NCBI GenBank assembly: GCA_964503955.1
Contig: CAZDCG010000002.1
Location: 13,047-77,046, forward strand
DNA: 64,000 nt
From: an uncultured Gammaproteobacteria bacterium
GTDB taxonomy: Bacteria; Patescibacteriota; Patescibacteriia; VMEV01; CAYQCH01
Direction: 5' to 3'
Shown: positions 1 through 64,000 of the stretch, in pieces
Layout of the letters: each line of letters starts with the position of its first letter
Position numbering within the stretch: the first letter of the stretch is position 1
Notes under the pieces: generated by a model
Databases searched by the model: none
What the model saw: only the letters and a program-made list of their open reading frames with translations
Told to the model about the DNA's origin: nothing
Made by a program: the position numbers and the translations under genes

Positions 1-36
1 GCCGGGCTTATTTGTTTTGTGGTATGCTGAACGCAT

Positions 37-570
37 ATGAAAAAACGCTTTCTCTTCATCTTCGCGCTTGTCCTTTTTGCACCTTCCATTGCCAATGCCT
101 GTTCCTGCATCCCTCCTGAACCGCCTCTTGAAGCAAAGGAGCGCGCTGCCGCAGTTTTTGCCGGCAGAGTGGAAAGCATTGAGCAATCTGATTGGCTCAT
201 GCAAGGCGGAGCTGATCCTGTGATTGTAAGGATGACTGTTTCAGACGTATGGAAAGGACCTGAGAATCAGAACGTGACCATTCGCACGGCGCGCGACAGT
301 GCTGCCTGCGGATACTCCTTTGAAGAAGGGAAAGCATATCTGGTCTACGCGCATGAATCGGATAACGGATTGGCAACCGGTATTTGTGAACGCACGGCCT
401 TGCTGAGCGACGCTGAAGAAGATGTCAAAGAGCTTGGCGAAGCAATCGAGCCGGCCAGTTCAGAGGAGCCAATCTCAGCAAGAGGGAAGGAAGAGTATCT
501 GGCCGTTTCCATTCTCGTTCTGGTGATTGCGGGGGCATTCCTCTTTTGGGTTCGGTCAAGACGAGCATAA
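37..570 (+). CDS. Secreted or membrane-anchored TIMP-like (NTR-domain) protein. Signal peptide, mature N-terminus CSC, C-terminal TM helix.
   Basis: N-terminal signal peptide MKKRFLFIFALVLFAPSIANA followed by CSCIPP. Downstream motifs KGPE, SAACGxS and GKxYLxxxxExDNG line up with the TIMP N-domain (CSCSPV, KGPE, SAVCGVS, KKEYL). C-terminal hydrophobic stretch YLAVSILVLVIAGAFLFWV. Confidence 0.5.
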   Translation: MKKRFLFIFALVLFAPSIANACSCIPPEPPLEAKERAAAVFAGRVESIEQSDWLMQGGADPVIVRMTVSDVWKGPENQNVTIRTARDSAACGYSFEEGKAYLVYAHESDNGLATGICERTALLSDAEEDVKELGEAIEPASSEEPISARGKEEYLAVSILVLVIAGAFLFWVRSRRA

Positions 571-588
571 CTACTTTTTTGGCTGCAT

Positions 589-1047
589 ATGCAATCAAAA
601 GCCGCGACAGTCGCCGCGTATCTCAAAGCATTGCCGGCCGAGAGGCGAAAAGCCTTGCAGGAAGTGCGAAAGGTGATAAAAGCGCATTTGCCAAAAGGCT
701 ACAAAGAAGTGATGCAATACGGAATGATCAGCTATGTCGTTCCGCTTTCCGTGTATCCGGCAGGATATCTCAATGATAAAAAAACGCCGCTACCATATGC
801 GGCGCTTGCTGCTCAGAAACATCATCTGGCAGTGTATCTGATGAATATCTATGCGGACAAAGACGCGAGCAAGTGGTTTACGGAAGCGTATAGGAAATCG
901 AGGAAGAAACTTGACGCTGGCAAATCCTGCGTGCGTTTTAAAAAGCTTGAAGACCTGCCGCTGGATGTGATTGGAAAAGCCGTGGCGCGTCATACGGTTT
1001 CCGCGTGGATCAAGGTGTACGAAGCATCACGGCGCAAGCGCGCATAA
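589..1047 (+). CDS. DUF1801 (YdhG-like) domain protein
   Basis: 152 aa. The N-terminus (AATVAAYLKALP...RKALQEVRKVIKAHLP) is typical of the YdhG/DUF1801 family. Recalled from memory. Confidence 0.45.
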   Translation: MQSKAATVAAYLKALPAERRKALQEVRKVIKAHLPKGYKEVMQYGMISYVVPLSVYPAGYLNDKKTPLPYAALAAQKHHLAVYLMNIYADKDASKWFTEAYRKSRKKLDAGKSCVRFKKLEDLPLDVIGKAVARHTVSAWIKVYEASRRKRA

Positions 1048-1062
1048 TCATTATCGATTCTT

Positions 1063-1488
1063 ATGCAATTCATTGAAAACCTGCGAAGAGAAGGAGCCGT
1101 CAAGGCGGTCCGGCACTTGATCTCGGCTCCATTTATCTATGCCATCTTCCCGGCATTTGTGCTTGTGCATGCCTTCTTTGAGCTCTATCATTTCGTTTGT
1201 TTCCCGCTCTACGGAATTCCGTATGTGCAACGCAGCAGGTATTTGCGCGTAGACCGGCAAAAGCTGAGCTATCTGAATTGGGTTGAGAAACTGAATTGCG
1301 TCTACTGCGGTTATGTAAACGGCATCTTAAATTATATGGTTGAAATTGCCGCTCGCACGGAAACATACTGGTGCGCCATCAAACATCAAAAATATCCCGG
1401 CATGATCGAGCCGGCACATCATGCTGATTTCGCGGAGTACGGAGATGAAGACGGATTTGTCAAAACATTGAATGACCGTCCCGAGTAA
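1063..1488 (+). CDS. Hypothetical membrane protein with CxxC motif
   Basis: 141-aa ORF with hydrophobic helices and a CVYCGY motif. No recognised family. Confidence 0.35.
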   Translation: MQFIENLRREGAVKAVRHLISAPFIYAIFPAFVLVHAFFELYHFVCFPLYGIPYVQRSRYLRVDRQKLSYLNWVEKLNCVYCGYVNGILNYMVEIAARTETYWCAIKHQKYPGMIEPAHHADFAEYGDEDGFVKTLNDRPE

Positions 1489-2529
1489 TCATTCCTTTTT
1501 GACGTGTTCATCAAAAAATTCGAGCGTGCGGCGCATGACAAGCGGCCAGGCATCGATAAATTCATGGGGTTCGCCTTCGTAGACATGATACAGATGCTTT
1601 TTGCCGGCCGCTTGCAAGGCCGTATCAAGTTCGTCTGACCAGGCGAGCGGAACATCTTTGTCATTTGTGCCATGATGCGTCATGACTGGGGCCGTGATCT
1701 GATCAAGAAAGTTCAGGGCAGAAACATGTTTCCAGAATTCAGGCTGCTCGCTGGGGGAGCCATAGAGCGCGAGAATCTGTTCAGCAATCTCGGTTCGCTG
1801 TTTTGTCCAGCGTTCAAAGTTTTTCCAGGCATCGCCGCTCACAGGCGCAAAAAGCACCGCCGCGTCAATAAGATCAGGTTTTGCCACCAGAATATTCAAC
1901 GTGATGCCGCCTCCCATGGAGTGGCCCAGCATGCCGATCCGGTCGGTATCCATAGATGGCAATCCAGATGCTTTCGCGGCGAATATGGCGTTGACCACAT
2001 CTTTTGCATAGGCAAGACGAAGCGAAAGCTCCTGATCGGGGTCTTTGTCGGATTGCGCGTGATTTCGATAGTCGGGGTGAATGACGATATAACCGTTTCG
2101 CGCAAAATAATCCTGCTCGCGTTTGAGCCCTCGGCCATTGGTATAAACGGCCGGGTCAATGTATCCGTGATTAAGAATCAGCACGGGGAAGGGACCGTCT
2201 CCGTGTGGAACATTCATGATGCCCGAAATCGTCAATTCGCCGCTTTTATACGTGATAAAGTAGCGGGTATAATCATTTGTGCGCGCAAGGACATCGCCGA
2301 CAGTGAAATCCCGGCCGTCAAATATTTCTTTGCTCAAGGCTTTTAAGGAAACCGGATGCGGCGATGCGGCATGAGCGTTTGCGTTTTCAGGCAGACTGTC
2401 GGTTTCACGCAATGCCGCAGGCTTTGCATCTGTTGAAAGTTCCGGCGCGGACTGTTTTTGTTGCGGCCAAAGAATCACCATGGCGCATAGGCCGGCGAAG
2501 AGGGTCAGTACCAATAGTCGTTGAGACAT
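1489..2529 (-). CDS. Secreted alpha/beta-hydrolase (S9 peptidase/esterase-like serine hydrolase)
   Basis: N-terminal signal peptide. GHSMGG nucleophile elbow (GxSxG). Alpha/beta fold pattern with C-terminal HxxxD. Confidence 0.7.
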   Translation of the reverse strand: MSQRLLVLTLFAGLCAMVILWPQQKQSAPELSTDAKPAALRETDSLPENANAHAASPHPVSLKALSKEIFDGRDFTVGDVLARTNDYTRYFITYKSGELTISGIMNVPHGDGPFPVLILNHGYIDPAVYTNGRGLKREQDYFARNGYIVIHPDYRNHAQSDKDPDQELSLRLAYAKDVVNAIFAAKASGLPSMDTDRIGMLGHSMGGGITLNILVAKPDLIDAAVLFAPVSGDAWKNFERWTKQRTEIAEQILALYGSPSEQPEFWKHVSALNFLDQITAPVMTHHGTNDKDVPLAWSDELDTALQAAGKKHLYHVYEGEPHEFIDAWPLVMRRTLEFFDEHVKKE

Positions 2530-2598
2530 ACTGCAAAGATAACAAATCAGGCGATCTATGCTATTCTATAATAAACTTAGCTTTTTTTACATGCTTTT

Positions 2599-3411
2599 AT
2601 GGTCATGAGAAAAATCGGACTCCTCATTGCCGTGCTGGTAATTGCGGGAGCTTTCTTTGCTCTTTATACTGCGAGAAATACGTCCGGCCCGTCAGACGAT
2701 GAAATGAAAAACGCCGATATGATGCGACAGGAGGCCAAATACGAAATCGAATCGGAAATGGTCGCGTATTTCGGCGATGTTGAAGGTTTATTCGCGCGTC
2801 CAAAAGGAGAGGGTCCCTTTCCCGGCGTGGTCGTGATTCATGAAAATCGAGGACTTCGCCCTGAAATTCGTGACACTGCCATGAACCTGGCAGGGCAGGG
2901 GTATATGGTATTGGCTGTTGATCTCCTTGGCGGCGTGGCGGAGGATCAGACCGGTGCGCGCGAGTTGACGGCAAAATTCAATCAGGAAACGGGGGTTGCC
3001 AATATGCGGGCGGCTGCTGCATTCCTTCGGGAGCAGGGCGCGCAGAGAATCGCGTCGCTTGGGTGGTGCTTTGGCGGACGCCAATCCTTGGCGCTGGCGA
3101 CATCGGGCGAGCAGCTTGACGCGACTATTGTGTATTACGGAGGCGGTATGCCGACAACCGAGCAGGAGCTCTCTCCGATCAAGTGGCCGGTTCTTGGTGT
3201 TTTCGGGGATCAGGATCAGGCAATTCCCGTTGAAAGAGTAAATGAGTTTGAATCATCTCTGAATGCGCTCGGCGTTGAAAATGAAGTCTATATCTATCCG
3301 GGTGTAGGCCATGCCTTTGCGAATCCTTCCGGCGCGAACTATGCTCCGGCAGAAACCATGGATGCCTGGGAGAAAACACTGCGTTTCTTAGAAGAGCATC
3401 TTGCAAACTAG
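2599..3411 (+). CDS. Dienelactone hydrolase family protein (membrane-anchored)
   Basis: N-terminal TM. VVVIHENRGL and GWCFGG (DLH Cys-nucleophile motif). C-terminal GVGHAF. Confidence 0.75.
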   Translation: MVMRKIGLLIAVLVIAGAFFALYTARNTSGPSDDEMKNADMMRQEAKYEIESEMVAYFGDVEGLFARPKGEGPFPGVVVIHENRGLRPEIRDTAMNLAGQGYMVLAVDLLGGVAEDQTGARELTAKFNQETGVANMRAAAAFLREQGAQRIASLGWCFGGRQSLALATSGEQLDATIVYYGGGMPTTEQELSPIKWPVLGVFGDQDQAIPVERVNEFESSLNALGVENEVYIYPGVGHAFANPSGANYAPAETMDAWEKTLRFLEEHLAN

Positions 3412-3547
3412 CAGTAAAATAATACATCTGAATTCTGAACTCAGGGTTCTGACCCTTGATCTGAAGACAGTTCAGCATCAGATAGAGAGTTCAGAGTACA
3501 GAGCTCAGTAAAAAGGGATCCATCTTGTCATCTTAACGGAAATAGCT

Positions 3548-4027
3548 ATGCCAAGCACGCAGTTGGCCACATTCGGAGGAGGATGTTTCTGGGGTGTTGA
3601 AGAATCCTTTCGAACCCTGGAGGGTGTTGCGCAAACGACCGTCGGCTATATGGGCGGCAACAAAGAACAGGCGACTTATGAGCAAGTCTGCACGGACAAA
3701 ACCGGCCATGTGGAAGTGGTGCACGTGGAATTTGATCCGCAAACGATCAGCTATGAATCGCTGGTCCGCACCTTCTTTGAAGTCCATGATCCAACTCAGG
3801 TCAACCGCCAGGGGCCCGATATTGGCACGCAGTACCGATCCGTCATTTTTTACCACTCTGCCGAACAAAAACAGGCGGCGGAACGAGTGAAAGACGAATT
3901 GGATGCGTCCGGCAAATTCGCTTTGCCGATCGCGACCGCCATTGAGCCGGCCAAGGAATTTTTCGAGGCAGAAGAGTATCACCAGAAATATCTTATGAAG
4001 CGGGGATTAAATGTCTGCCATGTCTGA
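3548..4027 (+). CDS. msrA: Peptide methionine sulfoxide reductase MsrA
   Basis: ATFGGGCFWGVE active-site motif. Length is about 159 aa. Confidence 0.9.
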   Translation: MPSTQLATFGGGCFWGVEESFRTLEGVAQTTVGYMGGNKEQATYEQVCTDKTGHVEVVHVEFDPQTISYESLVRTFFEVHDPTQVNRQGPDIGTQYRSVIFYHSAEQKQAAERVKDELDASGKFALPIATAIEPAKEFFEAEEYHQKYLMKRGLNVCHV

Positions 4028-4339
4028 TCCTCTGTTGATCGTGCTCAACAAGCGGGAGCGGCAGACCATGGTGAACAATAATTCAAGGCTTGTTTGAAGA
4101 GAAGGCATGTCAGCAGGAAATAACGGATTTTCTCTTGAAAATGGAGTATTTTGATGGTAGAGTACTCTATCAGGCGGCTTCGTAGCGCCCCCAGCTTTCC
4201 TTGCGCCAAAGTGTTTTCATGGCCGGTTGTTCTGCTTAGCTGCCAGTTTTGCTTGAATGTGCCGGCGAAACCTTTTATACTGCAGTATTGCCAGAAGCGT
4301 CATAAGTCGATGGCCGCACTTAACGCTTTTTTTGTCTCT

Positions 4340-5269
4340 ATGAATACGCTCACTGTCAGGAGGATAAGCAAAGAATATCACGGCGTGAAAGCCGTTGATT
4401 CCGTTGATTTTTCGATCCATAAAGGTCAAATCGTGGGGCTGCTCGGTCCAAATGGAGCAGGAAAGACCACAACCATGAGTATTATTTCAGGCATTTTGGC
4501 GCCTGAGTCAGGATCCGTGCTTTTTGACGACCAGGAGCTTGGTCCTGAAACGGAAATTGCGATTAAAAAACAAATCGGATTCCTTTCAGAAAGCAATCCG
4601 CTGTATCAGGACATGCTCGTGCGCGAGTATCTTGATTACGTTGCCGGGCTGCGGGGAATGAACAAAGAAGAACGAAAACGCGCGATTGACGAGGTCGTGC
4701 AAGAAACCGGCTTGCAGGATCGTCTCTATCAGCCAATTGAAGAACTTTCAAAAGGTTATAAGCAGCGCGTGGGGCTTGCCCAGGCGATTTTGCATAAACC
4801 TGATTTGCTGATTCTTGATGAACCGACCGAAGGACTCGATCCAAATCAGCGTGTCAGCATCAGAGATCTCATCGCAAAGCTCGGCAAAGAACGCACCGTA
4901 TTGATCAGCACGCATGTGCTTTCCGAAGTGCAAGCGATGTGCGATTCCGTCATCATCCTCAATGAAGGTAAAGTGATCGCGCAAGGCAGCGTTGACGAAA
5001 TTTTAAGGCAGAGCAAACAGGGGCAGCTCATTTCGCTTGAAGTACAAGGCAATGCAGTCAAAGACGCTTTGGAAAAAGCCGGGCTGCAAATCGTGGATCA
5101 TGAACAGAGAGAGGGAAGAGAAGTCTTCACCTTGCGCTCAACAAGCGCGGAGGATATGCGCCCAAAGGTATTTGCTATCGCCAAGGAGCAGTCCTGGATT
5201 TTGTATGAGCTGCATCAGAAAGCTCTCAACCTTGAAGAAACCTTCCGACAACTGACCAGCAAAGCGTAA
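4340..5269 (+). CDS. ABC transporter ATP-binding protein (ABC-2/GldA-like)
   Basis: Walker A GPNGAGKTT, signature LSKGYKQRVGLA, Walker B LILDEPT. The ORF track starts at 4151, but that N-terminal extension has no ABC homology, so the start is taken as the ATG at 4340 (MNTLTVRR). Confidence 0.85.
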   Translation: MNTLTVRRISKEYHGVKAVDSVDFSIHKGQIVGLLGPNGAGKTTTMSIISGILAPESGSVLFDDQELGPETEIAIKKQIGFLSESNPLYQDMLVREYLDYVAGLRGMNKEERKRAIDEVVQETGLQDRLYQPIEELSKGYKQRVGLAQAILHKPDLLILDEPTEGLDPNQRVSIRDLIAKLGKERTVLISTHVLSEVQAMCDSVIILNEGKVIAQGSVDEILRQSKQGQLISLEVQGNAVKDALEKAGLQIVDHEQREGREVFTLRSTSAEDMRPKVFAIAKEQSWILYELHQKALNLEETFRQLTSKA

Positions 5270-5273
5270 ACGT

Positions 5274-7493
5274 ATGAAATTCAACCCATTTTTGGCCGTC
5301 TTCAAAAAGGAAGTCAAAGCATATCTTGATCAGCCAATGGCCTATATACTTGCTGTTGTTTTCTTGGCGATCAATGCCTTCTTCTATTTCCGCACCAGTT
5401 TTCTTGAGGAGGTCGCAAGCCTGCGCTCCATGTTCCAGCTTTTGCCGTGGATCTTCCTTTTCTTTATTCCGGCTTTAACCATGCGGACCTGGGCTGAGGA
5501 GCGCCGCGAGAATACGCTTGGCATGCTTTTAAGTTATCCGGTTCATGTCTGGCAGATCATACTTGGCAAATATGCGGCCACGGTTTCCTATGTCGCGGTT
5601 ATTCTCGCCTTGACATGGATTATCCCGATCAGCCTTTCGGGGGCGGGGAATTTTGATTCCGGCACGATTATTGCTCAGTATCTTGGAGCTTTTCTGCTTA
5701 TGGCGGCTATGATCGCTGTTGGACAATGGGCATCCACGCTGACCAAAAACCAGGTGGTCGCTTTTATCATCAGCGTGGCTGTTTTGTTTGCTTTCGTTTT
5801 GGCGGGGCTTGACTTTGTGGTCCTGGCTTTGCCATATCCAATCAATTTGGTTTTTCAGCAGCTCGGTATCTTTTCGCACTTTCAGTCCATGACGCGCGGG
5901 CTGATCGACGCGCGCGATGTGCTCTACTTTGTGTCGCTTGCGGCCATCTTCCTGGCTTTGTCCTATCTGTGGCTGAATAAGGTGAAGCGTTCGGTAAAAA
6001 CCAAGGAGTGGAAAACCCTTCAGGCAACCATCGCCACCTTTGTCGCGATCGCCGTTGTGATCAATCTTTTTGGGCAAAGCCTTACCGTCCGCGCGGATAT
6101 CACGGAGCAGAAAGTGTACAGTCTCTCGCCGGCCACAAAATCTGTTTTGCGCAATCTGGAGGATACCATCCGATTGACGTTGTACCGGTCAAAAAAGCTG
6201 CCAACCCAGATCGAATTGCTCAGCCGCGATCTGCAGGACATTCTGGCTGATTATGACAAATTCGGCGGAAACAATGTTGATTTTTCCATCAAATACCCTG
6301 ATCAGGATCCGCAGATCGCGCAGGAAGCAAAACAGAAAGGCATTCCAGCCGTTCGCTTCAATGTGGTCCGCGAAGATGAATTCACCTTGCAGGAAGGATA
6401 TCTCGGCCTGGTGATCGAATACCTTGACGACCGCGAAGTACTGCCGTTCATCCAGCAAATCGGAGATCTTGAATACCAGCTCACAAGAGCCATGCTTGCT
6501 TTGCAAAGAGAACGGCTGCCGGTTCTTGGATATGTTTCTGATTTCGGCGGGAAAACCCTTGAAGAATTGTCTGCATTCGCGCCTGTTTTGCGCAAGGAAT
6601 TTACCGTGCAGCAGATTTCTCTTTCATCTGAAGAAGGGAGCAGTGAACCGGTTCAAATCGATGAGAGCATTGACGCGCTTTTCATTGCCGCTCCTACGCA
6701 AACGTATTCAGACGCCGCCGTTCAGGCCGTCCGCGACTATGTCAGCCGGGGAGGAAAGATTTTCTGGCTGGTTTCAGGGGTGAAAATCGATCAGGGCTCG
6801 TTAACGGTCAGCGCCAATACAACCGGCCTTGAGCCGATTCTTGCTGAGCACGGGATTACGCTTGAAAAAAATCTGGTCGCCGATCTGGCTTCTCATGAAA
6901 CCGTGAATTTCAGCGCGGGGTTATTTAATTACTTCCTTCCATATCCGCTTTGGGTCAAGGCGCGCGTCGGCCGTCATGTGATTGCTGGCAATACCTCGTC
7001 TATCACAATGGCCTGGCCAAGCTCCATCCAGCTGAGCAATGAGCAGGCGATTCCGCTTGTGACAACCTCCCCGTCATCGGTGGTGCAAACCGGTTCGTAT
7101 ATCGCGCATCCAGATCAGCTTGGCTCATTGCCAAAAGATAATTTCGCGTCCTATACGCTTGCCGCCGTCCTTCCGGATATTCCTGCGGATGAAGGAAATG
7201 AACCTGGCCGTTGGGTGGTTTTTGCAAGCAACCAGCTGCTTGAAAACACCATGCTGCAGCAAAACTCGCAGAATGCGGCGCTGGCGCTCAATGCACTTGA
7301 CTGGCTCTCGCAGAATGAAGCGCTTCTCTCTATTCGAACCAAAAACGCGGGCGCTCCGGTACTTGTCTGGTCATCAGCAGAGAAAAAGAATCTGGTGAAA
7401 TGGGGCAATATTGCCGGTGTTCCGCTGCTGGTCGCGGTTGCCGGAGCCGTGCATCTCATCCGCCGAAAACGTCTGTCTCAAAAACACGCTTAA
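5274..7493 (+). CDS. ABC-2 family permease fused to a GldG-like extracytoplasmic domain
   Basis: N-terminal region of about 250 aa with six hydrophobic helices. A large soluble domain is followed by a C-terminal TM. Its start is 4 nt after the ATPase stop. Confidence 0.65.
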   Translation: MKFNPFLAVFKKEVKAYLDQPMAYILAVVFLAINAFFYFRTSFLEEVASLRSMFQLLPWIFLFFIPALTMRTWAEERRENTLGMLLSYPVHVWQIILGKYAATVSYVAVILALTWIIPISLSGAGNFDSGTIIAQYLGAFLLMAAMIAVGQWASTLTKNQVVAFIISVAVLFAFVLAGLDFVVLALPYPINLVFQQLGIFSHFQSMTRGLIDARDVLYFVSLAAIFLALSYLWLNKVKRSVKTKEWKTLQATIATFVAIAVVINLFGQSLTVRADITEQKVYSLSPATKSVLRNLEDTIRLTLYRSKKLPTQIELLSRDLQDILADYDKFGGNNVDFSIKYPDQDPQIAQEAKQKGIPAVRFNVVREDEFTLQEGYLGLVIEYLDDREVLPFIQQIGDLEYQLTRAMLALQRERLPVLGYVSDFGGKTLEELSAFAPVLRKEFTVQQISLSSEEGSSEPVQIDESIDALFIAAPTQTYSDAAVQAVRDYVSRGGKIFWLVSGVKIDQGSLTVSANTTGLEPILAEHGITLEKNLVADLASHETVNFSAGLFNYFLPYPLWVKARVGRHVIAGNTSSITMAWPSSIQLSNEQAIPLVTTSPSSVVQTGSYIAHPDQLGSLPKDNFASYTLAAVLPDIPADEGNEPGRWVVFASNQLLENTMLQQNSQNAALALNALDWLSQNEALLSIRTKNAGAPVLVWSSAEKKNLVKWGNIAGVPLLVAVAGAVHLIRRKRLSQKHA

Positions 7494-7503
7494 TCTGAAC
7501 CGT

Positions 7504-8436
7504 ATGAAAAAACTCGCCATCTTGTTGTTGATTTTTGTCTTGCTTCTCGCCGGTTATTTCCTCGTCAGAAAACTATTAACGCCAGACGTGTTTCGCGCTC
7601 CGGAGGGATTTCGAACCGCAGAATGGAAGGAAGAAATGATCGATGAGATTTCCATTCAACAAGAGGGAGTTGAGGAATTGATCCTCCATAAGGAAGATGG
7701 AGCCTGGTCTGTTCAAGCGTACCCGGCGGATGCACAACGCGTCCGTGAGCTGTTTAACGCTTTGCAGAATAGCTTGATCACTTCGCGCGTTTCCTCTAAC
7801 AGTCTGAATCATGAACGGTTTGAAGTTGATGAAAAGAATGGGAAAACGGTCCGCTTCTCCCGCGAAGGAAATGAATTCCAGCGCATGATTGTCGGAAAAT
7901 CCGCCGGGGGAAATAGCGTCTATGTCCGCCTTGAAGGTGAAGAGAATGTGTTTGTGCTGAGCGGGCTTGCAAGCTACCTGGCCACCGCCGAGCAGGATTT
8001 TTGGCGGGATCGCCAGGTCTTTTCAATGGAGCATGATGATATCAGACTTGTTCGCTTCCAGACGGCAGCTGAAACATGGGAGATAAAAAAACAGAACGAA
8101 GGATGGGCGATCGCAAGAAATGCGCAAGCGCCTATGTCCTTGTCTGATGAGCGCGTCAGCAATTGGATGAATGGTTTGCTTGCTATGCAGGCGGGATCTT
8201 TTCCCGAAGAGGGGGATGCGATTTCTGGTGCGGCCAAAACACTGACCATTGAAACCGGAACTCCTGAAGAATTCAGCGCGTCATTTACCTACAAACTTGG
8301 TGCGCCTGAAAACGGATTTGTACTTGTCGCTCCTGAGCAGGGGTATCCGGTGCTTGTACAGGAATCGACCATCGACACAACGCTTCAATCGTATCAGAAG
8401 CTTTTAGAGACGTTGGCAGACCAGCCTTCCGCATAA
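7504..8436 (+). CDS. DUF4340-like membrane-anchored protein (GldG-associated)
   Basis: MKKLAILLLIFVLLLAGYF anchor. Its position directly after the GldG-like gene is the typical arrangement. The start was moved from 7411 to the ATG at 7504. Confidence 0.45.
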   Translation: MKKLAILLLIFVLLLAGYFLVRKLLTPDVFRAPEGFRTAEWKEEMIDEISIQQEGVEELILHKEDGAWSVQAYPADAQRVRELFNALQNSLITSRVSSNSLNHERFEVDEKNGKTVRFSREGNEFQRMIVGKSAGGNSVYVRLEGEENVFVLSGLASYLATAEQDFWRDRQVFSMEHDDIRLVRFQTAAETWEIKKQNEGWAIARNAQAPMSLSDERVSNWMNGLLAMQAGSFPEEGDAISGAAKTLTIETGTPEEFSASFTYKLGAPENGFVLVAPEQGYPVLVQESTIDTTLQSYQKLLETLADQPSA

Positions 8437-8461
8437 CAGCGTTTCAAACGCAAAGGCATGG

Positions 8462-8494
8462 CGGACGGGCTCGCTCGTCCGTTTATGTGTTTTT
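8462..8494 (+). terminator. Rho-independent terminator candidate after the DUF4340-like gene
   Basis: cggacg-ggctcgct-cgtccg hairpin followed by a T-rich run (tttatgtgttttt). Confidence 0.5.
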
Positions 8495-8545
8495 AAGGAA
8501 AATTTGCCAATCCGTTTGTTTTCTGTTCAGATAACGGCATGAACT

Positions 8546-10309
8546 ATGGCCAATGAAATCGAGGAAATCAAACAACGTCTTGATCTGGTGGATATCATTC
8601 AGGAATATATTCCGTTGAAGAAAGCGGGGACAAACTATAAAGCGAATTGCCCCTTCCATCAGGAAAAGTCGCCTTCGTTCATGGTCAGCCAGACCAAACA
8701 GATCTGGCACTGTTTTGGCTGCCATGAAGGAGGAGATCTCTTCACCTTTGTACAGAAAATGGAGGGAATGGACTTTTACGAGTCCCTCAAGCTTCTGGCA
8801 AACCGGGCCGGCGTGCAGCTCAAGCAGCAGTCATCACAGGAAAAAGGGAAGAAGCAGCGTTTGTCTGAAGCGCTTGAAGCGGCTGCCCAGTTTTTTCATA
8901 AGCTGCTGATGGAACATCCTGCCGGTGCGGCTGCCAAAGCATATGCCAAACAGCGCGGCTTGTCAGATGAAACCATCAAGCAATTCCAGCTTGGCTATGC
9001 TCCCGAATCGTGGGATACATTGCTGAAAGTTTTGCTTAAACGAGGATTCAGCCAGCAGGAGCTGATTGATGCCGGGCTTGTCATCTACAATCAGGAACGC
9101 AAAAGCACCTATGACCGTTTCCGCAATCGCTTCATGATCCCGCTTCGCGATCCTCATGGAAGCATCGTGGGATTTACCGCGCGCGCCTTGGAGGAACAAT
9201 TTGAAGGAGGGAAGTATATCAATACGCCGCAAACATCCTTATACGACAAGAGCCGGGTGATTTTTGGTCTCTCTGAGGCGAAAAAAGCCATCAAAGATGC
9301 GGGATATGCCGTGCTTGTGGAAGGCAATATGGACGTGATCTCCTCGCATCAGGCGGGAGTGAAACAGGTGGTAGCGGTTTCTGGGACCGCGCTTACTCCC
9401 GCCCAGCTTGGACTGCTGAAACGTTATACGCAGAAAGTGATCTTTTCCTTTGACGCGGATCAGGCTGGCTTTCAGGCAAGCCTGCGCGGGATTCAAGCCG
9501 CTTTGGAGCTTGGCTTTGAGGTAGAGATTCTGCGGCTGCTGGCTGGAAAGGATCCGGATGAATGTATCAAACAGGATCCTGAGCTTTGGAAAAAGTCGAT
9601 TGAAAACGCGCAGCATGTCGTGGATCATTTAATCGCGGTGGGGGATACCTCGTCTGTGCGTGGGAAGAAGGAACTCGCTGAACGAGCCGTGGCCATTATT
9701 CGGTATATACAGAATCCCATTGTCCGCGATCATTACGCGCAGAAAGTAGCCCAGGCCGTGCAGGTGAGCGCTTCCGCCATGCGCGAGCTGCTTGATCTGC
9801 AGCCGGCAGCCGGTCAGCCCGCTCCCCAGGTTTCAGCTGAAAAAGAGGTTGAAGATCCGCAGACAAAGGCCAAAAAGGAATTGTTCTCTCTCATGCTGCA
9901 AGACAGCCAGTTGCTGTCAAAGCTCTCAGAACTTGATGAAATCATGGGAGATGGGTCACTGGCTGATCTTTACAAAGAGCTGAAAATATCCTACGATAAG
10001 TCCGTACAAATGCAGGAAACACCAGCCTTTGAACAATTGCTCGTTTCGCTTGCTCCTGATTTACAAACAGCAGCTACACGTTTACACATGTACGGGGAAG
10101 CTCGCTTCCCGGATCTCACGCCGCAGCAACGCCGCGAAGCCTACGAGGCGCGGAAAACATTTCTTTTGCGGCTGCAGATCAAATCCAAGCTTGAAGCGGT
10201 CCAAAAAGCGCTTCAGGCGGCTGAACAGGCGGCGGATCAACAACATATTCGAACGCTCAGCGAAGAATTCTCCGCGCTGTCTCAGCGTCTAATCGGCCTT
10301 GATACCTAA
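8546..10309 (+). CDS. dnaG: DNA primase DnaG
   Basis: CHC2 zinc finger (CPFHQEKSPSF...CFGC), TOPRIM region (VLVEGNMDV...FDADQAG) and a C-terminal helical domain. Confidence 0.92.
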   Translation: MANEIEEIKQRLDLVDIIQEYIPLKKAGTNYKANCPFHQEKSPSFMVSQTKQIWHCFGCHEGGDLFTFVQKMEGMDFYESLKLLANRAGVQLKQQSSQEKGKKQRLSEALEAAAQFFHKLLMEHPAGAAAKAYAKQRGLSDETIKQFQLGYAPESWDTLLKVLLKRGFSQQELIDAGLVIYNQERKSTYDRFRNRFMIPLRDPHGSIVGFTARALEEQFEGGKYINTPQTSLYDKSRVIFGLSEAKKAIKDAGYAVLVEGNMDVISSHQAGVKQVVAVSGTALTPAQLGLLKRYTQKVIFSFDADQAGFQASLRGIQAALELGFEVEILRLLAGKDPDECIKQDPELWKKSIENAQHVVDHLIAVGDTSSVRGKKELAERAVAIIRYIQNPIVRDHYAQKVAQAVQVSASAMRELLDLQPAAGQPAPQVSAEKEVEDPQTKAKKELFSLMLQDSQLLSKLSELDEIMGDGSLADLYKELKISYDKSVQMQETPAFEQLLVSLAPDLQTAATRLHMYGEARFPDLTPQQRREAYEARKTFLLRLQIKSKLEAVQKALQAAEQAADQQHIRTLSEEFSALSQRLIGLDT

Positions 10310-10390
10310 CCTTCGGTTAACCCTGACCTGACCCCGGACCGGCAGCTGCTCGTCCGGCGGACTTGAGGGTAACAAGAGGGAAGATCACCT

Positions 10391-11623
10391 ATGCCAAAAT
10401 CGTCCCGTTCCCAAAGCAAGAAGCGTCCCGTAAAAAAATCAACCGCCAAAAAGAAGCCGGCTCAGAAAAAGACAAAGAAGGCGGCTCCGCGCAAAAAGCC
10501 AGTTTCAAAAAAGAAAAAAGCTCCGTACCAGCCGGCACTCGCTCCCGCAAAAGACGTGCTGGAACGTTTGTTCCGTACGGCTCAATCCCGCGGGTTTTTA
10601 ACGGAGCAGGAAATTTTGTACGTTTTTCCTGAAATCGAAGATTACGTTGACGAATATGAGGAATTCCTTGAATTGCTTGATGAACACGGCCTAAGCGTGA
10701 TTGAACAGCGCGGAGGTATTTTGCAATTGCCAAGCGAAAAGAAAAAGCAGGCGGAAGAATCAAAATCCAAGCTGGTTGGTATTGATCTCAGCGATATCTC
10801 GGCCGACTCCATTCAGATGTATCTGCGCGAAATCGGCAAAGTTCCTCTGCTCACCGCCGAGGAAGAAGTCGCGCTGGCTCGCCGCAAGGAACGGGGAGAC
10901 CAGGAAGCAAAACAACGTCTGATTGAAGCCAACCTGCGTCTGGTTGTTTCCATTGCTAAGAAATTCACCGGCAAATCGCTTTCGCTGCTTGATCTTATTC
11001 AAGAGGGGAATATCGGCCTGTTCCGTGCCGTGGAAAAGTTTGAATACCGCAAAGGGTTCAAGTTCTCCACATACGCGACCTGGTGGATTCGCCAGGCGAT
11101 TACGCGTGCCTTGGCAGATCAGAGCCGCACCATCCGTATTCCGGTGCATATGGTGGAAACCATCAACAAATTCCAGCAGGTGGAGCGCCGCCTCATCCAG
11201 GATCTTGGCCGCGAGCCGATGGCTGAAGAGATCGCCGCGGAAATGGGGCAGCCGATCGCCAAAGTCCGTCATATCATGAAAATCTCGCAGGACACGGTTT
11301 CACTAGAAACACCGGTTGGCGATGACGATGAAGACTCAACACTTGAGGAATTCATTGAAGATGAAAAGAATGTCATGCCTGACCGTTCAGCCGGACTTGA
11401 ATTGCTGCGAGATCATGTGCGTGAAATCATTCAGCAGCTTACCCCGCGCGAGCAGAAAATTCTTGAAATGCGCTTTGGGCTCAAAGACGGCGTAACGCAT
11501 ACGCTTGAAGAAGTAGGGCAGGAGTTTGGCGTGACGCGTGAGCGTATTCGTCAGATCGAAGCCAAAGCCCTGCAGAACGCGCAGAATATGGCCGCAATCG
11601 AAAAATTACGCGATTATTACTAG
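10391..11623 (+). CDS. rpoD: RNA polymerase sigma-70 factor RpoD with a lysine-rich N-terminal tail
   Basis: Region 2 ([50 protein letters not shown]). Region 3/4 ([15 protein letters not shown]...[24 protein letters not shown]). Sits immediately downstream of dnaG. Confidence 0.95.
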
Positions 11624-11661
11624 GGTGCGAATCCTCGAGTCGATGACAAGTTACAAAGAAA

Positions 11662-11690
11662 AACCGCCGGCGTTTCCGGCGGTTTTTCTG
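11662..11690. terminator. Bidirectional rho-independent terminator between rpoD (+) and the giant coiled-coil gene (-)
   Basis: ccgccgg-cgttt-ccggcgg hairpin flanked by aaaa on the 5' side and ttttt on the 3' side. Confidence 0.7.
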
Positions 11691-11700
11691 TATATAGCAC

Positions 11701-14700
11701 TTATACCAATAGGGAAGAAATTTGTTGGATTTCAGCAAGCAATTCTTTTGGTATATCAGCATTGTTGATTCTACCTTTCTTTCCAGCAGCGAGGCGTCTG
11801 ATCTGAAGCAGTAATGAACCTTTTTCTTTATCACCAAGAGATAGGGCATTAGGGATCTTGGGTGAGATGGCTTCAATCAGCGTTTTTTGAGCTCGAATCG
11901 CCCTTTTATCGATTTCTTTTGGTAATTTTTTCAATAGACTTTCCCATGCCTGATTCAACTCCAGCTGCAGCTCTTCAGGAGTTGGCTCGCGCAAGGATTC
12001 AATATATGTTTGCAGCTCCGTGAGTTTATCCCGTTTCTCAGCAGGAGTCTCTAACTGATCAAACTCATCCTGAAAGCCGTTAAGTGCTGCGTTGATATAT
12101 TCGCCATTTTCTTTTCTGGAGGCGGCGGTATTTCTTCCTTGTTCTACCAATTGCTGCCACTGCTTCTGTACGTCTTTTTCAGCATTTGCTTCAGTCTCTC
12201 TTCCGCTTTGTTCGATTTCACGTTCCCGGCTTACTAACGATTCTTTTAGTGTTTGCAGTTCAGTTGCCGAAAGTGTAGGTATCGGCTCTCGCTTTCCCTC
12301 CCCGTATCCAGGAGAAGATGGTCCTATCTCAAGTCCAAGCAATTGCCGGATGTGATAGACAGTGCCGCTGCGGCTTCTGTTAAATTGATCAAAATCTTTT
12401 TTATTAAGTCGCTCAATATCTTTTGCTATTGCCTTGAACGAATCTGATTGTTCCTTTGTTTTATCTGGCTTAGATGCGGAAGCCGGCGTTTCAATGAGGG
12501 ATTGGACTTTATTGATGAATACAACCATGTCCTGTTCAGCCTCTTGTCGTGCTTTTTTCTTTTCCTCCTCTGTAGCAGCCTTATTCAGCGCGTAAGCTAG
12601 TTCACGATTCAGAGCAGCATATCCGTGCATAATAGATCGAACCTGATCTTTTGAGAGTTTGGAGTCTGCTTCCTGCATTAGAGACCATGCCCTTAATCTG
12701 GTTTTTTCAGAAACCCCTGTCACATCGCTTGCTTTTTCCAATTTTTTTACGGTAACGGAAATAGGAGGCTTGCCTTCAGGTCGATCTCCTTTGGGAGATT
12801 CTTTTTTCGTTTTTTCTCTGATACCCCATTCATCAGCAATTTTGTCTATTTCTCGGTAGAATTCTGCGGGATCTTTCTTTTCGGATTTCAGAGCGTCATT
12901 CACCGTCTTTACGGCAGCATTAAGAAAATCGCGCTTCAATGCTTCCGTAACCGTTGGGGAGGAGAGCAGATTGTAGGCAGCTTCGTCTAATGCATGTTCC
13001 CTCCTTGAACGCTCTTTAGGGAGAATATTGTGTTGAACAAGCAATTTTGCCAGAGGGTTGATTGTCCTTCTTATTTCCTCATTCTCGGCAAGGCGCTGTT
13101 CCGTTTCTTGTAGAAGCGCTTCAATTTTTGCGATATGAGCCAGCAATTCACCCCGATTTTTGATAGCTTCGTAAGCCTTCTCGCCAGCGCTTATTCCAAT
13201 GAGCTGAATTCGATTCTTAACGGCTTCTTGATCAGGCTTTTTATCGCCATTTGAAAGAGATTTCTTCAAATCCTGATATTCTCCCCAAAGCCGTTCCTGG
13301 TCTTCCTTCCACTCTGGTGTCTCTGGTTTTGACGATGCCGGCTCATGTGCCGCATCCGGCGCTTCTCCTGAAACTTCCCCTGTGCCGGTCGATGAAGTGT
13401 CTGCTTCAGATCCGCTGGAACCTGTTTCTTTCGGCAAATCGGAAACAAGGGATTCAATGAGAGTCAGGTTGTAGTTCAAGTCGTTCAATAGCTTGGATTT
13501 CAGCATTCTGGTGCGTTCAATGAGTTTTGCATTGCTGAATTTGAGCAGATCTTTCTCAATGTTTTCTCGAATCTTTGTCACTGTTTCTGGGAGGGGATCA
13601 GGGGTATCAACTAAAATGCTATCTAATCGACTGGTGATTTCATCCTTGAGCGTCTCGGGGTTTTTGGCGTAGCGCTGAATCTCGTCTGGTAGGGATTCAG
13701 AAGCCTTGCTTCTCAGAAGTCCAATATTCAAATCGAGATCCTTTAACAATTGCCCCTGAAGCAAGCGGGAGCGTTCTTTTGAAGAAGCCTTGCTAAATTG
13801 ATCGATGATTTCTCTGGTTTTATTGAGAAGAGGTTTGATATCCTCTGGCAAATCCGCATCATCCATAGATTCGCCAAAACGGGCCTTGAGAATGCCTGAA
13901 AGTTTCTTTGAATATTCTTGCTGGAGAAGCACAGGTTCCTGCTCATATTTCCTATACACCTTGTAATGCTCAAGCGCGGATCGAATTTCAGCGAATTTTT
14001 CCTCGAGCAAAGAAAGATAGGTTGTTTTAAGAAGATTTTCATAAGACCCTTCTTTTGGCTTTTGAGCGTATTCAAGCCCCGCGTCCAATTGGGCGATCAG
14101 CTGCTGGATATGTTCTGGGAGATTCTTTTGCTCTGTATCAGTTCCAAGAACTTCGCGAATGGACTTCTGAAGAAATTCCTGAGCAACTTGTTTGAGTTGG
14201 TCTGGATTCTTTGTTGACTCCGCGCTATGTTCAAATCTGCCTGCGGTGCCTAGTTGGTCCATCAATTCTTCGATCTTGTCGAAAGCTTTGTACCGCTTCA
14301 CAACCGTGTCAGAAAGCACAAATTCTTTCATGTACCGGTTCACTTGTGCCACCAGTTCTTTCAAACGAGGCGGCTGGTTGTTAAGGTCATTGCCAAGCGC
14401 CTTATTCATTCTTTCGCTGATATGTTTCCTGTACAGGTCGGGATCTTCGAGGTAATCGATTCCGGCTTCATGCTCAATTTTGTCATCGCTTGTTGAAGAG
14501 ATGTGACCCTCATAAAGAGCGGCAATCTTTTTTCTCACGCCGCTTCTTCGCAATACATCCGTTACAGGCAAACCAGCAAGTTCTTGATAGAGTTCCATTA
14601 CCCGGTCAAGATCATAGCGGGCTCGTTCAAGATTATTTTCGTTCCCTTTGCTCGCCGCGTTTTCAACAATAGCTATCAATTCGGAGAAATGTTTCTTGTC

Positions 14701-15939
14701 GCGGGCTTCAGGTAATTGATCTTTAAGCTGGTACGCCTTTGCAAGAGCATTCACCGCCAAAGTCCACGATGATTCCTTGTACTGAGCCTGGCTAAGCTGC
14801 AAATGCCTCCTTCTTGTGTCCACAGCGGACAGAGCCTGCTTCAGCCCTTCGATCATCTTTTTGTAGGATGCCTTTTCATTGAAAGAAGACGAAGCCGCTA
14901 ATCCCTGCTCTTGTGCCGACTTCTCGTCTTGCTCAAGCAAAGCCAGCCGATTCTGATAATCGCTGAGCTTATCCTGAAGAAATGCTTCCTGCCTATCCAG
15001 AGCATTTGAAATGGTCCGCTGTTCCTGCTGGATCTGTTCTGCTTTATCCTTCACCAGCATTACTTCATCTTTCCTCAGCTCCGCAATCTTCTTGTTTGCC
15101 TGGTCAATCTCATCGTTATGCCGTTCATAGCTGGCCACGCCAGGAGCATCTTCAAGTGCGTCAGAGTTATTCTTCAAAAATCGATTTGCGTCTCTGGTTT
15201 TTCGAGTAACCTCCGCATTAACCTGGCGCAGCAGCTCGTTTGGGGCCAGATCCTGATTGCTTGAAAGATATTTTTTTAAATAAGCAGCCCGCTCTTTTTC
15301 AGGAACGACATCAAGCCCCTGAATCACTTTAAGAAAGGTATCCGCTTTTTTATCCACCCCTGCAATGACACGCTTTTGCTCTGCCGGGTTAACACTTGTG
15401 TCTATAATTTTCTCTTGCTTCTTTTGCTCGGCTTCCTGTTGCATGTACCGGTTGATCACTTGTCCGACAACAGGATAGTCTTTGAGTTTCTGCACCCATT
15501 TGGGCAGGCTGGATTTGGCAAGAATCTCCGGCTGAATCGGTTCAGCCGGAAGTTTGAGCATGCGCTCGTAGTTTTGCAGGACTTCGTTGCGGGCTTCTTC
15601 AAGCCTCGATAAAGCCCCCTTCATGGTGTCGATTGCTTTGAGCAGCGATTCAGGCGCTAGCGAAAGCTCTGAAAGCGCCTCATCGACCTCCGACTCTAGC
15701 CTTTCCATGCTCTTTTTCAATCTGTCGCGGTTGAGATCGACGAGATTGCGGACACTTTCCTGATCGGCACGAGATTTATAATCCTCTCTGAAGTATTGTG
15801 TATACCGGATAATATTGCTTGTCAGGTCGCGGATCTTGCGGCGTTGTGCTTCGATTTGAGCCGCATAGCGCTCCTCCTCCGGATTTGCCCGGCGCTCACT
15901 GGTTTCAGGTAATTCAAAAAGTTCCTTTGGAGTAGGCAT
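11701..15939 (-). CDS. Giant 1412-aa coiled-coil protein, cytoplasmic (no signal peptide or TM)
   Basis: Single uninterrupted 4.2-kb ORF. Composition is extremely E/K/L/Q/R-rich with heptad-like periodicity throughout. A Ser/Gly/Thr-rich linker lies mid-protein (GSSGSEADTSSTGTGEVSGEAPD). No Walker motifs were seen. Confidence 0.7.
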   Translation of the reverse strand: MPTPKELFELPETSERRANPEEERYAAQIEAQRRKIRDLTSNIIRYTQYFREDYKSRADQESVRNLVDLNRDRLKKSMERLESEVDEALSELSLAPESLLKAIDTMKGALSRLEEARNEVLQNYERMLKLPAEPIQPEILAKSSLPKWVQKLKDYPVVGQVINRYMQQEAEQKKQEKIIDTSVNPAEQKRVIAGVDKKADTFLKVIQGLDVVPEKERAAYLKKYLSSNQDLAPNELLRQVNAEVTRKTRDANRFLKNNSDALEDAPGVASYERHNDEIDQANKKIAELRKDEVMLVKDKAEQIQQEQRTISNALDRQEAFLQDKLSDYQNRLALLEQDEKSAQEQGLAASSSFNEKASYKKMIEGLKQALSAVDTRRRHLQLSQAQYKESSWTLAVNALAKAYQLKDQLPEARDKKHFSELIAIVENAASKGNENNLERARYDLDRVMELYQELAGLPVTDVLRRSGVRKKIAALYEGHISSTSDDKIEHEAGIDYLEDPDLYRKHISERMNKALGNDLNNQPPRLKELVAQVNRYMKEFVLSDTVVKRYKAFDKIEELMDQLGTAGRFEHSAESTKNPDQLKQVAQEFLQKSIREVLGTDTEQKNLPEHIQQLIAQLDAGLEYAQKPKEGSYENLLKTTYLSLLEEKFAEIRSALEHYKVYRKYEQEPVLLQQEYSKKLSGILKARFGESMDDADLPEDIKPLLNKTREIIDQFSKASSKERSRLLQGQLLKDLDLNIGLLRSKASESLPDEIQRYAKNPETLKDEITSRLDSILVDTPDPLPETVTKIRENIEKDLLKFSNAKLIERTRMLKSKLLNDLNYNLTLIESLVSDLPKETGSSGSEADTSSTGTGEVSGEAPDAAHEPASSKPETPEWKEDQERLWGEYQDLKKSLSNGDKKPDQEAVKNRIQLIGISAGEKAYEAIKNRGELLAHIAKIEALLQETEQRLAENEEIRRTINPLAKLLVQHNILPKERSRREHALDEAAYNLLSSPTVTEALKRDFLNAAVKTVNDALKSEKKDPAEFYREIDKIADEWGIREKTKKESPKGDRPEGKPPISVTVKKLEKASDVTGVSEKTRLRAWSLMQEADSKLSKDQVRSIMHGYAALNRELAYALNKAATEEEKKKARQEAEQDMVVFINKVQSLIETPASASKPDKTKEQSDSFKAIAKDIERLNKKDFDQFNRSRSGTVYHIRQLLGLEIGPSSPGYGEGKREPIPTLSATELQTLKESLVSREREIEQSGRETEANAEKDVQKQWQQLVEQGRNTAASRKENGEYINAALNGFQDEFDQLETPAEKRDKLTELQTYIESLREPTPEELQLELNQAWESLLKKLPKEIDKRAIRAQKTLIEAISPKIPNALSLGDKEKGSLLLQIRRLAAGKKGRINNADIPKELLAEIQQISSLLV

Positions 15940-15940
15940 A

Positions 15941-16118
15941 TTATTCTGTCATGGAATCAAGAGTCGAACGCGCCTGGGTGAGTTTGTCGGAATCCTCAAG
16001 CACGGAGCCAAGTTCATGCATAGCACGCTGCAAATCATGCAACTCGCTAAGTTGTTCTTCAAACTCGGTTACGAGTTTTGAAAGCTCATTTTTTAGGTCG
16101 TCAGTTTGGCTATCCATA
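15941..16118 (-). CDS. Small 58-aa acidic coiled-coil protein, translationally coupled upstream of the giant coiled-coil gene
   Basis: Read by eye, because it is below the ORF-track length cutoff. MDSQTDDLKNELSKLVTEFEEQLSELHDLQRAMHELGSVLEDSDKLTQARSTLDSMTE. Its stop TAA is at 15943..15941, one nucleotide before the ATG of the 1412-aa gene. Confidence 0.4.
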
Positions 16119-16175
16119 GAGAAAAATTCACAAAAATCTTTCTTCTATCATATCAGAAAGGAAACCCCTCACAAA

Positions 16176-16847
16176 ATGAATAACCGTGCAAAATATGCTA
16201 CGATGCGAAAGCTTATGAATAAGTTATTTTGGTTTGCTTCCATTCTTGCGGCCGCGGTCATGGCCTTCGCTGTTCTCGTCGGACTGCGGATCTATCGTTT
16301 CCCGCTTGTTCCGCAATACAAACACGCGGATTTTGCGATCTTCATCAATGGCCAGCGGCTTGACTACTCTACAGACCGCTACACAGACCCTGATTACTGT
16401 GAAGAAGGGATCTTCGTGGTGTCGGATGAAGAGACAAAGCCGGGAGATTATCTCCGTGAAGGAGGACAGGTTATTCATGTGCATAAGGGAACAGCCACCT
16501 ACGCAGATTTTTTCGATTCGATAGGAATTGAGTTTGACGGAGAGATATTCAAAGATGACCGAGGAAATGAATATACTCAGACCGAGACGCACGCCTTCCG
16601 TGTTTTTTTGAACAAGCAGGAAGTTAAGGCGGTTCATGAGCGGGAAATCAAGGATCTTGATCATCTTCTGATCAGTTATGGCAAGCGAGATCGAGAAGAA
16701 AGCGAACTCGCGTACGAGCTGGCCCAGCTTCCTGATTTAGCCTGCTTTTACTCGGTCGTTTGCCCTTATGAAGCTCCTTCCGTGAAAGATCTTTGCGTGC
16801 CGGATAACTATTATCGAACCATTCTTTACTACTGGTTTGGGATTTAA
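16176..16847 (+). CDS. Membrane-anchored hypothetical protein
   Basis: ATG at 16176 is preceded by aaaggaaa. N-terminal TM FWFASILAAAVMAFAVLVGL. The upstream part of track ORF 15951.. overlaps the minus-strand small gene and is rejected. Confidence 0.5.
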   Translation: MNNRAKYATMRKLMNKLFWFASILAAAVMAFAVLVGLRIYRFPLVPQYKHADFAIFINGQRLDYSTDRYTDPDYCEEGIFVVSDEETKPGDYLREGGQVIHVHKGTATYADFFDSIGIEFDGEIFKDDRGNEYTQTETHAFRVFLNKQEVKAVHEREIKDLDHLLISYGKRDREESELAYELAQLPDLACFYSVVCPYEAPSVKDLCVPDNYYRTILYYWFGI

Positions 16848-16851
16848 TGCT

Positions 16852-17646
16852 ATGCCTAAAAAGAACCACGTCACCTTGGTGAGTTGGAATGTAAATGGAA
16901 TCCGCGCTGCCGTAAAAAAGGGATTTCTTGATTGGTTAGATAAGACGCAGCCGGATATTCTTTGTTTGCAGGAAACGAAAGCGCATATCGAACAGCTCAG
17001 TGATGAAATCTTACATCCGAATGGATATGAAACCTTCTGGTCATCCGCGCAGAAAAAAGGCTATAGCGGGACGGCGGTATTTGTAAAGCACGCGCCCATG
17101 ATGTCCGTGACGAATTTTGAGCATGACTGGCTTGATGAAGAGGGGAGAGTGATTATGCTTGAGTACCCAGACTTCCTGCTGTTTAACGTCTATTTTCCAA
17201 ACGGCGGCCGCGGTCCGGAACGGCTGAAGTATAAACTCGATTTTTATAAGAAGTTTTTAGATTATACCGAAGCCTTTCGAAAAAAAGGCAAGCGCATTAT
17301 CATTTGCGGAGACGTGAACACGGCTCATCATGAAATCGACTTGGCTCGTCCGAAAGAGAACGAAAAGGTTTCAGGGTTCATGCCGATCGAGCGGGCCTGG
17401 CTGGACGAACTCGTCAAAAAAGACTATGTCGATACGTTTCGTCTCTTCAATAAAGAACCTCAGCAGTATTCCTGGTGGGATATGAAGTCGCGCGCCAGAG
17501 ACCGTAATGTTGGCTGGAGAATTGACTACTTTTGGGTAACCAAGGATCTTGCCCCTTTGATAAAAGAAGCTTTTATATGGCAGGACGTCATGGGTTCAGA
17601 TCACGCGCCGGTTGGCATTGTGATGGAGACAAAACTAAGCCATTAG
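16852..17646 (+). CDS. xth: Exodeoxyribonuclease III (Xth/AP endonuclease)
   Basis: VSWNVNGIRA, LCLQETK and C-terminal SDHAPV motifs of the EEP/ExoIII family. Confidence 0.9.
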   Translation: MPKKNHVTLVSWNVNGIRAAVKKGFLDWLDKTQPDILCLQETKAHIEQLSDEILHPNGYETFWSSAQKKGYSGTAVFVKHAPMMSVTNFEHDWLDEEGRVIMLEYPDFLLFNVYFPNGGRGPERLKYKLDFYKKFLDYTEAFRKKGKRIIICGDVNTAHHEIDLARPKENEKVSGFMPIERAWLDELVKKDYVDTFRLFNKEPQQYSWWDMKSRARDRNVGWRIDYFWVTKDLAPLIKEAFIWQDVMGSDHAPVGIVMETKLSH

Positions 17647-17720
17647 CATTCCACGCCCCTGATCTCCGTCCTTCATTTTAATCCTCATTCTCGAACTGAA
17701 GATAAGGTTCTGTCAGCCTC

Positions 17721-17850
17721 GAAGACATACACAGATGCACAGACACACAGACTGATTAGACACACAGACATTTGTTTCCGGACCCTAGATGAATACATGG
17801 GGCTCGGTGTCTGGGAGTCTGTCCACTCTGTGCGTCTGAGAGGTCTGGGG
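17721..17850. repeat. Array of CACAGAC / GTCTG units with a CTGATTAG core (intergenic repeat family, copy A)
   Basis: acacagatgcacagacacacagactgattagacacacagac, followed by gtctggg, agtctgtcc, cgtctgag and ggtctggg. Related to the 59501-59590 copy. Confidence 0.5.
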
Positions 17851-17909
17851 TAGACGATGCCTGTGTCAGCATTCGATTATCCTCAAATAAAAGGATAACT
17901 TCAAGAGAA

Positions 17910-17921
17910 GGGGGGGGGGGG
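17910..17921. repeat. G12 homopolymeric tract
   Basis: gaag-gggggggggggg-cgg read directly from the sequence. Intergenic, about 100 nt upstream of the atp operon. Confidence 0.9.
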
Positions 17922-17984
17922 CGGATAAGGGATAAAACAACACCGATTATCGATAAAATTGTCAAGTCCGACCCGCCCTTGTGA

Positions 17985-18013
17985 ATTGCAACCATTGACA
18001 AAGAAAAAAAAGC
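17985..18013 (+). promoter_or_regulatory. Sigma-70-like promoter candidate for the ATP synthase operon
   Basis: TTGACA at 17985-17990, a 17-bp A-rich spacer, then TAAATT at 18008-18013. Confidence 0.35.
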
Positions 18014-18025
18014 GCCGTAAATTGC

Positions 18026-18325
18026 TTGCGCCCAAATATGAAGGATGAAAAAGGCATGAAGCCGGATGAGCAGAATCAGACGAAACAGCCCGTCAAGGGA
18101 ATGTTTTCGTTAACAAAAGGACTTGCTCTCTCGGCTGTGATCAGCGGATATATTCTTGGACCGCTCTTCTTTTTTGGAGGAATCGGTCTCTTGCTGGACC
18201 ATTTCTTTTTCTCCTCGCATTGGGGATTGTTTATCGGATTAGCGATCGCTTTTCTCTTCAGTAATGTGCTGGTCGTTAAAAAGTCCGCGCGCATTGCTGA
18301 ACGGTTTACCGAAAAGCAGGAATAG
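18026..18325 (+). CDS. AtpI/AtpZ-like small membrane protein preceding atpB
   Basis: About 90-aa protein with two hydrophobic helices. Its position immediately upstream of atpB is coupled, with the stop at 18325 and the atpB ATG at 18327. The exact start is uncertain; alternative ATGs lie at 18041 and 18059. Confidence 0.45.
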   Translation: MRPNMKDEKGMKPDEQNQTKQPVKGMFSLTKGLALSAVISGYILGPLFFFGGIGLLLDHFFFSSHWGLFIGLAIAFLFSNVLVVKKSARIAERFTEKQE

Positions 18326-18326
18326 T

Positions 18327-19091
18327 ATGGATGTCCATTTGGCAGCACAAACCTTGTTTACCATCGCCGGTTTTCCTGTGACAAACGCCTTTTTGGCTGT
18401 GCTTGGCATCAGCGTTCTTTTGATTGTCTTCATGTGGCGCGCGACGCGAAAAATGAACGATGTGCCTAAAGGAGCGCAGTTTTGGGGCGAGATTTTGGTC
18501 ATGGAAGGGCTGGATTTTATGACAAGCATTACTGGAACCAGGGAGCGCGCCAAGAAAATGTTGCCGTTTATCGTCACCATGTTTCTTGTTTTCTTGCTGG
18601 CCAATTACCTTGCTTTCCTGCCGGGCATCGGCGCGTTGACCTACAACGGCATTCCGGTCTATCGCACAGCCACTTCTGATTACGCTTTCGTCTTTACCAT
18701 GGCGGTCCTATCAGTGATTATCATGCAGATTATCACCATTGCTACGGGAAGCCTGAAAGTCTATATCACAAAGTACTTGAATGTTTCAGGGCCATGGTCG
18801 ATGAAACCGATCAATTTGTTCTTGGGGTTGATGGACATCGTCAGCGAATTTGCGAAAATCATTTCGCTTTCGTTTCGTCTTTTCGGCAATATCTTTGCGG
18901 GTGAAGTGCTTGGCGCGGTGGTAGCGGGGTTGCTGCCTGTGATCCTCCCAATTCCGTTTGCTTTGCTTGGAACGCTAACTGCGCTTATTCAGGCAACGGT
19001 TTTCTCGATTCTCGTGCTGATTTTTATGAATATGAGCGTTGTGGAGCAGCAGATCGCGCAAGAGTACGAGAAAACGTCGTCCCGCGAATGA
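18327..19091 (+). CDS. atpB: F0F1 ATP synthase subunit a
   Basis: Multi-TM protein with LSFRLFGNIFAGE (conserved Arg-containing helix). Operon position. Confidence 0.9.
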   Translation: MDVHLAAQTLFTIAGFPVTNAFLAVLGISVLLIVFMWRATRKMNDVPKGAQFWGEILVMEGLDFMTSITGTRERAKKMLPFIVTMFLVFLLANYLAFLPGIGALTYNGIPVYRTATSDYAFVFTMAVLSVIIMQIITIATGSLKVYITKYLNVSGPWSMKPINLFLGLMDIVSEFAKIISLSFRLFGNIFAGEVLGAVVAGLLPVILPIPFALLGTLTALIQATVFSILVLIFMNMSVVEQQIAQEYEKTSSRE

Positions 19092-19158
19092 GGGAGGGGA
19101 TGCTGAGGGGAAAATATTCTCCTCCGAATCCTTTATCCTTATTCTTAACCACTACGAT

Positions 19159-19389
19159 ATGGATATTGAAGCAGCAAAATTCATCGCAGCTGGCTTTGCC
19201 GCCGGTGTCGGTGTTTTGGGTTCAGCGCTTGGTGAAGGGTACATTGCAGCCAAAGCCATGGAAGCAATGGGACGCAACCCTGAAGCGGGAGGAACCATTT
19301 TTACCCGTATGATTGTCGCGATGGCGATCACCGAATCATCTGCGATTTACGCGGTTGTCGTGGCGCTTGTTCTTCTCTTCGTTGTCTAG
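19159..19389 (+). CDS. atpE: F0F1 ATP synthase subunit c
   Basis: 77-aa hairpin protein with a GRNPEAGG loop and the conserved carboxylate (AITESSAIYA). Start taken at the ATG at 19159. Confidence 0.9.
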   Translation: MDIEAAKFIAAGFAAGVGVLGSALGEGYIAAKAMEAMGRNPEAGGTIFTRMIVAMAITESSAIYAVVVALVLLFVV

Positions 19390-19399
19390 TCTTTAGCGT

Positions 19400-19894
19400 A
19401 TGCAATTCTTCCAGGCATTTGGAATTGATTGGAAAATCGTTTTAGCGCAGTTGCTGAACTTCGGCATTCTGATGTTCATCTTGTACAAAATAGGCTATAA
19501 GCCATTGATGAAATTTGTCGAGGAACGAACGAACCGGATCGAAGAGGGCGTAAAGAATGCAGAACGTGCTCAGGCTGCGCTGGCAAATGCCAAAGCGGAG
19601 CAGGAGCAGATTCTGGCTGAAGCACGAAAAGAAGCGGTAGCCATTATTGAATCTGCTCGCCAGAAAGCGACGGAACAGGGAGACGCGCTGATTGCCAAGG
19701 CAAAGCAGGAAGTCGGTGCTGTCGTGGTGCAGGGCAAGAAGGCGATCGAAACCGAGCGTCAGAAAATGCTTGATGAAGTGAAGAGAGACGTGGTCGAAAT
19801 GGTCATGCAAAGCACGGAAAAAGTGCTTTCCGGAGCTATCGATGACCAGGTAGATGCTTCCTGGCTGAAAAAGCAGCTCGCTAAAGTGAAGTAA
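19400..19894 (+). CDS. atpF: F0F1 ATP synthase subunit b
   Basis: N-terminal TM followed by a long charged helix. Operon position. Confidence 0.85.
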   Translation: MQFFQAFGIDWKIVLAQLLNFGILMFILYKIGYKPLMKFVEERTNRIEEGVKNAERAQAALANAKAEQEQILAEARKEAVAIIESARQKATEQGDALIAKAKQEVGAVVVQGKKAIETERQKMLDEVKRDVVEMVMQSTEKVLSGAIDDQVDASWLKKQLAKVK

Positions 19895-19895
19895 T

Positions 19896-20285
19896 ATGCG
19901 CATCACTCCTCAACAATACGCTCAGGCTTGGTACGACGCTCTCAAAGCGACGGACGAGCAGCAATGGCCGGCAATTTCGCAGGCCATGCTTTCCCGTTTG
20001 CAGAGAGAAGGCAATCTTTCTCGTCTTGGCCAGATTCGCCAATATGTGGAAGAGCTTGAGCGCGAGGAACAGGGAGTGGTCAAAGTAACGGTCAAAACCG
20101 CCCATGACCTAGATAAGCAGGTAATCAGTGATCTGGTAAAACAGCTGCTTGCGGCTGAGGTGGAACTTGATATCCGCGAAGAAAAAGACCTGCTCGGCGG
20201 CGTGATTGTGGAAACGGCCGACCGCCGTTGGGATCTTTCCGCCCGCGGACAGCTTAACCAGCTTAAGCAACAATTAACCAGCTGA
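19896..20285 (+). CDS. atpH: F0F1 ATP synthase subunit delta (short, 129 aa)
   Basis: OSCP-like C-terminus ([25 protein letters not shown]). Sits between atpF and atpA. Confidence 0.75.
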
Positions 20286-20295
20286 TTCCATTTCA

Positions 20296-21828
20296 TTGAG
20301 GAACGATATGAAAAATCCGATTGTTGAACACTTAAAAGAACAAATCAGCGATTTCAAATCAAAGATCGCGACAGAAAAAATCGGCAATGTTGTCGAGGTT
20401 GGAGACGGCATCGCGCTTGCGACCGGTCTTGCCGACGCGAAGGCATCTGAAATTCTTGAATTTGAGAACGGCGCGCGCGGGATCGCGCTTAACCTTGAAG
20501 AAGGCCTTGTCGGTATTATCGTCATGGGTGACTACACGGGTATCCGCGAAGGCATGACCGTGAAGGGAACCGGACGCATTCTTGAAGTGCCGGTTGGCCA
20601 AAAAGTGATCGGCCGCGTGGTAGACGCCATGGGAATGCCAAAAGACGGCAAAGGTGAAATCAAGTCGGAGGCGTTTTATCCTGTTGAAAAAATCGCGCCG
20701 GGCGTGATGACCCGTAAATCCGTTCACCAGCCCGTGCAGACCGGTATCAAGGCGATCGACGCCATGATTCCTGTTGGACGCGGCCAGCGCGAATTGATTA
20801 TTGGCGACCGCCAGACCGGTAAAACCGCCATCGCCATCGACACCATTTTGAATCAGAAAGGCCAGGACATGGTTTGTATCTATGTCGCGATCGGCCAGAA
20901 AGAAAGCAAAGTTGCGCAAATCGTGCAGCGCCTTGAAGAAGCCGGTGCCATGGACTACACCGTTATCGTGGCGGCCGGCGCGGCTGAATCCGCTACAATG
21001 AGTTATTTGGCTCCGTATACCGGCTGCGCGATTGGAGAATACTTCATGGACAAAGGCAAAGACGCGCTGATCATTTACGATGATCTTTCAAAGCACGCGG
21101 TTGCGTATCGCCAGATTTCCTTGCTGCTTCGCCGTCCGCCGGGGCGTGAAGCGTATCCTGGAGACGTGTTCTACCTGCATTCACGTCTGCTTGAACGCGC
21201 CGCCAAGCTCAATGAAAACTATGGGGGAGGCTCATTAACCGCCTTGCCGATCATTGAAACGCAGGCTGGCGACGTATCTGCTTATATTCCAACCAATGTG
21301 ATTTCGATCACGGACGGACAGATTTACCTTGAAACGGATCTCTTCAACAAAGGCATCCGTCCGGCCGTAAACGTCGGTTTGTCGGTTTCCCGCGTGGGAG
21401 GTGCCGCGCAGATCAAAGCAATGAAGAAAGTCGCTGGAAAAATCCGCTTGTCATTGGCGCAATTCCGCGAACTTGAAGCCTTCGCGCAATTCGGTTCTGA
21501 TCTTGATGACACCACCAAGAAACAGCTTGAGCTTGGATACCGCATGGTGGAATTGCTCAAGCAGGAGCAGTACCGCCCGGTTGCCGTTGAAGCCCAGGTG
21601 GTGCAGATCTACGCGGGTATCAATGGATTGCTTGATGATATCAAGGTGGAAAAAATCAAGGCATTCGCGCAGGGGCTTGTTGAATACGTGCAGCAATCAG
21701 CAGGCGAGCTCTTCGAAAAAATCCGCAAGGATAAAGAATTCGACGAAGCCTGGGAAGAGAAGCTGAAAAAGGCAATCGCGGATTATAAATCTACTCTTGC
21801 GCCAGAATGGTTTGTTGAACAGAACTAA
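20296..21828 (+). CDS. atpA: F0F1 ATP synthase subunit alpha
   Basis: Walker A GDRQTGKT. Strong alpha-subunit similarity throughout. Confidence 0.97.
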
Positions 21829-21834
21829 GTATCT

Positions 21835-22761
21835 ATGCCGGCCAATACCAAACAAATTAAAGCCCGCATCAAGTCGGTAAAAAATACCAGAAAAGTGACG
21901 AAAGCCATGGAGCTGGTTGCTGCCGCGAAAATGCGCCGAGCCGTTGAATACGCGATCTCCACAAGAACCTATTCACGTTTGGTTTGGGAATTGGCCGAGC
22001 GTCTGTCGCAAAGTAAATCCATCCAGCCGGAGGATTATCTTCATAATTTTTTCCGGGTGCCGGAACATCCGCAAAAAGCGATTCTCGTTGTGTTCGCTTC
22101 CAATCGAGGGTTATGCGGCGCGTACAATTCCAATATGGTCAAAAAGGTGATCGCTTTCGTAAAGGAACGCGGCGAAGACAATGTTGAAATTATCGCGGTC
22201 GGGAAAAAAGTTGTCGCTCCGCTTAGCATGTTCGGCTTGAACGTGCATATGGCCTACGAGAAGAAAGATTCCGCCCGCAATGCAACATCGGTGGTGAATA
22301 TTGCCAACTATGTTTATGAATCGTTTAAAGCAGGCAAGGTGGACCAGGTGCTGATCGCGTATAACCAGTACGTTTCATCCCTGATCCAGGAGCCGGTGAT
22401 CCGCCCGCTCTTTCCATTTCAGAAGGAAGAAAGCACGATGGCTGGGGTGGAGGAACTTGCTGCCAAGCAGAATGTGGTCAATGGAAACGGCGGATTTGTG
22501 GAAACGGACTACCTGCATGAACCTTCCAAGCGCGACGTGCTTTCACACCTTGTCCCTCGTTTGGGAGAAGTACAGCTCTTTCAGGCGCTGCTTGAAAGCA
22601 ATGCGTCTGAGCATAGCGCGCGCATGCTCGCCATGAAAAATGCCAGCGACGCGGCAGGGGAAATGGTCGGTGATTTGACCTTGCTGTATAACCGCGCCCG
22701 TCAGGCGGCGATTACGCAGGAAATCGCAGAAATCTCAGCGGGAATGGCCGCAGTTACTTAA
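21835..22761 (+). CDS. atpG: F0F1 ATP synthase subunit gamma
   Basis: N-terminus IKARIKSVKNTRKVTKAMELVAAAKMRRA and a C-terminal helix typical of the gamma subunit. Confidence 0.9.
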   Translation: MPANTKQIKARIKSVKNTRKVTKAMELVAAAKMRRAVEYAISTRTYSRLVWELAERLSQSKSIQPEDYLHNFFRVPEHPQKAILVVFASNRGLCGAYNSNMVKKVIAFVKERGEDNVEIIAVGKKVVAPLSMFGLNVHMAYEKKDSARNATSVVNIANYVYESFKAGKVDQVLIAYNQYVSSLIQEPVIRPLFPFQKEESTMAGVEELAAKQNVVNGNGGFVETDYLHEPSKRDVLSHLVPRLGEVQLFQALLESNASEHSARMLAMKNASDAAGEMVGDLTLLYNRARQAAITQEIAEISAGMAAVT

Positions 22762-22770
22762 TCAATTAAC

Positions 22771-24219
<1,449 letters not shown>

Positions 24220-24223
24220 TTCT

Positions 24224-24643
24224 ATGGCCGACAAAGCCTCAATGCATTTGAAAGTTGTTTCACCTGAGCGCGTTTTGTTCCAAGACGATGTGCAGGAATT
24301 GGTGATTGATACCAAAAACGGCCAGATTACGGTGTTGCCGCATCATTTGGCCATGATCACGGTTCTGCGCGCGGGCCAGGCGCTTATCCGCAAAGACGGG
24401 CAGGAAACTCCGCTCGTGCTTTCCGGCGGCCTGCTTGAGGTGGCTGAAAACAAGGTCATTGTGCTGGCCGACACGGCTGAGCATATCAGCGAGCTTGATC
24501 TTGAGCGCGCGCAGCGAGCGGTTGAACTGGCGAAGAAATTGCTGTCTGAAAAGAAATACGATCTGAGCGAATACGAAACCCTGCTTGCGAATCTGGAAAA
24601 GCACGAAGCACGCGTCAGCGCGTTTACGAAGTGGAGAAAGTAG
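24224..24643 (+). CDS. atpC: F0F1 ATP synthase subunit epsilon
   Basis: 139 aa with a beta-sandwich N-terminus (LKVVSPERVLF) and a helical C-terminus. Last gene of the operon. Confidence 0.9.
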   Translation: MADKASMHLKVVSPERVLFQDDVQELVIDTKNGQITVLPHHLAMITVLRAGQALIRKDGQETPLVLSGGLLEVAENKVIVLADTAEHISELDLERAQRAVELAKKLLSEKKYDLSEYETLLANLEKHEARVSAFTKWRK

Positions 24644-24790
24644 GTTAGGTTGTAGTTTTTAGGTGTTAGGTTTTAGTAATCGCGTTCATTTGACTTTGTA
24701 TTCTACAACCTGATTCAATAAAAAGACGGCTTCATTGAAAGCCGTTTTTTGCGTTTAACGGAAATGTACTACAACCTACCAACTACCCAC
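24642..24790. repeat. Three copies of the 9-mer CTACAACCT (one inverted as AGGTTGTAG) flanking the atp terminator
   Basis: aggttaggttgtag at about 24642-24656. ctacaacct at 24703-24711 and again at 24766-24774 (ctacaacctaccaactacccactaca). Confidence 0.5.
24724..24749. terminator. Rho-independent terminator of the atp operon. Possibly bidirectional, because pth on the minus strand converges on it.
   Basis: acggctt-cattga-aagccgt hairpin followed by tttttt, with aataaaaag on the 5' side. Confidence 0.75.
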
Positions 24791-24801
24791 TACATCCTCA
24801 T

Positions 24802-25368
24802 CTAATGAAACCTATTCATGCATGTTTGCGCGTCTTCTGAAATCAAACAAGCAATGGCTTCTGCAATGCGCGGGAGCCATTTTTTGATGCGTCCGCGTTC
24901 AAGCAACCCAAACGGTTCTAAGACAAATTTATCGGCCGCGACACGATCGCGCTTTCCCGTTCGCACACCAAGTTTGAGGCGGGTGAACTCTTTGGTTCCA
25001 ATCGACTGGATCACGGATTGCACTCCGTTATGGCCTCCGGCGCCGCCTTCCATAGCAATCCGCATTTTGCAAAATGCCAAATCAATGTCGTCATAGACAA
25101 CAATAAGATCAGCAGGGGAGAGCTTATAATAAACAAGAATCTTTTGCACGGATCTCCCGGATTCATTCATGTACGTCTGCGGCTTGGCAAGCATGATTTT
25201 GTTGCCATCGAAATGAACCGACGTGGTTTCTGCCTCTAGCGAAGCGTCCGTTTTCCACTCCGGTGCGTGTTGCGCCTGAGCGAACGCGTCCAGGCTCATA
25301 AAACCCAGATTATGCCGTGAGCGGGCATAAGCTTTGCCCGGATTTCCCAGGCCGACAATGACCTTCAT
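24802..25368 (-). CDS. pth: Peptidyl-tRNA hydrolase
   Basis: MKVIVGLGNPGKAYARSRHNLGF N-terminal motif. Conserved His and Asp. Confidence 0.92.
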   Translation of the reverse strand: MKVIVGLGNPGKAYARSRHNLGFMSLDAFAQAQHAPEWKTDASLEAETTSVHFDGNKIMLAKPQTYMNESGRSVQKILVYYKLSPADLIVVYDDIDLAFCKMRIAMEGGAGGHNGVQSVIQSIGTKEFTRLKLGVRTGKRDRVAADKFVLEPFGLLERGRIKKWLPRIAEAIACLISEDAQTCMNRFH

Positions 25369-25379
25369 AGAAAAGACGT

Positions 25380-26729
25380 TTAAGTCGTTTGCGTGGCCCG
25401 CACATAGACGCGCACAGGCGTACCGGTGAATTCGAACTTTTCACGCAGCATTTTTTCCATGAACCGCACCCACGATTCAGCCAATGTGTCCTGATTCTGA
25501 ATGACAAGCTCAAAGGTGGGCGGCGCGGTATCAACCTGCTTAAGCGCATGCACGTAAGGGGCCTCGGGTCCCTTTTTCTTTTGCGGGCGGCGGCGCGCGA
25601 CGGCTTGTTTGAGCAGGCGGTCAAGCGCGCTTTGCGGTAATTCTCTGTAGCGGTTTTCATGCAGCTGCAAAACGGTTTTCAGCAAACGTTGCACATGCCA
25701 GCCGGTCAGCGCGCTGACGGGGATAATGGGAATCCAATGATAACCGCCCATGGAACGCAGCCAGCGTTCCTCAAATTCCTGATGGCGGTCTTCTCCTTCA
25801 AGCAAATCCCATTTATTGGCGGCAATAATCACGGACGCGCCGGATTTAATGATGGTGGAAAGAATATACCGTTCCTGCTCGCCCCAGGTATCTTGCGTGG
25901 CATCAATCACCAGAACAACCCATTCAGAGGCTTCAATGGCTTTATGGCTGAAATCCGCGCTCTTTTTTTGCAGCAATCCTCGCATCTTGCGCGCTTTACG
26001 GATACCGGCCGTATCAACAAGCGTGAAATCCCTTCCTTCAAACTGCAATTGCGTGTCGCGGGATTCGCGCGTGGTATGCGCCTGTTCGCTGACAATCACC
26101 TCCTCTCGTCCGAGCAGGGCATTGACAAGCGATGATTTGCCCATATTCGGCAACCCGGCAAAGGTAACGGAAATAGAGTCGTCCGGAGTTGCTTTCTTCG
26201 CCTTGCGGACCGCTTTCTTGGTGAGACTCTTTTTGAGTTTCAGCTCTTTGCTAAGCTCGTCTAAAAAGTCGGCTGTTCCTGTGCCATTTGCCGCGGAAAG
26301 AAAGTGGACATACTTGCTGAGCTTATGAAATTCCGTTGCTGCATTGCGGAGAGAAGGGGAGTCGGATTTATTCACGATAATGCCAAAGGGAATACCATTC
26401 TCGCGCAGTGCTTTGGCGATTTTCAAGTCGCCCGGGACAACACCGTCCTTTGCGTCGGTGACCAGGTAGACCTTGTTGGCGTCTTTCATGAATTTCCAGG
26501 CCTGTTCGATCACGCGCGCTTCGATGTCGTCCGGATGAGATAAATCAATACCGCCGGTATCGATCAGCTGAAAGCTTTTTGCTTCCCATTCCACCATCCC
26601 TTTATTGAAATCGCGCGTGGTGCCTGCAATCGGAGAAACCAAAGCCTGCTTACGTTCCGTAAGGCGGTTAAAGAGGCTTGATTTTCCGACATTCGTGCGT
26701 CCCACAAGGACGACGGAGGGAAGCGGCAT
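25380..26729 (-). CDS. der: Ribosome-biogenesis GTPase Der (EngA)
   Basis: Two tandem GTPase domains with P-loops GRTNVGKSS and GLPNMGKSS, plus a C-terminal KH-like domain. Confidence 0.95.
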   Translation of the reverse strand: MPLPSVVLVGRTNVGKSSLFNRLTERKQALVSPIAGTTRDFNKGMVEWEAKSFQLIDTGGIDLSHPDDIEARVIEQAWKFMKDANKVYLVTDAKDGVVPGDLKIAKALRENGIPFGIIVNKSDSPSLRNAATEFHKLSKYVHFLSAANGTGTADFLDELSKELKLKKSLTKKAVRKAKKATPDDSISVTFAGLPNMGKSSLVNALLGREEVIVSEQAHTTRESRDTQLQFEGRDFTLVDTAGIRKARKMRGLLQKKSADFSHKAIEASEWVVLVIDATQDTWGEQERYILSTIIKSGASVIIAANKWDLLEGEDRHQEFEERWLRSMGGYHWIPIIPVSALTGWHVQRLLKTVLQLHENRYRELPQSALDRLLKQAVARRRPQKKKGPEAPYVHALKQVDTAPPTFELVIQNQDTLAESWVRFMEKMLREKFEFTGTPVRVYVRATQTT

Positions 26730-26811
26730 AAGATGAGTGATAGCAATGGATAAAGAGTAGGTAGAGGGTAGGCTACAGTCCCTCTTACTATACCTATTGC
26801 TCTAGCTATTC

Positions 26812-28293
26812 CTAATAAGCAGTGTCGAGTCCAAGAATAATGAGGATATCTGCCTCAGTCGTCAAGCCCAGGGGGATTTGAGCCGTGATGTTATCCGTAT
26901 AGTTTCCAGCCAGAAAATCGATCGTTCTTGGGTATTTTCCGTTGGAAAAATCGTAAACAACCGTCTGTTCATAATCCTGTTCTTTGGCATTTGAGATAGC
27001 GATTACGTCGTATCCAAGCTCAGCCAGCTTTTCCTGGTTAGCCCTCGCCAGGCCGTTGACGAATGTTCCGTTTCTGATTTCTATTGTGGCGGTTTCCTCG
27101 GTTTCAACCGGATTTGGCAAGGTAACGCGCGGCAAGCCGGACGGATTGCTTGGAAGCTCAAAGGTTTTTTCCGGTGAAAACAAATTGGCCGCCATGAATT
27201 TCAACTCGCTGAAGTCTTCCACGCGGGGTTCAAGCACAAAGGCTCCTCCATAATTTGCCGCGCGCAATGGCCCGTCAGCGCTATTATCAAGCACCGTATG
27301 AATAATGTGCGGCGGATTTTCCTGTTCCTTGTAATCACGGGCAAGTTTTGCAAAGGCAACCATTTCATCTAGGGAGAGATTCGTATCGATATTTTCGTCA
27401 ACATTCTCGATGATTTTTTTAATCCGGCTCGGACGCAAAAGCGTGTTGAAAGAGACCAGTTTATCCGTAAGCGCGTTTATCACGATCTGCTGGCGGCTTG
27501 CGCGCGCGAAGTCCGAACCCTCTTCTCCAAGCGCATGGCGGGAGCGGACATACTTGAGCGCGGTGGAGCCGTCAAAATGCTGGGGGCCGGCTTCAACGTA
27601 CAGATGCTCGTATCGCTGATCTTCCGGATAATCCTCGCGTCCGGGAATTGGATACTTGTAATCAGAGAGCGTGCGAGGCACCTCAACGTCAACGCCGCCG
27701 ACCAGGTCAACAAGCTCTTCAAATCCGCTGAAGTCGATGCGCATGTAATACGGGATCTTCAAGCCGAAAATCTGGCTGATGATTTGCTTGGCATAATCTC
27801 CGCCGGTACCGCGGTCATTGGCTTCAGCAAGCGCGTAGAGATTATTGATCTTGCGCCAGCCGTAACCAGGAATCGGGATCAGCAGGTCGCGGGGGATTGA
27901 AAGCAATGCGGCTTGGTTGGTCGAAGGCTTGTAGCTGGCAATCATGATGGTGTCGGTCAGGTTGGCTCCATCATGTCCTTTGCCGCCGATACCCATCAGT
28001 AAAACATTCACCCGGTCTTCATCCATGCCGCTCAAAACATCCTGGGCATCGCTTGTAAAGGCGGACAGGGTATCGCCGAATCCAAACTTCGGTTTGATAT
28101 AACGCTCGGACGCGTCCACCAGCTGCGACCACACCGACGCGGAATCATCACTAACAATGGACGATTGGATGGTCAGGCTTAAGACAAAGAGGGCGCAGAA
28201 GAGCACAAGATAAAAAAAATAGCGCCATCTTGAGCGTCTTCGCTTCGCCGGTGCCTGTGGCTTGACAGAATCTGCAGAATAGTCTGAGTGCAT
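26812..28293 (-). CDS. LytR-CpsA-Psr (LCP) family cell-envelope phosphotransferase with a C-terminal extra domain
   Basis: N-terminal TM. LCP-domain motifs (VLLMGIGGKGHDGANLTDTIMIASY, RIDFSGF). Confidence 0.8.
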   Translation of the reverse strand: MHSDYSADSVKPQAPAKRRRSRWRYFFYLVLFCALFVLSLTIQSSIVSDDSASVWSQLVDASERYIKPKFGFGDTLSAFTSDAQDVLSGMDEDRVNVLLMGIGGKGHDGANLTDTIMIASYKPSTNQAALLSIPRDLLIPIPGYGWRKINNLYALAEANDRGTGGDYAKQIISQIFGLKIPYYMRIDFSGFEELVDLVGGVDVEVPRTLSDYKYPIPGREDYPEDQRYEHLYVEAGPQHFDGSTALKYVRSRHALGEEGSDFARASRQQIVINALTDKLVSFNTLLRPSRIKKIIENVDENIDTNLSLDEMVAFAKLARDYKEQENPPHIIHTVLDNSADGPLRAANYGGAFVLEPRVEDFSELKFMAANLFSPEKTFELPSNPSGLPRVTLPNPVETEETATIEIRNGTFVNGLARANQEKLAELGYDVIAISNAKEQDYEQTVVYDFSNGKYPRTIDFLAGNYTDNITAQIPLGLTTEADILIILGLDTAY

Positions 28294-28477
28294 GCGGTTG
28301 GAAAAGAATTGGGGCGATGATCGAACCGATCAGCGCATAAGAAAAAGTCATGATAGGTCCATTATATGCGGTTCATCCGAGCTTGCCAAGCGGAAAAAAG
28401 GCGGCAATTTTTTTGTTTGAAAAATGCTTTATTCCATGGTATAGTTAGCCAATCATAACTGTTCATCTTTCTTTCGC

Positions 28478-29107
28478 ATGTCGGAAAATAAGGAACAGAG
28501 CACCGGCTCTGCTTTACCTGAGTTTACTCCGCAAGAGGTTGAATCCGGAGGCTCCATCAAAGACTTCTTTGTGGAATTGCTGCAGGTCATCATCATCGCG
28601 CTGGCGATCATTATCCCGGTTCGTTATTTTTTTATCACGCCTTTCTACGTGAAAGGAGCTTCCATGGTGCCAACCTTCCATGAGAGCGAGTATCTTGTCG
28701 TGGACGAGATCAGCTATCGATTCAAAGAACCGGTGAGGGGAGAAGTAATCGTCTTTCGCTATCCGCGCAATGAGAAGGAATTTTTTATCAAGCGCATTAT
28801 CGGCCTGCCTGGCGAGACCGTCCAAATTACAGGCAATAAGGTCTATATCAATGGCGAAGAGCTAAGCGAGCCGTATCTTGATTCGGAAACGAAAACCACG
28901 GGAGAAATTGTGGTTACGCTTCAGACGGACGAATTCTTTGTCCTTGGTGACAATCGCAGCTTCAGCCTCGACTCCCGCGCATTTGGTCCGCTCAAGGAAC
29001 GGTATATCGTCGGCCGGACCTGGATCCGCGGCTGGCCGTTTGACAAGATCATGATTTTTGAACCGCCTCAGTACGAATTGCCTTCACAGGTGGATTCGCA
29101 ATCTTAA
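28478..29107 (+). CDS. lepB: Signal peptidase I
   Basis: TM anchor. GASMVPTF (catalytic Ser box), KRIIGLPGE (Lys box) and GDNRSFSLDSR. Confidence 0.88.
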   Translation: MSENKEQSTGSALPEFTPQEVESGGSIKDFFVELLQVIIIALAIIIPVRYFFITPFYVKGASMVPTFHESEYLVVDEISYRFKEPVRGEVIVFRYPRNEKEFFIKRIIGLPGETVQITGNKVYINGEELSEPYLDSETKTTGEIVVTLQTDEFFVLGDNRSFSLDSRAFGPLKERYIVGRTWIRGWPFDKIMIFEPPQYELPSQVDSQS

Positions 29108-29120
29108 CGTTTGTTTCTCT

Positions 29121-30452
29121 ATGGCGAAAAAGAAGAAAGCAGTACCAAAAGAAAAACCTTCTGTTCCCCAGCGCATTACGGGCCCGCGGTCATTGCAGCT
29201 CGTTTCCGGTCTGCGCGACCGCATCGGCAAAGAAGTAAAGTGGTGGGGGTATTATCAGCAAGTCGCCTTTGAGGTGATGGAGAAATATAATTTTTTCCTC
29301 ATGCATCCGGCGAGCATTGAGTACACCACCGCGTTTACGCGGACGCTTGGCAAAGATCACCCGCTCGTGAATGAAAATTTACTGACCGTTTTAGATTCCA
29401 CCAAGGAGCATCTCTCTTTGCGCCCAAGCTTTGACGTGTCGTACTTGCGCGCATATTACCTGCATCATCGACAGGATTTTGAAAACGGCATGCCGATCGA
29501 CCATTGGTATACCATCGGTTCGGTGTATGGCGAACAGTTTGATCCGCGCGAAAAGCTGCAGATGCATATGGCTGTTCTTGGGAATCCGCATCCTGTCGTG
29601 GACGCGGAATGCACTGTGGCCGCGTATCGCTTTCTGCAGGCGCTTGGATTTTCACAAATCCAGGTGTTGATCAACAGCATCGGGGGCAAGCAGTCGCAGC
29701 AGGCGTATAAACAGGAGCTGAGCACCTATTATAAAGACCACAAAAAAGATCTTCCGGCCGACGTGCATGCGCATATCGGCAAAGATCCATTCGCGATTTT
29801 GGCGTCAACGCATGAGCAGTGCAAGAAGGTGAATGCGGAAGCACCGCAAAGCGTTGACTGGCTTGTGGAGGAAGACAAGGAGCATTTCATCCGCGTGCTT
29901 GAATATCTTGACGAGCTTGAAGTGCCGTATATGCTCGCGCCGGACATGGTTCCAACCGGAGCCGAATTCCGCAACAAAACCTTGATCTCATTGAAGGTTA
30001 CAACGGACGACGGAACGGATTATCTCCTCGCGCAGGGGGGCCGCGCAGACGGCATCGGAGATGATATCATCGACATGGATGTTCCAATGATGAATATGTC
30101 CATTGATCTTGACCGATGTTTAACGGCCACGAGAAATCAGAAGCTTGAAATCCCGCAGGAACGGGTCGCGCAGGTTTTCCTCGCGCAGCTTGGAGATGAA
30201 GCAAAAAAGCGCGCTCTCAGTTTACGTGAAGAATTGCATGAAGCCGGCATCAAAACCGTTGAGCATTTCGGGCAAGACAGCTTAAAGGAGCAGCTGGAGC
30301 AGGCGATGAAGCTTGGAGTGGCCTACACCTGCATTCTGGGCCAGAAAGAAATTCTTGATAAAACCATTCTCGTCCGCGACATGGATGGGGGAATCCAGGA
30401 AGAAGTGCCTCTCAACAAGCTTGTTGTGGAGCTGAAGAAGCGTCTGGCCTGA
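29121..30452 (+). CDS. Histidyl-tRNA synthetase-like class II protein with a divergent catalytic core
   Basis: Homologous to HisRS over its whole length (LRPS.. corresponds to LRPEGT, and ...LINSIGG to ..LNSIGS). C-terminal anticodon-binding-like domain (VAYTCILGQKEILDKTILVRDMDGG). Motif-2 arginines are replaced (EKLQMHM against RYRQFHQ). N-terminal MAKKKKAVPKEKPSVP tail. Start taken at the ATG at 29121. Confidence 0.65.
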   Translation: MAKKKKAVPKEKPSVPQRITGPRSLQLVSGLRDRIGKEVKWWGYYQQVAFEVMEKYNFFLMHPASIEYTTAFTRTLGKDHPLVNENLLTVLDSTKEHLSLRPSFDVSYLRAYYLHHRQDFENGMPIDHWYTIGSVYGEQFDPREKLQMHMAVLGNPHPVVDAECTVAAYRFLQALGFSQIQVLINSIGGKQSQQAYKQELSTYYKDHKKDLPADVHAHIGKDPFAILASTHEQCKKVNAEAPQSVDWLVEEDKEHFIRVLEYLDELEVPYMLAPDMVPTGAEFRNKTLISLKVTTDDGTDYLLAQGGRADGIGDDIIDMDVPMMNMSIDLDRCLTATRNQKLEIPQERVAQVFLAQLGDEAKKRALSLREELHEAGIKTVEHFGQDSLKEQLEQAMKLGVAYTCILGQKEILDKTILVRDMDGGIQEEVPLNKLVVELKKRLA

Positions 30453-30545
30453 GATTGACGAATCAAGAGCATTTTAGTATGGTTCATGCATGCAGAGGCT
30501 GATGCGGCCTTCTGCCATTTACCATAATCTATTGTAGAAAGGAAG

Positions 30546-30806
30546 GTGATTTTTCTGTCTAGCGTTGTCGATGTAAAGAAGAAAAAAGGCGAACGATTCG
30601 ATTCACTCTTGCGCCGTTTCAACAAACGAGTTATTGCGAGCGGAAAGCTGTTTCAGGCTCGCAAAATCCGTTACCGTGAACGTCCAATGAGCAAAACCCG
30701 CGTGAAAGGGCGCGCATTGCGACGAATGGAAATTGGAGATAAGCGCGAGTGGTTAAGAAAGACCGGCCAGCTGGTTGAAGATCAGCAGGGCCGCCGACGA
30801 AGATAA
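30546..30806 (+). CDS. rpsU: 30S ribosomal protein S21
   Basis: KKGERFDSLLRRFNKRV matches the S21 signature (ExFDxALRRFKR). Basic C-terminus. GTG start at 30546 just after the RBS aaaggaagg. Confidence 0.75.
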   Translation: MIFLSSVVDVKKKKGERFDSLLRRFNKRVIASGKLFQARKIRYRERPMSKTRVKGRALRRMEIGDKREWLRKTGQLVEDQQGRRRR

Positions 30807-30863
30807 ATATAAAGAGAAGAGGATGCCTCTGTGTGGAGGAGGTTCTCTACAAACTGCTGAGCT

Positions 30864-32477
30864 ATGCGAAGTTTGAAGCCCCATTTGCGCGGCTTTGCCG
30901 GGTACCTGATACTCGCGATTGTTGTGCTCATTGGCGCAAACGCTGTCTTTAACACCCCTGCCTTGGCGCAGGTAGATGTTGGATTGGAGCAGGCTGAGCA
31001 GATTGGACTTACAGGAACCGATCCTCGACTCATTGTCGCTCGCATTATTCAAGTAGCCCTCGGCGTGCTGGGTATCACCGCCGTGGGGCTTCTTATTTAT
31101 GCGGGCTTTTTGTGGATGACATCCGGCGGGGAAGACGAAAAAGTCGGCCGAGCAAAGACGCTTTTGCGAAATGCGTTGATCGGCTTGATCCTGATTCTGT
31201 CCGCATTTGCCATCGTGACCTATGTCTTCAGCATTTTGCGCCCTGATCTGTATTCAACGCCTCCGATCGGTTCGCGGGGAGGGATTGGCGGTATCGGAGG
31301 CGGCGGAGGTTTCCCGATCGGTGTCATCTCCTCGCATTACCCGGATCGAGGACAAACCAATGTCGCGCGCAATACCAATATCATGGTGACATTCACCGAG
31401 CCGATACTTGTTGAAAGCATTATCGATAATGCCGGAACACCAGATAATCCCGCTGATGATCGTTTAAATACGGAAAACATTTTTATCCGACGTTCGGCCG
31501 ATGATCCAAATGATGGACCTTTCGTGCCGGCCGCAGCGGCTGCGTCTGAAGACGGACGTTCCTTTGTCTTTGACCCGATTGATCTTCTTGGTTCGTCTGA
31601 AGAAAACACCCTTTATACCGTCGTGCTTGGGGAAGGAATCACGACCGCGCAGGGAAGAGGCGCATTTGGAAATTTCGGTGCCTATGCATGGGAATTTGAA
31701 GTGGGAACCTTTATCGATCTTGAGCCGCCGCAGGTGGAAAGCGTGATTCCGGCGCAGAGTTCAACGCATCCTCGCAATGTCGTGGTGCAAATCAACTTTA
31801 ATGAAGCAATGAATCCGCTTACGGCCAGCGGAGAAGTAGGGGCTGGTTTTGATGCGATCTCGATCCGCCAAGCGGACGGCAGCGTCGTGGAAGGCCGATA
31901 CATGATCAGCAATCAGTATCGGACCGTCGAATTTATCACCAATGATTTGTGCGGGAAGAATTCCTGCGGCGAAGACGTGTTTTGTTTGCCCGGAGATGCC
32001 GCACTGACAGCTCTCCTGCGTGCGGCGACAATCAGTTTGTCACCCCCTACGGCGGCTTTTCCATATGACGGATTAACGGATGCGGCGGCAAATTCGCTCG
32101 ACGGAAATCTTGACGGTTCCGCGCAAGGTCCGCAAACGGATAATTATACCTGGTCGTTTCAAACAACCAATCAAATCGATTTGACCGCGCCGGTTATTGT
32201 CTCGGTATCGCCAAATCCATTTTCTACCCAGGTCGATCTGAATGCTCCGGTTACGGCAACTTTCAGCAAACCGCTTCAATTCAGCACCATCAACCGTAAA
32301 TCGGTGAGCGTGGACGGCCTGGAAGATTACCGGTTGAATGCCAGTTCGCAAGGCGGGCAATCTCGTATCGACATTCTGCATCGAGGGCTTTTGGAAGAGA
32401 CAACCTATACGCCGGTTGTGACATCAGATGTTCGCGATCTTTATCAGAATTGTTATCGCCCTTGTGTCGGTCCTTAA
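30864..32477 (+). CDS. Surface protein with an N-terminal T4SS-pilin-like two-helix domain and SbsA-type Ig-like repeats
   Basis: Signal peptide, then IIQVALGVLGITAVGLLIYAGFLWMTSGGEDEKVGRAKTLLRNALIGLILILSAFAIVTYVF (the hydrophobic-SGG-KAK-hydrophobic pattern of CPR VirB2/TrbC-like pilin domains). Gly-rich linker GGIGGIGGGGG. At least three repeats of the PPxVxSVxPxxxxxxVxxxxxIxxxFxExM type. Confidence 0.6.
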   Translation: MRSLKPHLRGFAGYLILAIVVLIGANAVFNTPALAQVDVGLEQAEQIGLTGTDPRLIVARIIQVALGVLGITAVGLLIYAGFLWMTSGGEDEKVGRAKTLLRNALIGLILILSAFAIVTYVFSILRPDLYSTPPIGSRGGIGGIGGGGGFPIGVISSHYPDRGQTNVARNTNIMVTFTEPILVESIIDNAGTPDNPADDRLNTENIFIRRSADDPNDGPFVPAAAAASEDGRSFVFDPIDLLGSSEENTLYTVVLGEGITTAQGRGAFGNFGAYAWEFEVGTFIDLEPPQVESVIPAQSSTHPRNVVVQINFNEAMNPLTASGEVGAGFDAISIRQADGSVVEGRYMISNQYRTVEFITNDLCGKNSCGEDVFCLPGDAALTALLRAATISLSPPTAAFPYDGLTDAAANSLDGNLDGSAQGPQTDNYTWSFQTTNQIDLTAPVIVSVSPNPFSTQVDLNAPVTATFSKPLQFSTINRKSVSVDGLEDYRLNASSQGGQSRIDILHRGLLEETTYTPVVTSDVRDLYQNCYRPCVGP

Positions 32478-32480
32478 CCT

Positions 32481-35400
32481 ATGAAGCGGATTTTGCTGAC
32501 CATTTTCATCGCGCTTTCCTTCTTTCTTCCTGCTTCCTCCGTTCTGGCGCAGGAAGCGGGGGCGGATTCTCCTGTTGAAACCGTCGTCCAGGAAACATCA
32601 TCGGTAAGCACCGGCTGGAGAGTTGCGCAGATTATCGCGCTGGCCGGGGCCGTCATCAGCCTTGGCATGCTGATTTACGGGGCGGTGTTGTGGCGCAATG
32701 CCGTGCAGAATAATGATTTGCTCATGGCCGACCGCGGCCGTAATCTAACCGTCTTGTTCGGTATCGTTTTTTTCCTGTTCCTTGTTCTATTGCTTATCAG
32801 CTTTGTGGTAATTGCGCGCCAGCAGTCGCGCCAGACGGAGCAACAGCAGCAAATACAAACAACCGGTACCGGCGGATTGAGCGTTCGGGACTCACTCTTG
32901 CTTGTTGAGGCGATTCCAAATTCCGCGGTTCCTATCCGCAATGTTGCTGTTCAGCTGCTGTTCAACCAACCCGTCAGTCAGATCAATGTAGAACAGCATA
33001 TTTTGGTATCAGCGCAAGAAGGAGAAGGACCGGTGGTCGGAACCTGGACCGTGGAAGGGGAATATGCCGTCTTTCAGCCGAATCAAGCCTGTCCCGCGCC
33101 CAATCAGAATCTGCGCTGTTTTGATGCCAACCAAACCTTTGTTGTGACTATTGCACAGGAATTGACGAGCGAAGACGGGGATGCGTTCCGTTGCTCGCTT
33201 GCCGCATCTTCCGAGCAATGCCGGTTTACCTTCACGACGGGAGAAGCGGTTGATTCCACCCCTCCGACGGCGCGCATCTCCTTGCCGCTCAATGATGCCG
33301 CGGTGGCTCAGGATTCCGCGCAGCAGGTAGAAGCGCTGGCAAGCGACGATCTGGCGGTGGCTTCCTTGCACTTCTTCGCGGATGGAGAACGAATCGGCGT
33401 ATCAGCCGCGCCGGGCAATGAGTTGCAAACTTCTTTTCGGGCATCCGCCATTTGGTTGACGGAAGGGCTCGCCATTGGATCGATGCATACGATCCGGGCG
33501 GTTGCGTATGATTTCGCCGGCAGAACGGGCGAAGCAGTGCCCGTGCAGGTGGAAATTCTTCCCGCTTACTGTTTTGACGGCCAGCAGAATGAAGACGAAG
33601 AAGGGCTTGATTGCGGAGGGCCGACCTGCCGCGCCTGCCAGGGAGCGGTCTGCAGCAGCAATGAGGATTGCGCATCAGGACTTTGCTTTAACGGTGTCTG
33701 TCAGGAATTCCCGGTGATTGAAGAAGTGATTTATCCAAACGGCGCTCCGGGAAACCTTGTGACGATTCGCGGGAAGAATTTCGGATCCGAGCCTGGATCC
33801 GTGATTTTCCTTGGAGGAGCCAGTGATGCGGATAATGTACCGGGGCAGCTTCCGCCATGCGAAGCATATTGGACGAATCAGGAAGTCATTATCGAGGTTC
33901 CAGCAGGAGCTGTCAGCGGGCCGCTTCGGCTTGAAACGGCACAGGCGCTCTACGATACCACCGACGACAGCAAAGGAGAGCGCGTTGTATTTGAAGTAAA
34001 CGATCTTGTCCGTCCAACGCTCTGCGCTGTTTTGCCGCCTTCGCAACAGGTGGGGCGATCTGTTCAGATTATCGGCAAAGCGCTTGGCGAGGAACCTGGC
34101 AAGGTCTTCTTCGGACAGAATGCCGCCAGCCGCGTTCAGGGCTGGGCCGATGACATCATTTCAGAAGTTTTTCTACCATCCATGCAGGCAGGTCCGGTTT
34201 CGGTCAGCGTGGAAGCGGCTGGAGAACGAAGCAATCCTGTGCACTTCCTTGTGCAGGAATCCGATACATTGCCGTTCATTGAATCGATCACGCCTGACCG
34301 CGGACCTGTCGGACAAATGTTCAGTCTGCGCGGGCGGCATTTCACCGCATCCGCGCTGGTTCGTTTTCTTGATCCGCGGACTGGGGAAACCATCCTTGCT
34401 GATACGCGATTGCCCCGGGAATGCGAGCAATATATTTCCAATCAGCAGCGCGCGTATCGCGTGCCAAATCTCGAACCGGGAACATATCAGGTTTATCTCG
34501 AAACGGAAATCGGCCAAAGCAATAGCGTTGATTTTGTGGTCACCCGCGGAGAACGCCTGCCAGGCCTTTGCGGCATGACACCGGACAATGGCCCGCTTGG
34601 CATTGAGGTCACGCTGCACGGAGAAGGGTTTGGAAGCCAAGCCGGCGCCGTGCGGTTCACTCCGCGCATTGATGACACGCAAATTCTTTCCTGGCGCGAT
34701 AACCGCGTGCAGGCGGTTGTGCCTGCGACAGCACAGTCAGGTCCTGTACAGGTTGTGAACGCGGCGGGCGCTTTAAGCAATGCTTTGGATTTCACCATTG
34801 GAACCTGCAGCCCGGATACATGCTCTGAAGGTCTTGTTTGTTGCGGCTCAGGCTCATGCCAGGCAGCCGGCAGCTGTGCGCAGAATATTCCATACTGTTC
34901 GTATCAATGGGTCTTTAGCACAGGTGATGATCTTGGCGGGCCTCCACGGGTGATTGAAGACGCTTCCTGCAGAAGCAATACGCAAAGCCCTTCTCCGTAT
35001 AAAGACACAAAAGACGCATGTTTGAACGCGCAAATCTCGGCGCGGTTTACCCACGACATGCTCGACAACTCGCTTTCAACCGACAATATCGTTGTACATC
35101 GCTGCAATACCGGCGACTTGCTTGATTCATCTCAATGCCAGGTCGAGGTCAATCTTGCGAGTCTCACCATCATCAATGCGGGACAACCAGGCGAGGGATT
35201 CATTGCCGCGCCGCAGGTCGCTCTTGAACCGGATACCTGGTACGAAGTTGTGCTCAGCACCGGGTTTACGGCTGAAAACGGGCTATCCATGGCATCACCG
35301 TATCGTTGGGTCTTTAAAACGCAGGTGGGAGACGGCCAATGCCAGGTCGATCATATCGAAGTTACACCAGCGTCCGCCACGCTCAGGCAGCTGCTTGATC

Positions 35401-37427
35401 GACAATCCTATGCTGCTCTTCCGATCGCTTTGAATTGCAATATTCTGAATCCTGATGAATTCACCTGGGGATGGCTGAGTTCGGACACCTCAAAAGCGCA
35501 AGTATTCTTCTCAAACGAGCCTCGAAATACGGCCACGGCCGTTGGACCAACTGATCCAGAACCGCCGGTACGCATCATTGGCCAATTGCCTGAATATGGG
35601 CTTTCTGATGAAGGACTTCTTACCGTGCGTTTGCAGCCGCCGCTGGTTGTGAACAAATGGCCGAATTGCGGCTCTGCCTGCGTGAATGCAATGATCGGTG
35701 CTCGCTTTGATCAAGCCATGAATGAATCTTCCGTGACCAACACGGCCAATGTTCAGCTATTCCGTTGTGCGGATCGCACCTGCGCTCGAGAGGGGATGGT
35801 TTCATCCGGGGTTTCTTCTCTGCGGTATAACCAAACCGATCAATCCCTCTTTTTCCTGCCGGCAGCCGGCGCTCTTGCTCAGAACACAACCTATCGCGTG
35901 GTTTTAAAGAATCTGACCAGCACCAGCGGCTTGGGATTAGGAAACCTCAATTATGACAGCGATGAGACAAGGGGGCTCGACAGTTATTCCTGGGTTTTCA
36001 GCGTGAGAGACAGCGCGGACCTTTGCACGGTTGAGGATGTCGCGGTGATCCCTTCTTTTGCTTCTTCTTCACTGATTGGTGAAGAATTCGATTATTTCTC
36101 TTTGCCGCTCTCTCCGCCGGATGCCTGCAGTCCTGAAGGACAATACCTCAATCCGGAAGCATATAACTGGGGATGGGCTTCCAGCCAGGCTGCGGTTGGA
36201 ACCGTGAGCACGGACGATATTGTTCCTCCTTCAGGATTCGTCGATCCGTATCAGATCACGAGAAGTACAGGACCTGGAGAAACTTCCATTACGGCACGCA
36301 CGCAGGACGCGAGCGGTGACGGCGATTTGCTTGTTGCCTGCGGATTCCAATCCGATCTTGATTGTCCGGCTCCGGCAACCGTGGATACCTTTGGCGTCGG
36401 CTCGGATTCCTGCTGCCGCGAGCGTCCAAGTGTGCGTTCATTCAATCCGCCTTCCGGATCAGAATCTGTTTGCACGACGCTTGGTATCGAGGTGCAATTC
36501 AACCAGGAAATGAATATCAGTTCCTTGCTCAGCAATATAGTCCTTGAGCGTTTCAACGGCTCGCAGCCATGCGCCGCGGTGCAGACAACCGCCTGGCAGA
36601 GAATGAAGGGGGTTGTGCATCGACTGCTTGCCTGGATGCTTCCGCCGGCATCAGCGCAGACTGAACATTGGTGTCAGATCCCTGCCAATATTGTGGTTAC
36701 GCAATACCTGGAAGGTTCCAGAGCGACCGTTTTTCCTCAATCTGAACTTGCGCAAAATACGCAATACCGTGTGCGCGTACAGGGGGATGCGGCCATCAAT
36801 GACGGAGTGAATCAGGGAGTAAGAAGCGCCTTTGATGTTTCCATGAATGGCGATGCCGTAAGCCTGTTCAGCACGGGCGAGGCGAAATGTAATCTTGATC
36901 TTGTTGATGTGATCATCACACCTCCGGGGAAACCTGGTTCAAAAGATGTCTTCTTCTGCGCGGTTCGCAACGATTGTCCGGGGGACGTGAATCCGGCAGT
37001 AGACGGCAATCAGCATCGATATGTTGCTGTTGGGCGCGATTTACGAGGTTTTGTCGTGCCAGGCAATTACCGATGGACAACAAACTCCGGCTCATTGGCC
37101 GGCTTGAACGCAACCGACCAGCAGGAGGTTGAAGTCAGCACGCAGCCGGAAAACGGAAATGCTTATGTTACCGTTCACGCGAACGCGGTGGCACCATCGG
37201 AGGGAAGCGTTTCGCGAACCGTCATGATCAAAATCTTCCTCTGTGAAAATCCATGGCCAAGCATTCTCGATTTCCCGTATACCGACTTCGATTTCAACTA
37301 TGATACATTCTACTGCCGCGATTTTGGCGAACCTGGTGTTTTCGATGACCTTCCTCCGCTCTCATCGCCGATTGTCGGAGACGCGGTAGGGGGCTTCCTG
37401 CACGAACGATTATTCATTGTTGAATGA
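32481..37427 (+). CDS. Giant 1648-aa surface protein with an N-terminal pilin-like domain, at least three IPT/TIG domains, Ig-like domains and a Cys-rich module
   Basis: N-terminus VAQIIALAGAVISLGMLIYGAVLWRNA...LFGIVFFLFLVLLLISFVVIA. IPT/TIG-like units VIEEVIYPNGAPGNLVTIRGKNFG, IESITPDRGPVGQMFSLRGRHF and LCGMTPDNGPLGIEVTLHGEGFG. Cys-rich block CFDGQQNEDEEGLDCGGPTCRACQGAVCSSNEDCASGLCFNGVCQ. Confidence 0.65.
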   Translation: MKRILLTIFIALSFFLPASSVLAQEAGADSPVETVVQETSSVSTGWRVAQIIALAGAVISLGMLIYGAVLWRNAVQNNDLLMADRGRNLTVLFGIVFFLFLVLLLISFVVIARQQSRQTEQQQQIQTTGTGGLSVRDSLLLVEAIPNSAVPIRNVAVQLLFNQPVSQINVEQHILVSAQEGEGPVVGTWTVEGEYAVFQPNQACPAPNQNLRCFDANQTFVVTIAQELTSEDGDAFRCSLAASSEQCRFTFTTGEAVDSTPPTARISLPLNDAAVAQDSAQQVEALASDDLAVASLHFFADGERIGVSAAPGNELQTSFRASAIWLTEGLAIGSMHTIRAVAYDFAGRTGEAVPVQVEILPAYCFDGQQNEDEEGLDCGGPTCRACQGAVCSSNEDCASGLCFNGVCQEFPVIEEVIYPNGAPGNLVTIRGKNFGSEPGSVIFLGGASDADNVPGQLPPCEAYWTNQEVIIEVPAGAVSGPLRLETAQALYDTTDDSKGERVVFEVNDLVRPTLCAVLPPSQQVGRSVQIIGKALGEEPGKVFFGQNAASRVQGWADDIISEVFLPSMQAGPVSVSVEAAGERSNPVHFLVQESDTLPFIESITPDRGPVGQMFSLRGRHFTASALVRFLDPRTGETILADTRLPRECEQYISNQQRAYRVPNLEPGTYQVYLETEIGQSNSVDFVVTRGERLPGLCGMTPDNGPLGIEVTLHGEGFGSQAGAVRFTPRIDDTQILSWRDNRVQAVVPATAQSGPVQVVNAAGALSNALDFTIGTCSPDTCSEGLVCCGSGSCQAAGSCAQNIPYCSYQWVFSTGDDLGGPPRVIEDASCRSNTQSPSPYKDTKDACLNAQISARFTHDMLDNSLSTDNIVVHRCNTGDLLDSSQCQVEVNLASLTIINAGQPGEGFIAAPQVALEPDTWYEVVLSTGFTAENGLSMASPYRWVFKTQVGDGQCQVDHIEVTPASATLRQLLDRQSYAALPIALNCNILNPDEFTWGWLSSDTSKAQVFFSNEPRNTATAVGPTDPEPPVRIIGQLPEYGLSDEGLLTVRLQPPLVVNKWPNCGSACVNAMIGARFDQAMNESSVTNTANVQLFRCADRTCAREGMVSSGVSSLRYNQTDQSLFFLPAAGALAQNTTYRVVLKNLTSTSGLGLGNLNYDSDETRGLDSYSWVFSVRDSADLCTVEDVAVIPSFASSSLIGEEFDYFSLPLSPPDACSPEGQYLNPEAYNWGWASSQAAVGTVSTDDIVPPSGFVDPYQITRSTGPGETSITARTQDASGDGDLLVACGFQSDLDCPAPATVDTFGVGSDSCCRERPSVRSFNPPSGSESVCTTLGIEVQFNQEMNISSLLSNIVLERFNGSQPCAAVQTTAWQRMKGVVHRLLAWMLPPASAQTEHWCQIPANIVVTQYLEGSRATVFPQSELAQNTQYRVRVQGDAAINDGVNQGVRSAFDVSMNGDAVSLFSTGEAKCNLDLVDVIITPPGKPGSKDVFFCAVRNDCPGDVNPAVDGNQHRYVAVGRDLRGFVVPGNYRWTTNSGSLAGLNATDQQEVEVSTQPENGNAYVTVHANAVAPSEGSVSRTVMIKIFLCENPWPSILDFPYTDFDFNYDTFYCRDFGEPGVFDDLPPLSSPIVGDAVGGFLHERLFIVE

Positions 37428-37478
37428 TATTTCGTGATGCATGGAACTTTGGTATCATAGAAAGATGAAATCATTCTT

Positions 37479-40124
37479 ATGAAACGACTTTTCTTTTTCT
37501 TCGCCTTCGCGCTGCTCGCAGCACTTCCATTCGCGAATGCTCACGCGCAATCCGGTCCGCGCGACGCGATCGCCATACGCGTGGTCCCAAATCCGGATCG
37601 CATGCCGCCGCTTTTGTGGTATCGAAACAATGTCCCAAATCCCGGAGCTCCTGTTCCGCTCGAGATTGACGGATATCCTGCCGTGCGCGACGGGCGGACG
37701 GTTTACGTGGCTGCAACCAATTACGCACCTGAAGCCGGCGCGCTTTATAGTAATATCTACCTCATTTCACATAGCGAAGCGGCAGGGGAGAAGGTGCAGG
37801 CGGTTTTTGAAGAATTTCTACAGGAATTCAGATTCAACTCTAATATCGCCGATGATGAGACCCGGGCGCAGCTGCGCCGCGATATGAGGCGAGCCAATGA
37901 TCTTTATGCGATCCGGTTGAACCTGGAGCAATACCGCCTCAGAACAGGCTCGTATCCAAACTTTGAAGCGGGCAGCTATCTGCCAAATACCACGTATAGC
38001 ACGTGGCCGTCATGGCAAACGACATTAGGCAATTTGCTAGGAACTGCCTTGCCGGTTGATCCTCGCAACCAGTTTATCGGGTGTGAAGCGCCTTTTGACG
38101 GTTCAACCTGCTGGGATCAGACCGCCAGACAATTTGCTTGTCCGCCGCAAGCGTACGTGTACGGATACCGTGCAACAGGAAGCGGCGCGACCTATCAGCT
38201 ATTTGCGAATTACGAGTACAAGGGGCCTGGCAATTGGCAATCCGTTACATTGCAGCAGCAATCAGGCGACCAGTGTTTCAATTTCGCTTTTTCAGACGTT
38301 TCAGACCCTGACGGAGATGGAATCCTAACAGGAGCGGATAATTGTGAATTTGAGCATAACCCAGATCAAACTGACAGTGATGCCGACGGCATTGGCGACG
38401 CATGCGATCTCTGCCCGAATGATCCCACCAATGACCGCGATAGTGACGGTATTTGCGGCAATATCGACAATTGTCCGACGATTGGCAATCCGTCTCAGGC
38501 GGATCTTGATGATGACGGAATCGGCGATGCCTGTGATTTTCAAGGATGCGGGAACAATGTCACCGAAGGATCCGAGGTCTGCGACGGTCAGTCCGGCATC
38601 GGACCGTTTCAAAGCTGCTCCGCTGATTGCCGGTCGGTTATCCAGCTCAGTTATTGCGGCGACGGGGTGGTCAACAATCCCAATGACCAGGGACTTTTTG
38701 AAGAGTGCGATGGCAATAGTGAAGAAATCATCTGCGAACAGCGGATCAACGGCTATGTAACGCAGCGCCGAAGAGAGTGCCGCGATACCTGCCGGTTTAC
38801 GCCATTTACTGCTTGCGAACCGATTGAATATGCGGGAGACGGTATTGTTAACGGATTTGAACAATGCGACGCAGGCGATCAAAACGGTGTTCAGTGCCAG
38901 GCTGCTTATGATCAGACCTGCCAATACTGCACTTCCGATGGACGTTTTGAATTGGCTCAAGGACCAACATGCGGCGATGGAATCGTTAATGGACCGGAGC
39001 AATGTGATGAAGGCGTGAACAATGGACGCGTTTGCACGCCCGCCTATGGAAGAACGTGTACGTATTGCGGCAACTCCTGCCGCATCGAAACGGTTCCGGC
39101 TCCATTCTGCGGGGACGGGACAAGAAATATTCCGTTTGAAGAATGCGATTCTGAAGAGGAGGATATCCCTTGTGAATCGCCGCCGGGGTATTTATATAAA
39201 AAACGCTTTTGCGCCACGCAATCAACCGCTTCGAATGTCGCCTGCAGCTGGCTGCCATTTGAAGCCTGCCGCTCGATCGGTTCCTGCGGAGACGGCATGA
39301 TCAATGGTCCGGAACCATGCGATGATGCCAAAACACCTGGCTTATGTGAACAATGCAAGATCAAGGATAATACAGTGAGCCTTACCTACAATATCGAAGG
39401 GACGAGAATCGCTTCAGCATGCGTGGGCAAAAAATCAGCCTGGCCGACAAATTTCCGCTTTGGAGGAGCTATCCCATTGACAACCGCAGAATTGAATCAA
39501 ACCTGTAATAATGCGGCAATCATCAATCCCTTTACCCGGGATGGGCAGCCATTCAGTTCTCCTTGGGGATGGCCAAGAAACGGCATGCTTTCTACGCTTC
39601 CGATTTCTATGAGGGTGGAAACTATTTTCTGGCAGCATTGGAATTGCGGCGCGCATTTTGTTGCATTGCGAAATTCCGGCGTTGAGGTAACGAGCTCGCC
39701 GTTCCATGTTCCAAAACAGGGAAAACATTGCTCAAATGACTGGCAAGTTCAGGTTGTAGACACTGGCGGCGTAACAGCCGACCAAATCCTGGCGGATGAA
39801 AGCGGTTCCCAGCCAGGCCATCTCCCGGGAGGAATCCTTAAGGGGTACTACCAGTTCGGGCAGACGAGATCGATTCGAACGTCTGATCGCATCGTCGTGC
39901 TGGAGCGTCTTTCTGAACGCAGAGATACCATGGGAAATCTGCTGCCGAATGATACATATAAACTTCTCAGCACTAGCGGCAATGGATTCATGGTCTGGTT
40001 TGGAAATACCGCCACAACGCTTGCAAGCCAGGGAAGCTCTTCCACGCCAAATACCAGCACTTTCGTACTCGGCTGCGTAGATTTCGACAATAATCGCACT
40101 TGTGACTTCATGCAGGAACTATGA
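37479..40124 (+). CDS. Secreted 881-aa protein with thrombospondin type-3 calcium-binding repeats and CGDG...CD cysteine-rich repeats
   Basis: Signal peptide MKRLFFFFAFALLAALPFANAHA. TSP3-like units DPDGDGILTGADNCEFEHNPDQTDSDADGIGDACDLCPNDPTNDRDSDGICGNIDNCPTIGNPSQADLDDDGIGDACD. At least six repeats of the CGDG(V/I/T)xNxxExCD type. Confidence 0.65.
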   Translation: MKRLFFFFAFALLAALPFANAHAQSGPRDAIAIRVVPNPDRMPPLLWYRNNVPNPGAPVPLEIDGYPAVRDGRTVYVAATNYAPEAGALYSNIYLISHSEAAGEKVQAVFEEFLQEFRFNSNIADDETRAQLRRDMRRANDLYAIRLNLEQYRLRTGSYPNFEAGSYLPNTTYSTWPSWQTTLGNLLGTALPVDPRNQFIGCEAPFDGSTCWDQTARQFACPPQAYVYGYRATGSGATYQLFANYEYKGPGNWQSVTLQQQSGDQCFNFAFSDVSDPDGDGILTGADNCEFEHNPDQTDSDADGIGDACDLCPNDPTNDRDSDGICGNIDNCPTIGNPSQADLDDDGIGDACDFQGCGNNVTEGSEVCDGQSGIGPFQSCSADCRSVIQLSYCGDGVVNNPNDQGLFEECDGNSEEIICEQRINGYVTQRRRECRDTCRFTPFTACEPIEYAGDGIVNGFEQCDAGDQNGVQCQAAYDQTCQYCTSDGRFELAQGPTCGDGIVNGPEQCDEGVNNGRVCTPAYGRTCTYCGNSCRIETVPAPFCGDGTRNIPFEECDSEEEDIPCESPPGYLYKKRFCATQSTASNVACSWLPFEACRSIGSCGDGMINGPEPCDDAKTPGLCEQCKIKDNTVSLTYNIEGTRIASACVGKKSAWPTNFRFGGAIPLTTAELNQTCNNAAIINPFTRDGQPFSSPWGWPRNGMLSTLPISMRVETIFWQHWNCGAHFVALRNSGVEVTSSPFHVPKQGKHCSNDWQVQVVDTGGVTADQILADESGSQPGHLPGGILKGYYQFGQTRSIRTSDRIVVLERLSERRDTMGNLLPNDTYKLLSTSGNGFMVWFGNTATTLASQGSSSTPNTSTFVLGCVDFDNNRTCDFMQEL

Positions 40125-40738
40125 AAAAGCCTCTTCTGATTGTGCTATCAATACTGCTTCTGGGCGGTGCGTACATGGGATACAAAGAAATCCGCCGTAT
40201 GCGTTTGCTCAGCTCGGGGCGCGATGTCCTAGTGGTAAACAAGAAGGCAGGAACCTATTCCTTTACCAGCTTGATGGAATCAGACGATATTACGAGAGCT
40301 TACAAAGCGATTGGTTATACGGAGGAACTTTCCGAGGAGAAAATTCAAAAACGGATTGGCGGGCTTACTCTCATTGGTACAAAGTTCGATCCGATTCCGC
40401 CGGAATCAATCGCGGTTGTGCCCAATGCCTTTCAGCAGGATGCCTGGAGCAATGCCTTGCAGGTACTTACGTCTGAGCAGCGGGAGTTGTGCGATCAGCT
40501 GGGAAGATCAGAAGATGTGCAATCCTGCCTTTTTCGTCATTACATCTCGCAATTGCTGGCCACGCAGAATGTGGAAGGTTGCAAGGCTATTTTTGTTGAA
40601 GCATTCGTCCAGGAATGTGAAAACGTCGTCTCCCAAAATCTCCAAAACGCCGTTTATGATGCGGATAACGACCATTTGATTGATCAGTACGAATTCAAAG
40701 CTGATCCGGAATCATTTGAAGCGGATCCATTAGGATAA
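40121..40738 (+). CDS. Membrane-anchored protein with a C-terminal EF-hand-like loop
   Basis: N-terminal TM LLIVLSILLLGGAYMGY. C-terminal DADNDHLIDQYE fits the 12-residue EF-hand loop pattern (D-x-D-x-D...I...E). Its start overlaps the stop of the 881-aa gene by 4 nt. Confidence 0.45.
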   Translation: MKKPLLIVLSILLLGGAYMGYKEIRRMRLLSSGRDVLVVNKKAGTYSFTSLMESDDITRAYKAIGYTEELSEEKIQKRIGGLTLIGTKFDPIPPESIAVVPNAFQQDAWSNALQVLTSEQRELCDQLGRSEDVQSCLFRHYISQLLATQNVEGCKAIFVEAFVQECENVVSQNLQNAVYDADNDHLIDQYEFKADPESFEADPLG

Positions 40739-40764
40739 GCAAGTTCCTTTGCTGTGAAAAATCC

Positions 40765-40770
40765 TTTATA
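40765..40770 (+). promoter_or_regulatory. Perfect TATAAT -10 hexamer upstream of the 40801 gene
   Basis: cctttataatgc lies 30 nt upstream of the ATG. No clear -35. Confidence 0.25.
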
Positions 40771-40800
40771 ATGCATTTACTGTCGCCTTAAACGAATTCT

Positions 40801-41424
40801 ATGTTCGACGATCAACCACAAAGAGAACCGGAAGACATTTTTTCCAATACGGACCCGTTGCAGAATCCTGCCGGTCAAAACCCGGTTCAGTCAAACCAGG
40901 TTCCACCGGCTCCAGCTCCTCAACTTACACCAGAACCTCCAAGCGGGGGCAATAAAATGGTCGTGGTCGCGATCATCGTCATCGCTGCCGTCCTCTTGTT
41001 GATTGCCGTTCTGGTCGGCCTATGGCTTGTGCGAAGAGGTGAATCCGTTCAGCAGCCTGTCCAAAATCAGCAGACACAGCAGGAAGCAACGAATAATGAG
41101 ACAAATACTTCTGAGCAGCTATCAGAAGCTCAGCAGGAAACGCAATTGCCTGCGGTTCCGGTTGATACTGACGGCGATGGATTAAGCGACGAAGAAGAGC
41201 GCGTACTTGGCACCTCGCCGATCGCGGCAGACAGCGACCAGGACGGATTGAATGATTATGAAGAGGTCATGGTCTGGAATACGGATCCTCTCAATCCTGA
41301 CACGGATGGAGACACGTATTCAGACGGCCAGGAAGTAAGCTCCGGCTACGATCCAAATCAGGAAGGAGCACGTTTGCTCGAGTTAAACGGCGCAACGACA
41401 TTGCCAGCACCTGTCAATCAATAA
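40801..41424 (+). CDS. Single-pass membrane protein with a Q-rich spacer and three DxDxDG calcium-binding-type repeats
   Basis: Pro/Gln-rich cytoplasmic N-terminus. TM VVVAIIVIAAVLLLIAVLVGLWLV. Repeats VDTDGDGLSDEEE, DSDQDGLNDYEE and DTDGDTYSDGQE. Confidence 0.5.
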   Translation: MFDDQPQREPEDIFSNTDPLQNPAGQNPVQSNQVPPAPAPQLTPEPPSGGNKMVVVAIIVIAAVLLLIAVLVGLWLVRRGESVQQPVQNQQTQQEATNNETNTSEQLSEAQQETQLPAVPVDTDGDGLSDEEERVLGTSPIAADSDQDGLNDYEEVMVWNTDPLNPDTDGDTYSDGQEVSSGYDPNQEGARLLELNGATTLPAPVNQ

Positions 41425-41427
41425 TGT

Positions 41428-42414
41428 ATGGACGAACGAAACAACAGTTTGATCCCCTCCTCAGGAATGGGATCCCTTGATGGACGCATCAGCGTGATGC
41501 CACAGGCTTATTTGCCGAAAACATCGTCAGGGCTTTCCACAAAAGCGCTGTTGTTTATTCTTGGCGGTCTTATTGTCGTGGCGCTCATTGTTGTTATTGC
41601 TGTTCTGCTGGTTAGCCAATCAAGAGAAGCGGCACAGCTCGCTGCTCAGCAGCAAGTTCAGCAGCCGGCGCAAACGCAGACCAGTCAGCCAACCCAGCCA
41701 GTTCAGGAAAGCACGCAGACAACCGAGCAGCCGTCCTCTCCAATCCAACAGGTTGATACAACGCAGGAACCACAAAATCAAATTGTTTTGCCAGACATTT
41801 TCGCAAGCGTGGCCCTGCCGGCTGTCGACACCGACCAGGACGGTCTGACTGATCTTGAAGAACAGCTCTTTGCCACCAGCCCCGCTGTTCCGGATACCGA
41901 TCAGGATGGATTCCTTGATGGCTCAGAGCTTCTTAATTTGTATGATCCAGCAAGTCCTCGCGCGCTTCTAGAGATTTCGCCGCAGATCAAGATTGCCAGA
42001 AATGATTCAAGGGGCTTTCAATTCTATATTCCTGTTTCCTGGACGGCTTCAAAACAAACCCCTGACGGACGCCTGTTCACGGTTCTGCCTGATTCTGGAG
42101 ATCAGCAGTTCAGCTTTTCAACCTATGATAATCCGGATCGATTATCAGCGGTTCAGTGGTATCAGGCCAATAATCCGGGCGCAGATTTAAATCAGTTTGT
42201 GAATTTCAGCAATGAGGCCGGCTGGGTGGGAATCCAGTCCCGTGATTCGCGCCTGATTATCGCCACCTTTGGAGAATCAGGGGCAGGGGCGCGCGCATTC
42301 ATTTTCGTCATGCATTATGATACTGGCGCGTCAAACGTCCTTGAGTATGCGAGCGTCTGGCAGATGATGGCCAACAGCGTAACGGTCGCGGACACGTCCA
42401 CGGTTACTCCATAG
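41428..42414 (+). CDS. Paralogous single-pass membrane protein with a Q-rich spacer, two DTDQDG repeats and a C-terminal domain of about 150 aa
   Basis: TM LLFILGGLIVVALIVVIAVLLV. Q-rich low-complexity stretch. VDTDQDGLTDLEEQ and DTDQDGFLDGSE repeats. Same architecture as the preceding gene. Confidence 0.5.
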   Translation: MDERNNSLIPSSGMGSLDGRISVMPQAYLPKTSSGLSTKALLFILGGLIVVALIVVIAVLLVSQSREAAQLAAQQQVQQPAQTQTSQPTQPVQESTQTTEQPSSPIQQVDTTQEPQNQIVLPDIFASVALPAVDTDQDGLTDLEEQLFATSPAVPDTDQDGFLDGSELLNLYDPASPRALLEISPQIKIARNDSRGFQFYIPVSWTASKQTPDGRLFTVLPDSGDQQFSFSTYDNPDRLSAVQWYQANNPGADLNQFVNFSNEAGWVGIQSRDSRLIIATFGESGAGARAFIFVMHYDTGASNVLEYASVWQMMANSVTVADTSTVTP

Positions 42415-42416
42415 CT

Positions 42417-42905
42417 ATGGCAAAGCGGATCTCGGTTGATCTTGTGAAAAAGACGCGCGTCGGTTATCAGACCGACGTTTCTTCTTATGCGAAAAAAATC
42501 GTCAGCAGCAAGGCGATGCCTTCAAGATTGAACAGATTTCAGAAGTTTTCCGTTGAGCTGATTCTGGTTGACGACAAAGAAATCCAAATCTTGAACAAAC
42601 GTTATCGAAAAAAAAATAAACCGACCGACGTACTCTCTTTTGCGTACTGGCAGGATGCAGATCCAAAGCTTGATCCCGTTTGTTTCCTGGGGCAGATCAT
42701 TATCAGCTCGGATACTCTTCGCCGGCAAGCAAAAGCGCAGGGACATGCCTATAGGACCGAATTGGGCATCCTTTTTGTCCACGGTCTTTTGCATATACTG
42801 GGCTTTGATCATGAAACAGAAAAAGAGCTAAAAACCATGCTGGAAATGGAGCGAATTTTCCTTGGGGATAACGCCGGCCTTATCGCACGCAGCAGGCTTG
42901 AGTAA
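42417..42905 (+). CDS. ybeY: rRNA maturation endoribonuclease YbeY
   Basis: HGLLHILGFDHE zinc-binding motif (H-x3-H-x5-H). Confidence 0.88.
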   Translation: MAKRISVDLVKKTRVGYQTDVSSYAKKIVSSKAMPSRLNRFQKFSVELILVDDKEIQILNKRYRKKNKPTDVLSFAYWQDADPKLDPVCFLGQIIISSDTLRRQAKAQGHAYRTELGILFVHGLLHILGFDHETEKELKTMLEMERIFLGDNAGLIARSRLE

Positions 42906-42992
42906 GATACGTATTCAGAGGGAAACAAGGTCTTTCGTGCTGAGCAGAATCTGTGTTCAGGCTGCCGTATTGGCAGAGCTTTTCTGAACACT

Positions 42993-42998
42993 TATAAT
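42993..42998 (+). promoter_or_regulatory. TATAAT -10 hexamer upstream of ftsA
   Basis: acacttataatgtcac lies about 60 nt upstream of the ftsA ATG. Confidence 0.25.
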
Positions 42999-43060
42999 GT
43001 CACTATGCAAGATCTCGCTGTTTCTCATAAGCCTGGTCTTTACCGTTATCGAACACACAA

Positions 43061-44314
43061 ATGCAACGCGGAGATATCATCACTGGTTTAGATGTCGGAT
43101 CAACCATGATCCGGCTGGTGGTAGGTGAACTGGTTGACGACGGAACGGGAGAATCTACCAACCTGCACATTATCGGAGTCGCGGAGACCCCTGCTCTTGG
43201 CATTAACAAGGGTGTTGTCACAAGCATTGAAGATGCGGTCTCAAGCCTGACAGCCTGTCTCGAAAAAGGAGAGCGCATGGCAGGCGTGCCTCTTGAACGC
43301 GCCTATGTCAGTATTTCCGGCGCGCATATCATCTCCCAGCCATCTAAAGGCGTGATCGCCGTTTCAAAAGCGAACGGGGAAATCAACCAGGATGATGTGG
43401 AACGCGTGGTGGAAGCCGCTCAGGCCGTTGCCACACCTCCAAATTACGAAATTTTGCATGTTGTTCCGCGTTCGTACACGGTTGATAATCAGACAAGCAT
43501 CAAGGACCCTGTCGGCATGACCGGCGTGCGATTGGAAGTGGAGGCCCAGATCATTCAGGGATTGTCCGCGCAGATCAAAAATCTGACCAAGGCCGTGTAT
43601 CGAACAGGAGTGGACATTGAAGATCTTGTTTTTGGCGCCCTTGCGGCAGCCGAAAGCACGCTTGATAAGCAGCAGAAAGAGCTTGGCGTGGCTCTGGTTA
43701 ATATCGGCGGCGCGACCACGAGCCTCGTCGTTATTGAAGAGGGCGACGTGCTCCACACGGCGGTTCTGCCGATCGGGGCGGGGCATATCACTTCCGATAT
43801 TGCAATCGGGCTTCGCACGTCTATTGAAGTGGCGGAACAAGTGAAAATCCAATATGGAACAGCTCTGCCTGAGACCGTCGATAAAAAGGAAATGATTGAT
43901 TTGAGTGAATTTCAGGAAGCAGAAACCCAAATGATTTCGCGAAAACAGGTGGCGGAAATCATTGAAGCGCGCATTGAGGAGATTTTTAAACTCGTCAATA
44001 AAGAGCTGAAAAAGATCAACCGAAGCGGATTGCTGCCAGCCGGCGTCGTGCTCACCGGCGGCGGTGCAAGACTCACGGGCATTACCGAAGTTGCCAAACG
44101 CGAATTTCGTTTGCCCGCATCCATTGGCATCCCCCGCGATGTCACAACCGCCATTGAGAAGGTCAATGATCCGATGTTTTCTGTCTGTGTAGGGCTGCTT
44201 ATGTGGGGATCCCAGGATCTTGAAGCCTCATCCCGCCGTTCGCTCCCATCCTTCAAAAATCTTGGTGCCTGGGGCGACAAAGTGAAAGGCTGGGTGAAAT
44301 CATTAATTCCGTAA
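43061..44314 (+). CDS. ftsA: Cell division protein FtsA
   Basis: Actin-fold motifs (GLDVGSTMIRLVVGE, VNIGGATTSLVV). Position upstream of ftsZ. Confidence 0.92.
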   Translation: MQRGDIITGLDVGSTMIRLVVGELVDDGTGESTNLHIIGVAETPALGINKGVVTSIEDAVSSLTACLEKGERMAGVPLERAYVSISGAHIISQPSKGVIAVSKANGEINQDDVERVVEAAQAVATPPNYEILHVVPRSYTVDNQTSIKDPVGMTGVRLEVEAQIIQGLSAQIKNLTKAVYRTGVDIEDLVFGALAAAESTLDKQQKELGVALVNIGGATTSLVVIEEGDVLHTAVLPIGAGHITSDIAIGLRTSIEVAEQVKIQYGTALPETVDKKEMIDLSEFQEAETQMISRKQVAEIIEARIEEIFKLVNKELKKINRSGLLPAGVVLTGGGARLTGITEVAKREFRLPASIGIPRDVTTAIEKVNDPMFSVCVGLLMWGSQDLEASSRRSLPSFKNLGAWGDKVKGWVKSLIP

Positions 44315-44380
44315 TAACAATTGACGATTGACATGCGGCCTCTGGCTTCCACAACCGTCAATGGTTGCATGTCAAAGTAA
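44312..44380. promoter_or_regulatory. Conserved ACAATTGACGATT element plus 9-bp inverted repeat (TTGACATGC / GCATGTCAA) upstream of ftsZ
   Basis: acaattgacgatt at 44317-44329 is identical to 22783-22795. ttgacatgc at 44328-44336 pairs with gcatgtcaa at 44367-44375. Confidence 0.5.
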
Positions 44381-44386
44381 ACGCGT

Positions 44387-45607
44387 ATGGAGATCAAACC
44401 GGATATCGAAACATTCGCAAAAATAAAAGTCATTGGAGTAGGGGGAAGCGGAGGATCAACCGTGAACCAGATGATCGCCTCAAAAATCAGAGGCGTGGAA
44501 TTTGTTACGATCAATACCGACGCGCAGGCTTTGCATCATTCGCGCGCGGCTGTGCGGATGCATATCGGAAAAACCATCACGCGCGGGCTTGGTGCCGGCA
44601 TGGATCCTGAAATGGGCAGAAAAGCCGCGGAAGAGAATCAGAACGAACTGCGCGAGATGCTCAAAGATACGGATATGGTATTTGTCACCTGCGGTCTTGG
44701 CGGGGGTACGGGAAGCGGTGCCGCGCCGGTTGTGGCGGGCATTGCCAAGGAGCTTGGCGCGCTGACCATCGGCGTTGTTACAAAGCCGTTTACGTTTGAA
44801 GGCAATCAGCGCCGCCAGATCGCAGAGAAAGCATACGAAGAATTATCCAGCAAGGTTGATACCATCATTTCAATTCCCAATGACCGTATTCTGCAGGTGA
44901 TCGAAAAGAGAACCAGCATGATGGAAGCCTTTGACATTGTCGACGATGTTTTGCGCCAGGGCGTGCAGGGAATCTCGGAACTCGTCACGATACACGGCGT
45001 AACCAATGTGGACTTTGCCGACGTGAAGGCGATTATGAAGGATGCAGGTTCCGCTTTGATGGGGATCGGCTATGGTTCAGGCGATAATCGCGCTGTTGAA
45101 GCGGCCAAAGCGGCCATCAACAGCCCATTGCTTGAAGTCGCTATCGACGGTGCCAAGGGAATTCTCTTCACCATCACCGGCGGCAAAGACCTTGGCATGT
45201 ATGAGCTCAATGAAGCGGCAACCATCATTACGGAAAAAGCGGATCCGAATGCCAAGATCATTTACGGAACCGTTATTGATGAAAATATGAAGGACGAGCT
45301 GCGCATTACGGTGATTGCGGCTGGATTTGGTAAACAAAAAGTTGCAAATCCTGCCAATTTCGAACGCCAGACGGCAAATTTCGGACAGAAGCTCGCAGCT
45401 GATGCGTATCAGAATCCCTTGATGAGGCTTTCGCAGCAAAAAACGGAGGATACATCTTCTACGTATCGTTCTGTCCGCGAAGAAGCCATGCAGGATCCGA
45501 TTATGACAGAGCCTGTGCGTCAGGAAGAAACCGCGACACAGCGTGTTGAAGCTGATGAGGAAGAGGATTTGGAAATCCCGGCCTTTATCCGGAAAAAAAT
45601 GATGTAG
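44387..45607 (+). CDS. ftsZ: Cell division GTPase FtsZ
   Basis: GVGGSGGSTV, tubulin signature GGGTGSGAAPVVA and NTDAQAL. Acidic C-terminal tail with a conserved EIPAFIRKK peptide. Confidence 0.97.
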   Translation: MEIKPDIETFAKIKVIGVGGSGGSTVNQMIASKIRGVEFVTINTDAQALHHSRAAVRMHIGKTITRGLGAGMDPEMGRKAAEENQNELREMLKDTDMVFVTCGLGGGTGSGAAPVVAGIAKELGALTIGVVTKPFTFEGNQRRQIAEKAYEELSSKVDTIISIPNDRILQVIEKRTSMMEAFDIVDDVLRQGVQGISELVTIHGVTNVDFADVKAIMKDAGSALMGIGYGSGDNRAVEAAKAAINSPLLEVAIDGAKGILFTITGGKDLGMYELNEAATIITEKADPNAKIIYGTVIDENMKDELRITVIAAGFGKQKVANPANFERQTANFGQKLAADAYQNPLMRLSQQKTEDTSSTYRSVREEAMQDPIMTEPVRQEETATQRVEADEEEDLEIPAFIRKKMM

Positions 45608-45717
45608 ATGCTGCCCAGACCCTCCATTAGGTTCTCGGCAAAATGAAAGCATGTCCATTTAAAGAAGAGGGCCGGAAATCGGTCCTTTTCTCGGCTAAAC
45701 CCTGTTAAGTATCAGTT

Positions 45718-46986
45718 ATGGTCAGAGGAGCGACAAAACGGCGGCGTATGGGACGGGGCGGGTATATTTTATTCAGCCTGGCCATTCTCCTGTTTGCGGG
45801 CTGGAAATTGTTCGATCCAGGCTCGCAGCATCCTGAGCCAGCACTCGCGGATCTGGCGGTGGATCAACCCACTGCTCCTTCGCAGTCCATGAAAGCTTTT
45901 TTTGATTCCTATGAAGGGCGGCACATTGTGCAAGAAGGGGATGTTCTTTCGTCGGTTTTTGCTGGTTATGAAATTCCGTTCAATGAGATTGTCGGGCTGC
46001 AAAACGCGCAGAGCGATAACTTTCGTTTTACAAATATCCAGGTAGGCAAAACCGTGTATTTTTCTTTGTATCCAGAGGGAAGCGACTTGGTCTTAAAGGA
46101 GGTCGTGTACCAGCCGGATTCGTTGCGCATCATCAAAGCCAAGCAGACTGTCACGGGCTGGATTATTGAGGAAGAAATGATTCCGTATGAAACCAGAGTG
46201 GGGCAGCGCGCCGGCACCGTGCAGGAATCATTGTATGTCTCCGCTCTCCGGCAGGGGGTTGATGAAAAAGTCATTCTCGCTTTTGCCGATGTCTTTGCCT
46301 GGGATATCGATTTTGCCTTGCAGACGCGCTCAGGTGACGCATACAAGGTTATTTACGAGGAGCGATATCTGGATGGAGAGTTGGTTACAACAGGAAGAGT
46401 CCTTGCGGCTGAATACACGAATAAGGGGACGGTGTATCGCGCCTTCTTCTTTCAGGAAGGAGAAAAGAGAGGCTATTTTGATGAGGAGGGAAATGCCTTG
46501 CAAAAAGCGTTCCTAAAAGCCCCGGTCAATTACCGTTATGTAACATCCGGGTTCACCTCAGCTCGGTTCCATCCGATTCTTGGCTCCGTAATGCCTCATA
46601 ACGGCGTTGATTATGCCGCAGCTTATGGCACGCCGATTATTGCGGTGGCCGATGGAATTGTTTCACGCTCCGGCTGGCAGACTGGCTATGGAAACCGCAT
46701 CGAGCTAAAACATGGGGATCGGTATGGAACACAGTATTCACATATGTCAGCCTATGTGCCGGGCCTGTCCGTGGGCGATGCGGTCAAACAAGGCGATGTG
46801 ATCGGTTATGTCGGGTCAACCGGCTACTCCACCGGGAACCATGTCCACTATTCCGTAACGGATCGCGGAAGCTATGTGGATCCTTCATCAATCGATGTTC
46901 CGGACGGAGAACCGGTTTCCGATCAATACCGGGAGGAGTTCGATGCCATGGTCGCACAGCGTTTGAGCGAGCTTGAATCTCTGTAA
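45718..46986 (+). CDS. M23 family metalloendopeptidase (membrane-anchored)
   Basis: N-terminal TM. C-terminal HNGVDYAA...GNHVHY M23 zinc-ligand motifs. Confidence 0.85.
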   Translation: MVRGATKRRRMGRGGYILFSLAILLFAGWKLFDPGSQHPEPALADLAVDQPTAPSQSMKAFFDSYEGRHIVQEGDVLSSVFAGYEIPFNEIVGLQNAQSDNFRFTNIQVGKTVYFSLYPEGSDLVLKEVVYQPDSLRIIKAKQTVTGWIIEEEMIPYETRVGQRAGTVQESLYVSALRQGVDEKVILAFADVFAWDIDFALQTRSGDAYKVIYEERYLDGELVTTGRVLAAEYTNKGTVYRAFFFQEGEKRGYFDEEGNALQKAFLKAPVNYRYVTSGFTSARFHPILGSVMPHNGVDYAAAYGTPIIAVADGIVSRSGWQTGYGNRIELKHGDRYGTQYSHMSAYVPGLSVGDAVKQGDVIGYVGSTGYSTGNHVHYSVTDRGSYVDPSSIDVPDGEPVSDQYREEFDAMVAQRLSELESL

Positions 46987-46987
46987 T

Positions 46988-47437
46988 ATGAATTGTCCTG
47001 TTTGCCAATCCGCAACCCAGGTGCTTGATTCAAGACTCACGCATGAAGGGCAGGGCGTGCGGCGAAGACGAAAATGCCGCGCCTGTTCTTTCCGATTCTC
47101 CACGCTTGAAGAAAGCCGCATTCTTGATCTTATTGTCGTAAAACGGGATGGTTCGCGCGAACCCTATATGAGAGAAAAGCTTGAGCGAGGCCTGGCCGTG
47201 GCGCTGCGGAAACGGGCTTTCACAAAGGAATCGTTTTCCTGTTTGCTGCGAGACATTGAATTGGATATTCAGAGAGCCAAGCAGCAGGAAATCACGAGCC
47301 AGTCGCTTGGAGAAATCGTCATGGACAATCTAAGAAGGTTTGATAAAGTTGCCTATATACGGTTTGCTTCCGTGTACAGGCAATTCAAAGACGTTGAGAC
47401 ATTTGCCGATGAAATTCGCCAGTTAAGCGATCAATAA
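46988..47437 (+). CDS. nrdR: Transcriptional repressor NrdR
   Basis: MNCPVCQ...RRRKCRACSFRFSTLE zinc ribbon plus an ATP-cone. Start at the ATG at 46988. Confidence 0.9.
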   Translation: MNCPVCQSATQVLDSRLTHEGQGVRRRRKCRACSFRFSTLEESRILDLIVVKRDGSREPYMREKLERGLAVALRKRAFTKESFSCLLRDIELDIQRAKQQEITSQSLGEIVMDNLRRFDKVAYIRFASVYRQFKDVETFADEIRQLSDQ

Positions 47438-47439
47438 TT

Positions 47440-47724
47440 ATGGAGGACCAATCAACCATTCTCAAAGAGTTACGCGAGCAAAGGCAGATGCTCATGGAGC
47501 TGAGCCAAGCCGTGAAAAAGATTGAACGAGCTTCAAGATGGGGATTTGTCATGAATATGCTTCGCTTGGTCATCATTTTGATCCCGCTCATCCTTGCCGT
47601 TTTATATCTGCCGCCTCTTGTGGAGCGGCTGCTTGAAACCATCAGCCCAGCTGAAATGACCGATCGTTTGCGGCTGCCGGCCGAAATTGATATCGACCGC
47701 TTGCGTGATTTGTTTGAAAGATAA
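47440..47724 (+). CDS. Small membrane protein (hypothetical)
   Basis: 94 aa, helical N-terminus with a single TM LRLVIILIPLILAVLYL. Confidence 0.35.
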   Translation: MEDQSTILKELREQRQMLMELSQAVKKIERASRWGFVMNMLRLVIILIPLILAVLYLPPLVERLLETISPAEMTDRLRLPAEIDIDRLRDLFER

Positions 47725-47745
47725 AGTCCAGCTTTTTGTATGAAC

Positions 47746-47774
47746 AGGCGTCAATCCTCGTCTGACGCTTTTTA
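47746..47774 (+). terminator. Rho-independent terminator candidate after nrdR and the small membrane protein
   Basis: gcgtca-atcctcgtc-tgacgc hairpin followed by ttttt. Confidence 0.5.
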
Positions 47775-47781
47775 AACCATA

Positions 47782-49077
47782 ATGTGCTTTATGGAACAGC
47801 AACAAACTTCTGAAACGCAAATACAAAAAGAAGAGAGCATTAATGTTTCCACGCTCAAGGGGCTTGTGACCATTGTTCTGGTGCTCGGCATCATCGCCGG
47901 TGGAACGGCGGGGGCGCTTGTCTCTGTTGTCTTGCAAAAAGGCGAATTGCCCCGCGGCGTGGACAAAGATTTGTCTCTGAATAGGAGCCAGACCATGGTT
48001 GTGGAGGAATCGTCAATCGTGCAAACAGTTCAGAATGCGTCTGAATCGGTTGTCAGTATTATCGTGGAAAAGCCGGCCTCTCAGGCGACCGGCCCCATCA
48101 GTCCTTTTTTCGACTTGAGGATCCCGGGTTTTGACATTCTCCAGCCTGATGACCGGCGCGGAAGCGATGTTGATTCGCGTTCAAACCAGGAGGAATACGT
48201 TCAGGTCAGCGCAGGAACGGGCTTTGTCGTCTCGTCTAACGGGCATATCCTGACCAATAAGCATGTTGTTCAGGACAAAGAAGCGCGCTATACCATTATT
48301 ACGAAATCCGGCGACCGCCATGAGGTGGAAGTGCTTGGTGTTGATCCGGTAAACGACCTGGCTCTCATCAAGACGAAAAACCCAGCCGAGTTGCCACCGG
48401 CGCTTGAGCTTGGAAACTCAGACCAGATTCAAATCGGCCAGCAGGTGATTGCCATTGGCAACAGTCTGGGCGAATTCAGCCATACGGTGACAAGCGGGAT
48501 TATCAGCGGTATTGATCGGCGCGTCACGGCTGGGGACGGGCTTGGTTTCTCCGAGGTTTTAGAAAAGGTCATTCAAACCGATGCGGCGATCAATCCGGGC
48601 AATTCAGGAGGCCCCTTGCTGAATCTGGCCGGCCAGGTGATCGGGGTGAATACGGCAGTCAGCCAGCAGGGACAGTTGATCGGCTTTGCGATTCCAATCA
48701 ATGATGCGGTCAGGTTTATCGAACAGATCCAGGAACATGGAAAAGTCGTCCGCCCGTATATGGGGGTACGTTATGTCCTTATCGATGAGCGCATTAAAAA
48801 GGTGAATGGGTTGTCCGTCGGTTATGGTGCGCTCCTGCGACGGGGAGATGATCCAAGCGAGCTCGCTGTCATCCCGGGAAGTCCGGCCGATAAAGCAGGG
48901 CTTGAAGAAAATGATATTCTCCTTGAGGTTGACGGGCAGAAGGTGGGCGTTGATCAGAGCCTTGTGCGCATTCTAAGCCAATACGCGCCTGGAGATGCAG
49001 TGGAACTAACGGTCTTAAAAAATGGGGAGGAGCAGCGGGTGGCGCTGGTTTTGGGAGAGTTTGCTGATGAAGGGTAA
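47782..49077 (+). CDS. HtrA/DegP-family serine protease with a PDZ domain
   Basis: N-terminal TM, then a trypsin-like fold (HILTNKHVV, DLALIK, GNSGGPLLN) and a C-terminal PDZ domain. Confidence 0.87.
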   Translation: MCFMEQQQTSETQIQKEESINVSTLKGLVTIVLVLGIIAGGTAGALVSVVLQKGELPRGVDKDLSLNRSQTMVVEESSIVQTVQNASESVVSIIVEKPASQATGPISPFFDLRIPGFDILQPDDRRGSDVDSRSNQEEYVQVSAGTGFVVSSNGHILTNKHVVQDKEARYTIITKSGDRHEVEVLGVDPVNDLALIKTKNPAELPPALELGNSDQIQIGQQVIAIGNSLGEFSHTVTSGIISGIDRRVTAGDGLGFSEVLEKVIQTDAAINPGNSGGPLLNLAGQVIGVNTAVSQQGQLIGFAIPINDAVRFIEQIQEHGKVVRPYMGVRYVLIDERIKKVNGLSVGYGALLRRGDDPSELAVIPGSPADKAGLEENDILLEVDGQKVGVDQSLVRILSQYAPGDAVELTVLKNGEEQRVALVLGEFADEG

Positions 49078-49096
49078 AAGCCTCTCTTCTTCGATC

Positions 49097-49127
49097 AAAA
49101 AAACCGCCTTTGGCGGTTTTTTTGTGG
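49097..49127. terminator. Rho-independent terminator after htrA
   Basis: aaaaaaa-accgcc-tttg-ggcggt-ttttttt. A symmetric A/T flank suggests it is bidirectional. Confidence 0.75.
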
Positions 49128-49253
49128 CCTCAATGAAGAGGTATCTCTTCGCTCAGGCCAGCGCCAGATCATACCCTTGCGAGTATATCCGGCGCGGGAA
49201 AGGCGGATCAGACGTGCTCTGATCCTTGTGGCGGTTATGCGCCGCCTTTCTTG

Positions 49254-50549
49254 CTAAAACTGGGCGGCTTCAGTGGATCCCGCGAGTGCGGTGGTCTTCA
49301 CTTCGCTGCCTTCGATCGTCTGGCGGATCTGGTCGTAGAGACCGGTCCCCACTTCCTGTTGATGCGCGGCGAACGTGTAGCCGAGCTCTCTCGCGAGGAA
49401 CTCCTCCTGCTGCAGTTCGCTGTACGCGGCCATGCCATGGTCGCGGTAGGCGCGTGCAAGCTTGAAGGAGTGATAGTTGTTGCTGTGGATTCCTGCGAGG
49501 GTCACGAACTGGAACACGTAGCCGTACTCGGCAAGTTGCGCCTGGAATGCGGCGATCTCGCCAAGATCCAGGTTGCGCCGCCAGTTGAAGGAAGGCGAGC
49601 AGTTGTACGCCAGGAGCTTGCCAGGGTGTTCAAGGAAGAACTCCTCGGCGAACTCGCGGGCGTAGCCGACATCGGGCGTGGAGGTCTCACACCAGATCAT
49701 GTCGGCGTACCTTCCATACGCCTTCGCGCGGGCGATGGCGGACTCGATCCCGTTCTGGACCTCGTAGAAACCGTTGGCATCGCGCCTGCCGGTGATGAAA
49801 GGCTGGTCACGGGGATCGATGTCGGACGTGAGCAAGGTCGCGGAGTCCGCGTCGGTTCGCGCCACAATGATGGTGGGCACGCGGTAACTGTCCGCAGCGA
49901 GCCGTGCTGCGACGAGATTCTTCTCGGCCATTCGGGTGGGGATCAGAACCTTCCCGCCCAAGTGGCCGCACTTCTTCTCACCGCCGAGCTGATCTTCGAA
50001 GTGGACGCCGGCTGCTCCAGCCTCGATCATCGCCTTCATCAGCTCAAACGCGTTCAGCGGGCTGCTTGGCGCGTCGCCGTCCGCCACCATGGGCAGGAGG
50101 AAATCGACGTAACCGTCGTCTCCAGGCAAGACACGTCTGGCCCACTGAATCTTGTCAGCCTGCTGCTGCGCCCGTGCGATCCGTCTGACAAGCGTCGGAA
50201 CGGTGTTGACGGGATACAGGGCAAGGTCCGGATACGTCGTCTCCGCCGTATTGGCGTCGGCCGCAGCCTGCCAGCCGGAGATGTAGAGCGCCTGCAAGCC
50301 CGCACGAGCGTATTGCTGCGCCTGCATGCCGGTGAGCGCTCCCAGCGTGTTCACGTAGCCGTTGCGGGCCTTGCCATGAAGCAGATCCCAGAGGCGTTCG
50401 GCCGCGTACCTGGCGTGCGGGTACTCCGGTAGGAGCGACCCGTACAGGTCAACGGCCTTGTCAGGCGCATATGGCCTGTGTACGTTCTTCCAGCGGCGAT
50501 TCTCCTTCCAGTCTTCGTTCAGAGACGCGGTCAACTTTCCCCGATCCAT
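49254..50549 (-). CDS. aceA: Isocitrate lyase
   Basis: KKCGHLGGKVL signature (K[KR]CGH). About 431 aa from MDRGKL. Local GC is about 63% against a window background of about 50%. Confidence 0.85.
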   Translation of the reverse strand: MDRGKLTASLNEDWKENRRWKNVHRPYAPDKAVDLYGSLLPEYPHARYAAERLWDLLHGKARNGYVNTLGALTGMQAQQYARAGLQALYISGWQAAADANTAETTYPDLALYPVNTVPTLVRRIARAQQQADKIQWARRVLPGDDGYVDFLLPMVADGDAPSSPLNAFELMKAMIEAGAAGVHFEDQLGGEKKCGHLGGKVLIPTRMAEKNLVAARLAADSYRVPTIIVARTDADSATLLTSDIDPRDQPFITGRRDANGFYEVQNGIESAIARAKAYGRYADMIWCETSTPDVGYAREFAEEFFLEHPGKLLAYNCSPSFNWRRNLDLGEIAAFQAQLAEYGYVFQFVTLAGIHSNNYHSFKLARAYRDHGMAAYSELQQEEFLARELGYTFAAHQQEVGTGLYDQIRQTIEGSEVKTTALAGSTEAAQF

Positions 50550-50817
50550 GGGCCTACCTTTCAGATTGGCCCCCCCAACAAGTGTTTCCCACATGACAAC
50601 TGAAGAAAGAACGCGCATCTCCGTTTGCTTTCACAATCAGAACCCTGCGATCACCTGGAGATGCTGAAAAAGCGTAACAGGAACATTGAATTCTTGTCAA
50701 TTGGTGACGATAGTGTTTGAAAGAGAAAGAAAGGCTAATGTCAGCAAAATTTGACGACAGTTTGCAAAAAGTGCCTATTCACCCAAAAAAACAATGTTTT
50801 TGCGATCTTGGGTCATG

Positions 50818-50852
50818 CCGGTCGCTCTACCCGTAAAGGGGAGCGACCGGCT
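50818..50852. other. Perfect 11-bp-stem hairpin between the 291-aa gene and aceA
   Basis: gccggtcgctc-tacccgtaaaggg-gagcgaccggc. Confidence 0.5.
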
Positions 50853-50887
50853 GACGTAGATCGGGCTCAACTCTGCAAAGCCTACGT

Positions 50888-51763
50888 CTAGCGCGAAAGA
50901 ACTTGCTCAAGCTTGCGGATGACCTCAATCAGAGGGTCGGGGCCTCCGAGTGTAAACGAAATGATCTGGCCGCAGGTGCGCCTGATGTGGTTACTGAACA
51001 CGCCATTTTCATCCATCTCCTCCCAATAGACGAGGCTGATGAAGCTTGCTAAGAGGCCTTCGCATCGCCAGGCCTGTTCTTGCCGGTCATCAGGCAGGGC
51101 TACCTCAAAGAGCTGATCCTCCCAGTCTCGTTGCCTGTCCAGAGTCTCCCCAGCAAAGCCCGTGATGCTTCGAGCACGGATAGCGCGGTACTGTTGGCGC
51201 AGTTGGTCAAAGCGGCGATGAATCTCCTCTTTGTCATTCAGCGACCTGAGAAGATCCTTTTGAGTAAACAATGTTTCAGCAACTTCCGGAGAGAAGCAGC
51301 ATGAGGCAATCCTCAGAAAGCAGAATGCTTCTATGGCGTGTATTTCCGGATGCGAAACCATGAACGGGAAATCTCCTTCACCGCATTGCACCAAGAGGGT
51401 GAATCGAAGAACGCTTCGGGGTTCCCAATCGGTAAAGGAAGAAAGGAGGTCTCTGACTCCGTTAATGGAGTCAACCTCAAGCGGTTCTCTACCGGTGGCG
51501 AGGATCGCGGGGCCGTAACCGCAATGGGCGGCAAGCTCCAGCATCTCGCGTGGGAGATCACCTACGCTGACGCGTTCAAGAAGGTAAGTGGCCTCATCTT
51601 GGGCCAAACCTGTTTCCTTCCACTTGCGCTCAAGCCTACGCAATCGAGAGTCCGTCACTTCTGCCTCGTAGAGTCCCGCAAGGAACAAGCATGGGAAAGA
51701 GCAAACGTTGATATCCACCAGCCCAAAAAAATAAAAGAAACTTGCCAAAATGTCAAGAAACAC
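50888..51763 (-). CDS. Hypothetical protein (291 aa)
   Basis: Long ORF upstream of aceA on the same strand. No recognised motifs. The true start may be internal. Confidence 0.35.
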   Translation of the reverse strand: MFLDILASFFYFFGLVDINVCSFPCLFLAGLYEAEVTDSRLRRLERKWKETGLAQDEATYLLERVSVGDLPREMLELAAHCGYGPAILATGREPLEVDSINGVRDLLSSFTDWEPRSVLRFTLLVQCGEGDFPFMVSHPEIHAIEAFCFLRIASCCFSPEVAETLFTQKDLLRSLNDKEEIHRRFDQLRQQYRAIRARSITGFAGETLDRQRDWEDQLFEVALPDDRQEQAWRCEGLLASFISLVYWEEMDENGVFSNHIRRTCGQIISFTLGGPDPLIEVIRKLEQVLSR

Positions 51764-51898
51764 GTAAAAAAGAAAGTGGTTTGTGTACCAGATCCAAATC
51801 CCGCAACCCGTTAACGCGTAAACCCGTTAACTTTATTCGTAGACATTCGCCCGCCTGCCAAAGGCTCGTAGCAATGGCGGGCAGGTATTCGTACCCTT

Positions 51899-53000
51899 AT
51901 GAAACACATCATCGCTAATCTCGATAACCTTGCTGGGCGGGTTGACGAGGCATGGAGGTTACTTTGACCTGGACTCGTCTTTAGCGAGAATCAAAGAACT
52001 TCTGTCTATTACAGCCGATCCGAATTTTTGGTCGAACCAGGAAAAAGCAACGGCCATCAATCAGGAACTCAGCGATTTGCAAAAAGAAGTCGATCTTTGG
52101 CAGGGAATCCGTTCAGAGATTCAGGATGCTTTAGATTTGGCCAATGTAGCTCAGTCGGAAGGAGATGAGTCGTTCCATGATGAGCTGATGAAGCGGACGG
52201 AGGAACTAACGGCCAAGTTTGAAAAAATGGAATTTCTCATGCTGTTTGATGGAGAATACGACAAGAGTAACGCTATCTTAGCCTTTCATGCCGGCTCGGG
52301 GGGAACGGAAGCACAAGATTGGACGGAAATGCTTTTTCGCATGATCAGCCGTTTTATCGAACAGCAGGAGTGGAAAGCCGAAATCCTTGATATGAATCGC
52401 GGCCAGGAAGCCGGCATCAAGAGCGCGATTATCCGCGTGCAGGGAAGATACGCCTATGGATATTTAAAATCCGAAAACGGTGTTCATCGGCTGGTACGCA
52501 TCTCTCCGTTTGACGCGGAGCAGATGCGCCATACGTCTTTTGCCATGATTGAGGTCATGCCCGAACTGGATGAAACCATCCATATCGAGATCGACCCGAA
52601 AGATTTGCGCATTGATACCTTTGCGGCCGGCGGCAAAGGCGGGCAGAAGGTGAATACGACGAATTCAGCCGTCCGCATCGTGCATTTGCCCACAAAAATT
52701 TCCGTCAGCTGCCAGAATGAACGTTCACAGGGGCAAAATAAAGAAACAGCCATGAAGATTCTGAAAGCCAAGCTTCACCAGCTTGAATTGCAGAAGCAGG
52801 CCGCGCAAAAAAAGGAGCTGCGGGGCGAGTATACCAGCGCTGAATGGGGCAGCCAGATCCGATCCTATGTTTTGCATCCGTATAAAATGGTTAAAGACCA
52901 TCGCACGTCGCACGAATCCAAGGAACCGGACCGAGTGCTCGACGGAGAATTGGGGCCGTTTATGGAAGCCTATTTGCGTTGGAGAAAAGAGGCAGCCTAG
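51899..53000 (+). CDS. prfB: Peptide chain release factor 2 with a programmed +1 frameshift
   Basis: Frame 0: ATG at 51899 then MKHIIANLDNLAGRVDEAWRLL, ending at the in-frame TGA at 51965-51967 in the context ggaggttaCTTTGAC. Frame +1 continues DLDSSLARIKE... through the SPF and GGQ domains (AAGGKGGQKVN). Confidence 0.9.
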
Positions 53001-53059
53001 GCCTCTGGTTTCTTCGAATAAAGAACGGTATTCTTTGTTCAGGATTCATCAATCATTGT

Positions 53060-53974
53060 ATGAAGATTTTAGTGAGCGGGGGAGCAGGATTTATCGGATC
53101 GCATCTTACGCATTGTCTGCTGGACGAAGGGCATGAGGTGATTGTGCTTGATGACTTGAGTTCGGGGCAGAGACGCAATCTCGCCAAAGGCGTTCAGCTC
53201 ATCAAAATGGATATCGCTCATCCGCGTTTACGCAAAAAATTGCCGAAAACCATAGATATCATTTATCATCTTGCCGCGCAGATAGACGTACGAAAATCGG
53301 TTCATGATCCGGTTAAGGACGCGGCCATCAATGTGCTTGGCACCGTTCAGCTCCTTGAATACGCGAAAGAAGCCGCGGCAAAGCAGCTTATTTTTTCCTC
53401 AAGCGGAGGCGCTATTTACGGGGAAGCAGCCGTGTATCCCACGCCCGAAACGGCTCCTGAACAGCCGCTTTCACCGTATGGAACGGCAAAACTGAGCGCG
53501 GAGCAGTATGTCCATCTTTATGCGCGCTTGTACGGCCTTCATACAACGGTTCTGCGTTACGCGAATGTCTATGGTCCCGGACAAGCCGGCAGCAAAGAAT
53601 CCGGTGTCATCGCGATCTTTTCCGAGCGCGCGCGAAAGAATCTCCCTTTGACCGTTCACGGTGATGGCCGTCAAACCAGAGATTTCGTTTACGTTAAGGA
53701 TGTGGTTTTGGCAAACCTTGCCGCGCTCAGGCAGCAGGTTTCAGGTATTTTTAATATCGGCACGGGAGTGGAGACCTCGATCAATGAGCTGATTGATCTG
53801 CTGAAATCCCTCTCAGAATCCGAGCTGAACATTCGTTATGAACAAGCGAAACAAGGGGACTTGCCTCGCAGCGTGCTTGATTGTTCGCGCGCAGCCGATC
53901 GCTTGAACTGGAAAGCGAAAACCTCGCTGCCAGAGGGATTGCGTCTTACGTTTGCTGCTTTGAATGCCGAGTAA
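53060..53974 (+). CDS. NAD-dependent epimerase/dehydratase (UDP-glucose 4-epimerase-like)
   Basis: MKILVSGGAGFIGSHL Rossmann GxxGxxG. SPYGTAK (YxxxK catalytic motif). Confidence 0.8.
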   Translation: MKILVSGGAGFIGSHLTHCLLDEGHEVIVLDDLSSGQRRNLAKGVQLIKMDIAHPRLRKKLPKTIDIIYHLAAQIDVRKSVHDPVKDAAINVLGTVQLLEYAKEAAAKQLIFSSSGGAIYGEAAVYPTPETAPEQPLSPYGTAKLSAEQYVHLYARLYGLHTTVLRYANVYGPGQAGSKESGVIAIFSERARKNLPLTVHGDGRQTRDFVYVKDVVLANLAALRQQVSGIFNIGTGVETSINELIDLLKSLSESELNIRYEQAKQGDLPRSVLDCSRAADRLNWKAKTSLPEGLRLTFAALNAE

Positions 53975-54024
53975 AATTTGCTATACTATCAACAGCCCAC
54001 ACCCTTGTTCAAGGGTGTTTTTAT

Positions 54025-55500
54025 ATGCCTACGCGCTGGCAATTGCCTCTGATCTGCTCGGCATTTCTCTGCGGCGTTATTTGCGCTGATCTCTTCAGCC
54101 TAAGCCGCACGGCTGTTCTTGCTGTAGGAATCTTTCTGATCATCGTGAGCGTTAAATCACGTTTTCAATCGCTCGCTCTTTTGTTTGTCGTAAGCTTTCT
54201 CTGTGGATGTACCGTTTTTAACTTCCTATACTCAAAAAAGGTTTCCCATTGGATTGATTCGGGAAAGCCGATCGAAATGCAAGGAAGAATCTATGCCAAG
54301 GAGAAATCCATCTCTGGTTACCGGTTAAAAATCATCAGCACGGAGCAGAAAGTTTACGCCTATACCAATTTCACCACGGCCAATGCCGGAGATCTTGTTC
54401 ATGTCGCATGCGTACAGCAAATGCCGGAGGAGCGCAGATACCTTCTCTACCTTCTTTCCCAGGGGATGTCTGGTATTTGCTATGACGCGCGGATCAGCCC
54501 GGTGGCGGATGAATTGGAATTTCGCCAGGCCCCATTCTTATTTATCCGGCTGGCTATTTCGCATCGCATTAAGCAGCTCTGGAGCAATCCGGTAAGCGCG
54601 CTTGTTGCCGGGTTGCTTCTGGGAACAAGGGAGGATTTTCCTCAGCGAGTGCTTGATGATTTCCGCAAAGCTGGCGTAACGCATATCATCGCTCTTTCCG
54701 GTTTTAATATCAGCATTCTCATCGTCTTTTTCGAGCTGATTCTCGTGCATTTGCTCGTGCCAAAACGCGCGAGGCTGCCGGTGATTCTGATCGGCATAAC
54801 GCTCTTTACGATTTTCGTGGGCGCGGCCGCGTCGATCACCAGAGCCGCTTTCATGGGCTCGATTGCTTTGACCGGGAAATACGTGGCCCGCCAGGTTTCC
54901 GTTCTGCGGATAGGCCTTTTGACCGCGGCGGTAATGGTATTCTTCAATCCTTTGATCCTCTTGTATGATCTTGGCTTTCAGCTTTCTTTTCTGGCGACCA
55001 TCGGACTTGTTTCAACGGCGGAGTGGTTCGATGAGAAACTGGCCATCCTGCCTAATATTTTTGAGCTGCGTACTTCGCTTGCAACAACGCTCGCAGCTTC
55101 ACTGCCGACAACGCCCTTGCTTATTTGGCAATTCGAAGCGCTCTCAATTATTTCTCCGGCCGCCAATGTGCTTGTCTTGCCCTTCATTCCATTGATTATG
55201 GCGGCCGGAGCCTGCGTGGTTGGTGTCTCTTTTTTCTCTCCTGAACTGGCCGGTCTTTTTGTCATCCCCGTGGCGCAGATGAGCCGGTTTGTTTTAAGCA
55301 TCAGCTCATTTTCCGCATCTTTTCCTTGGGCATACAGTGAAATTTCACAAGGTCGAACACTGTTATGCGCGGGCAGCATCGTGCTCTTTATCGCGATTCT
55401 CTATGACAAATACCGTCAAAATCGTCCTCTGCATTCTGATCGTGGCCTGGATAGCGGCAATGCGTCCGCCCGCACATCCCGTTTCCATGCATCTGCTTGA
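54025..55500 (+). CDS. comEC: ComEC/Rec2 competence protein, N-terminal DUF4131 plus polytopic Competence-domain part
   Basis: About 10 TM helices. GVTHIIALSGFNISIL motif of the ComEC competence domain. The ORF tail after ...AILYDK reads like out-of-frame sequence. Confidence 0.7.
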   Translation: MPTRWQLPLICSAFLCGVICADLFSLSRTAVLAVGIFLIIVSVKSRFQSLALLFVVSFLCGCTVFNFLYSKKVSHWIDSGKPIEMQGRIYAKEKSISGYRLKIISTEQKVYAYTNFTTANAGDLVHVACVQQMPEERRYLLYLLSQGMSGICYDARISPVADELEFRQAPFLFIRLAISHRIKQLWSNPVSALVAGLLLGTREDFPQRVLDDFRKAGVTHIIALSGFNISILIVFFELILVHLLVPKRARLPVILIGITLFTIFVGAAASITRAAFMGSIALTGKYVARQVSVLRIGLLTAAVMVFFNPLILLYDLGFQLSFLATIGLVSTAEWFDEKLAILPNIFELRTSLATTLAASLPTTPLLIWQFEALSIISPAANVLVLPFIPLIMAAGACVVGVSFFSPELAGLFVIPVAQMSRFVLSISSFSASFPWAYSEISQGRTLLCAGSIVLFIAILYDKYRQNRPLHSDRGLDSGNASARTSRFHASA

Positions 55501-56296
55501 TGTCGGCCAGGGTGACAGTATTCTCCTGCAATTTGCAAACAATCATCAGATGCTCATAGACGGCGGTCCTGACGATGCCGTGATCAATGAGCTAAGAACC
55601 GTGATGCCGCCGGGAGATGACCAGATCGAGTGGGTGGTGCTTTCCCACGCGGACAAGGATCATTTAGGCGGGTTGCTGGTCGTGCTTGAAGCCTACCAGG
55701 TACAAAACGTATTTTTGAATGATCTTTCCGCTTCTTCAAGGCTTCAGGAAAATTGGCTCTCACTGCTGCAGGCGGAAGGAGCGCGTGTCATTGAGGTGAA
55801 AGAAAGGCAGGGCGTTGCCATTGCTGGAGGGGAAGGACTCTTTTTGCCCCCCTTAAAATCTCGCGACAGAAATAATGACTCGCTTGTGCTGCGCCTGGAA
55901 CTTGAAGGGATTACCTTGCTCTTTACGGGAGATATTGAGACGGAGCGCGAGGCCGAGCTGCTGGACTGCTGCGCGGAACTGCTGGCGGCTGATATCCTTA
56001 AAGTCGGACATCATGGAAGCAGGACTTCGACCACGCAGGGATTCCTTCAGGCGGTCGATCCTGAAATTGCTTTGATTCAAGCGGGGAAAGGGAACAGTTA
56101 CGGACATCCGCATGCAAGCGTTCTGCGCAGGCTTGAGCGCGCGCAAGTCCGCATCTTCCGCACGGATGAGCAGGGGAGAATGGAATTTGGCCTCAGCCAA
56201 GGAATGCTCTATAAAGCGGAGCCTTTTTTTGAGCAATTTGGGCTGAGATTTGGAAAAAAATGGCTGCGCGTGTATAATTCTTTGCACAAGAACTAA
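55403..56296 (+). CDS. comEC: ComEC C-terminal metallo-beta-lactamase domain, encoded in a different frame overlapping the N-terminal part
   Basis: HLLDVGQGDSILLQ and VVLSHADKDHLGGL (the HxHxDH MBL motif variant of ComEC). An internal ATG at 55403 (MTNTVKIVLCILIVAWIAA) gives a TM helix preceding the MBL domain. Confidence 0.65.
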   Translation: MTNTVKIVLCILIVAWIAAMRPPAHPVSMHLLDVGQGDSILLQFANNHQMLIDGGPDDAVINELRTVMPPGDDQIEWVVLSHADKDHLGGLLVVLEAYQVQNVFLNDLSASSRLQENWLSLLQAEGARVIEVKERQGVAIAGGEGLFLPPLKSRDRNNDSLVLRLELEGITLLFTGDIETEREAELLDCCAELLAADILKVGHHGSRTSTTQGFLQAVDPEIALIQAGKGNSYGHPHASVLRRLERAQVRIFRTDEQGRMEFGLSQGMLYKAEPFFEQFGLRFGKKWLRVYNSLHKN

Positions 56297-56309
56297 TCAT
56301 TTTCCATGT

Positions 56310-56684
56310 ATGGCAGAAGGTAAAATCAAGGTGCTACTGGTCGAAGATGACAAGATGATCATCGACATGTACACCCTAAAATTCAGTCAGGAGGGATTTG
56401 ACGTCGTTCAGGCTGAAAACGGCAAAGACGCGTTGGAGCTTGCAAAGAGCCAAAAATTCGACATCATTTTGCTTGATATCATTCTCCCTCACATGGACGG
56501 CTTTACCATCCTGAAGGAATTGAAATCAGACGAAGGCACCAAAAATGTTCCCGTCGTTTTGTTGACAAATCTCGGTCAAGACGGCGACGTGAAGAAAGGG
56601 ATGGAACTTGGTGCGACCGACTACCTGATCAAGGCGAATTTCACGCCTTCACAGGTCGTTGACAAGGTTAAATCCATCATTTAA
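56310..56684 (+). CDS. Stand-alone response-regulator receiver (CheY-like)
   Basis: KVLLVEDDKMI (acid pocket DD), phospho-acceptor region ILLDIILPHMDG, and T and K residues (LLTNL...KANF). Only 125 aa and no output domain. Confidence 0.8.
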   Translation: MAEGKIKVLLVEDDKMIIDMYTLKFSQEGFDVVQAENGKDALELAKSQKFDIILLDIILPHMDGFTILKELKSDEGTKNVPVVLLTNLGQDGDVKKGMELGATDYLIKANFTPSQVVDKVKSII

Positions 56685-56781
56685 CTTTGCAGATACACAG
56701 GGCGACGCGGACAGGTGAAAGCCTGTCCTTTCGTTTCTCTGGCCTTATCTGCAACTCTCATTGATTCATAACCGTACAATT

Positions 56782-57258
56782 ATGGAAAAGACACTCGTGA
56801 TCATCAAGCCGGACGCAGTGCAGCGCGGCCTTATTGGGGAGGTAACCTCTCGGTTCGAAAAAAAAGGGCTTAAGCTCATGGGCATGAAAATGATGTATCT
56901 TACGGATGATATTTTAAAAGAGCATTATTCCCATATCGCGGACAAGCCGTTTTTTCCAGGAATCGCTGATTTTATGAAATCCAGTCCTTCGGTTTTTCAG
57001 GTCTGGACCGGACTTGATGTGGTAAACGCGGTGCGCATCCTAACCGGCATCACCAAGGCGCGTGAAGCCGACGCGGGCAGTATCCGTGGAGATTTGGCGA
57101 TGAGCATTCAGTGCAATGTTATTCACGCTTCTGATTCTGTCGAAAACGGAGAAGCTGAAGTGAAACGCTTCTTCAAGGAAGAAGAACTATTCACCTACGA
57201 TAAAAGCGAATGGCTGCATGTTTACGCTGAAGACGAACGCCGGCAGCTTGGCTTCTAA
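56782..57258 (+). CDS. ndk: Nucleoside diphosphate kinase
   Basis: MEKTLVIIKPDAVQRGLIGEV and NVIHASDS (catalytic His region). Confidence 0.9.
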   Translation: MEKTLVIIKPDAVQRGLIGEVTSRFEKKGLKLMGMKMMYLTDDILKEHYSHIADKPFFPGIADFMKSSPSVFQVWTGLDVVNAVRILTGITKAREADAGSIRGDLAMSIQCNVIHASDSVENGEAEVKRFFKEEELFTYDKSEWLHVYAEDERRQLGF

Positions 57259-57353
57259 GCCTTTTAAGCGTGTTTTGACGTGCGGCCAGAGATCGTTCAT
57301 GTGGATAAAATCATCCCCTTTTTGATTTATGCCATTCGTGATTTAATGGGGTT

Positions 57354-57719
57354 ATGCTTGAGCAATGGCAGCAATTCCTTGGCCGACCGCCCGTCTGGAT
57401 AACATTGATCAGCGCGGCCTTTTTTAACCTCGCCTCCTGGGGGATCTTATTGCTGAACATTACGCCCAGGGAAGAACAAATCATTCTGCATTACACCTTG
57501 TCATTCGGCGTTGACCGGGTGGGGATGTGGTATGAAGCGTTTTTCCTCCCCCTGCTGGCCTTCATCCTGTTGCTTGTTGACCTCTGCTTTGCCAAGTATT
57601 TGTTCCGTCGTTCAAGAATTGCAAGCTTTTTCTTCCTGATCTCTGGCGCCGTCTTTCAGCTGCTTGCTTTTCTGGCCGCGCTTTTCCTGGTTATCGCGAA
57701 TTTACCCGTAACAACTTGA
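57354..57719 (+). CDS. Hypothetical polytopic membrane protein
   Basis: 121 aa with three or four hydrophobic helices. Confidence 0.35.
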   Translation: MLEQWQQFLGRPPVWITLISAAFFNLASWGILLLNITPREEQIILHYTLSFGVDRVGMWYEAFFLPLLAFILLLVDLCFAKYLFRRSRIASFFFLISGAVFQLLAFLAALFLVIANLPVTT

Positions 57720-57722
57720 TGC

Positions 57723-58775
57723 ATGGAAACCGTCCAAGTATTGCGCATTTTCATTCTGACCTCAGCCGGATTTCTGCTTGCTCTGGTGGGGACGCCGCTC
57801 ATGACAAGCTTTTTGTATCGGTTTCGTTTCGGCAAATCCATCCGCGCTTCAGAAGACGCGCCGATCATGTCCAGCATGCACGCGAAGAAAGCCGGAACGC
57901 CGACCATGGGCGGAGTGCTCATCTGGATGACGGTATTGCTGCTGGCAGCCTTGCTTGGAACTCTTGGATATCTTTTTCCTGAATCGGCATTTGCCCGCAT
58001 GAATTTCCTTTCACGCAGTGAGACGCTCTTGCCGATCGGTCTCATGGTCCTTGGCGCAGTCGTGGGCATGTTTGATGATGTCTTTAATATTCTGCGCATG
58101 GGGCCCAAAGGAGGCGGCTTCAGTGTGAGACACCGCCTGCTTTTATATACATTGCTGGCGGCCGTGGGAGCCTGGTGGTTTCATTATAAGCTTGGTTTTA
58201 CCGAATTACACGTTCCCTTTTTTGGTGATGTTCAGCTAGGAATCTGGTATATTCCATTTTTTATTCTTGTCATGGCCGCCACAACGCATGCGCTCAATAT
58301 TACCGACGGGCTAGACGGTCTTGCGGGGGGCAGCATCGCGACTGCGCTTTCAGCGTATCTCGTTATCGCCTTTATTCAGGGGCGTTTTGACCTGGCCGTC
58401 ATGCTGGGTGTCGTCATCGGCGCGCTCATGGCCTTTCTTTGGTTTAATGTCAATCCGGCTCGCTTTTTCATGGGGGATACGGGCTCCATGTCGCTTGGAT
58501 TCGTGCTGGCTTCCGTTGCCATGCTCACAGATACGGCCTTGCTATTGCCGGTGATCGCTTTATTGCCGGTTCTTGAAACCCTCTCGGTCATTGTCCAGCT
58601 CATTTCAAAGAAAGTACGCAAAAAGAAGATTTTTCACTCGGCTCCCATTCATCATCATTTCGAGGCGATTGGATGGCCGGAAACAAAAATCGTGATGCGT
58701 TTTTGGATTATCTCCGCGGTCAGCGCCGTTTGCGGCATGGCGCTTTTTCTGCTGGATCGTGGTTTTACCGTTTAA
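57723..58775 (+). CDS. mraY: Phospho-N-acetylmuramoyl-pentapeptide transferase MraY
   Basis: GTPTMGG, NITDGLDGLAGG, FMGDTGS and APIHHHFE motifs align with MraY. Confidence 0.88.
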   Translation: METVQVLRIFILTSAGFLLALVGTPLMTSFLYRFRFGKSIRASEDAPIMSSMHAKKAGTPTMGGVLIWMTVLLLAALLGTLGYLFPESAFARMNFLSRSETLLPIGLMVLGAVVGMFDDVFNILRMGPKGGGFSVRHRLLLYTLLAAVGAWWFHYKLGFTELHVPFFGDVQLGIWYIPFFILVMAATTHALNITDGLDGLAGGSIATALSAYLVIAFIQGRFDLAVMLGVVIGALMAFLWFNVNPARFFMGDTGSMSLGFVLASVAMLTDTALLLPVIALLPVLETLSVIVQLISKKVRKKKIFHSAPIHHHFEAIGWPETKIVMRFWIISAVSAVCGMALFLLDRGFTV

Positions 58776-58807
58776 TTTCGTTCTTTTTAGCCAAGGGTTG
58801 ATCGTTT

Positions 58808-59359
58808 TTGCCCTTCCTGCTAAGTTACCCCGTCACAAGGATGTTTAAGGAAGGAGTGACAAGCGTGTACAAGGTCGGATTCGCCAGGCCGGACAGGAAG
58901 CTGCGGCCGCACCTGGAAAAGGTGTTCGGCACGCTGAACTGGGTACTGTGTGATCTGGACAGGGTCGATGCCATCTGGCGTGACATCCATCTTGTCCTGG
59001 TTTCCACCGCGATCGAGCTGCCCAAGTCGGGCGCCGTTTCGACCGCGTTCAATTACGAGTGGAGGGAAATCGTTCACAGGATTCGCGAGCGTGATGCAAC
59101 CATTCCGGTCGCCATGGTCACCTCGATTCCCTCCAACCACTTCGACGGCATGCTCAAGCCCATGCTTGAAGCCCGCCTTGGCGAGGGCGTGCAGCTGGTC
59201 AAGGTCGAGGAGGGCGCGCAGGGAAATCCCGCGCTTGGTCTGCCCAAAACGCTTGTGGTGATCGGCGAGGCCGACATGAACGCCCGCAAGGGACCTGTCG
59301 ACGCTCAGCTGATCGGGAGGATTCTGGATGCGCATATCCGGAATCGGCGAAGTGTTTGA
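58808..59359 (+). CDS. Hypothetical protein in a GC-rich segment
   Basis: Coherent-looking protein on + (VYKVGFARPDRKLRPHLEKVFGTLNWVLCDL...), while the overlapping minus-strand ORF is R/G/P-rich junk. A likely start is near the RBS aaggaagga at 58844-58852, followed by GTG/ATG. Confidence 0.35.
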   Translation: MPFLLSYPVTRMFKEGVTSVYKVGFARPDRKLRPHLEKVFGTLNWVLCDLDRVDAIWRDIHLVLVSTAIELPKSGAVSTAFNYEWREIVHRIRERDATIPVAMVTSIPSNHFDGMLKPMLEARLGEGVQLVKVEEGAQGNPALGLPKTLVVIGEADMNARKGPVDAQLIGRILDAHIRNRRSV

Positions 59360-59500
59360 TCGCAAAAGCCGCTTCTTTCCCGCGAGGGGAGGAGGCGGCA
59401 TTGTGTTTTTTATTGACAAAACCCCTTGAATTTAGCTATTCTCAGGTGAGAACGAGCCGATTTTTGTGTCCCAGCACAGCTCTGGGATTTTTTTAATAAA

Positions 59501-59590
59501 GGCCCACAGACGCACAGGTTTTTCAGACGTACAGACTGAATTGCGATTGTCTGTGAGTCTGATAAGTCTGATTAGTCTGTGAGTCTCATC
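59501..59590. repeat. CACAGAC / GTCTGTGAGTCT / CTGATTAG repeat array (intergenic repeat family, copy B) immediately upstream of aspS
   Basis: cccacagacgcacagg...cagacgtacagactgaattgcgattgtctgtgagtctgataagtctgattagtctgtgagtctc. Confidence 0.5.
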
Positions 59591-59592
59591 AT

Positions 59593-61368
59593 ATGTATCG
59601 AACCCATACCTGCGCGGAATTGAATAAAGAACATGTTGGAAAGGAAGTGACGCTTTCCGGCTGGGTGCATAGCCGCCGTGATCACGGAGGGGTGATTTTC
59701 ATCGACCTTCGCGATATGTTTGGCATGACGCAGGTAACATTCAATCCCGAACAGAGCAAGGAAGCCTGGGAAGTAGCGGACAAAGTCCGTTCCGAATACG
59801 TGATTAAAATCATTGGCGAAGTGGTCGCGCGCCCGGCTGAAATGGTCAATGACAAACTTTCAACAGGCGAGATCGAGGTCATGGTCAAGTCAGCCGAAGT
59901 GATCGGCGCGTCGCAGCCGCTGCCGTTTGAAATTGAAAGCGACGTGCAGGTCAGCGAAGAAGTCCGACTCAAATACCGGTTTCTTGATTTGCGCCGCGAA
60001 AAGATGAAGCAGAATCTGCTCTTCCGAGGCAAGGTGATCAAGTTTCTCCGCGACTGGTGCTATGGCCATGGCTTTACCGAATTTGAAACACCGATTCTTA
60101 CCGCGTCTTCGCCTGAAGGCGCGCGTGATTTCCTCGTGCCGTCCCGTTTGCATCCAGGCAAATTCTACGCGCTGCCTCAGGCGCCGCAGCAGTATAAGCA
60201 GCTCTTGATGATGTCGGGGTTTGATAAGTATTTCCAGATCGCTCCATGCTTTCGCGATGAAGACCCCCGCGCGGACCGAAGTCCGGGAGAATTCTACCAG
60301 CTGGATGTTGAGACAAGCTTCCTCACCCAGGATGAATTCTTCGCGCTCATGGAGCCGCTATTTATCGAATTGTCCGAGAAATTCGGCGGCGGGAAAAAAG
60401 TCTTGCAAAATCCATTTCCTCGCATTCCATTCCGCCAGGCTATGCTTGAATACGGAACGGACAAGCCTGATCTTCGTTTCGATCTGAAAATCCAGGAAGT
60501 CTCTGAATTGGTTAAAGATTCCGGATTCAAGGTATTCGCCGACGCTGTTGCCAATGGCGGCGTTGTCCGATGCATTGTCGCGCCGCAGGCAAGCGAAATG
60601 CCTCGTTCAGCCATTGATGAACTTACGGAATTCGCCCAGTCGCATGGCGCCAAAGGCCTTGCGTATATCGTTGTAGAGAAGAGCGGCGATCTGAAATCTC
60701 CAATCCTCAAGTTCCTTGGCGATGATCTGACAAAGCGATTGATCGAACAGGTCGGCGCAAAAAACGGCGACGTGGTCTTTTTTGGCGCAGACAAAGAGAA
60801 GACAGTGGCTACCGTGCTTGGACAGGTTCGTGTTGAACTTGCAAAACGCCTGAACCTGATCGATACCTCATTGCTTGCCTGGGCATGGATCGTTGATTTC
60901 CCATTCTTTGAATACGACGAGAAAGAAAAGAAAATCGACTTTGCCCATAATCCATTCTCCATGCCGCAGGGCGGGCTTGAAGCTTTGGAAAACCAGGATC
61001 CTCTCACCATAAACGCGTATCAGTATGACATTGTGTGCAACGGCGTTGAGCTTAGCTCGGGCGCGGTGCGAAACTACAATCCTGAGGTGATGTACAAAGC
61101 ATTTGAAACGGTCGGCTACAAACGAGAAGATGTCGACAAAGAATTTCAAGGGATGCTTTCTGCGTTCAAGTACGGAGCTCCGCCAACCTGCGGATTCGCT
61201 CCCGGTATCGAACGCATGATTATGGTCCTTCGAGATGAACCGAATATCCGTGAAATCACCGCCTTCCCCAAGAACGGAAAAGCCGAAGACCTGGTGATGG
61301 GCGCGCCGTCTGTGGTGAAAGAATCACAGCTGAAGGAGTTGTTCATCAAACTTGATTTGAAGAAGTAA
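59593..61368 (+). CDS. aspS: Aspartyl-tRNA synthetase
   Basis: OB-fold N-terminus (LSGWVHSRRDHGGVIFIDLRD). Class II motifs (FRDED, QLDVE, GFAPGIERMIM). 591 aa. Confidence 0.95.
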   Translation: MYRTHTCAELNKEHVGKEVTLSGWVHSRRDHGGVIFIDLRDMFGMTQVTFNPEQSKEAWEVADKVRSEYVIKIIGEVVARPAEMVNDKLSTGEIEVMVKSAEVIGASQPLPFEIESDVQVSEEVRLKYRFLDLRREKMKQNLLFRGKVIKFLRDWCYGHGFTEFETPILTASSPEGARDFLVPSRLHPGKFYALPQAPQQYKQLLMMSGFDKYFQIAPCFRDEDPRADRSPGEFYQLDVETSFLTQDEFFALMEPLFIELSEKFGGGKKVLQNPFPRIPFRQAMLEYGTDKPDLRFDLKIQEVSELVKDSGFKVFADAVANGGVVRCIVAPQASEMPRSAIDELTEFAQSHGAKGLAYIVVEKSGDLKSPILKFLGDDLTKRLIEQVGAKNGDVVFFGADKEKTVATVLGQVRVELAKRLNLIDTSLLAWAWIVDFPFFEYDEKEKKIDFAHNPFSMPQGGLEALENQDPLTINAYQYDIVCNGVELSSGAVRNYNPEVMYKAFETVGYKREDVDKEFQGMLSAFKYGAPPTCGFAPGIERMIMVLRDEPNIREITAFPKNGKAEDLVMGAPSVVKESQLKELFIKLDLKK

Positions 61369-61388
61369 GGGTATTAATAAAAGCGAAG

Positions 61389-61436
61389 AGGCTGCTGTCG
61401 ACACCACCCGTGGGGCGGATAGACAGCAGCCTCTTT
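61389..61436. terminator. Bidirectional terminator hairpin between convergent aspS and the 518-aa gene
   Basis: agaggctgctgtc ...19-nt loop... gacagcagcctct, followed by tttgtt. 13-bp perfect stem. Confidence 0.7.
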
Positions 61437-61439
61437 TGT

Positions 61440-62996
61440 TCAGCGGAACAGGAGCTGGATCACTTCGTTCAGTTCTTCGCGACTGATGGCCTTGGCTCGG
61501 TAGTAGGCAAGAAGGAGACGTAGGGTCACTGTTCTCCTCCCGCTCCTCAGGTTGTGACAGGCTTGTGGCGACTTCTTGATCAGTCGAAACACCATCGCAT
61601 CAGATCGCGAGTTGGTCATTGCCTTCAGGCGATCGAGGACGATGCCGTTCCTCGCCTTCCATCCACTACGCTCTGTCGCGGAGAATGGAACTGGTCGACC
61701 CCGATGTGCAGGAGCTGTCATCCACCCTGTTGCTGATAGTGGGTTGGCCTTGTAGGCGATGAGCCGTTCGGTGGCCCGATAAGGCAGTTCCTCTTTCAGG
61801 CAGATATCGGAGATTTCCATCAAAGAGATCTGCTGCCATCGGTCGATGACGGGCCGGAGCTTCTCGGCTTGATCAGGGCTCATGAACCGCAGAAGGAGAT
61901 CTTGCGGGATGCTCTCTTCTTGCTCGGGCTGGAGCCTCCTCGAGAAGTACCGGGCTACTCGCGACTGAATTCGGCATTCCCGAATCGACATCTCATCGGC
62001 CAGTTTCAGGAAGGCCGAGGCGCGCTTTGCGCTTGCCGCCAGCTTATACAGCGCGCCCAGGGCTTGGCATCGAGCCGCGCAGATCAGGTTGCTCGCCGCG
62101 TAAACATCGCAGGTGCAAGCGATGCGGAGTCCGCTTGCCAGCCCCTGGTACGAAAAGTCGAGTTCCAGTGTTGCCGTGCGCATGGGTGGCATCCACCAGT
62201 GCTGTTCATCTTCGTACGAGTAGACGTCACTCGTCGCGTCGGTAAACCACAGTTCGTAGGGGCGTTCGAGCCCGTCCGTCGCGACAGTCAGACGGTCGGC
62301 TGTTTGGCTGAGGCATCGTTGTCCAGCAACATACCTGATCGCTGCCAGGATTTCCTCACTGGGCTTCGAGAACAGCCGTACTAGTTCTACCCGAAGCTCC
62401 TCTGAGTACGGCAGGTTCCCGACGGCGTGTGCGGCATGGCCGCGCACGAGAGGAAGGGGGTTGAACAGGTGGCCGATCAGCATGAACCGGATCTGCGCGA
62501 AGTTTCCCCACTTCGGCAGGCTGGGAAGCTGACCCAAGAGCTCGAGGGCTTCCTGCACAGGGTGCCGACCATTGGCCTTGAGCATGACCATCAAATCTTC
62601 GCTGAGGCGACCTTGCCTGGAGCGCGACATCCCCTGGAGCAGGTAAGCATAAGCCTTGGCCGGAGCAAGCATGGTCTTTGAAGCCCAGCTGGGATGATCG
62701 ATGTCGTCGTCGATCTCGGAGTGGCCACGTAAGGCCTCCTCGAGAGAGGCGTTGATCGCCTCCCGTATACGCGGATCTTCTGATCCGTCACTGGCCAGGA
62801 TGATCTCGTCGATCAGAGGGATCAGCTCAGATCGTCTGGTCACGTGTGCGGCCAGCTCGCTGATCGCGGTGGCCAGAATCTTTGGGTTGCCGTTTCTGGC
62901 AAATGCGAGCAGCATGGTCTTCCTCCTTAGGTTTTTGTGTTTTTCATCCTCAGGATGAGGGTGGCTCAGAGTACCCATTTTTGTTGAAATTGTCAA
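61440..62996 (-). CDS. Hypothetical 518-aa protein (GC about 58-60%)
   Basis: Long minus-strand ORF with elevated GC. No recognisable catalytic motifs. Probably a helical repeat protein. Confidence 0.5.
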   Translation of the reverse strand: MTISTKMGTLSHPHPEDEKHKNLRRKTMLLAFARNGNPKILATAISELAAHVTRRSELIPLIDEIILASDGSEDPRIREAINASLEEALRGHSEIDDDIDHPSWASKTMLAPAKAYAYLLQGMSRSRQGRLSEDLMVMLKANGRHPVQEALELLGQLPSLPKWGNFAQIRFMLIGHLFNPLPLVRGHAAHAVGNLPYSEELRVELVRLFSKPSEEILAAIRYVAGQRCLSQTADRLTVATDGLERPYELWFTDATSDVYSYEDEQHWWMPPMRTATLELDFSYQGLASGLRIACTCDVYAASNLICAARCQALGALYKLAASAKRASAFLKLADEMSIRECRIQSRVARYFSRRLQPEQEESIPQDLLLRFMSPDQAEKLRPVIDRWQQISLMEISDICLKEELPYRATERLIAYKANPLSATGWMTAPAHRGRPVPFSATERSGWKARNGIVLDRLKAMTNSRSDAMVFRLIKKSPQACHNLRSGRRTVTLRLLLAYYRAKAISREELNEVIQLLFR

Positions 62997-63136
62997 TCAA
63001 ATCGACTGGTGGAAGAGTTGAATAGAATCAATCAAGATTCTACGAATGCCTAGGCTGGCGGGTTTCTATGAGGGAAGAGTCAGAAGGCCTCAAATATGGT
63101 AAACTAAATGAACCAGCAGAGGCTGGAACCTTTCCT

Positions 63137-63838
63137 ATGCGAACCTACCGTCTCGAACAATTTGAGGGGCCGTTGGATCTGCTTTTGCAGATGATTCAGC
63201 GTGAGGAGCTTGATATTTCCGCGATTTCGTTGGCTTCCGTGGCGGAACAGTTCGTTTCCTACATCAAAGACAACCCTGACGGCATCAGCGGGGAAGAAAT
63301 GGCCGATTTTCTTGTCGTAGCCGCGCAATTGTTTTTGCTCAAATCACAGCTGCTCTTACCTGATCTAGAGCACGATGACGAACTTAATCCTGATTCGCTT
63401 GAAACGCAATTGAAGCTCTACCGGCGTTTCGTTGATGCCGCGCAAAAATTGCAGACAAAAATTGAGCAGAAAACATTTCTATACACGCAACCAAAATCGC
63501 GTTTGCAAATGCAGGCCCGGTTCAGCCCTCCTCCAGGTCTTCAGGCGGAAACGCTGCGAACACTCATGCAAGAAGTGATTGCGCGCCTGGAGCCGATTGT
63601 GATTCTACCGGAAAGCACCATGGAAAAAACCGTGACGCTTCACGAAAAGATCTCGCAGATCCAGGAGCTGCTCAAGCGGGCGAAAGGATTGAGTTTCAAA
63701 CAGATTCTTGGCCAATCCCGCTCAAAAATCGAACAGATTGTCAGTTTTCTCGCTTTGCTTGAATTGGTGAAACAAGAGGAGGTTTCCGTGCGGCAAAGCG
63801 GTGCCTTTGAAGACATTCTCATTGACCGATCTTCTTAA
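63137..63838 (+). CDS. scpA: Segregation and condensation protein A
   Basis: FEGPLDLLLQMIQREELDISAISLASVAEQF N-terminal kleisin motif. Confidence 0.85.
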   Translation: MRTYRLEQFEGPLDLLLQMIQREELDISAISLASVAEQFVSYIKDNPDGISGEEMADFLVVAAQLFLLKSQLLLPDLEHDDELNPDSLETQLKLYRRFVDAAQKLQTKIEQKTFLYTQPKSRLQMQARFSPPPGLQAETLRTLMQEVIARLEPIVILPESTMEKTVTLHEKISQIQELLKRAKGLSFKQILGQSRSKIEQIVSFLALLELVKQEEVSVRQSGAFEDILIDRSS

Positions 63839-63847
63839 TCAATACAC

Positions 63848-64000
63848 ATGCCTACGCTCGCAACACAAATTGAAAGCTTATTGCTCTATACGAATAAGCC
63901 CATGAAAGCCAAAGATTTGCTTAAGGCAACTGGTGCAGAAGTTCAAGCTTTTTCAGAAGCCATCGCGTCGCTTGAAAGCAAGTACAATAATGAACAGTCA
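63848..64000 (+). CDS. scpB: Segregation and condensation protein B (5' partial, runs off the window)
   Basis: MPTLATQIESLLLYTNKPMKAKDLLKATGAE resembles the ScpB N-terminus. It starts 10 nt after scpA. Confidence 0.55.
   Translation, partial: MPTLATQIESLLLYTNKPMKAKDLLKATGAEVQAFSEAIASLESKYNNEQS

Follow-up and report, generated by a model that had tools for sequence, protein, structure and literature searches.

A membrane-anchored TIMP-like protein of a Patescibacteria bacterium as a candidate surface inhibitor of zinc metalloproteases

An open reading frame of the window (the whole stretch of DNA that was analyzed, 64,000 nucleotides long) encodes a protein whose ectodomain shares true homology with the inhibitory N-domain of TIMPs (Table 1). 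The product, also found as an identical protein (P0001) on four metagenome contigs, is best explained as an extracytoplasmic protein anchored in the membrane with type-I topology, from a bacterium of the Patescibacteria (Parcubacteria group). Based on the analyses described below, it would probably act as a surface-tethered N-TIMP-type inhibitor of zinc metalloproteases, a function to which we assign a probability of roughly 55%.

Table 1. Coordinates of the TIMP-like gene and of the parts of its product, in positions of the window.
Feature	Positions	Strand	Description
Membrane-anchored TIMP-like (N-TIMP/NTR) protein	37-570	+	Complete CDS, ATG start, 177 aa plus stop; from ORF listing and translation
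Sec-type signal peptide	37-99	+	Residues 1-21; n-region MKKR, h-region FLFIFALVLFAPS, c-region IANA, followed by CSC; read from the sequence
Cys22-Ser23-Cys24, predicted mature N-terminus	100-108	+	Aligned to Cys1-Ser2-Cys3 of TIMP-2
N-TIMP-like OB-fold (NTR) domain	100-456	+	Residues 22-140 (119 aa); Pfam, family profile, AF2, Foldseek
Conserved ridge D-S-A-A-C91-G-Y-S	295-318	+	Matches TIMP-2 S-S-A-V-C72-G-V-S
Cys91 (mature Cys70)	307-309	+	Predicted disulfide partner of Cys22; aligned to TIMP-2 Cys72
Cys117 (mature Cys96)	385-387	+	Predicted disulfide partner of Cys24; aligned to TIMP-2 Cys101 / TIMP-1 Cys99
Acidic Ser/Pro-containing linker	457-495	+	Residues 141-153 (13 residues)
C-terminal transmembrane helix YLAVSILVLVIAGAFLFWV	496-552	+	Residues 154-172; hydropathy analysis
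Basic tail RSRRA, predicted cytoplasmic	553-567	+	N-out, C-in by the positive-inside rule

Taken as a single sequence, the protein matched the Pfam TIMP profile (PF00965) with 20.4 bits and an E-value of 4.7e-4, below the gathering score of 23.1 bits, which is an operational threshold rather than a biological feature; the shortfall is counted against an inhibitory role. The match placed residues 20-118 on positions 1-108 of the 183 in the profile, and the similarity set in at the first position of the profile, on the Cys predicted to begin the mature protein. The search of the same sequence against the PDB with phmmer was marginal (E = 0.039). HMMER aligned residues 22-117 with residues 1-101 of TIMP-2, from Cys to Cys, reproducing the parallel with TIMP-2 quoted in the initial annotation, and the stretches KGPE and TA..SA.CG.S..G..YL were common to both proteins. 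Despite the marginal single-sequence score, the resemblance goes beyond chance, since the comparisons based on the family were significant. In a hmmsearch of the PDB with a family profile (120 homologs), TIMP-2 was retrieved at E = 2.6e-8 and all 15 hits were TIMPs (TIMP-1, TIMP-2 and TIMP-3) aligned Cys1 to Cys1, while the profile-profile comparison with TIMP-2 (hhalign) gave a probability of 96.5% (E = 8.4e-10, 28% identity over 100 columns). Moreover, PF00965 was matched at E ≤ 0.01 by 67 of the 120 homologs (best E-value 1.2e-9), and relatives sharing 40-50% identity passed the gathering score (37.2, 33.7 and 31.2 bits for P0172, P0139 and P0173, respectively). The NTR profile PF01759 was matched by a single family member out of 120, and not by the protein analyzed here; NCBIfam held no model for the TIMP-like domain. 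The weak single-sequence statistics (Pfam and phmmer) could be read as a chance resemblance, with the Cys-x-Cys start of an unrelated small secreted protein mimicking that of TIMPs, yet this reading is effectively refuted by the significance of the profile, profile-profile and structural comparisons, all three of which placed TIMPs first and in the same Cys-to-Cys register.

The AF2 models reached a pLDDT of 88.3 for the full-length protein and of 85.6, with a pTM of 0.81, for the mature domain, which is predicted to adopt an OB-fold (NTR) with a five-stranded barrel and flanking helices, closest to N-TIMPs, in line with the TIMP fold envisaged in the initial annotation. Foldseek aligned the model, at a probability of 1.00, with N-TIMP-1 (3ma2_C; TM 0.73/0.73, rmsd 2.8 Å) and with N-TIMP-3 (3cki_B; TM 0.73/0.71), and the top 18 PDB matches were TIMP-1, TIMP-2 and TIMP-3 in both searches. 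Other NTR modules came after them, namely the PCOLCE NTR, agrin NtA, the meteorin NTR and complement C345C, with E-values of approximately 1e-4 to 1e-2.

These later matches are consistent with a TIMP homolog that works as a non-inhibitory NTR/OB-fold surface module, devoted to binding or scaffolding (wall polymer, S-layer component, partner-cell ligand). Agrin NtA, the PCOLCE NTR and netrin C are binding or scaffolding modules in animals, and the fact that many NTR modules, C345C included, are non-inhibitory weighs against the inhibitor reading. The varied fusions found in the family (to META, DUF6174 and repeat regions) also favor a module of this kind. On the other side, all of the 18 best structural matches are inhibitory TIMPs, and the family members matching the TIMP profile far outnumber the one matching PF01759. 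The modules described by PF01759 (netrin C, sFRP, PCOLCE, C345C, agrin NtA, meteorin) belong to the same OB-fold superfamily but match more weakly than TIMPs; they are internal or C-terminal, show a six-cysteine pattern and have no free Cys1, whereas the module studied here has four cysteines and stands at the mature N-terminus, with the cleavage site fixed before an invariant C-S-C. We consider a binding or scaffolding function rather unlikely.

The N-terminal sequence was as quoted in the initial annotation, which had described a TIMP-like protein with a CSC mature start, and the cleavage motif (ANA followed by CSC) was conserved in homologs. Position -1 was Ala in 240 of 245 sequences (98%), position -3 was A, V, S, T or G in 97% of approximately 245, position -2 was mostly bulky (mainly Tyr, Phe, His or Leu), and mature residue 2 was either Ser (228/245) or Thr (8/245), the two together accounting for 96%. 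This conserved -3/-1 motif argues for signal peptidase I and not for a lipobox; cleavage is therefore predicted after Ala21, leaving Cys22 as the mature N-terminus and exposing it as Cys1, as the annotation had supposed. All checkable expectations of the annotation as to the nature of the protein were borne out, and neither outcome that it had named as fatal to its reading was observed (a cleavage site that does not expose Cys1, or the lack of both a TIMP/NTR profile match and an OB-fold). A Peptidase_S26 (signal peptidase I) gene is located within the same window. Were Cys22 instead the lipidated +1 cysteine of a lipoprotein processed by signal peptidase II, the N-terminus would be blocked and zinc chelation would not take place. 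A Cys directly after the signal peptide would suit such processing, and the TIMP-like protein Tim of Listeria is a lipoprotein (PMC8235301). However, the c-region I-A-N-A preceding the Cys has no Leu at -3 and does not match the lipobox [LVI][ASTVI][GAS]C, which fits only 13 of 247 homologs (5%), a second, C-terminal transmembrane anchor would be redundant, and the family is also present in archaea. Lipidation was rejected on the -3/-2 statistics of the homologs, and we hold it to be very improbable.

Four cysteines (C22, C24, C91 and C117) were invariant in the 120 homologs, and G92 was nearly so. They line up with the Cys1-Cys70 and Cys3-Cys99 disulfides of TIMPs, and the two equivalent bonds are predicted here. 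No cysteine was present at the positions aligned to the third N-domain disulfide (TIMP-1 Cys13-Cys124), the family conserving four only; the lack of this bond and of the whole C-terminal TIMP domain is counted against the inhibitor reading, as is the occurrence of the family in strict anaerobes and Patescibacteria, where the formation of extracytoplasmic disulfides is uncertain. In multi-module relatives, C-S-C was kept solely in the first, signal-peptide-proximal module, while the internal modules carried C-P-x-C or had lost all four cysteines, a distribution that fits a special role of the free N-terminus. The invariant cysteines, or the N-terminal Cys-x-Cys together with the free amine, might alternatively belong to an extracytoplasmic metal-binding (Cu, Zn or other) protein or thiol-redox sensor, and the anaerobic life of many hosts, in which disulfides may not form, would be compatible with this. 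The closest genome-resolved homolog (locus L005, Paceibacterota) lies between genes for a P-type ATPase and a CusB/HlyD-type membrane-fusion protein, which makes a metal-related role conceivable; yet a metal-transport neighborhood was seen in only one of approximately 30 loci, the cysteines fall exactly at two structural disulfide positions of TIMPs, and searches of Pfam, NCBIfam and the PDB revealed no resemblance to known metallochaperone families. Such a role appears improbable.

The C-terminal transmembrane tether proposed in the initial annotation is present, with a helix at residues 149-176 in the AF2 model, and is common to most of the family: hydropathy analysis located a C-terminal transmembrane segment in 186 of 247 homologs (approximately 75%). 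Linkers in the family were rich in P, A, S and T (median of about 18 aa), and tails were short (median of 7 aa) with 54% Lys/Arg. No conserved sorting signal of the sortase/exosortase type was found before the transmembrane helix in the family, a few members showing weak LPXTG/CTERM matches, and a few relatives carried sortase/CTERM-type anchors in place of the helix. The family comprises 9,938 clusters at 50% identity, distributed over many bacterial phyla and archaea, and free-living Chloroflexota, Bacillota, Actinomycetota and archaea carried it just as often as Patescibacteria did. Homologs were absent from phage records and true plasmids, and no match was obtained among viral predicted structures. 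A signature of horizontal transfer was discarded, given the uniform GC content over the first 12 kb and the absence of phage and plasmid homologs. Literature searches for prokaryotic TIMPs yielded no paper on this TIMP-like family.

In the initial annotation, the position of the gene next to two exported hydrolases (1489-3411) was taken to favor a protease-inhibitor role. Both hydrolases exist and bear N-terminal hydrophobic anchors, but they are not adjacent to the gene, from which two other genes separate them, their sequences fall into the dienelactone hydrolase / S9 alpha/beta-hydrolase families, which are serine-type and not metalloproteases, and they were not conserved beside homologs, so that a functional tie to them was rejected. 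Among 26 loci (98 genes, two on either side), no family recurred in more than three and the sole peptidase was one M3 peptidase of cytoplasmic type; nothing was conserved among 10 tightly linked neighbors, no protease was found near the window gene or within 8 kb on either side in three further genomes, and no linked metalloprotease appeared in approximately 30 loci overall. The gene is standalone and not part of a cognate protease-inhibitor pair. The context offers no protease partner, and hence no guilt by association except for one serpin fusion, and this lack of a partner counts against the inhibitor reading; the absence of a linked protease gene in every locus examined, and the several other large surface proteins encoded in the window, would agree with a binding or scaffolding module. 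The exception is a relative (P0138) fused or adjacent to a serpin, counted as a link to protease inhibition. A regulatory leader or riboswitch upstream was also considered and dismissed, since the terminator-like hairpin at the start of the window belongs to a tRNA-Ser(GGA) gene located just upstream.

If the product is an N-TIMP-type inhibitor, its action can be outlined by analogy. Signal peptidase I would remove the Sec signal peptide, and the mature chain would begin with Cys1-Ser2-Cys3, the counterpart of the Cys1-Ser/Thr2-Cys3 segment that forms the zinc-chelating tip of TIMPs. Disulfides from Cys1 to Cys70 and from Cys3 to Cys96 (mature numbering), equivalent to the Cys1-Cys70 and Cys3-Cys99 bonds of TIMPs, would present a wedge that combines the N-terminal C-S-C-I-P with the S-A-A-C loop; in TIMPs, the C-D loop, where the S-S-A-V-C72-G-V-S segment of TIMP-2 lies, lines the protease cleft. 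As with N-TIMPs, this wedge may fit into the cleft at the active site of a zinc endopeptidase, metzincins being the most probable type; Cys1 would then chelate the catalytic zinc through its alpha-amino and carbonyl groups, and Ser2 would be directed towards S1'. The linker and the C-terminal helix would keep the domain a few nanometers above the membrane, and the resulting restriction of its reach to the membrane-proximal zone is a further point against the inhibitor reading. Since no protease gene is linked, the most likely role would be that of a standing cell-surface shield against exogenous metalloproteases, whether these come from the community, from competitors or from a host, similar to that of ecotin against serine proteases. 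The domain might otherwise restrain a membrane-proximal protease encoded elsewhere. A comparison of RpoD placed the genome in Patescibacteria/Parcubacteria, which makes the partner-directed role put forward in the initial annotation conceivable, but the family is no less common in the free-living groups named above.

The likeness to metazoan TIMP-1 to TIMP-4 (MEROPS I35, PF00965), and above all to isolated N-TIMP domains and the single-domain TIMPs of invertebrates or helminths, extends from the signal peptide, predicted here to be cut directly before Cys1, to the Cys-Ser/Thr-Cys start followed by Pro-rich residues, the OB-fold barrel, the four cysteine positions (mature C1, C3, C70 and C96), the conserved T-A-x-x-S-A-x-C-G ridge and the K-G-P turn. 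In contrast to TIMPs, which are soluble, the protein is prokaryotic and tethered by a C-terminal transmembrane helix, with an identity of about 25%. Unlike two-domain vertebrate TIMPs, it has no C-terminal domain of approximately 65 residues and three disulfides, residue 140 being followed by linker, helix and basic tail. This difference excludes the two-domain TIMP type only, since single-domain N-TIMPs exist in invertebrates and helminths.

Among bacterial proteins, Tim of Listeria monocytogenes (Mtz-Tim pair) is membrane-attached, extracytoplasmic and TIMP-like in predicted structure but not in sequence; it is N-terminally lipidated, its gene always accompanies one for a metzincin, and that metzincin cleaves it (PMC8235301). 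The present family differs from it in its TIMP sequence homology, predicted free Cys1, C-terminal anchor and lack of a linked protease. AprI/Inh (MEROPS I38), SMPI of Streptomyces (I36) and the potempins (PMC9890683) are likewise extracytoplasmic, often membrane-anchored, and block zinc endopeptidases; AprI inserts its N-terminus into the active site of serralysins, and PotA of Tannerella (PMC9890683) is an OB-fold barrel. Their folds or sequences are nevertheless unrelated, they do not chelate through a Cys1, and they are encoded beside their target protease, whereas the present gene is a loner. In this last respect it resembles ecotin, bacterial serpins and alpha-2-macroglobulins, which are also standalone, envelope-located and thought to protect against exogenous proteases; the last two are inhibitor families of "animal type" that also branch widely among prokaryotes. 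These three groups differ from it in having been studied experimentally, in their folds and, for the most part, in their target classes (serine proteases, broad trapping).

Reviews and evolution papers regard the TIMPs as a family of metazoans or eukaryotes linked to the extracellular matrix (PMC9409782, PMC4860685, PMC10755359), and according to a 2021 paper no TIMP-like protein had been recorded from bacteria (PMC8235301). The protein described here keeps the exact mechanistic core of the TIMP inhibitory domain and stands for approximately 10,000 clusters. More tentatively, and against our own expectation, prokaryotic N-TIMPs might be ancient, widespread surface inhibitors from which the metazoan TIMP/NTR modules were derived, with the Patescibacteria member shielding an episymbiont from metzincins of its host or community. 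Whether the family inhibits zinc endopeptidases is directly testable, as cultured carriers exist (Sporosarcina, Bacillus sp. CGMCC 1.16541, Nonomuraea gerenzanensis and Streptosporangium). If inhibition of zinc endopeptidases holds true, the family would add a major new class to the protease inhibitors of prokaryotes and would supply minimal N-TIMP scaffolds with two disulfides for the engineering of MMP/ADAM inhibitors. It would also change the account of the origins of TIMPs and NTR modules, and would help to address how surface-exposed organisms that look wall-less, such as Patescibacteria, survive in communities rich in proteases.

The protein sequence quoted in the initial annotation is identical to the translation of the open reading frame, and the C-terminal transmembrane helix proposed there is present as a hydrophobic segment (see table). 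Four independent metagenome contigs encode the identical protein with the same neighbours, and GC content around the gene is uniform across the region. Among approximately 245 homologs, the position preceding the first cysteine (-1) was Ala in 240, position -3 was A, V, S, T or G in 97%, position -2 was chiefly Tyr, Phe, His or Leu, and position +2 was Ser in 228 and Thr in 8. The conserved residues before the cysteine follow the A-x-A rule for signal peptidase I, and the window contains a gene for an S26 signal peptidase; in silico, the -1/-3 pattern fits the proposed cleavage, which would expose Cys22 as residue 1. That the protein is a lipoprotein is very improbable, as a lipobox was fitted by just 13 of 247 homologs.

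Features of the TIMP-like gene, its product and related loci (window positions unless a locus is named; L001 is a locus reaching upstream of the window start)
Feature	Coordinates	Strand	Description
Glyoxalase and EamA genes		opposite	farther upstream than tRNA-Ser(GGA)
tRNA-Ser(GGA) gene	L001:920-1005		directly upstream of TIMP-like gene
Terminator-like hairpin of tRNA-Ser(GGA)	L001:1038-1058		3' half at 1-10; T-rich tail 11-20
TIMP-like ORF	37-570	+	ATG start, 177 residues (ORF listing and translation)
Signal peptide			classical type; MKKR, hydrophobic core FLFIFALVLFAPS, IANA
Cys22-Ser23-Cys24			right after IANA
TIMP-like domain			about 119 residues
Linker			13 residues, acidic
C-terminal hydrophobic helix			19 residues, YLAVSILVLVIAGAFLFWV
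C-terminal tail			RSRRA
Downstream genes, in order			DUF1801, 141-aa protein, two DLH/S9-type alpha/beta hydrolases, MsrA, ABC transporter
141-aa ORF	1063-1488	+	hydrophobic segments, C-x-Y-C motif (CVYCGYVNG), no Pfam family
Long ORF	11701-15939	-	1411 aa, no Pfam match at E<=1e-3
Three large predicted surface proteins	30864-40124	+	537 aa (T4SS-pilin, Big_5); 1648 aa (Big_5, TIG, Big_7); 881 aa (thrombospondin type-3 repeats)
Isocitrate lyase / PEP mutase family	49254-50618	-	PF00463, E=1.8e-100
Long ORF	61440-62996	-	517 aa, no Pfam match at E<=1e-3
Paceibacterota homolog locus	L005:3877-8706		closest genome-resolved homolog
Nonomuraea gerenzanensis ORF	L041:5890-6582		230 aa; NZ_LT559118.1, about 5,022,000

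From the single sequence alone, the TIMP resemblance was borderline: the Pfam TIMP model (PF00965) matched at E=4.7e-4 (20.4 bits, below the gathering score of 23.1 bits), with the alignment beginning at profile position 1, on the predicted cleavage site, and phmmer against PDB sequences reached TIMP-2 at E=0.039 with Cys22 aligned to Cys1. Once evolutionary information was added, the resemblance became clear and beyond chance, a chance likeness being hardly credible. A word-indexed search returned 308 homologs, and exhaustive phmmer against 1.84 billion representatives returned 9,938 homologous clusters at E<=1e-3 (3,326 at E<=1e-10). A profile of 120 homologs matched only TIMP-1, -2 and -3 in the PDB (best N-TIMP-2, E=2.6e-8, starting Cys1 on Cys1), hhalign to TIMP-2 gave 96.5% probability (E=8.4e-10, 28% identity across 100 columns), and 67 of the 120 individually matched PF00965 at E<=0.01, some far over threshold, which bears out the TIMP assignment made initially. 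Since NCBIfam holds no model covering the domain, NCBI labels the family "hypothetical"; a few members are annotated by JGI as "Tissue inhibitor of metalloproteinase".

The predicted structure agreed with this assignment. AlphaFold2 models (120-sequence alignment) reached a pLDDT of 88.3 at full length and of 85.6 for the mature domain (pTM 0.81), and with either model TIMPs filled ranks 1-18 of the Foldseek search against the PDB, the mature domain superposing on N-TIMP-1 (3ma2_C; TM 0.73/0.73, 2.8 A) and N-TIMP-3 (3cki_B; TM 0.73/0.71). No bacterial structure was among the 50 best matches listed, and a search of viral predicted structures gave no match. Ranking after the TIMPs were NTR modules of PCOLCE, agrin NtA, meteorin and complement C345C; that the protein is likewise a non-inhibitory NTR binding module is possible, if unlikely. 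C22, C24, C91 and C117 were invariant across 120 sequences and aligned (family profile, hhalign) to Cys1, Cys3, Cys72 and Cys101 of TIMP-2, where two disulfides secure the N-terminal inhibitory segment against loops C-D and E-F. Mature cysteine positions were C1, C3, C70 and C96, compared with C1, C3, C70 and C99 in TIMP-1, and the ridge T-A-R-D-S-A-A-C-G-Y-S resembles T-A-P-S-S-A-V-C-G-V-S of TIMP-2; the C-terminal domain of TIMPs is lacking, as is the third disulfide of their N-domain. Jointly, homology, fold, export and anchoring are considered highly probable.

A C-terminal transmembrane helix with a short tail (54% Lys/Arg) was found in 186 of 247 homologs; 25 were domain-only, and the remainder carried other extensions, including META, DUF6174 and repeat regions. 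Linkers were P/A/S/T-rich (median about 18 residues), no conserved sorting motif was found ahead of the helix among family members, and a few showed weak LPXTG/CTERM-type matches instead of the anchor. Given the signal peptide and C-terminal helix, the domain is predicted to be exposed on the outer face of the cell, with a few nanometres separating it from the membrane. In the three-module homologs P0125, P0175 and P0192, C-S-C is kept solely in the first module, beside the signal peptide, and internal modules carry C-P-x-C, as expected if a precise free N-terminus is important solely in the module where one can form; in the two-module homolog P0137, the first module has C-E-C and the second none of the four cysteines. 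P0192 extends about 700 residues beyond its modules with no Pfam match. In the homolog P0138 (654 aa), the domain and helix are followed in frame by an apparent lipobox-type signal peptide and a complete serpin (PF00079, E=4.6e-109), which reflects either a genuine fusion joining two inhibitor families or the merging of two neighbouring genes.

The TIMP-like gene is a loner. Its start codon lies about 27 nt from the end of the terminator-like hairpin, no sigma-70-like promoter was found between the two, and the gene may possibly be transcribed by read-through from tRNA-Ser(GGA). In each of the four contigs the 141-aa ORF follows DUF1801, its position being conserved. The downstream hydrolases, membrane-anchored and initially cited in favour of protease inhibition, lend no such support: they are serine-type enzymes, not TIMP targets, and DUF1801 and the 141-aa ORF intervene. 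No protease was found within 8 kb of the gene on three further contigs. In 26 other loci, the genes up to two positions away on each side (98 in total) included a single M3 peptidase, and no family among them recurred in more than three loci. Ten tightly linked neighbours were a mixed set (P-type ATPase, HlyD/CusB-like, Uma2, alanine racemase, DinB, SRAP and unknowns). In the Paceibacterota locus the gene is flanked by a P-type ATPase gene on one side and a membrane-fusion gene of CusB/HlyD type on the other; a metal or redox role for the four cysteines is nevertheless doubtful, this metal-transport neighbourhood occurring at that locus only.

Genome-resolved homologs were found in Paceibacterota, Dojkabacteria, Peribacteria, Gracilibacteria, many Chloroflexota, Sporosarcina, Bacillus, Streptosporangium, Nonomuraea, Candidatus Kuenenia, Myxococcota, Rhodothermales and a gammaproteobacterial genome, as well as in the Archaea (a Methanosarcinales genome, Woesearchaeota); phage records and true plasmids contained no copies. 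The Nonomuraea ORF has the same architecture (signal peptide AHA/CSC, TIMP-like domain, C-terminal transmembrane helix, RRRNAQ tail) and is left unannotated in the PLSDB gene table; its replicon is labelled "plasmid I", yet at 11.85 Mb is chromosome-sized. The RpoD of the window was nearest to Parcubacteria/Patescibacteria sequences (identity to a named sequence reaching 84%). Also encoded are ATP synthase, FtsZ, DnaG and LytR-CpsA-Psr, together with several surface proteins of very large size. The run of three large predicted surface proteins (see table) may constitute an attachment or cell-surface apparatus in this Patescibacteria genome. The encoded member of the isocitrate lyase / PEP mutase family is unexpected given the reduced metabolisms of Parcubacteria-group genomes, to which RpoD points.

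Papers on TIMP evolution take the family as metazoan or eukaryotic (PMC9409782, PMC4860685, PMC10755359), a 2021 Listeria paper states that bacterial TIMP-like proteins are not on record (PMC8235301), and a literature search for prokaryotic TIMPs found no paper. Through Pfam, some members already carry a TIMP tag in databases; the protein described here is a prokaryotic, single-domain, membrane-anchored N-TIMP with two predicted disulfides. Because exactly those features that TIMPs need are conserved, we infer that the protein is probably an N-TIMP-type zinc-endopeptidase inhibitor (probability about 0.55). In AprI, the potempins and Mtz-Tim the inhibitor gene adjoins a protease gene, whereas the TIMP-like gene stands alone; as a putative standalone envelope inhibitor, its product would resemble ecotin. 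The lack of gene linkage together with the membrane tether favours a predicted role in which the protein would guard against exogenous metalloproteases, or would control a membrane-proximal enzyme encoded elsewhere.

Follow-up and report, generated by a model that had tools for sequence, protein, structure and literature searches.

A two-gene operon encoding a large, predicted all-helical protein and a small acidic partner in a Patescibacteria lineage

Relation to described helical systems

Bundle-repeat scaffolds such as the spectrin-like EzrA, the rod proteins crescentin, FilP and Scy, HMW2 and its partners, the SMC/Rad50/MukB group and the secretion chaperone-effector or T7SS Lap/LXG pairs are the described systems closest to two adjacent genes in a 64,000-nucleotide stretch of DNA from an uncultured patescibacterium (the window). 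The genes encode a protein of 1412 aa (the big protein) and one of 58 aa (the small protein). The likeness to EzrA lies in a predicted all-alpha chain of tandem helical-bundle modules instead of one rod, and in an acidic, probably cytoplasmic product without an enzymatic motif; the helices of ~33-37 aa at residues 20-128 and four ~88-aa repeats would suit a bundle chain. Unlike EzrA, however, the big protein has no N-terminal transmembrane anchor and no EzrA match in Pfam or NCBIfam; it is 2.5 times as long, its repeat unit is modelled as ~88 aa with six short helices whereas the EzrA-type unit is a triple helix of ~106 aa, and Foldseek offers no support for the likeness. The EzrA matches of the small protein are far below cut-off (13 bits versus 39.6, and 15 versus 562).

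Crescentin, FilP and Scy are, like the big protein, large (Scy has ~1300 aa), charged, cysteine-poor, helical, free of enzymatic domains, fast evolving and lineage-restricted. They form long uninterrupted rods of heptads or 51-residue repeats, whereas the big protein has proline-free stretches of at most 143 aa and is heptad-like over ~20% of its length; no sequence similarity to proteins of this type was found. HMW2, of the Mycoplasma terminal organelle, is a giant helical protein from a very small bacterium that lives attached to its host and has a reduced genome, and acidic or proline-rich segments and small partner proteins add to the resemblance. The analogy extends to lifestyle and composition only, and the phylum is different; no homology of the big protein to any described family was detected, and no EAGR or acidic-proline-rich domain architecture was shown.

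The SMC/Rad50/MukB proteins share a length above 1000 aa, helicity and a hinge-like linker in mid-protein. The big protein lacks their Walker A/B motifs, ABC head domains and long antiparallel arms, and its "hinge" is modelled as a disordered linker whereas the SMC hinge is a folded dimerisation domain; matches of the small protein to Rad50/SMC coiled-coil segments are sub-threshold (E 0.006-0.017, far below cut-offs). Chaperone-effector and Lap/LXG pairs resemble the locus in having a small acidic helical protein directly upstream, in a tight operon, of a large partner with a helical N-terminus, but here there is no match to a WXG100, LXG or chaperone domain, no neighbouring secretion-system gene and no toxin domain.

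Operon anatomy and conservation

The two genes form a real operon, kept in one related species, and are flanked by genes of the other strand: dnaG/rpoD at one end, the membrane-protein/xth/atp genes at the other. The features of the locus are as follows.

11657-11689, both strands: bidirectional intrinsic terminator, common to the convergent rpoD and big-ORF transcripts (sequence and folding)
11701-15939, minus strand: big ORF, 1412 aa (ORF call, composition, ortholog)
13300-13434, minus strand: disordered acidic S/G/T/P-rich linker, residues ~836-880 (composition and model)
13420-14418, minus strand: four tandem ~88-aa helical repeats, residues 508-840 (diagonal score, HMM, alignment)
14779-15144, minus strand: longest predicted helices, residues 266-387 (proline-free stretch and AlphaFold model)
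15445-15717, minus strand: best-conserved part, residues ~75-165 (sliding identity to ortholog)
15937-15943, minus strand: stop-start junction TAA-T-ATG, putative site of termination and reinitiation (sequence)
15941-16117, minus strand: small ORF, 58 aa (ORF call, ortholog, selection test)
16147-16174, minus strand: putative sigma-70-like promoter of the operon (consensus scan and conservation in ortholog locus)
16176-16847, plus strand: divergent membrane-anchored protein of ~210-223 aa (no family match; adjoins the pair in the ortholog locus too)

An earlier note, made from the letters of this DNA, had described the gene pair, its orientation, the spacing of the two ORFs and a bidirectional terminator on the rpoD side, all of which hold. 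The terminator hairpin, flanked by an A-run and a T-run, lies between the stop codons of rpoD (11623) and the big ORF (11701) and folds at -25.4 kcal/mol on the plus strand and -26.1 on the minus strand (z -6.3 and -6.8); 0 of 200 shuffles folded as well. It is absent from the consensus-scan list.

The orthologous locus (L083) was reached via the divergent 223-aa membrane neighbour and has matching gene order: big gene, small gene, membrane protein, xth and atp operon. Protein and contig searches otherwise yielded the same strain only, so far placing the operon in a narrow lineage of Patescibacteria. Over 831 aa the big protein shares 37% identity with its ortholog (E = 1e-157), a two-species comparison whose alignment spans residues 1-820 only; this match and an ORF of 1412 codons in DNA of ~50% GC mark the big ORF as a real gene and not a product of chance. 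Synonymous sites are saturated between the two species and non-synonymous change is well below that level in both genes, indicating purifying selection (for the big ORF, pN 0.45 and pS 0.80).

The small protein (6.6 kDa, pI 4.3, net charge -10) is acidic and helical in pattern, as had been supposed, with an unbroken 3-4 spacing of hydrophobic residues suggestive of one amphipathic helix or a helical hairpin. Its 59-aa ortholog is 53% identical and 81% similar (E = 5e-20), and no other frame is open in both species. With differences at 27.8 of 35.5 synonymous but 37.2 of 138.5 non-synonymous sites (Fisher p = 3.7e-8), non-synonymous change is well below the saturated synonymous change, so this is a real conserved protein. 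It matches no family at any curated cut-off in Pfam, NCBIfam, PADLOC or PHROG.

At the junction, which reads GAA TAA T ATG, a 1-nt spacer separates the stop of the small ORF from the start of the big ORF in a different frame. The 15-nt string GAATAATATGCCTAC has the same letters in the ortholog locus, so that partner gene and junction are both conserved, the check that the earlier note had proposed; three independent assemblies are identical here. Because short gaps between genes are frequent in the window, the junction is not special in itself. However, Shine-Dalgarno motifs are missing upstream of almost every gene in the window, and reinitiation is therefore a sensible route for loading the second ORF; translation of the big ORF may thus be coupled to that of the small one.

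The candidate promoter comprises a -35 element TTGTGA (16174-16169), a 16-nt spacer and a TG-extended -10 element TATGAT (16152-16147), with 9 of 12 consensus matches in addition to the TG, and occurs once in the window. In the ortholog locus its blocks TTCATTTTGTGAGGG (15/15) and TGATATGATA (10/10) recur without a change, in contrast to the divergent spacer and leader, a pattern that suggests promoter function. The AU-rich leader of ~23 nt has no Shine-Dalgarno motif.

Composition and predicted architecture of the big protein

The big protein (160.8 kDa, pI 5.8, net charge -17, GRAVY -0.82) has the charged composition expected from the earlier note (L 11.7%, E 11.4%, K 9.8%, A 8.6%), with charged residues and Gln making up ~40% of the chain and evenly distributed along it. 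Also as anticipated, it has no transmembrane segment (maximum 19-residue Kyte-Doolittle score 0.77), and a motif scan found no export signal and no Walker A/B, enzymatic or NTP-binding motif. Cysteine is absent, against ~16 expected from 38 other genes (P ~ 1e-7), and there are 51 Gly and 57 Pro. The GC3 of the gene is 0.437 versus 0.526 expected from amino-acid composition (z = -6.9); since the ortholog is likewise low (0.40), the low value belongs to the gene itself and does not indicate recent transfer.

Heptad-like spacing throughout a giant coiled coil, the structural core of the earlier proposal, did not stand. Proline interrupts the chain every ~25 residues on average, the longest proline-free stretch being 143 aa (267-409). 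With an overall identity of 37% between the orthologs, 16 of 30 prolines within residues 1-820 are the same in both, so that helix breaks are conserved. Heptad-like windows (proline-free, 28 residues, a/d positions at least 75% occupied by core residues) take up 285 of the 1412 residues, compared with 0-239 in ten shuffles. A single-sequence AlphaFold model of residues 1-1200, of low confidence (pLDDT 45.7), has 75% helix in 42 mostly short helices with a median near 20 residues; eight reach at least 32 aa, totalling 341 aa, and the coiled-coil-like share is about 20-28%. The protein is thus predicted to be all-alpha, but its description as an almost unbroken coiled coil is not borne out, and the analogy to intermediate-filament-like proteins, FilP/Scy and SMC rods is unsupported for that reason.

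The best-conserved part, residues ~75-165, reaches 50-63% identity to the ortholog in 30-aa windows and includes the proline-rich segment LPAEPIQPEILAKSSLPKWVQKLKDYPVVGQVINRY; its invariant columns include P131, P134, P137, P146, P156, W148, V157, V158 and G159, and it is a candidate interaction site. Residues 266-387, modelled as helices of 80 and 38 aa, probably form an antiparallel coiled-coil hairpin. Confidence in the full-length model peaks at ~310-380 (pLDDT 67-83). Foldseek gave non-significant matches to the helical arm of seryl-tRNA synthetase (rmsd 0.9-1.2 over 71 columns, the matching query residues not being given).

Four tandem repeats follow (R1 508-590, R2 591-680, R3 681-768, R4 769-840), with the common pattern L-G-x-D...LPE-x-I...LL...L-x-x-L. 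At offset 86 the diagonal BLOSUM score is 68, whereas shuffled sequences peak at 36-47; an HMM made from the repeat units recovers no more than these four, and secondary BLAST alignments shifted by one unit reveal repeats in the ortholog too. Modelled with the four-repeat alignment (pLDDT 73.7), R3 is a compact bundle of six short helices, none longer than 17 residues, with no fold match in the PDB. The S/G/T-rich hinge of the earlier note corresponds to the acidic linker, of which residues 834-876 are without secondary structure in the AlphaFold model.

Searches of Pfam, NCBIfam, PADLOC, PHROGs, PDB sequences and Foldseek assigned the big protein to no described family, and the earlier note had likewise been unable to place it. 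With the small ORF and the junction conserved as well, neither outcome that the note had named as refuting its proposal was seen. Weak PDB structure matches are to de novo designed helical bundles and repeats, which fits idealised helical packing, and to apolipoprotein helical bundles, none of them significant. The pair represents a genuinely new family; such orphans abound in CPR genomes.

Possible roles of the pair

Our best, tentative reading is that the pair specifies a modular cytoplasmic scaffold made together with a small helical subunit. The conserved sigma-70-type promoter would drive the short AU-rich leader; ribosomes would make the 58-aa acidic amphipathic helix, terminate at TAA and restart at the ATG 1 nt downstream, co-producing the 161-kDa protein from one mRNA, and the hairpin common with rpoD would end transcription. 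The big protein would be a cytoplasmic, acidic, cysteine-free, all-alpha, multi-domain chain: ~33-37-aa helices and the conserved proline-rich segment, a long helical hairpin, the four bundle repeats, the disordered linker, and a C-terminal half that is again helical, interrupted by short linkers. Such a chain may act as an elongated "beads-on-a-string" scaffold or organising protein, and the small protein would bind to it, either as a subunit in fixed stoichiometry or as a partner in assembly; a continuous coiled-coil filament is not expected. A scaffold role, as suggested in the earlier note, remains plausible.

Fast divergence and the lack of cysteine would be just as expected of a protein that is exported or faces the host. 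According to this main rival, which we regard as rather unlikely, the big protein of what is presumably an episymbiotic CPR bacterium would leave by a non-Sec route, such as type IV secretion or a pilus-related apparatus, and act on or at the host cell, with the small acidic helix serving either to maintain its competence for secretion or to target it. At non-synonymous sites the big protein changes ~6 times as fast as xth (dN 0.69 versus 0.11) and ~3 times as fast as the membrane neighbour, but helical and coiled-coil structural proteins are likewise cysteine-poor and fast evolving. The small upstream protein recalls chaperone-effector and targeting-factor/toxin pairs, and a T4SS-pilin-domain gene occurs in the window together with giant Big_5/TIG surface proteins; however, the big protein has no signal peptide or transmembrane helix and no secretion or toxin domain recognisable in Pfam, NCBIfam, PADLOC or PHROG, and its neighbours are rpoD, the membrane protein, xth and the atp operon. 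Its atypical codon usage would suit this reading but for the low GC3 of the ortholog.

A coiled-coil-rich, self-assembling cytoskeletal filament, comparable to intermediate-filament-like proteins, crescentin, FilP and Scy, is improbable. Heptad-like proline-free stretches do occur (residues 21-130, 308-390, 525-569, 632-668 and 805-835), as do long modelled helices (266-345, 350-387 and 919-969), and heptad-like coverage exceeds that of all ten shuffles; yet segments long enough for coiled coils hold only ~20-28% of residues, about half of the prolines are conserved, a central rod domain is missing, nothing matches Filament or related families, and the repeats model as compact bundles. We also give little credence to a protectant or storage-type protein of the LEA, hydrophilin or apolipoprotein kind, which would use its amphipathic helices to coat membranes or macromolecules during stress, without a defined scaffold architecture. 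Hydrophilicity, the evenly spread charge, low model confidence over most of the chain and the apolipoprotein resemblance are in keeping with it, but helix breaks and specific motifs are kept between orthologs, the repeats keep their hydrophobic positions, a dedicated conserved partner gene points to a specific complex, and 161 kDa is far above the typical size of this class.

That the pair is non-functional, decaying or mis-called (a recent selfish insert, or one gene split by a frameshift) is largely refuted and very improbable: codon usage is atypical, 80 other genomes showed no counterpart within 10 kb of rpoD, and a +1 shift at the small-ORF stop would join the two ORFs into one, but both ORFs and the junction are intact in a species with saturated synonymous sites, pN is far below pS, the three assemblies agree, GAA-TAA is not known to be a slippery site, and the locus resembles neither phage nor plasmid sequences and matches nothing in PHROG or PADLOC.

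The membrane neighbour is 70% identical to its counterpart in the ortholog locus (pN 0.20) and probably starts at M10 (16203) or M14 (16215), since the upstream ATG is out of frame there. The T4SS-pilin-domain gene and the giant Big_5/TIG surface proteins lie at 30864-40124.

The gene pair and its expression signals

A large ORF and a small ORF directly upstream of it form a conserved two-gene transcription unit with a promoter, a tight junction, and a terminator:

11701–15939, minus strand, large ORF, 1412 aa
15941–16117, minus strand, small ORF, 58 aa
11657–11689, both strands, bidirectional hairpin terminator (fold and U-tracts)

The flanking genes (dnaG, rpoD, a gene for a 223-aa membrane protein, exonuclease III [xth], and the ATP synthase operon) all lie on the other strand, so that the pair is indeed antisense to its surroundings, as the earlier note had stated. 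Read on the minus strand, the junction is GAA TAA T ATG CCT; the two frames differ, and the claimed spacing of 1 nt between the small-ORF stop and the large-ORF start is confirmed.

A search with the 223-aa membrane protein led to a 69%-identical protein on L083, a 7-kb Logan contig from a related species. Its layout is that of the window, with a large minus-strand ORF (cut by the contig end at 820 aa), a 59-aa ORF 1 nt upstream, and the genes for the membrane protein and xth, followed by the atp operon, on the opposite strand. Both species have exactly the 15-nt junction GAATAATATGCCTAC. Conservation of the small ORF and the junction in a relative, which the earlier note had proposed as a test, is thus found in L083, and a stop within a few nucleotides of the next start, in an arrangement kept between species, is what a translationally coupled pair should show. 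Ribosomes that finish the small ORF may reinitiate 1 nt downstream, which would link the output of the two proteins. A programmed +1 frameshift joining the two ORFs was considered improbable, given the lack of a slippery site and the conserved length and stop codon of the small ORF.

Between the two species the small proteins share 53% identity and 81% similarity (E = 5e-20), and the large proteins share 37% identity across 831 aligned residues (E = 1e-157). With synonymous sites saturated (pS 0.78–0.80), dN/dS is not computable, and pN was compared with pS instead.

pN between the window and L083
xth, 0.10
membrane protein, 0.20
small ORF, 0.27
large ORF, 0.45

Within the small ORF, 27.8 of 35.5 synonymous and 37.2 of 138.5 non-synonymous sites differ (Fisher p = 3.7e-8), and its frame, unlike the other five, is open in both species. 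On these two grounds, pN far below the saturated pS and the single shared frame, sequence comparison identifies the small ORF as a real protein-coding gene that purifying selection maintains. Both products are helical, acidic, and under purifying selection. Two other readings of the small ORF were rejected: as a detached copy of a segment of the large protein (best E = 0.21), and as the antisense strand of a 298-aa ORF (15951–16847, plus strand), an artefact that has three stops in that frame in L083.

Between the stops of rpoD (11623) and the large ORF (11701) lies AAAAACCGCCGG-CGTTT-CCGGCGGTTTTT, which folds at −25.4 and −26.1 kcal/mol on the two strands (z = −6.3 and −6.8); no fold among 200 shuffled sequences is as stable, and on either strand the hairpin is followed by a U-tract. 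The bidirectional terminator placed on the rpoD side is therefore upheld; it is missing from the list of the consensus terminator scan, yet its fold is unambiguous. Upstream of the pair, the block TTCATTTTGTGAGGG, with a −35 element TTGTGA, and the block TGATATGATA, a TG-extended −10 element TATGAT at 16-nt spacing, are each identical in L083, whereas the sequence between and downstream of them diverges. Two identical blocks amid diverged sequence are the phylogenetic footprint of a predicted promoter. The ATG at 16176 of the membrane-protein gene falls within the conserved −35 block, and in L083 it is out of frame; the start codon of that gene is probably M10 (16203) or M14 (16215).

Almost none of the ~40 window genes is preceded by a Shine-Dalgarno motif in the 25 nt before its start, the sole purine-rich candidates being those of rpoD (agagggaag) and the 223-aa gene (aaaggaaac). 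Translation initiation in this host seems, from these start regions, to proceed largely without such pairing, and the presence or absence of a ribosome-binding site is for that reason uninformative here.

Architecture of the large protein

The large protein (160.8 kDa, pI 5.8, GRAVY −0.82) is rich in leucine (11.7%), glutamate (11.4%), lysine (9.8%), and alanine (8.6%) and contains no cysteine, against ~16 predicted from 38 other window genes (Poisson P ~ 1e-7). It has no transmembrane segment (maximum 19-residue Kyte-Doolittle hydropathy 0.77), and Walker A and B (regular expressions [AG]x4GK[ST] and hhhhD[ED]), HExxH, LPxTG, and CxxC motifs are absent; the earlier description of a protein with neither a transmembrane helix nor a nucleotide-binding motif stands.

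Heptad-like spacing throughout, as first described, is not borne out. The sequence contains 57 prolines and 51 glycines, the Pro/Gly-free segments have a median length of 8.5 aa, and no stretch without proline exceeds 143 residues (267–409). Heptad-like windows, defined by a crude in-house score (not Marcoil or DeepCoil) as windows of 28 residues that lack proline and have core residues at 75% or more of the a/d positions, span 285 of the 1412 residues, compared with 0–239 in shuffled sequences. A single-sequence AlphaFold2 model of residues 1–1200, of low confidence (pLDDT 45.7) with clear secondary structure, predicts ~75% helix in 42 helices, mostly of 15–25 residues. Only eight predicted helices reach at least 32 residues (20–56, 60–92, 97–128, 266–345, 350–387, 634–666, 919–969, and 1161–1197), for a sum of 341 of the 1200 modeled residues. 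Within the first 820 residues, 16 of 30 prolines are invariant between the two species, against 37% identity overall, which argues that the helix breaks belong to the conserved design. The best-conserved part (residues ~75–165, 50–63% identity) holds the Pro-rich LPAEPIQPEILAKSSLPKWVQKLKDYPVVGQVINRY.

A BLOSUM diagonal scan detected one strong internal repeat at an offset of 86 (score 68 vs a shuffle maximum of 36–47), and alignment with an HMM delimited four tandem ~88-aa units at residues 508–840, with no additional copies; secondary alignments offset by one unit confirm tandem repeats in the L083 protein. The third unit, modeled with the four units as alignment, is predicted to be compact (pLDDT 73.7), with six short helices of which the longest has 17 residues. 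The S/G/T-rich segment reported as a mid-protein hinge is present at residues 834–876, and in the model it is a linker without secondary structure.

By composition and predicted structure, then, the large protein is all-helical but modular, not one long coiled coil; it has four tandem repeats and disordered linkers and carries no known domain, export signal, or catalytic motif. The initial observation was largely correct, and the coiled-coil label overstated.

The large ORF also has the lowest GC3 among all window genes (0.437 vs 0.526 expected from amino-acid composition; z = −6.9, with the 38 other genes at −2.5 to +5.2). AGA and AGG account for 36% of its arginine codons (15% elsewhere) and CAA for 46% of its glutamine codons (30% elsewhere). 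The L083 ortholog (3–2462, minus strand) has a GC3 of 0.40 vs 0.45–0.52 for most neighbors; because the bias is shared, low GC3 is a property of the gene and not a sign of recent horizontal transfer, which is unsupported. Low expression and relaxed codon selection are possibilities.

Homolog searches and comparison with known systems

Searches of Pfam, NCBIfam, PADLOC, and PHROGs with the large, small, and membrane proteins produced no match that came close to a curated cut-off, in line with the earlier failure to place the large protein in a known family. A single-sequence search of PDB sequences gave 0 matches, and one with a two-ortholog profile returned only de novo designed helical proteins (E ~ 0.009). 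Foldseek found no significant match in the PDB for either model; its weak matches, to the seryl-tRNA synthetase helical arm, to bundles of the apolipoprotein type, and to de novo designed helical repeats, point to a generic, idealised packing of helices rather than to homology.

A word index of 5.8 billion proteins returned only the query for the full large protein. A protein search with a profile of the four repeats recovered nothing, the query protein included, and an exhaustive phmmer search of residues 1–1200 against 1.84 billion representatives gave 0 matches but is a weak negative, having missed the query itself. Two scans of JGI metagenome contigs (with the single protein and with the two-ortholog alignment) gave no match, and nothing relevant was found in the literature on CPR coiled-coil or giant proteins. 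The small-ORF cluster consists of four contigs, and the two loci examined are identical to the window; these searches reached no further than the same strain. The rpoD gene product is 62–72% identical to those of MAGs labeled Falkowbacteria, Uhrbacteria, Kerfeldbacteria, Magasanikbacteria, and "Patescibacteria group", which places the host among the uncultured Patescibacteria (CPR); dnaG adjoins rpoD in 27 of the 28 nearest loci checked among 80 genome loci. No homolog of any of the three proteins (large, small, membrane) is present in the 80 rpoD loci, and the nearest 40 contain no comparable giant helical ORF. An Uhrbacteria MAG (locus L007, 56–2161, plus strand) encodes, ~8 kb upstream of rpoD, a 701-aa cysteine-free protein with 30% E/K/R/D/Q and 13% Leu; it has no tblastn similarity to the large protein and could be an analogous helical protein.

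The 820-aa contig-cut ortholog in L083 was confirmed to be absent from the protein collection, so direct searches were blind to it, and the orphan status of the pair is partly an artefact of fragmentary assemblies. In such assemblies giant genes are cut at contig ends and systematically left out of protein collections; the practical lesson is that the ortholog was reached only via a short conserved neighbor, and "no homologs" should be read accordingly. Judged by sequence, the family is new, and so far it occurs in two related Patescibacteria. It constitutes a well-documented conserved orphan operon, not the discovery of a mechanism.

By architecture, the nearest kinds of protein are the bacterial spectrin-like helical-repeat scaffolds (EzrA) and the loosely defined coiled-coil-rich proteins. 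Membership in EzrA itself fails; the large protein has no N-terminal transmembrane anchor and no EzrA match, and the small ORF scores 13.2 bits against the EzrA family model (cut-off 39.6). Spectrin-like repeat proteins consist of tandem triple-helical bundles of ~100–110 aa; the tandem units here have ~88 aa. Membership in the SMC/Rad50/MukB/RecN group was rejected since there is no ABC ATPase head and no SMC_N or AAA match in Pfam or NCBIfam; SMC-type arms of several hundred residues with a folded hinge are also missing, proline-free stretches being at most 143 aa and the 834–876 linker structureless in the model. Intermediate-filament-like proteins, crescentin, FilP, and Scy have a central rod in which heptad or 51-residue coiled coil runs almost without a break through most of the chain; by the in-house heptad score and the modeled helix lengths, the large protein lacks such a rod. 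Secretion chaperone–effector and T7SS Lap/LXG pairs were rejected on the grounds that no chaperone, WXG100, or LXG match was found in Pfam or NCBIfam and no apparatus lies nearby; a YscX match (E = 0.043) reached 14.6 bits vs a cut-off of 25. A phage tape-measure protein or mobile-element cargo is likewise unsupported; there is no phage or plasmid context, tblastn found no match among 50,697 phage and 72,556 plasmid records, IMG/VR gave none, and the best PHROGs had E = 0.27 (large protein) and 0.075 (small ORF). Among known defense systems, the best PADLOC match was DpdH (E = 0.52).

Possible roles of the pair and other features of the window

CPR bacteria (Patescibacteria) are ultra-small, mostly uncultured, and devoid of many canonical cell-organising proteins; for about half of their genes no function has been assigned, and they commonly encode conserved orphan proteins. 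For a genome this small, a protein of 161 kDa represents a heavy investment. The purifying selection on it and on its dedicated small partner argues that it does something specific.

We tentatively infer a coupled pair, expressed by reinitiation, in which the small amphipathic helix would bind the large protein, and the latter would serve as an elongated cytoplasmic scaffold of helical bundles with flexible linkers between them. The main rival, an exported or host-directed large protein with a small chaperone, is rather unlikely; fast divergence, the complete lack of cysteine, the small acidic partner upstream, and the episymbiotic lifestyle of CPR bacteria speak for it, but there is no secretion signal, and the neighbors of the pair (rpoD, membrane protein, xth, atp operon) include no secretion genes. 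Were the protein an exported effector, it would bear on how these episymbionts deal with their hosts.

A strict filament former of the intermediate-filament type is improbable given the poor support from the distribution of helix lengths, and for a hydrophilin or apolipoprotein-like protectant, against which the conserved architecture and the dedicated partner speak, the chances are slimmer. A non-functional or split gene is effectively excluded by conservation.

The scaffold reading can be extended, at long odds and by analogy, to a Patescibacteria-specific cytoskeletal or attachment-organelle scaffold, in which a giant modular helical protein, capped or nucleated by a small subunit, would organise the cell pole, or the site of contact with the host, in an ultra-small episymbiont. 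Such a system would be a functional analogue of the Mycoplasma terminal-organelle core (HMW2 and partners), without evolutionary relationship to any described cytoskeletal family. A true internal scaffold or host-contact organiser would represent a new, independently evolved structural system.

The 64-kb window contains no tRNA or tmRNA genes (ARAGORN) and no Rfam families at the gathering threshold. Very large probable surface proteins are clustered at 30864–40124 (plus strand), a candidate host-contact apparatus of this CPR host:

within 30864–40124, plus strand, T4SS_pilin and Big_5 protein, 537 aa
within 30864–40124, plus strand, Big_5, TIG, and Big_7 protein, 1648 aa
within 30864–40124, plus strand, thrombospondin type 3 repeat protein, 881 aa

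Directly upstream of dnaG–rpoD (4151–8436, plus strand), an ABC ATPase, a fused ABC-2 permease/ABC_transp_aux/DUF7088 protein (739 aa), and a DUF4340 protein are encoded; these constitute a GldG-like auxiliary ABC transport system.

Follow-up and report, generated by a model that had tools for sequence, protein, structure and literature searches.

A conserved gene cluster for pilin-type hairpin, Ig-like and thrombospondin-type-3 repeat proteins beside ybeY-ftsA-ftsZ is a candidate surface structure of Patescibacteria

The DNA analysed here is a single 64-kb stretch (the window), and the earlier suggestion that it stems from a Patescibacteria relative is supported. It holds six + strand genes (g1 to g6), found exactly where a preliminary description had placed them (Table 1). 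The intergenic distances are 3, 51, -4, 62 and 3 nt in order: g3 and g4 overlap by the 4 nt of an ATGA, where the start of g4 meets the stop of g3. For g6, other gene callers place the start at M14, yielding a protein of 315 aa. Given the observation that g1 has more than 456 full-length homologues and g6 more than 100, these are real genes, beyond chance.

Table 1. Genes, protein segments and predicted signals of the cluster and its borders (nucleotide positions in the window).
Feature	Position (nt)	Strand	Details
Promoter-like site	30455-30483		5' of bS21-like ORF; consensus scan
bS21-like small ORF	30546..30806	+	57-nt gap to g1 downstream
g1	30864-32477	+	537 aa
g1 predicted signal peptide			aa 1-35
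g1 VirB2/T4SS_pilin-type helical hairpin	31023-31238	+	aa 54-125
g1 linker			aa 126-152
g1 Big_5 Ig-like domains	31320-32474	+	aa 153-537; three domains
g2	32481-37427	+	1648 aa
g2 two-helix hairpin	32613-32825	+	aa ~45-115
g3	37479-40124	+	881 aa
g3 thrombospondin type-3 DxDxDG loops	38286-38543	+	aa 270-355; four loops
g3 CGDG..N...E.CD cysteine-rich repeats	38544-39353	+	aa 356-625; six repeats (pattern)
g4	40121-40738	+	205 aa
g4 loop fitting EF-hand pattern			aa 180-191; 12 residues
g5	40801-41424	+	207 aa
g5 TM helix (predicted)	40960-41028	+	aa 54-76
g5 TSP3_bac repeats	41155-41355	+	aa 119-185; three repeats
g6	41428-42414	+	328 aa; alternative start nt 41467
g6 TM helix	41539-41625	+	aa 38-66
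g6 TSP3-type loops	41815-41952	+	aa 130-175; two loops
g6 PsbP/Mog1/LpqN-like alpha/beta domain	41980-42387	+	aa 185-320
ybeY	42417..42905	+	Pfam YbeY E=1.8e-35; starts 2 nt past g6
Terminator-like hairpin	42962-42976	+	overlaps promoter-like site; consensus scan
Promoter-like site	42970-42998	+	between ybeY and ftsA; consensus scan

The bS21-like ORF scores 18.4 bits against Pfam Ribosomal_S21 (under the GA of 27; the gene at its position in the related locus L084 reaches 23.6 bits) and is probably the first gene of the g1 transcription unit. Downstream of g6 the identities of YbeY, FtsA and FtsZ were confirmed; ybeY is likely the last gene of the unit and belongs to the context, outside the surface module. 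The promoter-like site predicted between ybeY and ftsA is a strong one (TTGGCA-17-TATAAT). Co-transcription of the cluster with ftsAZ is therefore not required, and the arrangement suggests that ftsA-ftsZ may be transcribed independently. The cluster is flanked by envelope and division genes (LytR-CpsA-Psr, LepB, FtsA/Z, M23 peptidase and HtrA), and the annotated ORFs of the window include no VirB4, VirB6, virB3 or small pilin gene.

Behind a predicted signal peptide ending in AxA|Q, g1 has a VirB2/T4SS_pilin-type hairpin, a Gly-rich disordered linker and three Ig-like domains with conserved Cys motifs. The hairpin passes PF18895 T4SS_pilin (33.0 bits, GA 26.6), while the score against the NCBIfam Mbov_0395 pilin-like family (30.9) stays under the cut-off of 40; Big_5 (PF13205) is found in three copies (E=6e-29, 101 bits). 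The same order is seen in a high-confidence AF2 model (pLDDT 88), in which the two hairpin helices, both strongly hydrophobic by hydropathy, span residues 54-86 and 91-125 (pLDDT ~90). Foldseek matched the ectodomain to strings of Ig domains, with LdtMt2 and the S-layer protein SbsC on top. A profile of the hairpin retrieves genuine members of small-pilin arrays (for example P0234, in a six-gene T4SS_pilin array) with scores as strong as on g1. In the PDB it finds no solved pilin at E<=10, as expected for divergent short TM proteins.

Mean pairwise identity among g1 proteins is highest in the hairpin (0.57), followed by Ig domains A and B (0.48-0.54), and is 0.27-0.28 in the linker and signal peptide. 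The basic loop of the hairpin is conserved as well (consensus MTSxGNEEKxxxAKK). Judged from these alignments, the pattern is atypical of diversifying adhesins, and the conserved ectodomain argues for a core structural role over that of a variable host-specific adhesin.

g2 is a paralogue of g1, with which it forms a tandem pair. It consists of a signal peptide (again AxA|Q), a hairpin, Big_7, a Cys-rich segment, three TIG/IPT and at least three Big_5 domains, and contains 47 Cys. Pfam returns Big_5 four times (102 bits), TIG (PF01833) three times (57 bits) and Big_7 at 26.2 bits (run on the segment), so that the Ig/IPT domains proposed earlier are borne out by HMM. The pilin-type N-domain, proposed for both proteins, stands for g1 and for the orthologues of g2; the window's own g2 fails PF18895. 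Its two helices are strongly hydrophobic, yet diverged: TrbC is matched weakly (E=0.047), and further weak pilin-type matches come from PRK13871 TrbC (E=9e-4) and the g1-hairpin HMM (E=0.007; with hhalign E=0.0016). Eight of eight divergent g2 orthologues exceed the GA of PF18895 (30.8-41.6 bits), and the window's g2 aligns colinearly with orthologues from aa 3. Through these orthologues, the colinear alignment and the weak profile match at E=0.007, the N-domain of the window's g2 can be considered pilin-like. Because it is too diverged for PF18895, the specific function of the hairpin may be relaxed in the window's clade.

Many relatives encode a single g2 protein of 2,900-3,450 aa (the largest has 3,469 aa) instead of g2 and g3. 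In one of these loci (L026), aa 1249-1648 of g2 and aa 27-565 of g3 map 28 nt apart inside a single ORF of 3300 aa. This mapping identifies g3 as the detached C-terminal half of an ancestral g2, i.e. a fission product, and the fission in turn predicts a physical complex of g2 and g3. In its present form g3 is a predicted secreted protein with its own signal peptide and no other membrane anchor. Its N-domain matches no family and its C-domain is clade-specific. The thrombospondin-type-3 repeats announced earlier are found well above threshold (TSP_3, PF02412: 37.7 bits, GA 25), and COMP/thrombospondin is matched in the PDB at E=4.5e-22. The cysteine-rich repeats next to them are recognised as six CGDG repeats by pattern, whereas TIGR02232 (15.6 against 20.8) and DUF4215 (14.8 bits against 27) remain sub-threshold. 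g3 is thus related in style only to the cysteine-rich acidic repeat (TIGR02232)/DUF4215 proteins and is not a demonstrated member. For g4, which has a short N-terminal hydrophobic segment of ambiguous topology and 4 Cys, no match was obtained in Pfam, NCBIfam or the PDB; the loop near its C-terminus (DADNDHLIDQYE) fits the EF-hand pattern without an HMM match. The gene is detectable in two relatives only (L004 and L005, 29-31% identity) and is specific to the window's clade.

g5 and g6 form a second pair of paralogues with shared modules, as do g1 and g2. Each has one TM helix behind an N-terminal tail of 40-55 aa, and the DxDxDG repeats described for them were confirmed, with three loops in g5 and two in g6. 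In g5, a predicted single-pass membrane protein, the helix is followed by a Q/T-rich linker and repeats that clearly match TSP3_bac (PF18884: 58.5 bits, GA 25; three DxDxD loops). In g6 the linker is Q-rich and disordered. The window's g6 gives no Pfam TSP3 match above threshold; it aligns to the g5 repeats (E=6e-10), some g6 orthologues carry PF18884, and an EF-hand_5 match below GA (E=0.008) overlaps a TSP3 loop. The C-terminal domain of g6 is structurally similar to members of the PsbP/Mog1/LpqN family, and this PsbP/LpqN/Apa/DcrB-like fold is of a type typical of extracytoplasmic envelope proteins. The cytoplasmic motifs ahead of the TM helices, MFDD and EDIF in g5 (alignment of 16 orthologues) and VMPxx[FY] in g6, are kept across distant orthologues (the first as MFD[DE]). 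The TSP3, DxDxDG and EF-hand-like motifs had been described as calcium-binding types. For all six proteins this would be an overstatement: calcium binding is predicted from the TSP3-type repeats for g3, g5 and g6, whereas g1 and g2 match no Ca-binding family and the EF-hand of g4 is a match to the pattern.

To place the cluster in a wider context we compared 80 loci from Uhr-, Falkow-, Komeili- and Buchananbacteria-type genomes. The order LepB–HisRS–(bS21)–g1–g2–…–g5–g6–YbeY–FtsA–FtsZ is found in most of them, even though g1 is only 35–45% identical in syntenic relatives, and a g1 relative is encoded in 478 species genomes. A g2-like gene lies 3' of g1 in 59 of the 66 loci with sufficient downstream sequence, HisRS lies upstream of g1 in 51 of 64, g5 is located between g2 and g6, and the adjacency of g6 and YbeY is kept. 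Across lineages, g1-g2 and g5-g6 stay adjacent at gaps of 3-30 nt. Variation is seen in L084, where YqeY and RelA/SpoT are inserted between HisRS and g1, and between ybeY and ftsA, where dagK is optional. In relatives, g1 is flanked by housekeeping genes, and no T4SS genes (VirB4, VirB6, virB3, small pilin) occur in the surrounding ~10 kb. The neighbourhood from Pth-Der-LytR-LepB-HisRS to YbeY-FtsA-FtsZ is equally conserved and functionally mixed. Where genomes are small and stable, synteny with housekeeping genes may be kept by stasis of the genome and need not point to a shared function.

The preliminary description had staked its proposal on HMM matches to the pilin-like, TIG and TSP3 families and on synteny in relatives: the matches were found, and the genes are strongly syntenic, not scattered. 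Its six-gene unit persists as a set of adjacent genes, but the comparison reduces the core to four (g1, g2, g5 and g6), with g3 a fission product and g4 clade-specific. The recurrence of the gene order in most of the 80 loci sets the cluster apart from variable adhesin islands. The role suggested earlier (attachment, a fibre or a coat) is plausible.

Our preferred reading, held tentatively and at a little under an even chance, is that the cluster is a core cell-envelope operon, conserved across a large Patescibacteria lineage, whose products would form a Ca2+- and disulfide-stabilised assembly of the envelope or surface, anchored and possibly oligomerised by VirB2-type hairpins. g1 and g2 would be exported by Sec and cleaved at AxA|Q, after which the hairpin would hold them in the cytoplasmic membrane with both ends outside. 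The second helix would be followed by a flexible, Gly-rich linker and then by rigid, disulfide-containing Ig-like strings (three Big_5 domains in g1, ten or more Big_5/TIG/Big_7 domains in g2) that may reach through the wall to the cell surface. In the window's clade g3 would be secreted separately and most likely stay bound to g2. The TSP3 loops of g3, g5 and g6 may bind Ca2+, as their repeat family suggests, and make the assembly stiffer or cross-bridge it. g5 and g6 would act as single-pass partners: with their extracellular domains (TSP3 and PsbP-like) and their short, conserved peptides on the cytoplasmic side, they would link the structure to the membrane and perhaps to a partner in the cytoplasm. 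Since the hairpin exceeds every other part of g1 in conservation, it may do more than anchor: it could drive a specific oligomerisation or dock onto other pilins of the VirB2 type. The result would probably be a fibrillar coat or scaffold at the cell surface, made constitutively, that serves the integrity of the cell and contact between cells. None of the cluster proteins has an S-layer SLH anchoring domain or an LPXTG motif.

Alternatively, g1 and g2 might be genuine subunits of a pilus (major or, more likely, minor/tip), polymerised together with small pilins by a Patescibacteria T4SS whose VirB4/VirB6 are encoded elsewhere; the hairpins would be extracted from the membrane and the giant Ig/TSP3 ectodomains would form built-in adhesins outside a conjugative-type pilus. 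In F-pilin, C-terminal extensions are exposed on the outside of the pilus, and VirB2 is processed at Ala|Gln, the same type of site as predicted for g1 and g2. With these precedents, the PF18895 scores of g1 and g2 orthologues, the equal strength of the hairpin profile on small-pilin array members, the conservation of hairpin and basic loop above any other segment and the wide occurrence of VirB2-like pilin arrays with T4SS in Patescibacteria all fit this reading. We nonetheless consider it somewhat unlikely: VirB4, VirB6 and small pilins are absent from the window and from the ~10 kb around g1 in relatives, the context is one of constitutive housekeeping and not a T4SS locus, the hairpin of the window's g2 has diverged, and ectodomains of 400 to 3,300 aa per subunit would crowd a helical pilus. 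A related and still less probable idea is that the g1/g2 hairpins polymerise into a lipid-associated fibre or lattice covered by the ectodomains, with or without a T4SS and possibly with small pilins. If true, this would amount to a surface organelle not described before in monoderm bacteria. It could be what the surface layer or the pilus-like appendages observed on ultra-small CPR cells from groundwater consist of, assembled constitutively from genes that lie beside the division genes.

The cluster might also comprise functionally unrelated surface and membrane proteins whose order is kept by the rarity of rearrangement in tiny genomes, the hairpin being a convenient anchor. The equally conserved, functionally mixed neighbourhood, the gain and loss of g3 and g4 between clades and the insertion in L084 are in line with this; we judge it improbable given that g1-g2 and g5-g6 remain adjacent at short gaps at 35-45% g1 identity, that each pair consists of paralogues with common modules, that both halves of the g2/g3 fission remain side by side, and that the hairpin is conserved beyond the needs of a generic anchor. 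The immediate, conserved adjacency to ybeY-(dagK)-ftsA-ftsZ, with M23 peptidase and LytR nearby, brings up division or wall growth: the cytoplasmic peptides of g5 and g6, kept in distant orthologues, would dock on FtsA/FtsZ or another cytoskeletal partner, while the extracellular portions of both, along with g1 and g2, would arrange newly made wall or surface material at the septum. TSP3_bac repeats are elsewhere fused to wall enzymes (sortase, YkuD, NlpC/P60), and the g6 motif bears a loose likeness to the C-terminal peptide of FtsZ in this genome (EIPAFIRKK), from which it differs in spacing. Moreover, NCBIfam matches to ZipA, SepX, FliL and RodZ-like families lie far below cut-offs and derive from the TM helix and low complexity, ftsA has a promoter-like site of its own, and g1 and g2 are linked to division by position alone. 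Overall, this reading seems very improbable.

Envelope construction and host contact in Patescibacteria/CPR cells are a recognised gap: the CPR envelope has been described as unexplained (PMC5220378), and the role of the essential VirB2-like pilins and T4SS as 'completely unknown' (PMC11665869). Arrays of VirB2-like pilins, together with T4SS, are widespread in Patescibacteria, are essential in one cultivated species, and also occur in class ABY1 (PMC12102498, PMC12857230, PMC10633639). The combination had not been recognised as a described system, and the literature searched indeed gives no account of the cluster, covering only small VirB2-like pilin arrays beside virB4 (Wang et al. 2023, PMC10633639; Quinonero-Coronel et al. 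2025, PMC12102498). We regard the cluster as a good candidate to encode the outer surface structure of these ultra-small, uncultured Patescibacteria, with g1, g2, g5 and g6 as alignable, named candidates for a whole CPR class. Here a pilin-type hairpin also serves as the N-terminal part of giant putative surface proteins that are deeply conserved and are encoded away from any T4SS locus, adjoining ftsA and ftsZ. With this locus it can be tested directly whether monoderms use VirB2-like domains as pilins that polymerise or as anchors in the membrane, and the natural g2|g3 fission predicts a protein complex.

Among known systems, T4SS pilins (PF18895) resemble g1 and g2 in the long signal peptide with AxA|Q, the two hydrophobic helices with a short charged loop, the scores of g1 and g2 orthologues above threshold, the retrieval of small-pilin array members by the g1 profile and the tandem paralogue pair. 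Differences are equally evident: T4SS pilins measure ~70-130 aa, whereas the hairpin makes up the first ~125 residues of proteins of 537 to 3,450 aa, and head-to-tail cyclisation is impossible given the C-terminal fusion. Pilins are encoded beside virB4, virB6 and virB3 in fast-diverging arrays, against one orthologous copy each of g1 and g2 in a housekeeping and division neighbourhood. With Ig-repeat surface and S-layer proteins of monoderms such as Geobacillus SbsC (PDB 4uic), and with the BIg domains by which M. tuberculosis LdtMt2 spans the wall, the proteins share extramembrane strings of bacterial Ig-like domains, a fold-generic likeness for the g1 ectodomain (10-15% identity); g1 and g2 lack SLH, LPXTG and lipobox and use a VirB2-type hairpin as putative anchor. 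COMP, TSP-1/2 and bacterial TSP3 proteins have DxDxDG Ca-binding loops in common with g3 and g5. The Myxococcus models MtsC, MtsD and CglD are matched partially, over the repeat only, with full-length NCBIfam scores well under the cut-offs (45.8 vs 350 for MtsC, 32 vs 400 for CglD), and the MYXO-CTERM signal and OmpA domain of the Myxococcus proteins are absent from the cluster. Finally, the g6 domain, which has no sequence-family match, shares a PsbP/Mog1-like fold at 7-15% identity with CyanoP, M. tuberculosis LpqN/Apa/MTC28, DcrB and the T6SS immunity proteins TplEi/Tsi3, and differs from these in being joined to a TM helix, a Q-rich linker and TSP3 loops.

All six plus-strand ORFs (g1 to g6) of the preliminary description were recovered, as listed in the table. 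The intergenic gaps from g1 to g6 are 3, 51, -4, 62 and 3 nt, the negative value being the ATGA overlap of g3 and g4, and ybeY starts 2 nt past the end of g6. Upstream lie the genes for Pth, Der and LytR-CpsA-Psr (all on the minus strand), LepB and HisRS, and downstream those for YbeY, FtsA, FtsZ, an M23 peptidase and HtrA. The small basic ORF preceding g1 resembles bS21 (18.4 bits against Pfam Ribosomal_S21, below the GA of 27; 23.6 bits for the same-position gene in L084, a 43%-identical relative) and may head the transcription unit that holds the module. GC content of the module (0.50-0.54) is unremarkable relative to the window; given this value and the synteny of the locus in relatives, horizontal transfer was ruled out.

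Features of the window, with coordinates
Feature	Coordinates	Strand	Remark
ABC transporter ATPase, fused ABC-2 permease/ABC_transp_aux (GldG-like), DUF4340 protein	4151-8436	+	
1412-aa ORF	11701-15939	-	no Pfam match
bS21-like small basic ORF	30546-30806	+	between HisRS and g1, 57 nt before g1
g1	30864-32477	+	537 aa
g2	32481-37427	+	1648 aa
g3	37479-40124	+	881 aa
g4	40121-40738	+	205 aa
g5	40801-41424	+	207 aa
g5 tail motifs MFDD, EDIF	40801-40850		
g6	41428-42414	+	328 aa
g6 tail motif VMPQAYLPK	41491-41520		
FtsZ C-terminal peptide EIPAFIRKK	45570-45600		
Isocitrate-lyase-family ORF	49254-50618	-	Pfam ICL E=1.8e-100
ComEC-like, Competence ORF	53881-55500	+	overlaps next ORF, different frame
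ComEC-like, Lactamase_B ORF	55337-56296	+	

A consensus scan placed the top promoter-like site of the region (11/12 matches) between ybeY and ftsA, adjoining a terminator-like hairpin. Over the whole window promoter-like sites are mildly enriched (24 against 16 expected), terminators are not (25 against 23.3 expected from shuffles), and Rfam and tRNA scans revealed no RNA genes. Based on these consensus matches, g1-g6 and ybeY may form one transcription unit, with ftsAZ driven separately. The ybeY-ftsA interval is just a 155-nt gap in the window, in place of the diacylglycerol kinase gene (DAGK_prokar) found there in relatives (L084, 19033-19407; ~120-aa ORFs in L008, L024, L029, L031 and L033-L036). 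Elsewhere in the window, the isocitrate-lyase-family ORF lies in the highest-GC stretch (0.565) and is overlapped by a 393-aa ORF on the opposite strand; one would not expect such a gene in a Patescibacteria-like genome of minimal metabolism. The stretch of the 1412-aa ORF has a lower GC content (0.44-0.47) and a strongly negative AT skew (-0.2 to -0.25). The two ComEC-like ORFs may reflect either gene splitting or a frameshift, and the ABC/GldG-like/DUF4340 set is located upstream of dnaG and rpoD.

The N-terminal domain of g1 passes Pfam T4SS_pilin (PF18895; 33.0 bits, GA 26.6, aa 60-121) and is followed by three Big_5 domains (E=6e-29; Pfam/NCBIfam). In both g1 and g2, hydropathy and motif scans display a signal-peptide-like segment ending AxA|Q and then two more hydrophobic helices. 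In the predicted structure of g1 (92-sequence alignment, pLDDT 88, pTM 0.73), a signal helix precedes a helical hairpin (54-86 and 91-125); a disordered, Gly-rich stretch (129-148) then links it to three beta-sandwich domains. Foldseek with the whole model returned generic Ig strings alone (LdtMt2 BIg domains, S-layer SbsC, titin, cadherins) and no specific functional lead. The hairpin has the highest mean pairwise identity within the g1 family (0.57), against 0.48-0.54 for Ig domains A and B and 0.27-0.28 for linker and signal peptide; from the conserved hairpin a specific protein-protein or protein-lipid interaction can be argued. More than 456 full-length homologues were found, nearly all with PF18895 and PF13205, and those with a name are 'Ig-like domain-containing protein' of Patescibacteria, Parcubacteria, Uhrbacteria or Falkowbacteria.

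For g2 we found four Big_5, three TIG/IPT and one Big_7 domain (Pfam/NCBIfam), so the Ig/IPT domains described earlier are present in both proteins (Big_5 in g1, Big_5 and TIG in g2). VirB2/TrbC-like pilin domains had likewise been proposed for both; g1 qualifies directly, but g2 of the window matches TrbC/VirB2 models weakly (Pfam E=0.047, PRK13871 E=9e-4), and its hhalign comparison with the g1 profile (probability 16%, E=0.0016) is by itself too weak. Here the pilin nature comes from the orthologues, whose N-termini share the motif of g1 and which pass PF18895 in 8/8 divergent loci (30.8-41.6 bits); the diverged hairpin occurs only in the window's own clade (window, L004, L005). As window g2 aligns colinearly with these orthologues from residue 3 onward, g1 and g2 are tandem paralogues.

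In many relatives g2 is one ORF of 2,900-3,450 aa with a C-terminal part homologous to g3; in L026, one 3,300-aa ORF contains the matches of both g2 aa 1249-1648 and g3 aa 27-565, with 28 nt between them. The two are split in the window's clade (L004, L005, L007), where g3, the second half, carries a signal peptide of its own, and another subgroup has a g2 of ~1,650-1,900 aa without the g3 part. By these alignments g3 arose through fission of g2, and both proteins probably form a complex. Hydropathy and motif scans of g3 show a signal peptide as the sole hydrophobic feature, four DxDxDG loops and six CGDG...CD cysteine repeats. The thrombospondin-type-3 repeats attributed to it, together with these cysteine repeats, hold up: TSP_3 scores 37.7 bits (GA 25), and the region matches COMP/thrombospondin chains in PDB (E=4.5e-22). 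TIGR02232, suggested for the cysteine repeats, stayed under its cut-off, as did DUF4215. Neither the N-domain (aa 24-275) nor the C-domain (aa 620-881) has Pfam or PDB sequence matches, and an impression that the former resembles a pseudopilin globular domain found no support and was dropped.

The EF-hand-like loop reported for g4 (12 residues, DADNDHLIDQYE) fits the pattern in a motif scan, but the protein has no Pfam, NCBIfam or PDB sequence match. With detection limited to L004 and L005 (29-31% identity), g4 is clade-specific. As described before, g5 and g6 are TM proteins with DxDxDG-type repeats: each has one TM helix, with three and two DxDxD loops respectively, and both g6 loops align to those of g5 (E=6e-10). 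TSP3_bac matches g5 with 58.5 bits; g6 has no Pfam/NCBIfam match above threshold. In the g6 model (50 sequences; pLDDT 85), a disordered Q-rich linker follows the TM helix, and after the TSP3 loops comes a confidently modelled alpha/beta domain, which is predicted to adopt a PsbP/Mog1-like fold (Foldseek: CyanoP, E=4e-4), frequent among extracytoplasmic envelope proteins. The cytoplasmic N-terminal tails contain short motifs that even distant orthologues retain (MFD[DE] and EDIF in g5, [IV]x[VT]MPxx[FY] in g6) that none of the remaining window ORFs has. Elsewhere, repeats of the TSP3_bac type seen in g5 and g6 are fused to sortase, YkuD L,D-transpeptidase or NlpC/P60 (P0181, P0182, P0211, P0213, P0215, P0223), and these fusions to wall-acting enzymes hint at a cell-wall-associated module. 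A C-terminal LPXTG motif is absent from all module proteins, by which sortase anchoring was ruled out.

Scanning one genome per species for g1 relatives yielded 478 positive genomes, and 80 loci were fetched. These include Uhr-, Falkow-, Komeili- and Buchananbacteria, placed by NCBI in the Patescibacteria/Parcubacteria group and which we take to be class ABY1 in GTDB. Synteny was counted through tblastn of the window proteins against the fetched loci and subsequent ORF chaining. In 59 of the 66 loci whose downstream sequence is long enough, the gene right after g1 is g2-like (in four more, the g2 homology falls in interrupted ORFs), HisRS is upstream in 51/64, and the order g5, g6, YbeY, (DAGK), FtsA, FtsZ continues in every locus that extends far enough. 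The genes are clearly not scattered in relatives; their order is kept despite a g1 identity of only 35-45%, and is the same in L084 (independent gene calls, precomputed Pfam), with T4SS_pilin on g1 and g2 alike and TSP3_bac on g5. The module is genuine and ancient, and it extends across the class. All six genes are present and contiguous in the window, but the six-gene unit does not extend to the class: with g3 split off from g2 and g4 confined to one clade, the conserved core consists of g1, g2, g5 and g6. Many of the L004-L083 contigs bear the title 'uncultured Gammaproteobacteria bacterium', apparently a placeholder or mislabel; gene content and homology clearly assign them to Patescibacteria.

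The g1-hairpin profile, searched against 1.84 billion representative proteins, matched 64,243 clusters at E<=1e-3, of which 18,550 reached E<=1e-10. The best 150 matches include N-terminal-hairpin proteins of 500-3,600 aa total as well as proteins with 2-17 tandem hairpins, a type with many members in the searched set; P0258 (1775 aa) has 17 matched stretches. P0234, with two hairpins, lies inside a six-gene array of small PF18895 genes (L086/L087 context), a setting that ties the g1 hairpin to the pilin arrays of the literature. An 803-aa protein without Pfam match comes after this array. Apparent small 'stand-alone pilins' were set aside as evidence, at least one (P0284) being a contig-end fragment of a g2 orthologue. 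Against PDB sequences the g1-hairpin profile retrieved no pilin; its only matches, to TM segments of glycine receptors (E>0.1), are ascribed to chance and uninformative.

Patescibacteria T4SS are reported as relatives of monoderm conjugation systems. VirB2-like pilins occur in 1,948 assemblies, often as arrays of 2-11 small genes near virB4, and ABY1 T4SS loci sit with comF, recG and radA (PMC12102498). Pilin array and T4SS are essential in Southlakia epibionticum (PMC10633639), their function in Patescibacteria being called unknown (PMC11665869; PMC12857230). A pilus built by a T4SS encoded at a distance, with pilus-like polymerisation of the hairpins, would suit the PF18895 matches, and we regard it as unlikely: none of the other large window ORFs was identified as VirB4- or VirB6-type, and the g1-family hairpin HMM, run against all six-frame window ORFs, matched g1 (130 bits), weakly g2 (E=0.007) and nothing else, so that the window has no small-pilin array. 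An unrelated set of genes, for which the clade-restricted g4 might speak, is a distinctly improbable reading of an order kept across the fetched loci. Least probable of all is a link to division, as suggested by the position of the module beside ybeY-ftsA-ftsZ; the g6 tail motif bears only a loose resemblance to the FtsZ C-terminal peptide of the same genome.

Our preference, held tentatively and at somewhat less than an even chance, is that the module forms a hairpin-anchored scaffold. Both hairpin ends would be outside and the ectodomains extracellular, as suggested by the many Cys, Ig, TIG and TSP3 modules; the module probably binds Ca2+ and would have a structural role at the surface or envelope. 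A constitutive core structure is more likely than a variable host-specific adhesin, given how strongly the g1 ectodomain is conserved and that the genomic setting is one of housekeeping genes. For a variable interaction surface g2 is a better candidate, being much less constant in both length and sequence. Overall, what the preliminary description observed is confirmed and its interpretation is supported in part, a role in attachment or as a fibre or coat staying plausible. The literature searched makes no mention of hairpins fused to large ectodomains or of such a locus beside ftsAZ, which is not proof of absence. In comparison with known systems, the domains are familiar ones, found here in an undescribed architecture and genomic context.
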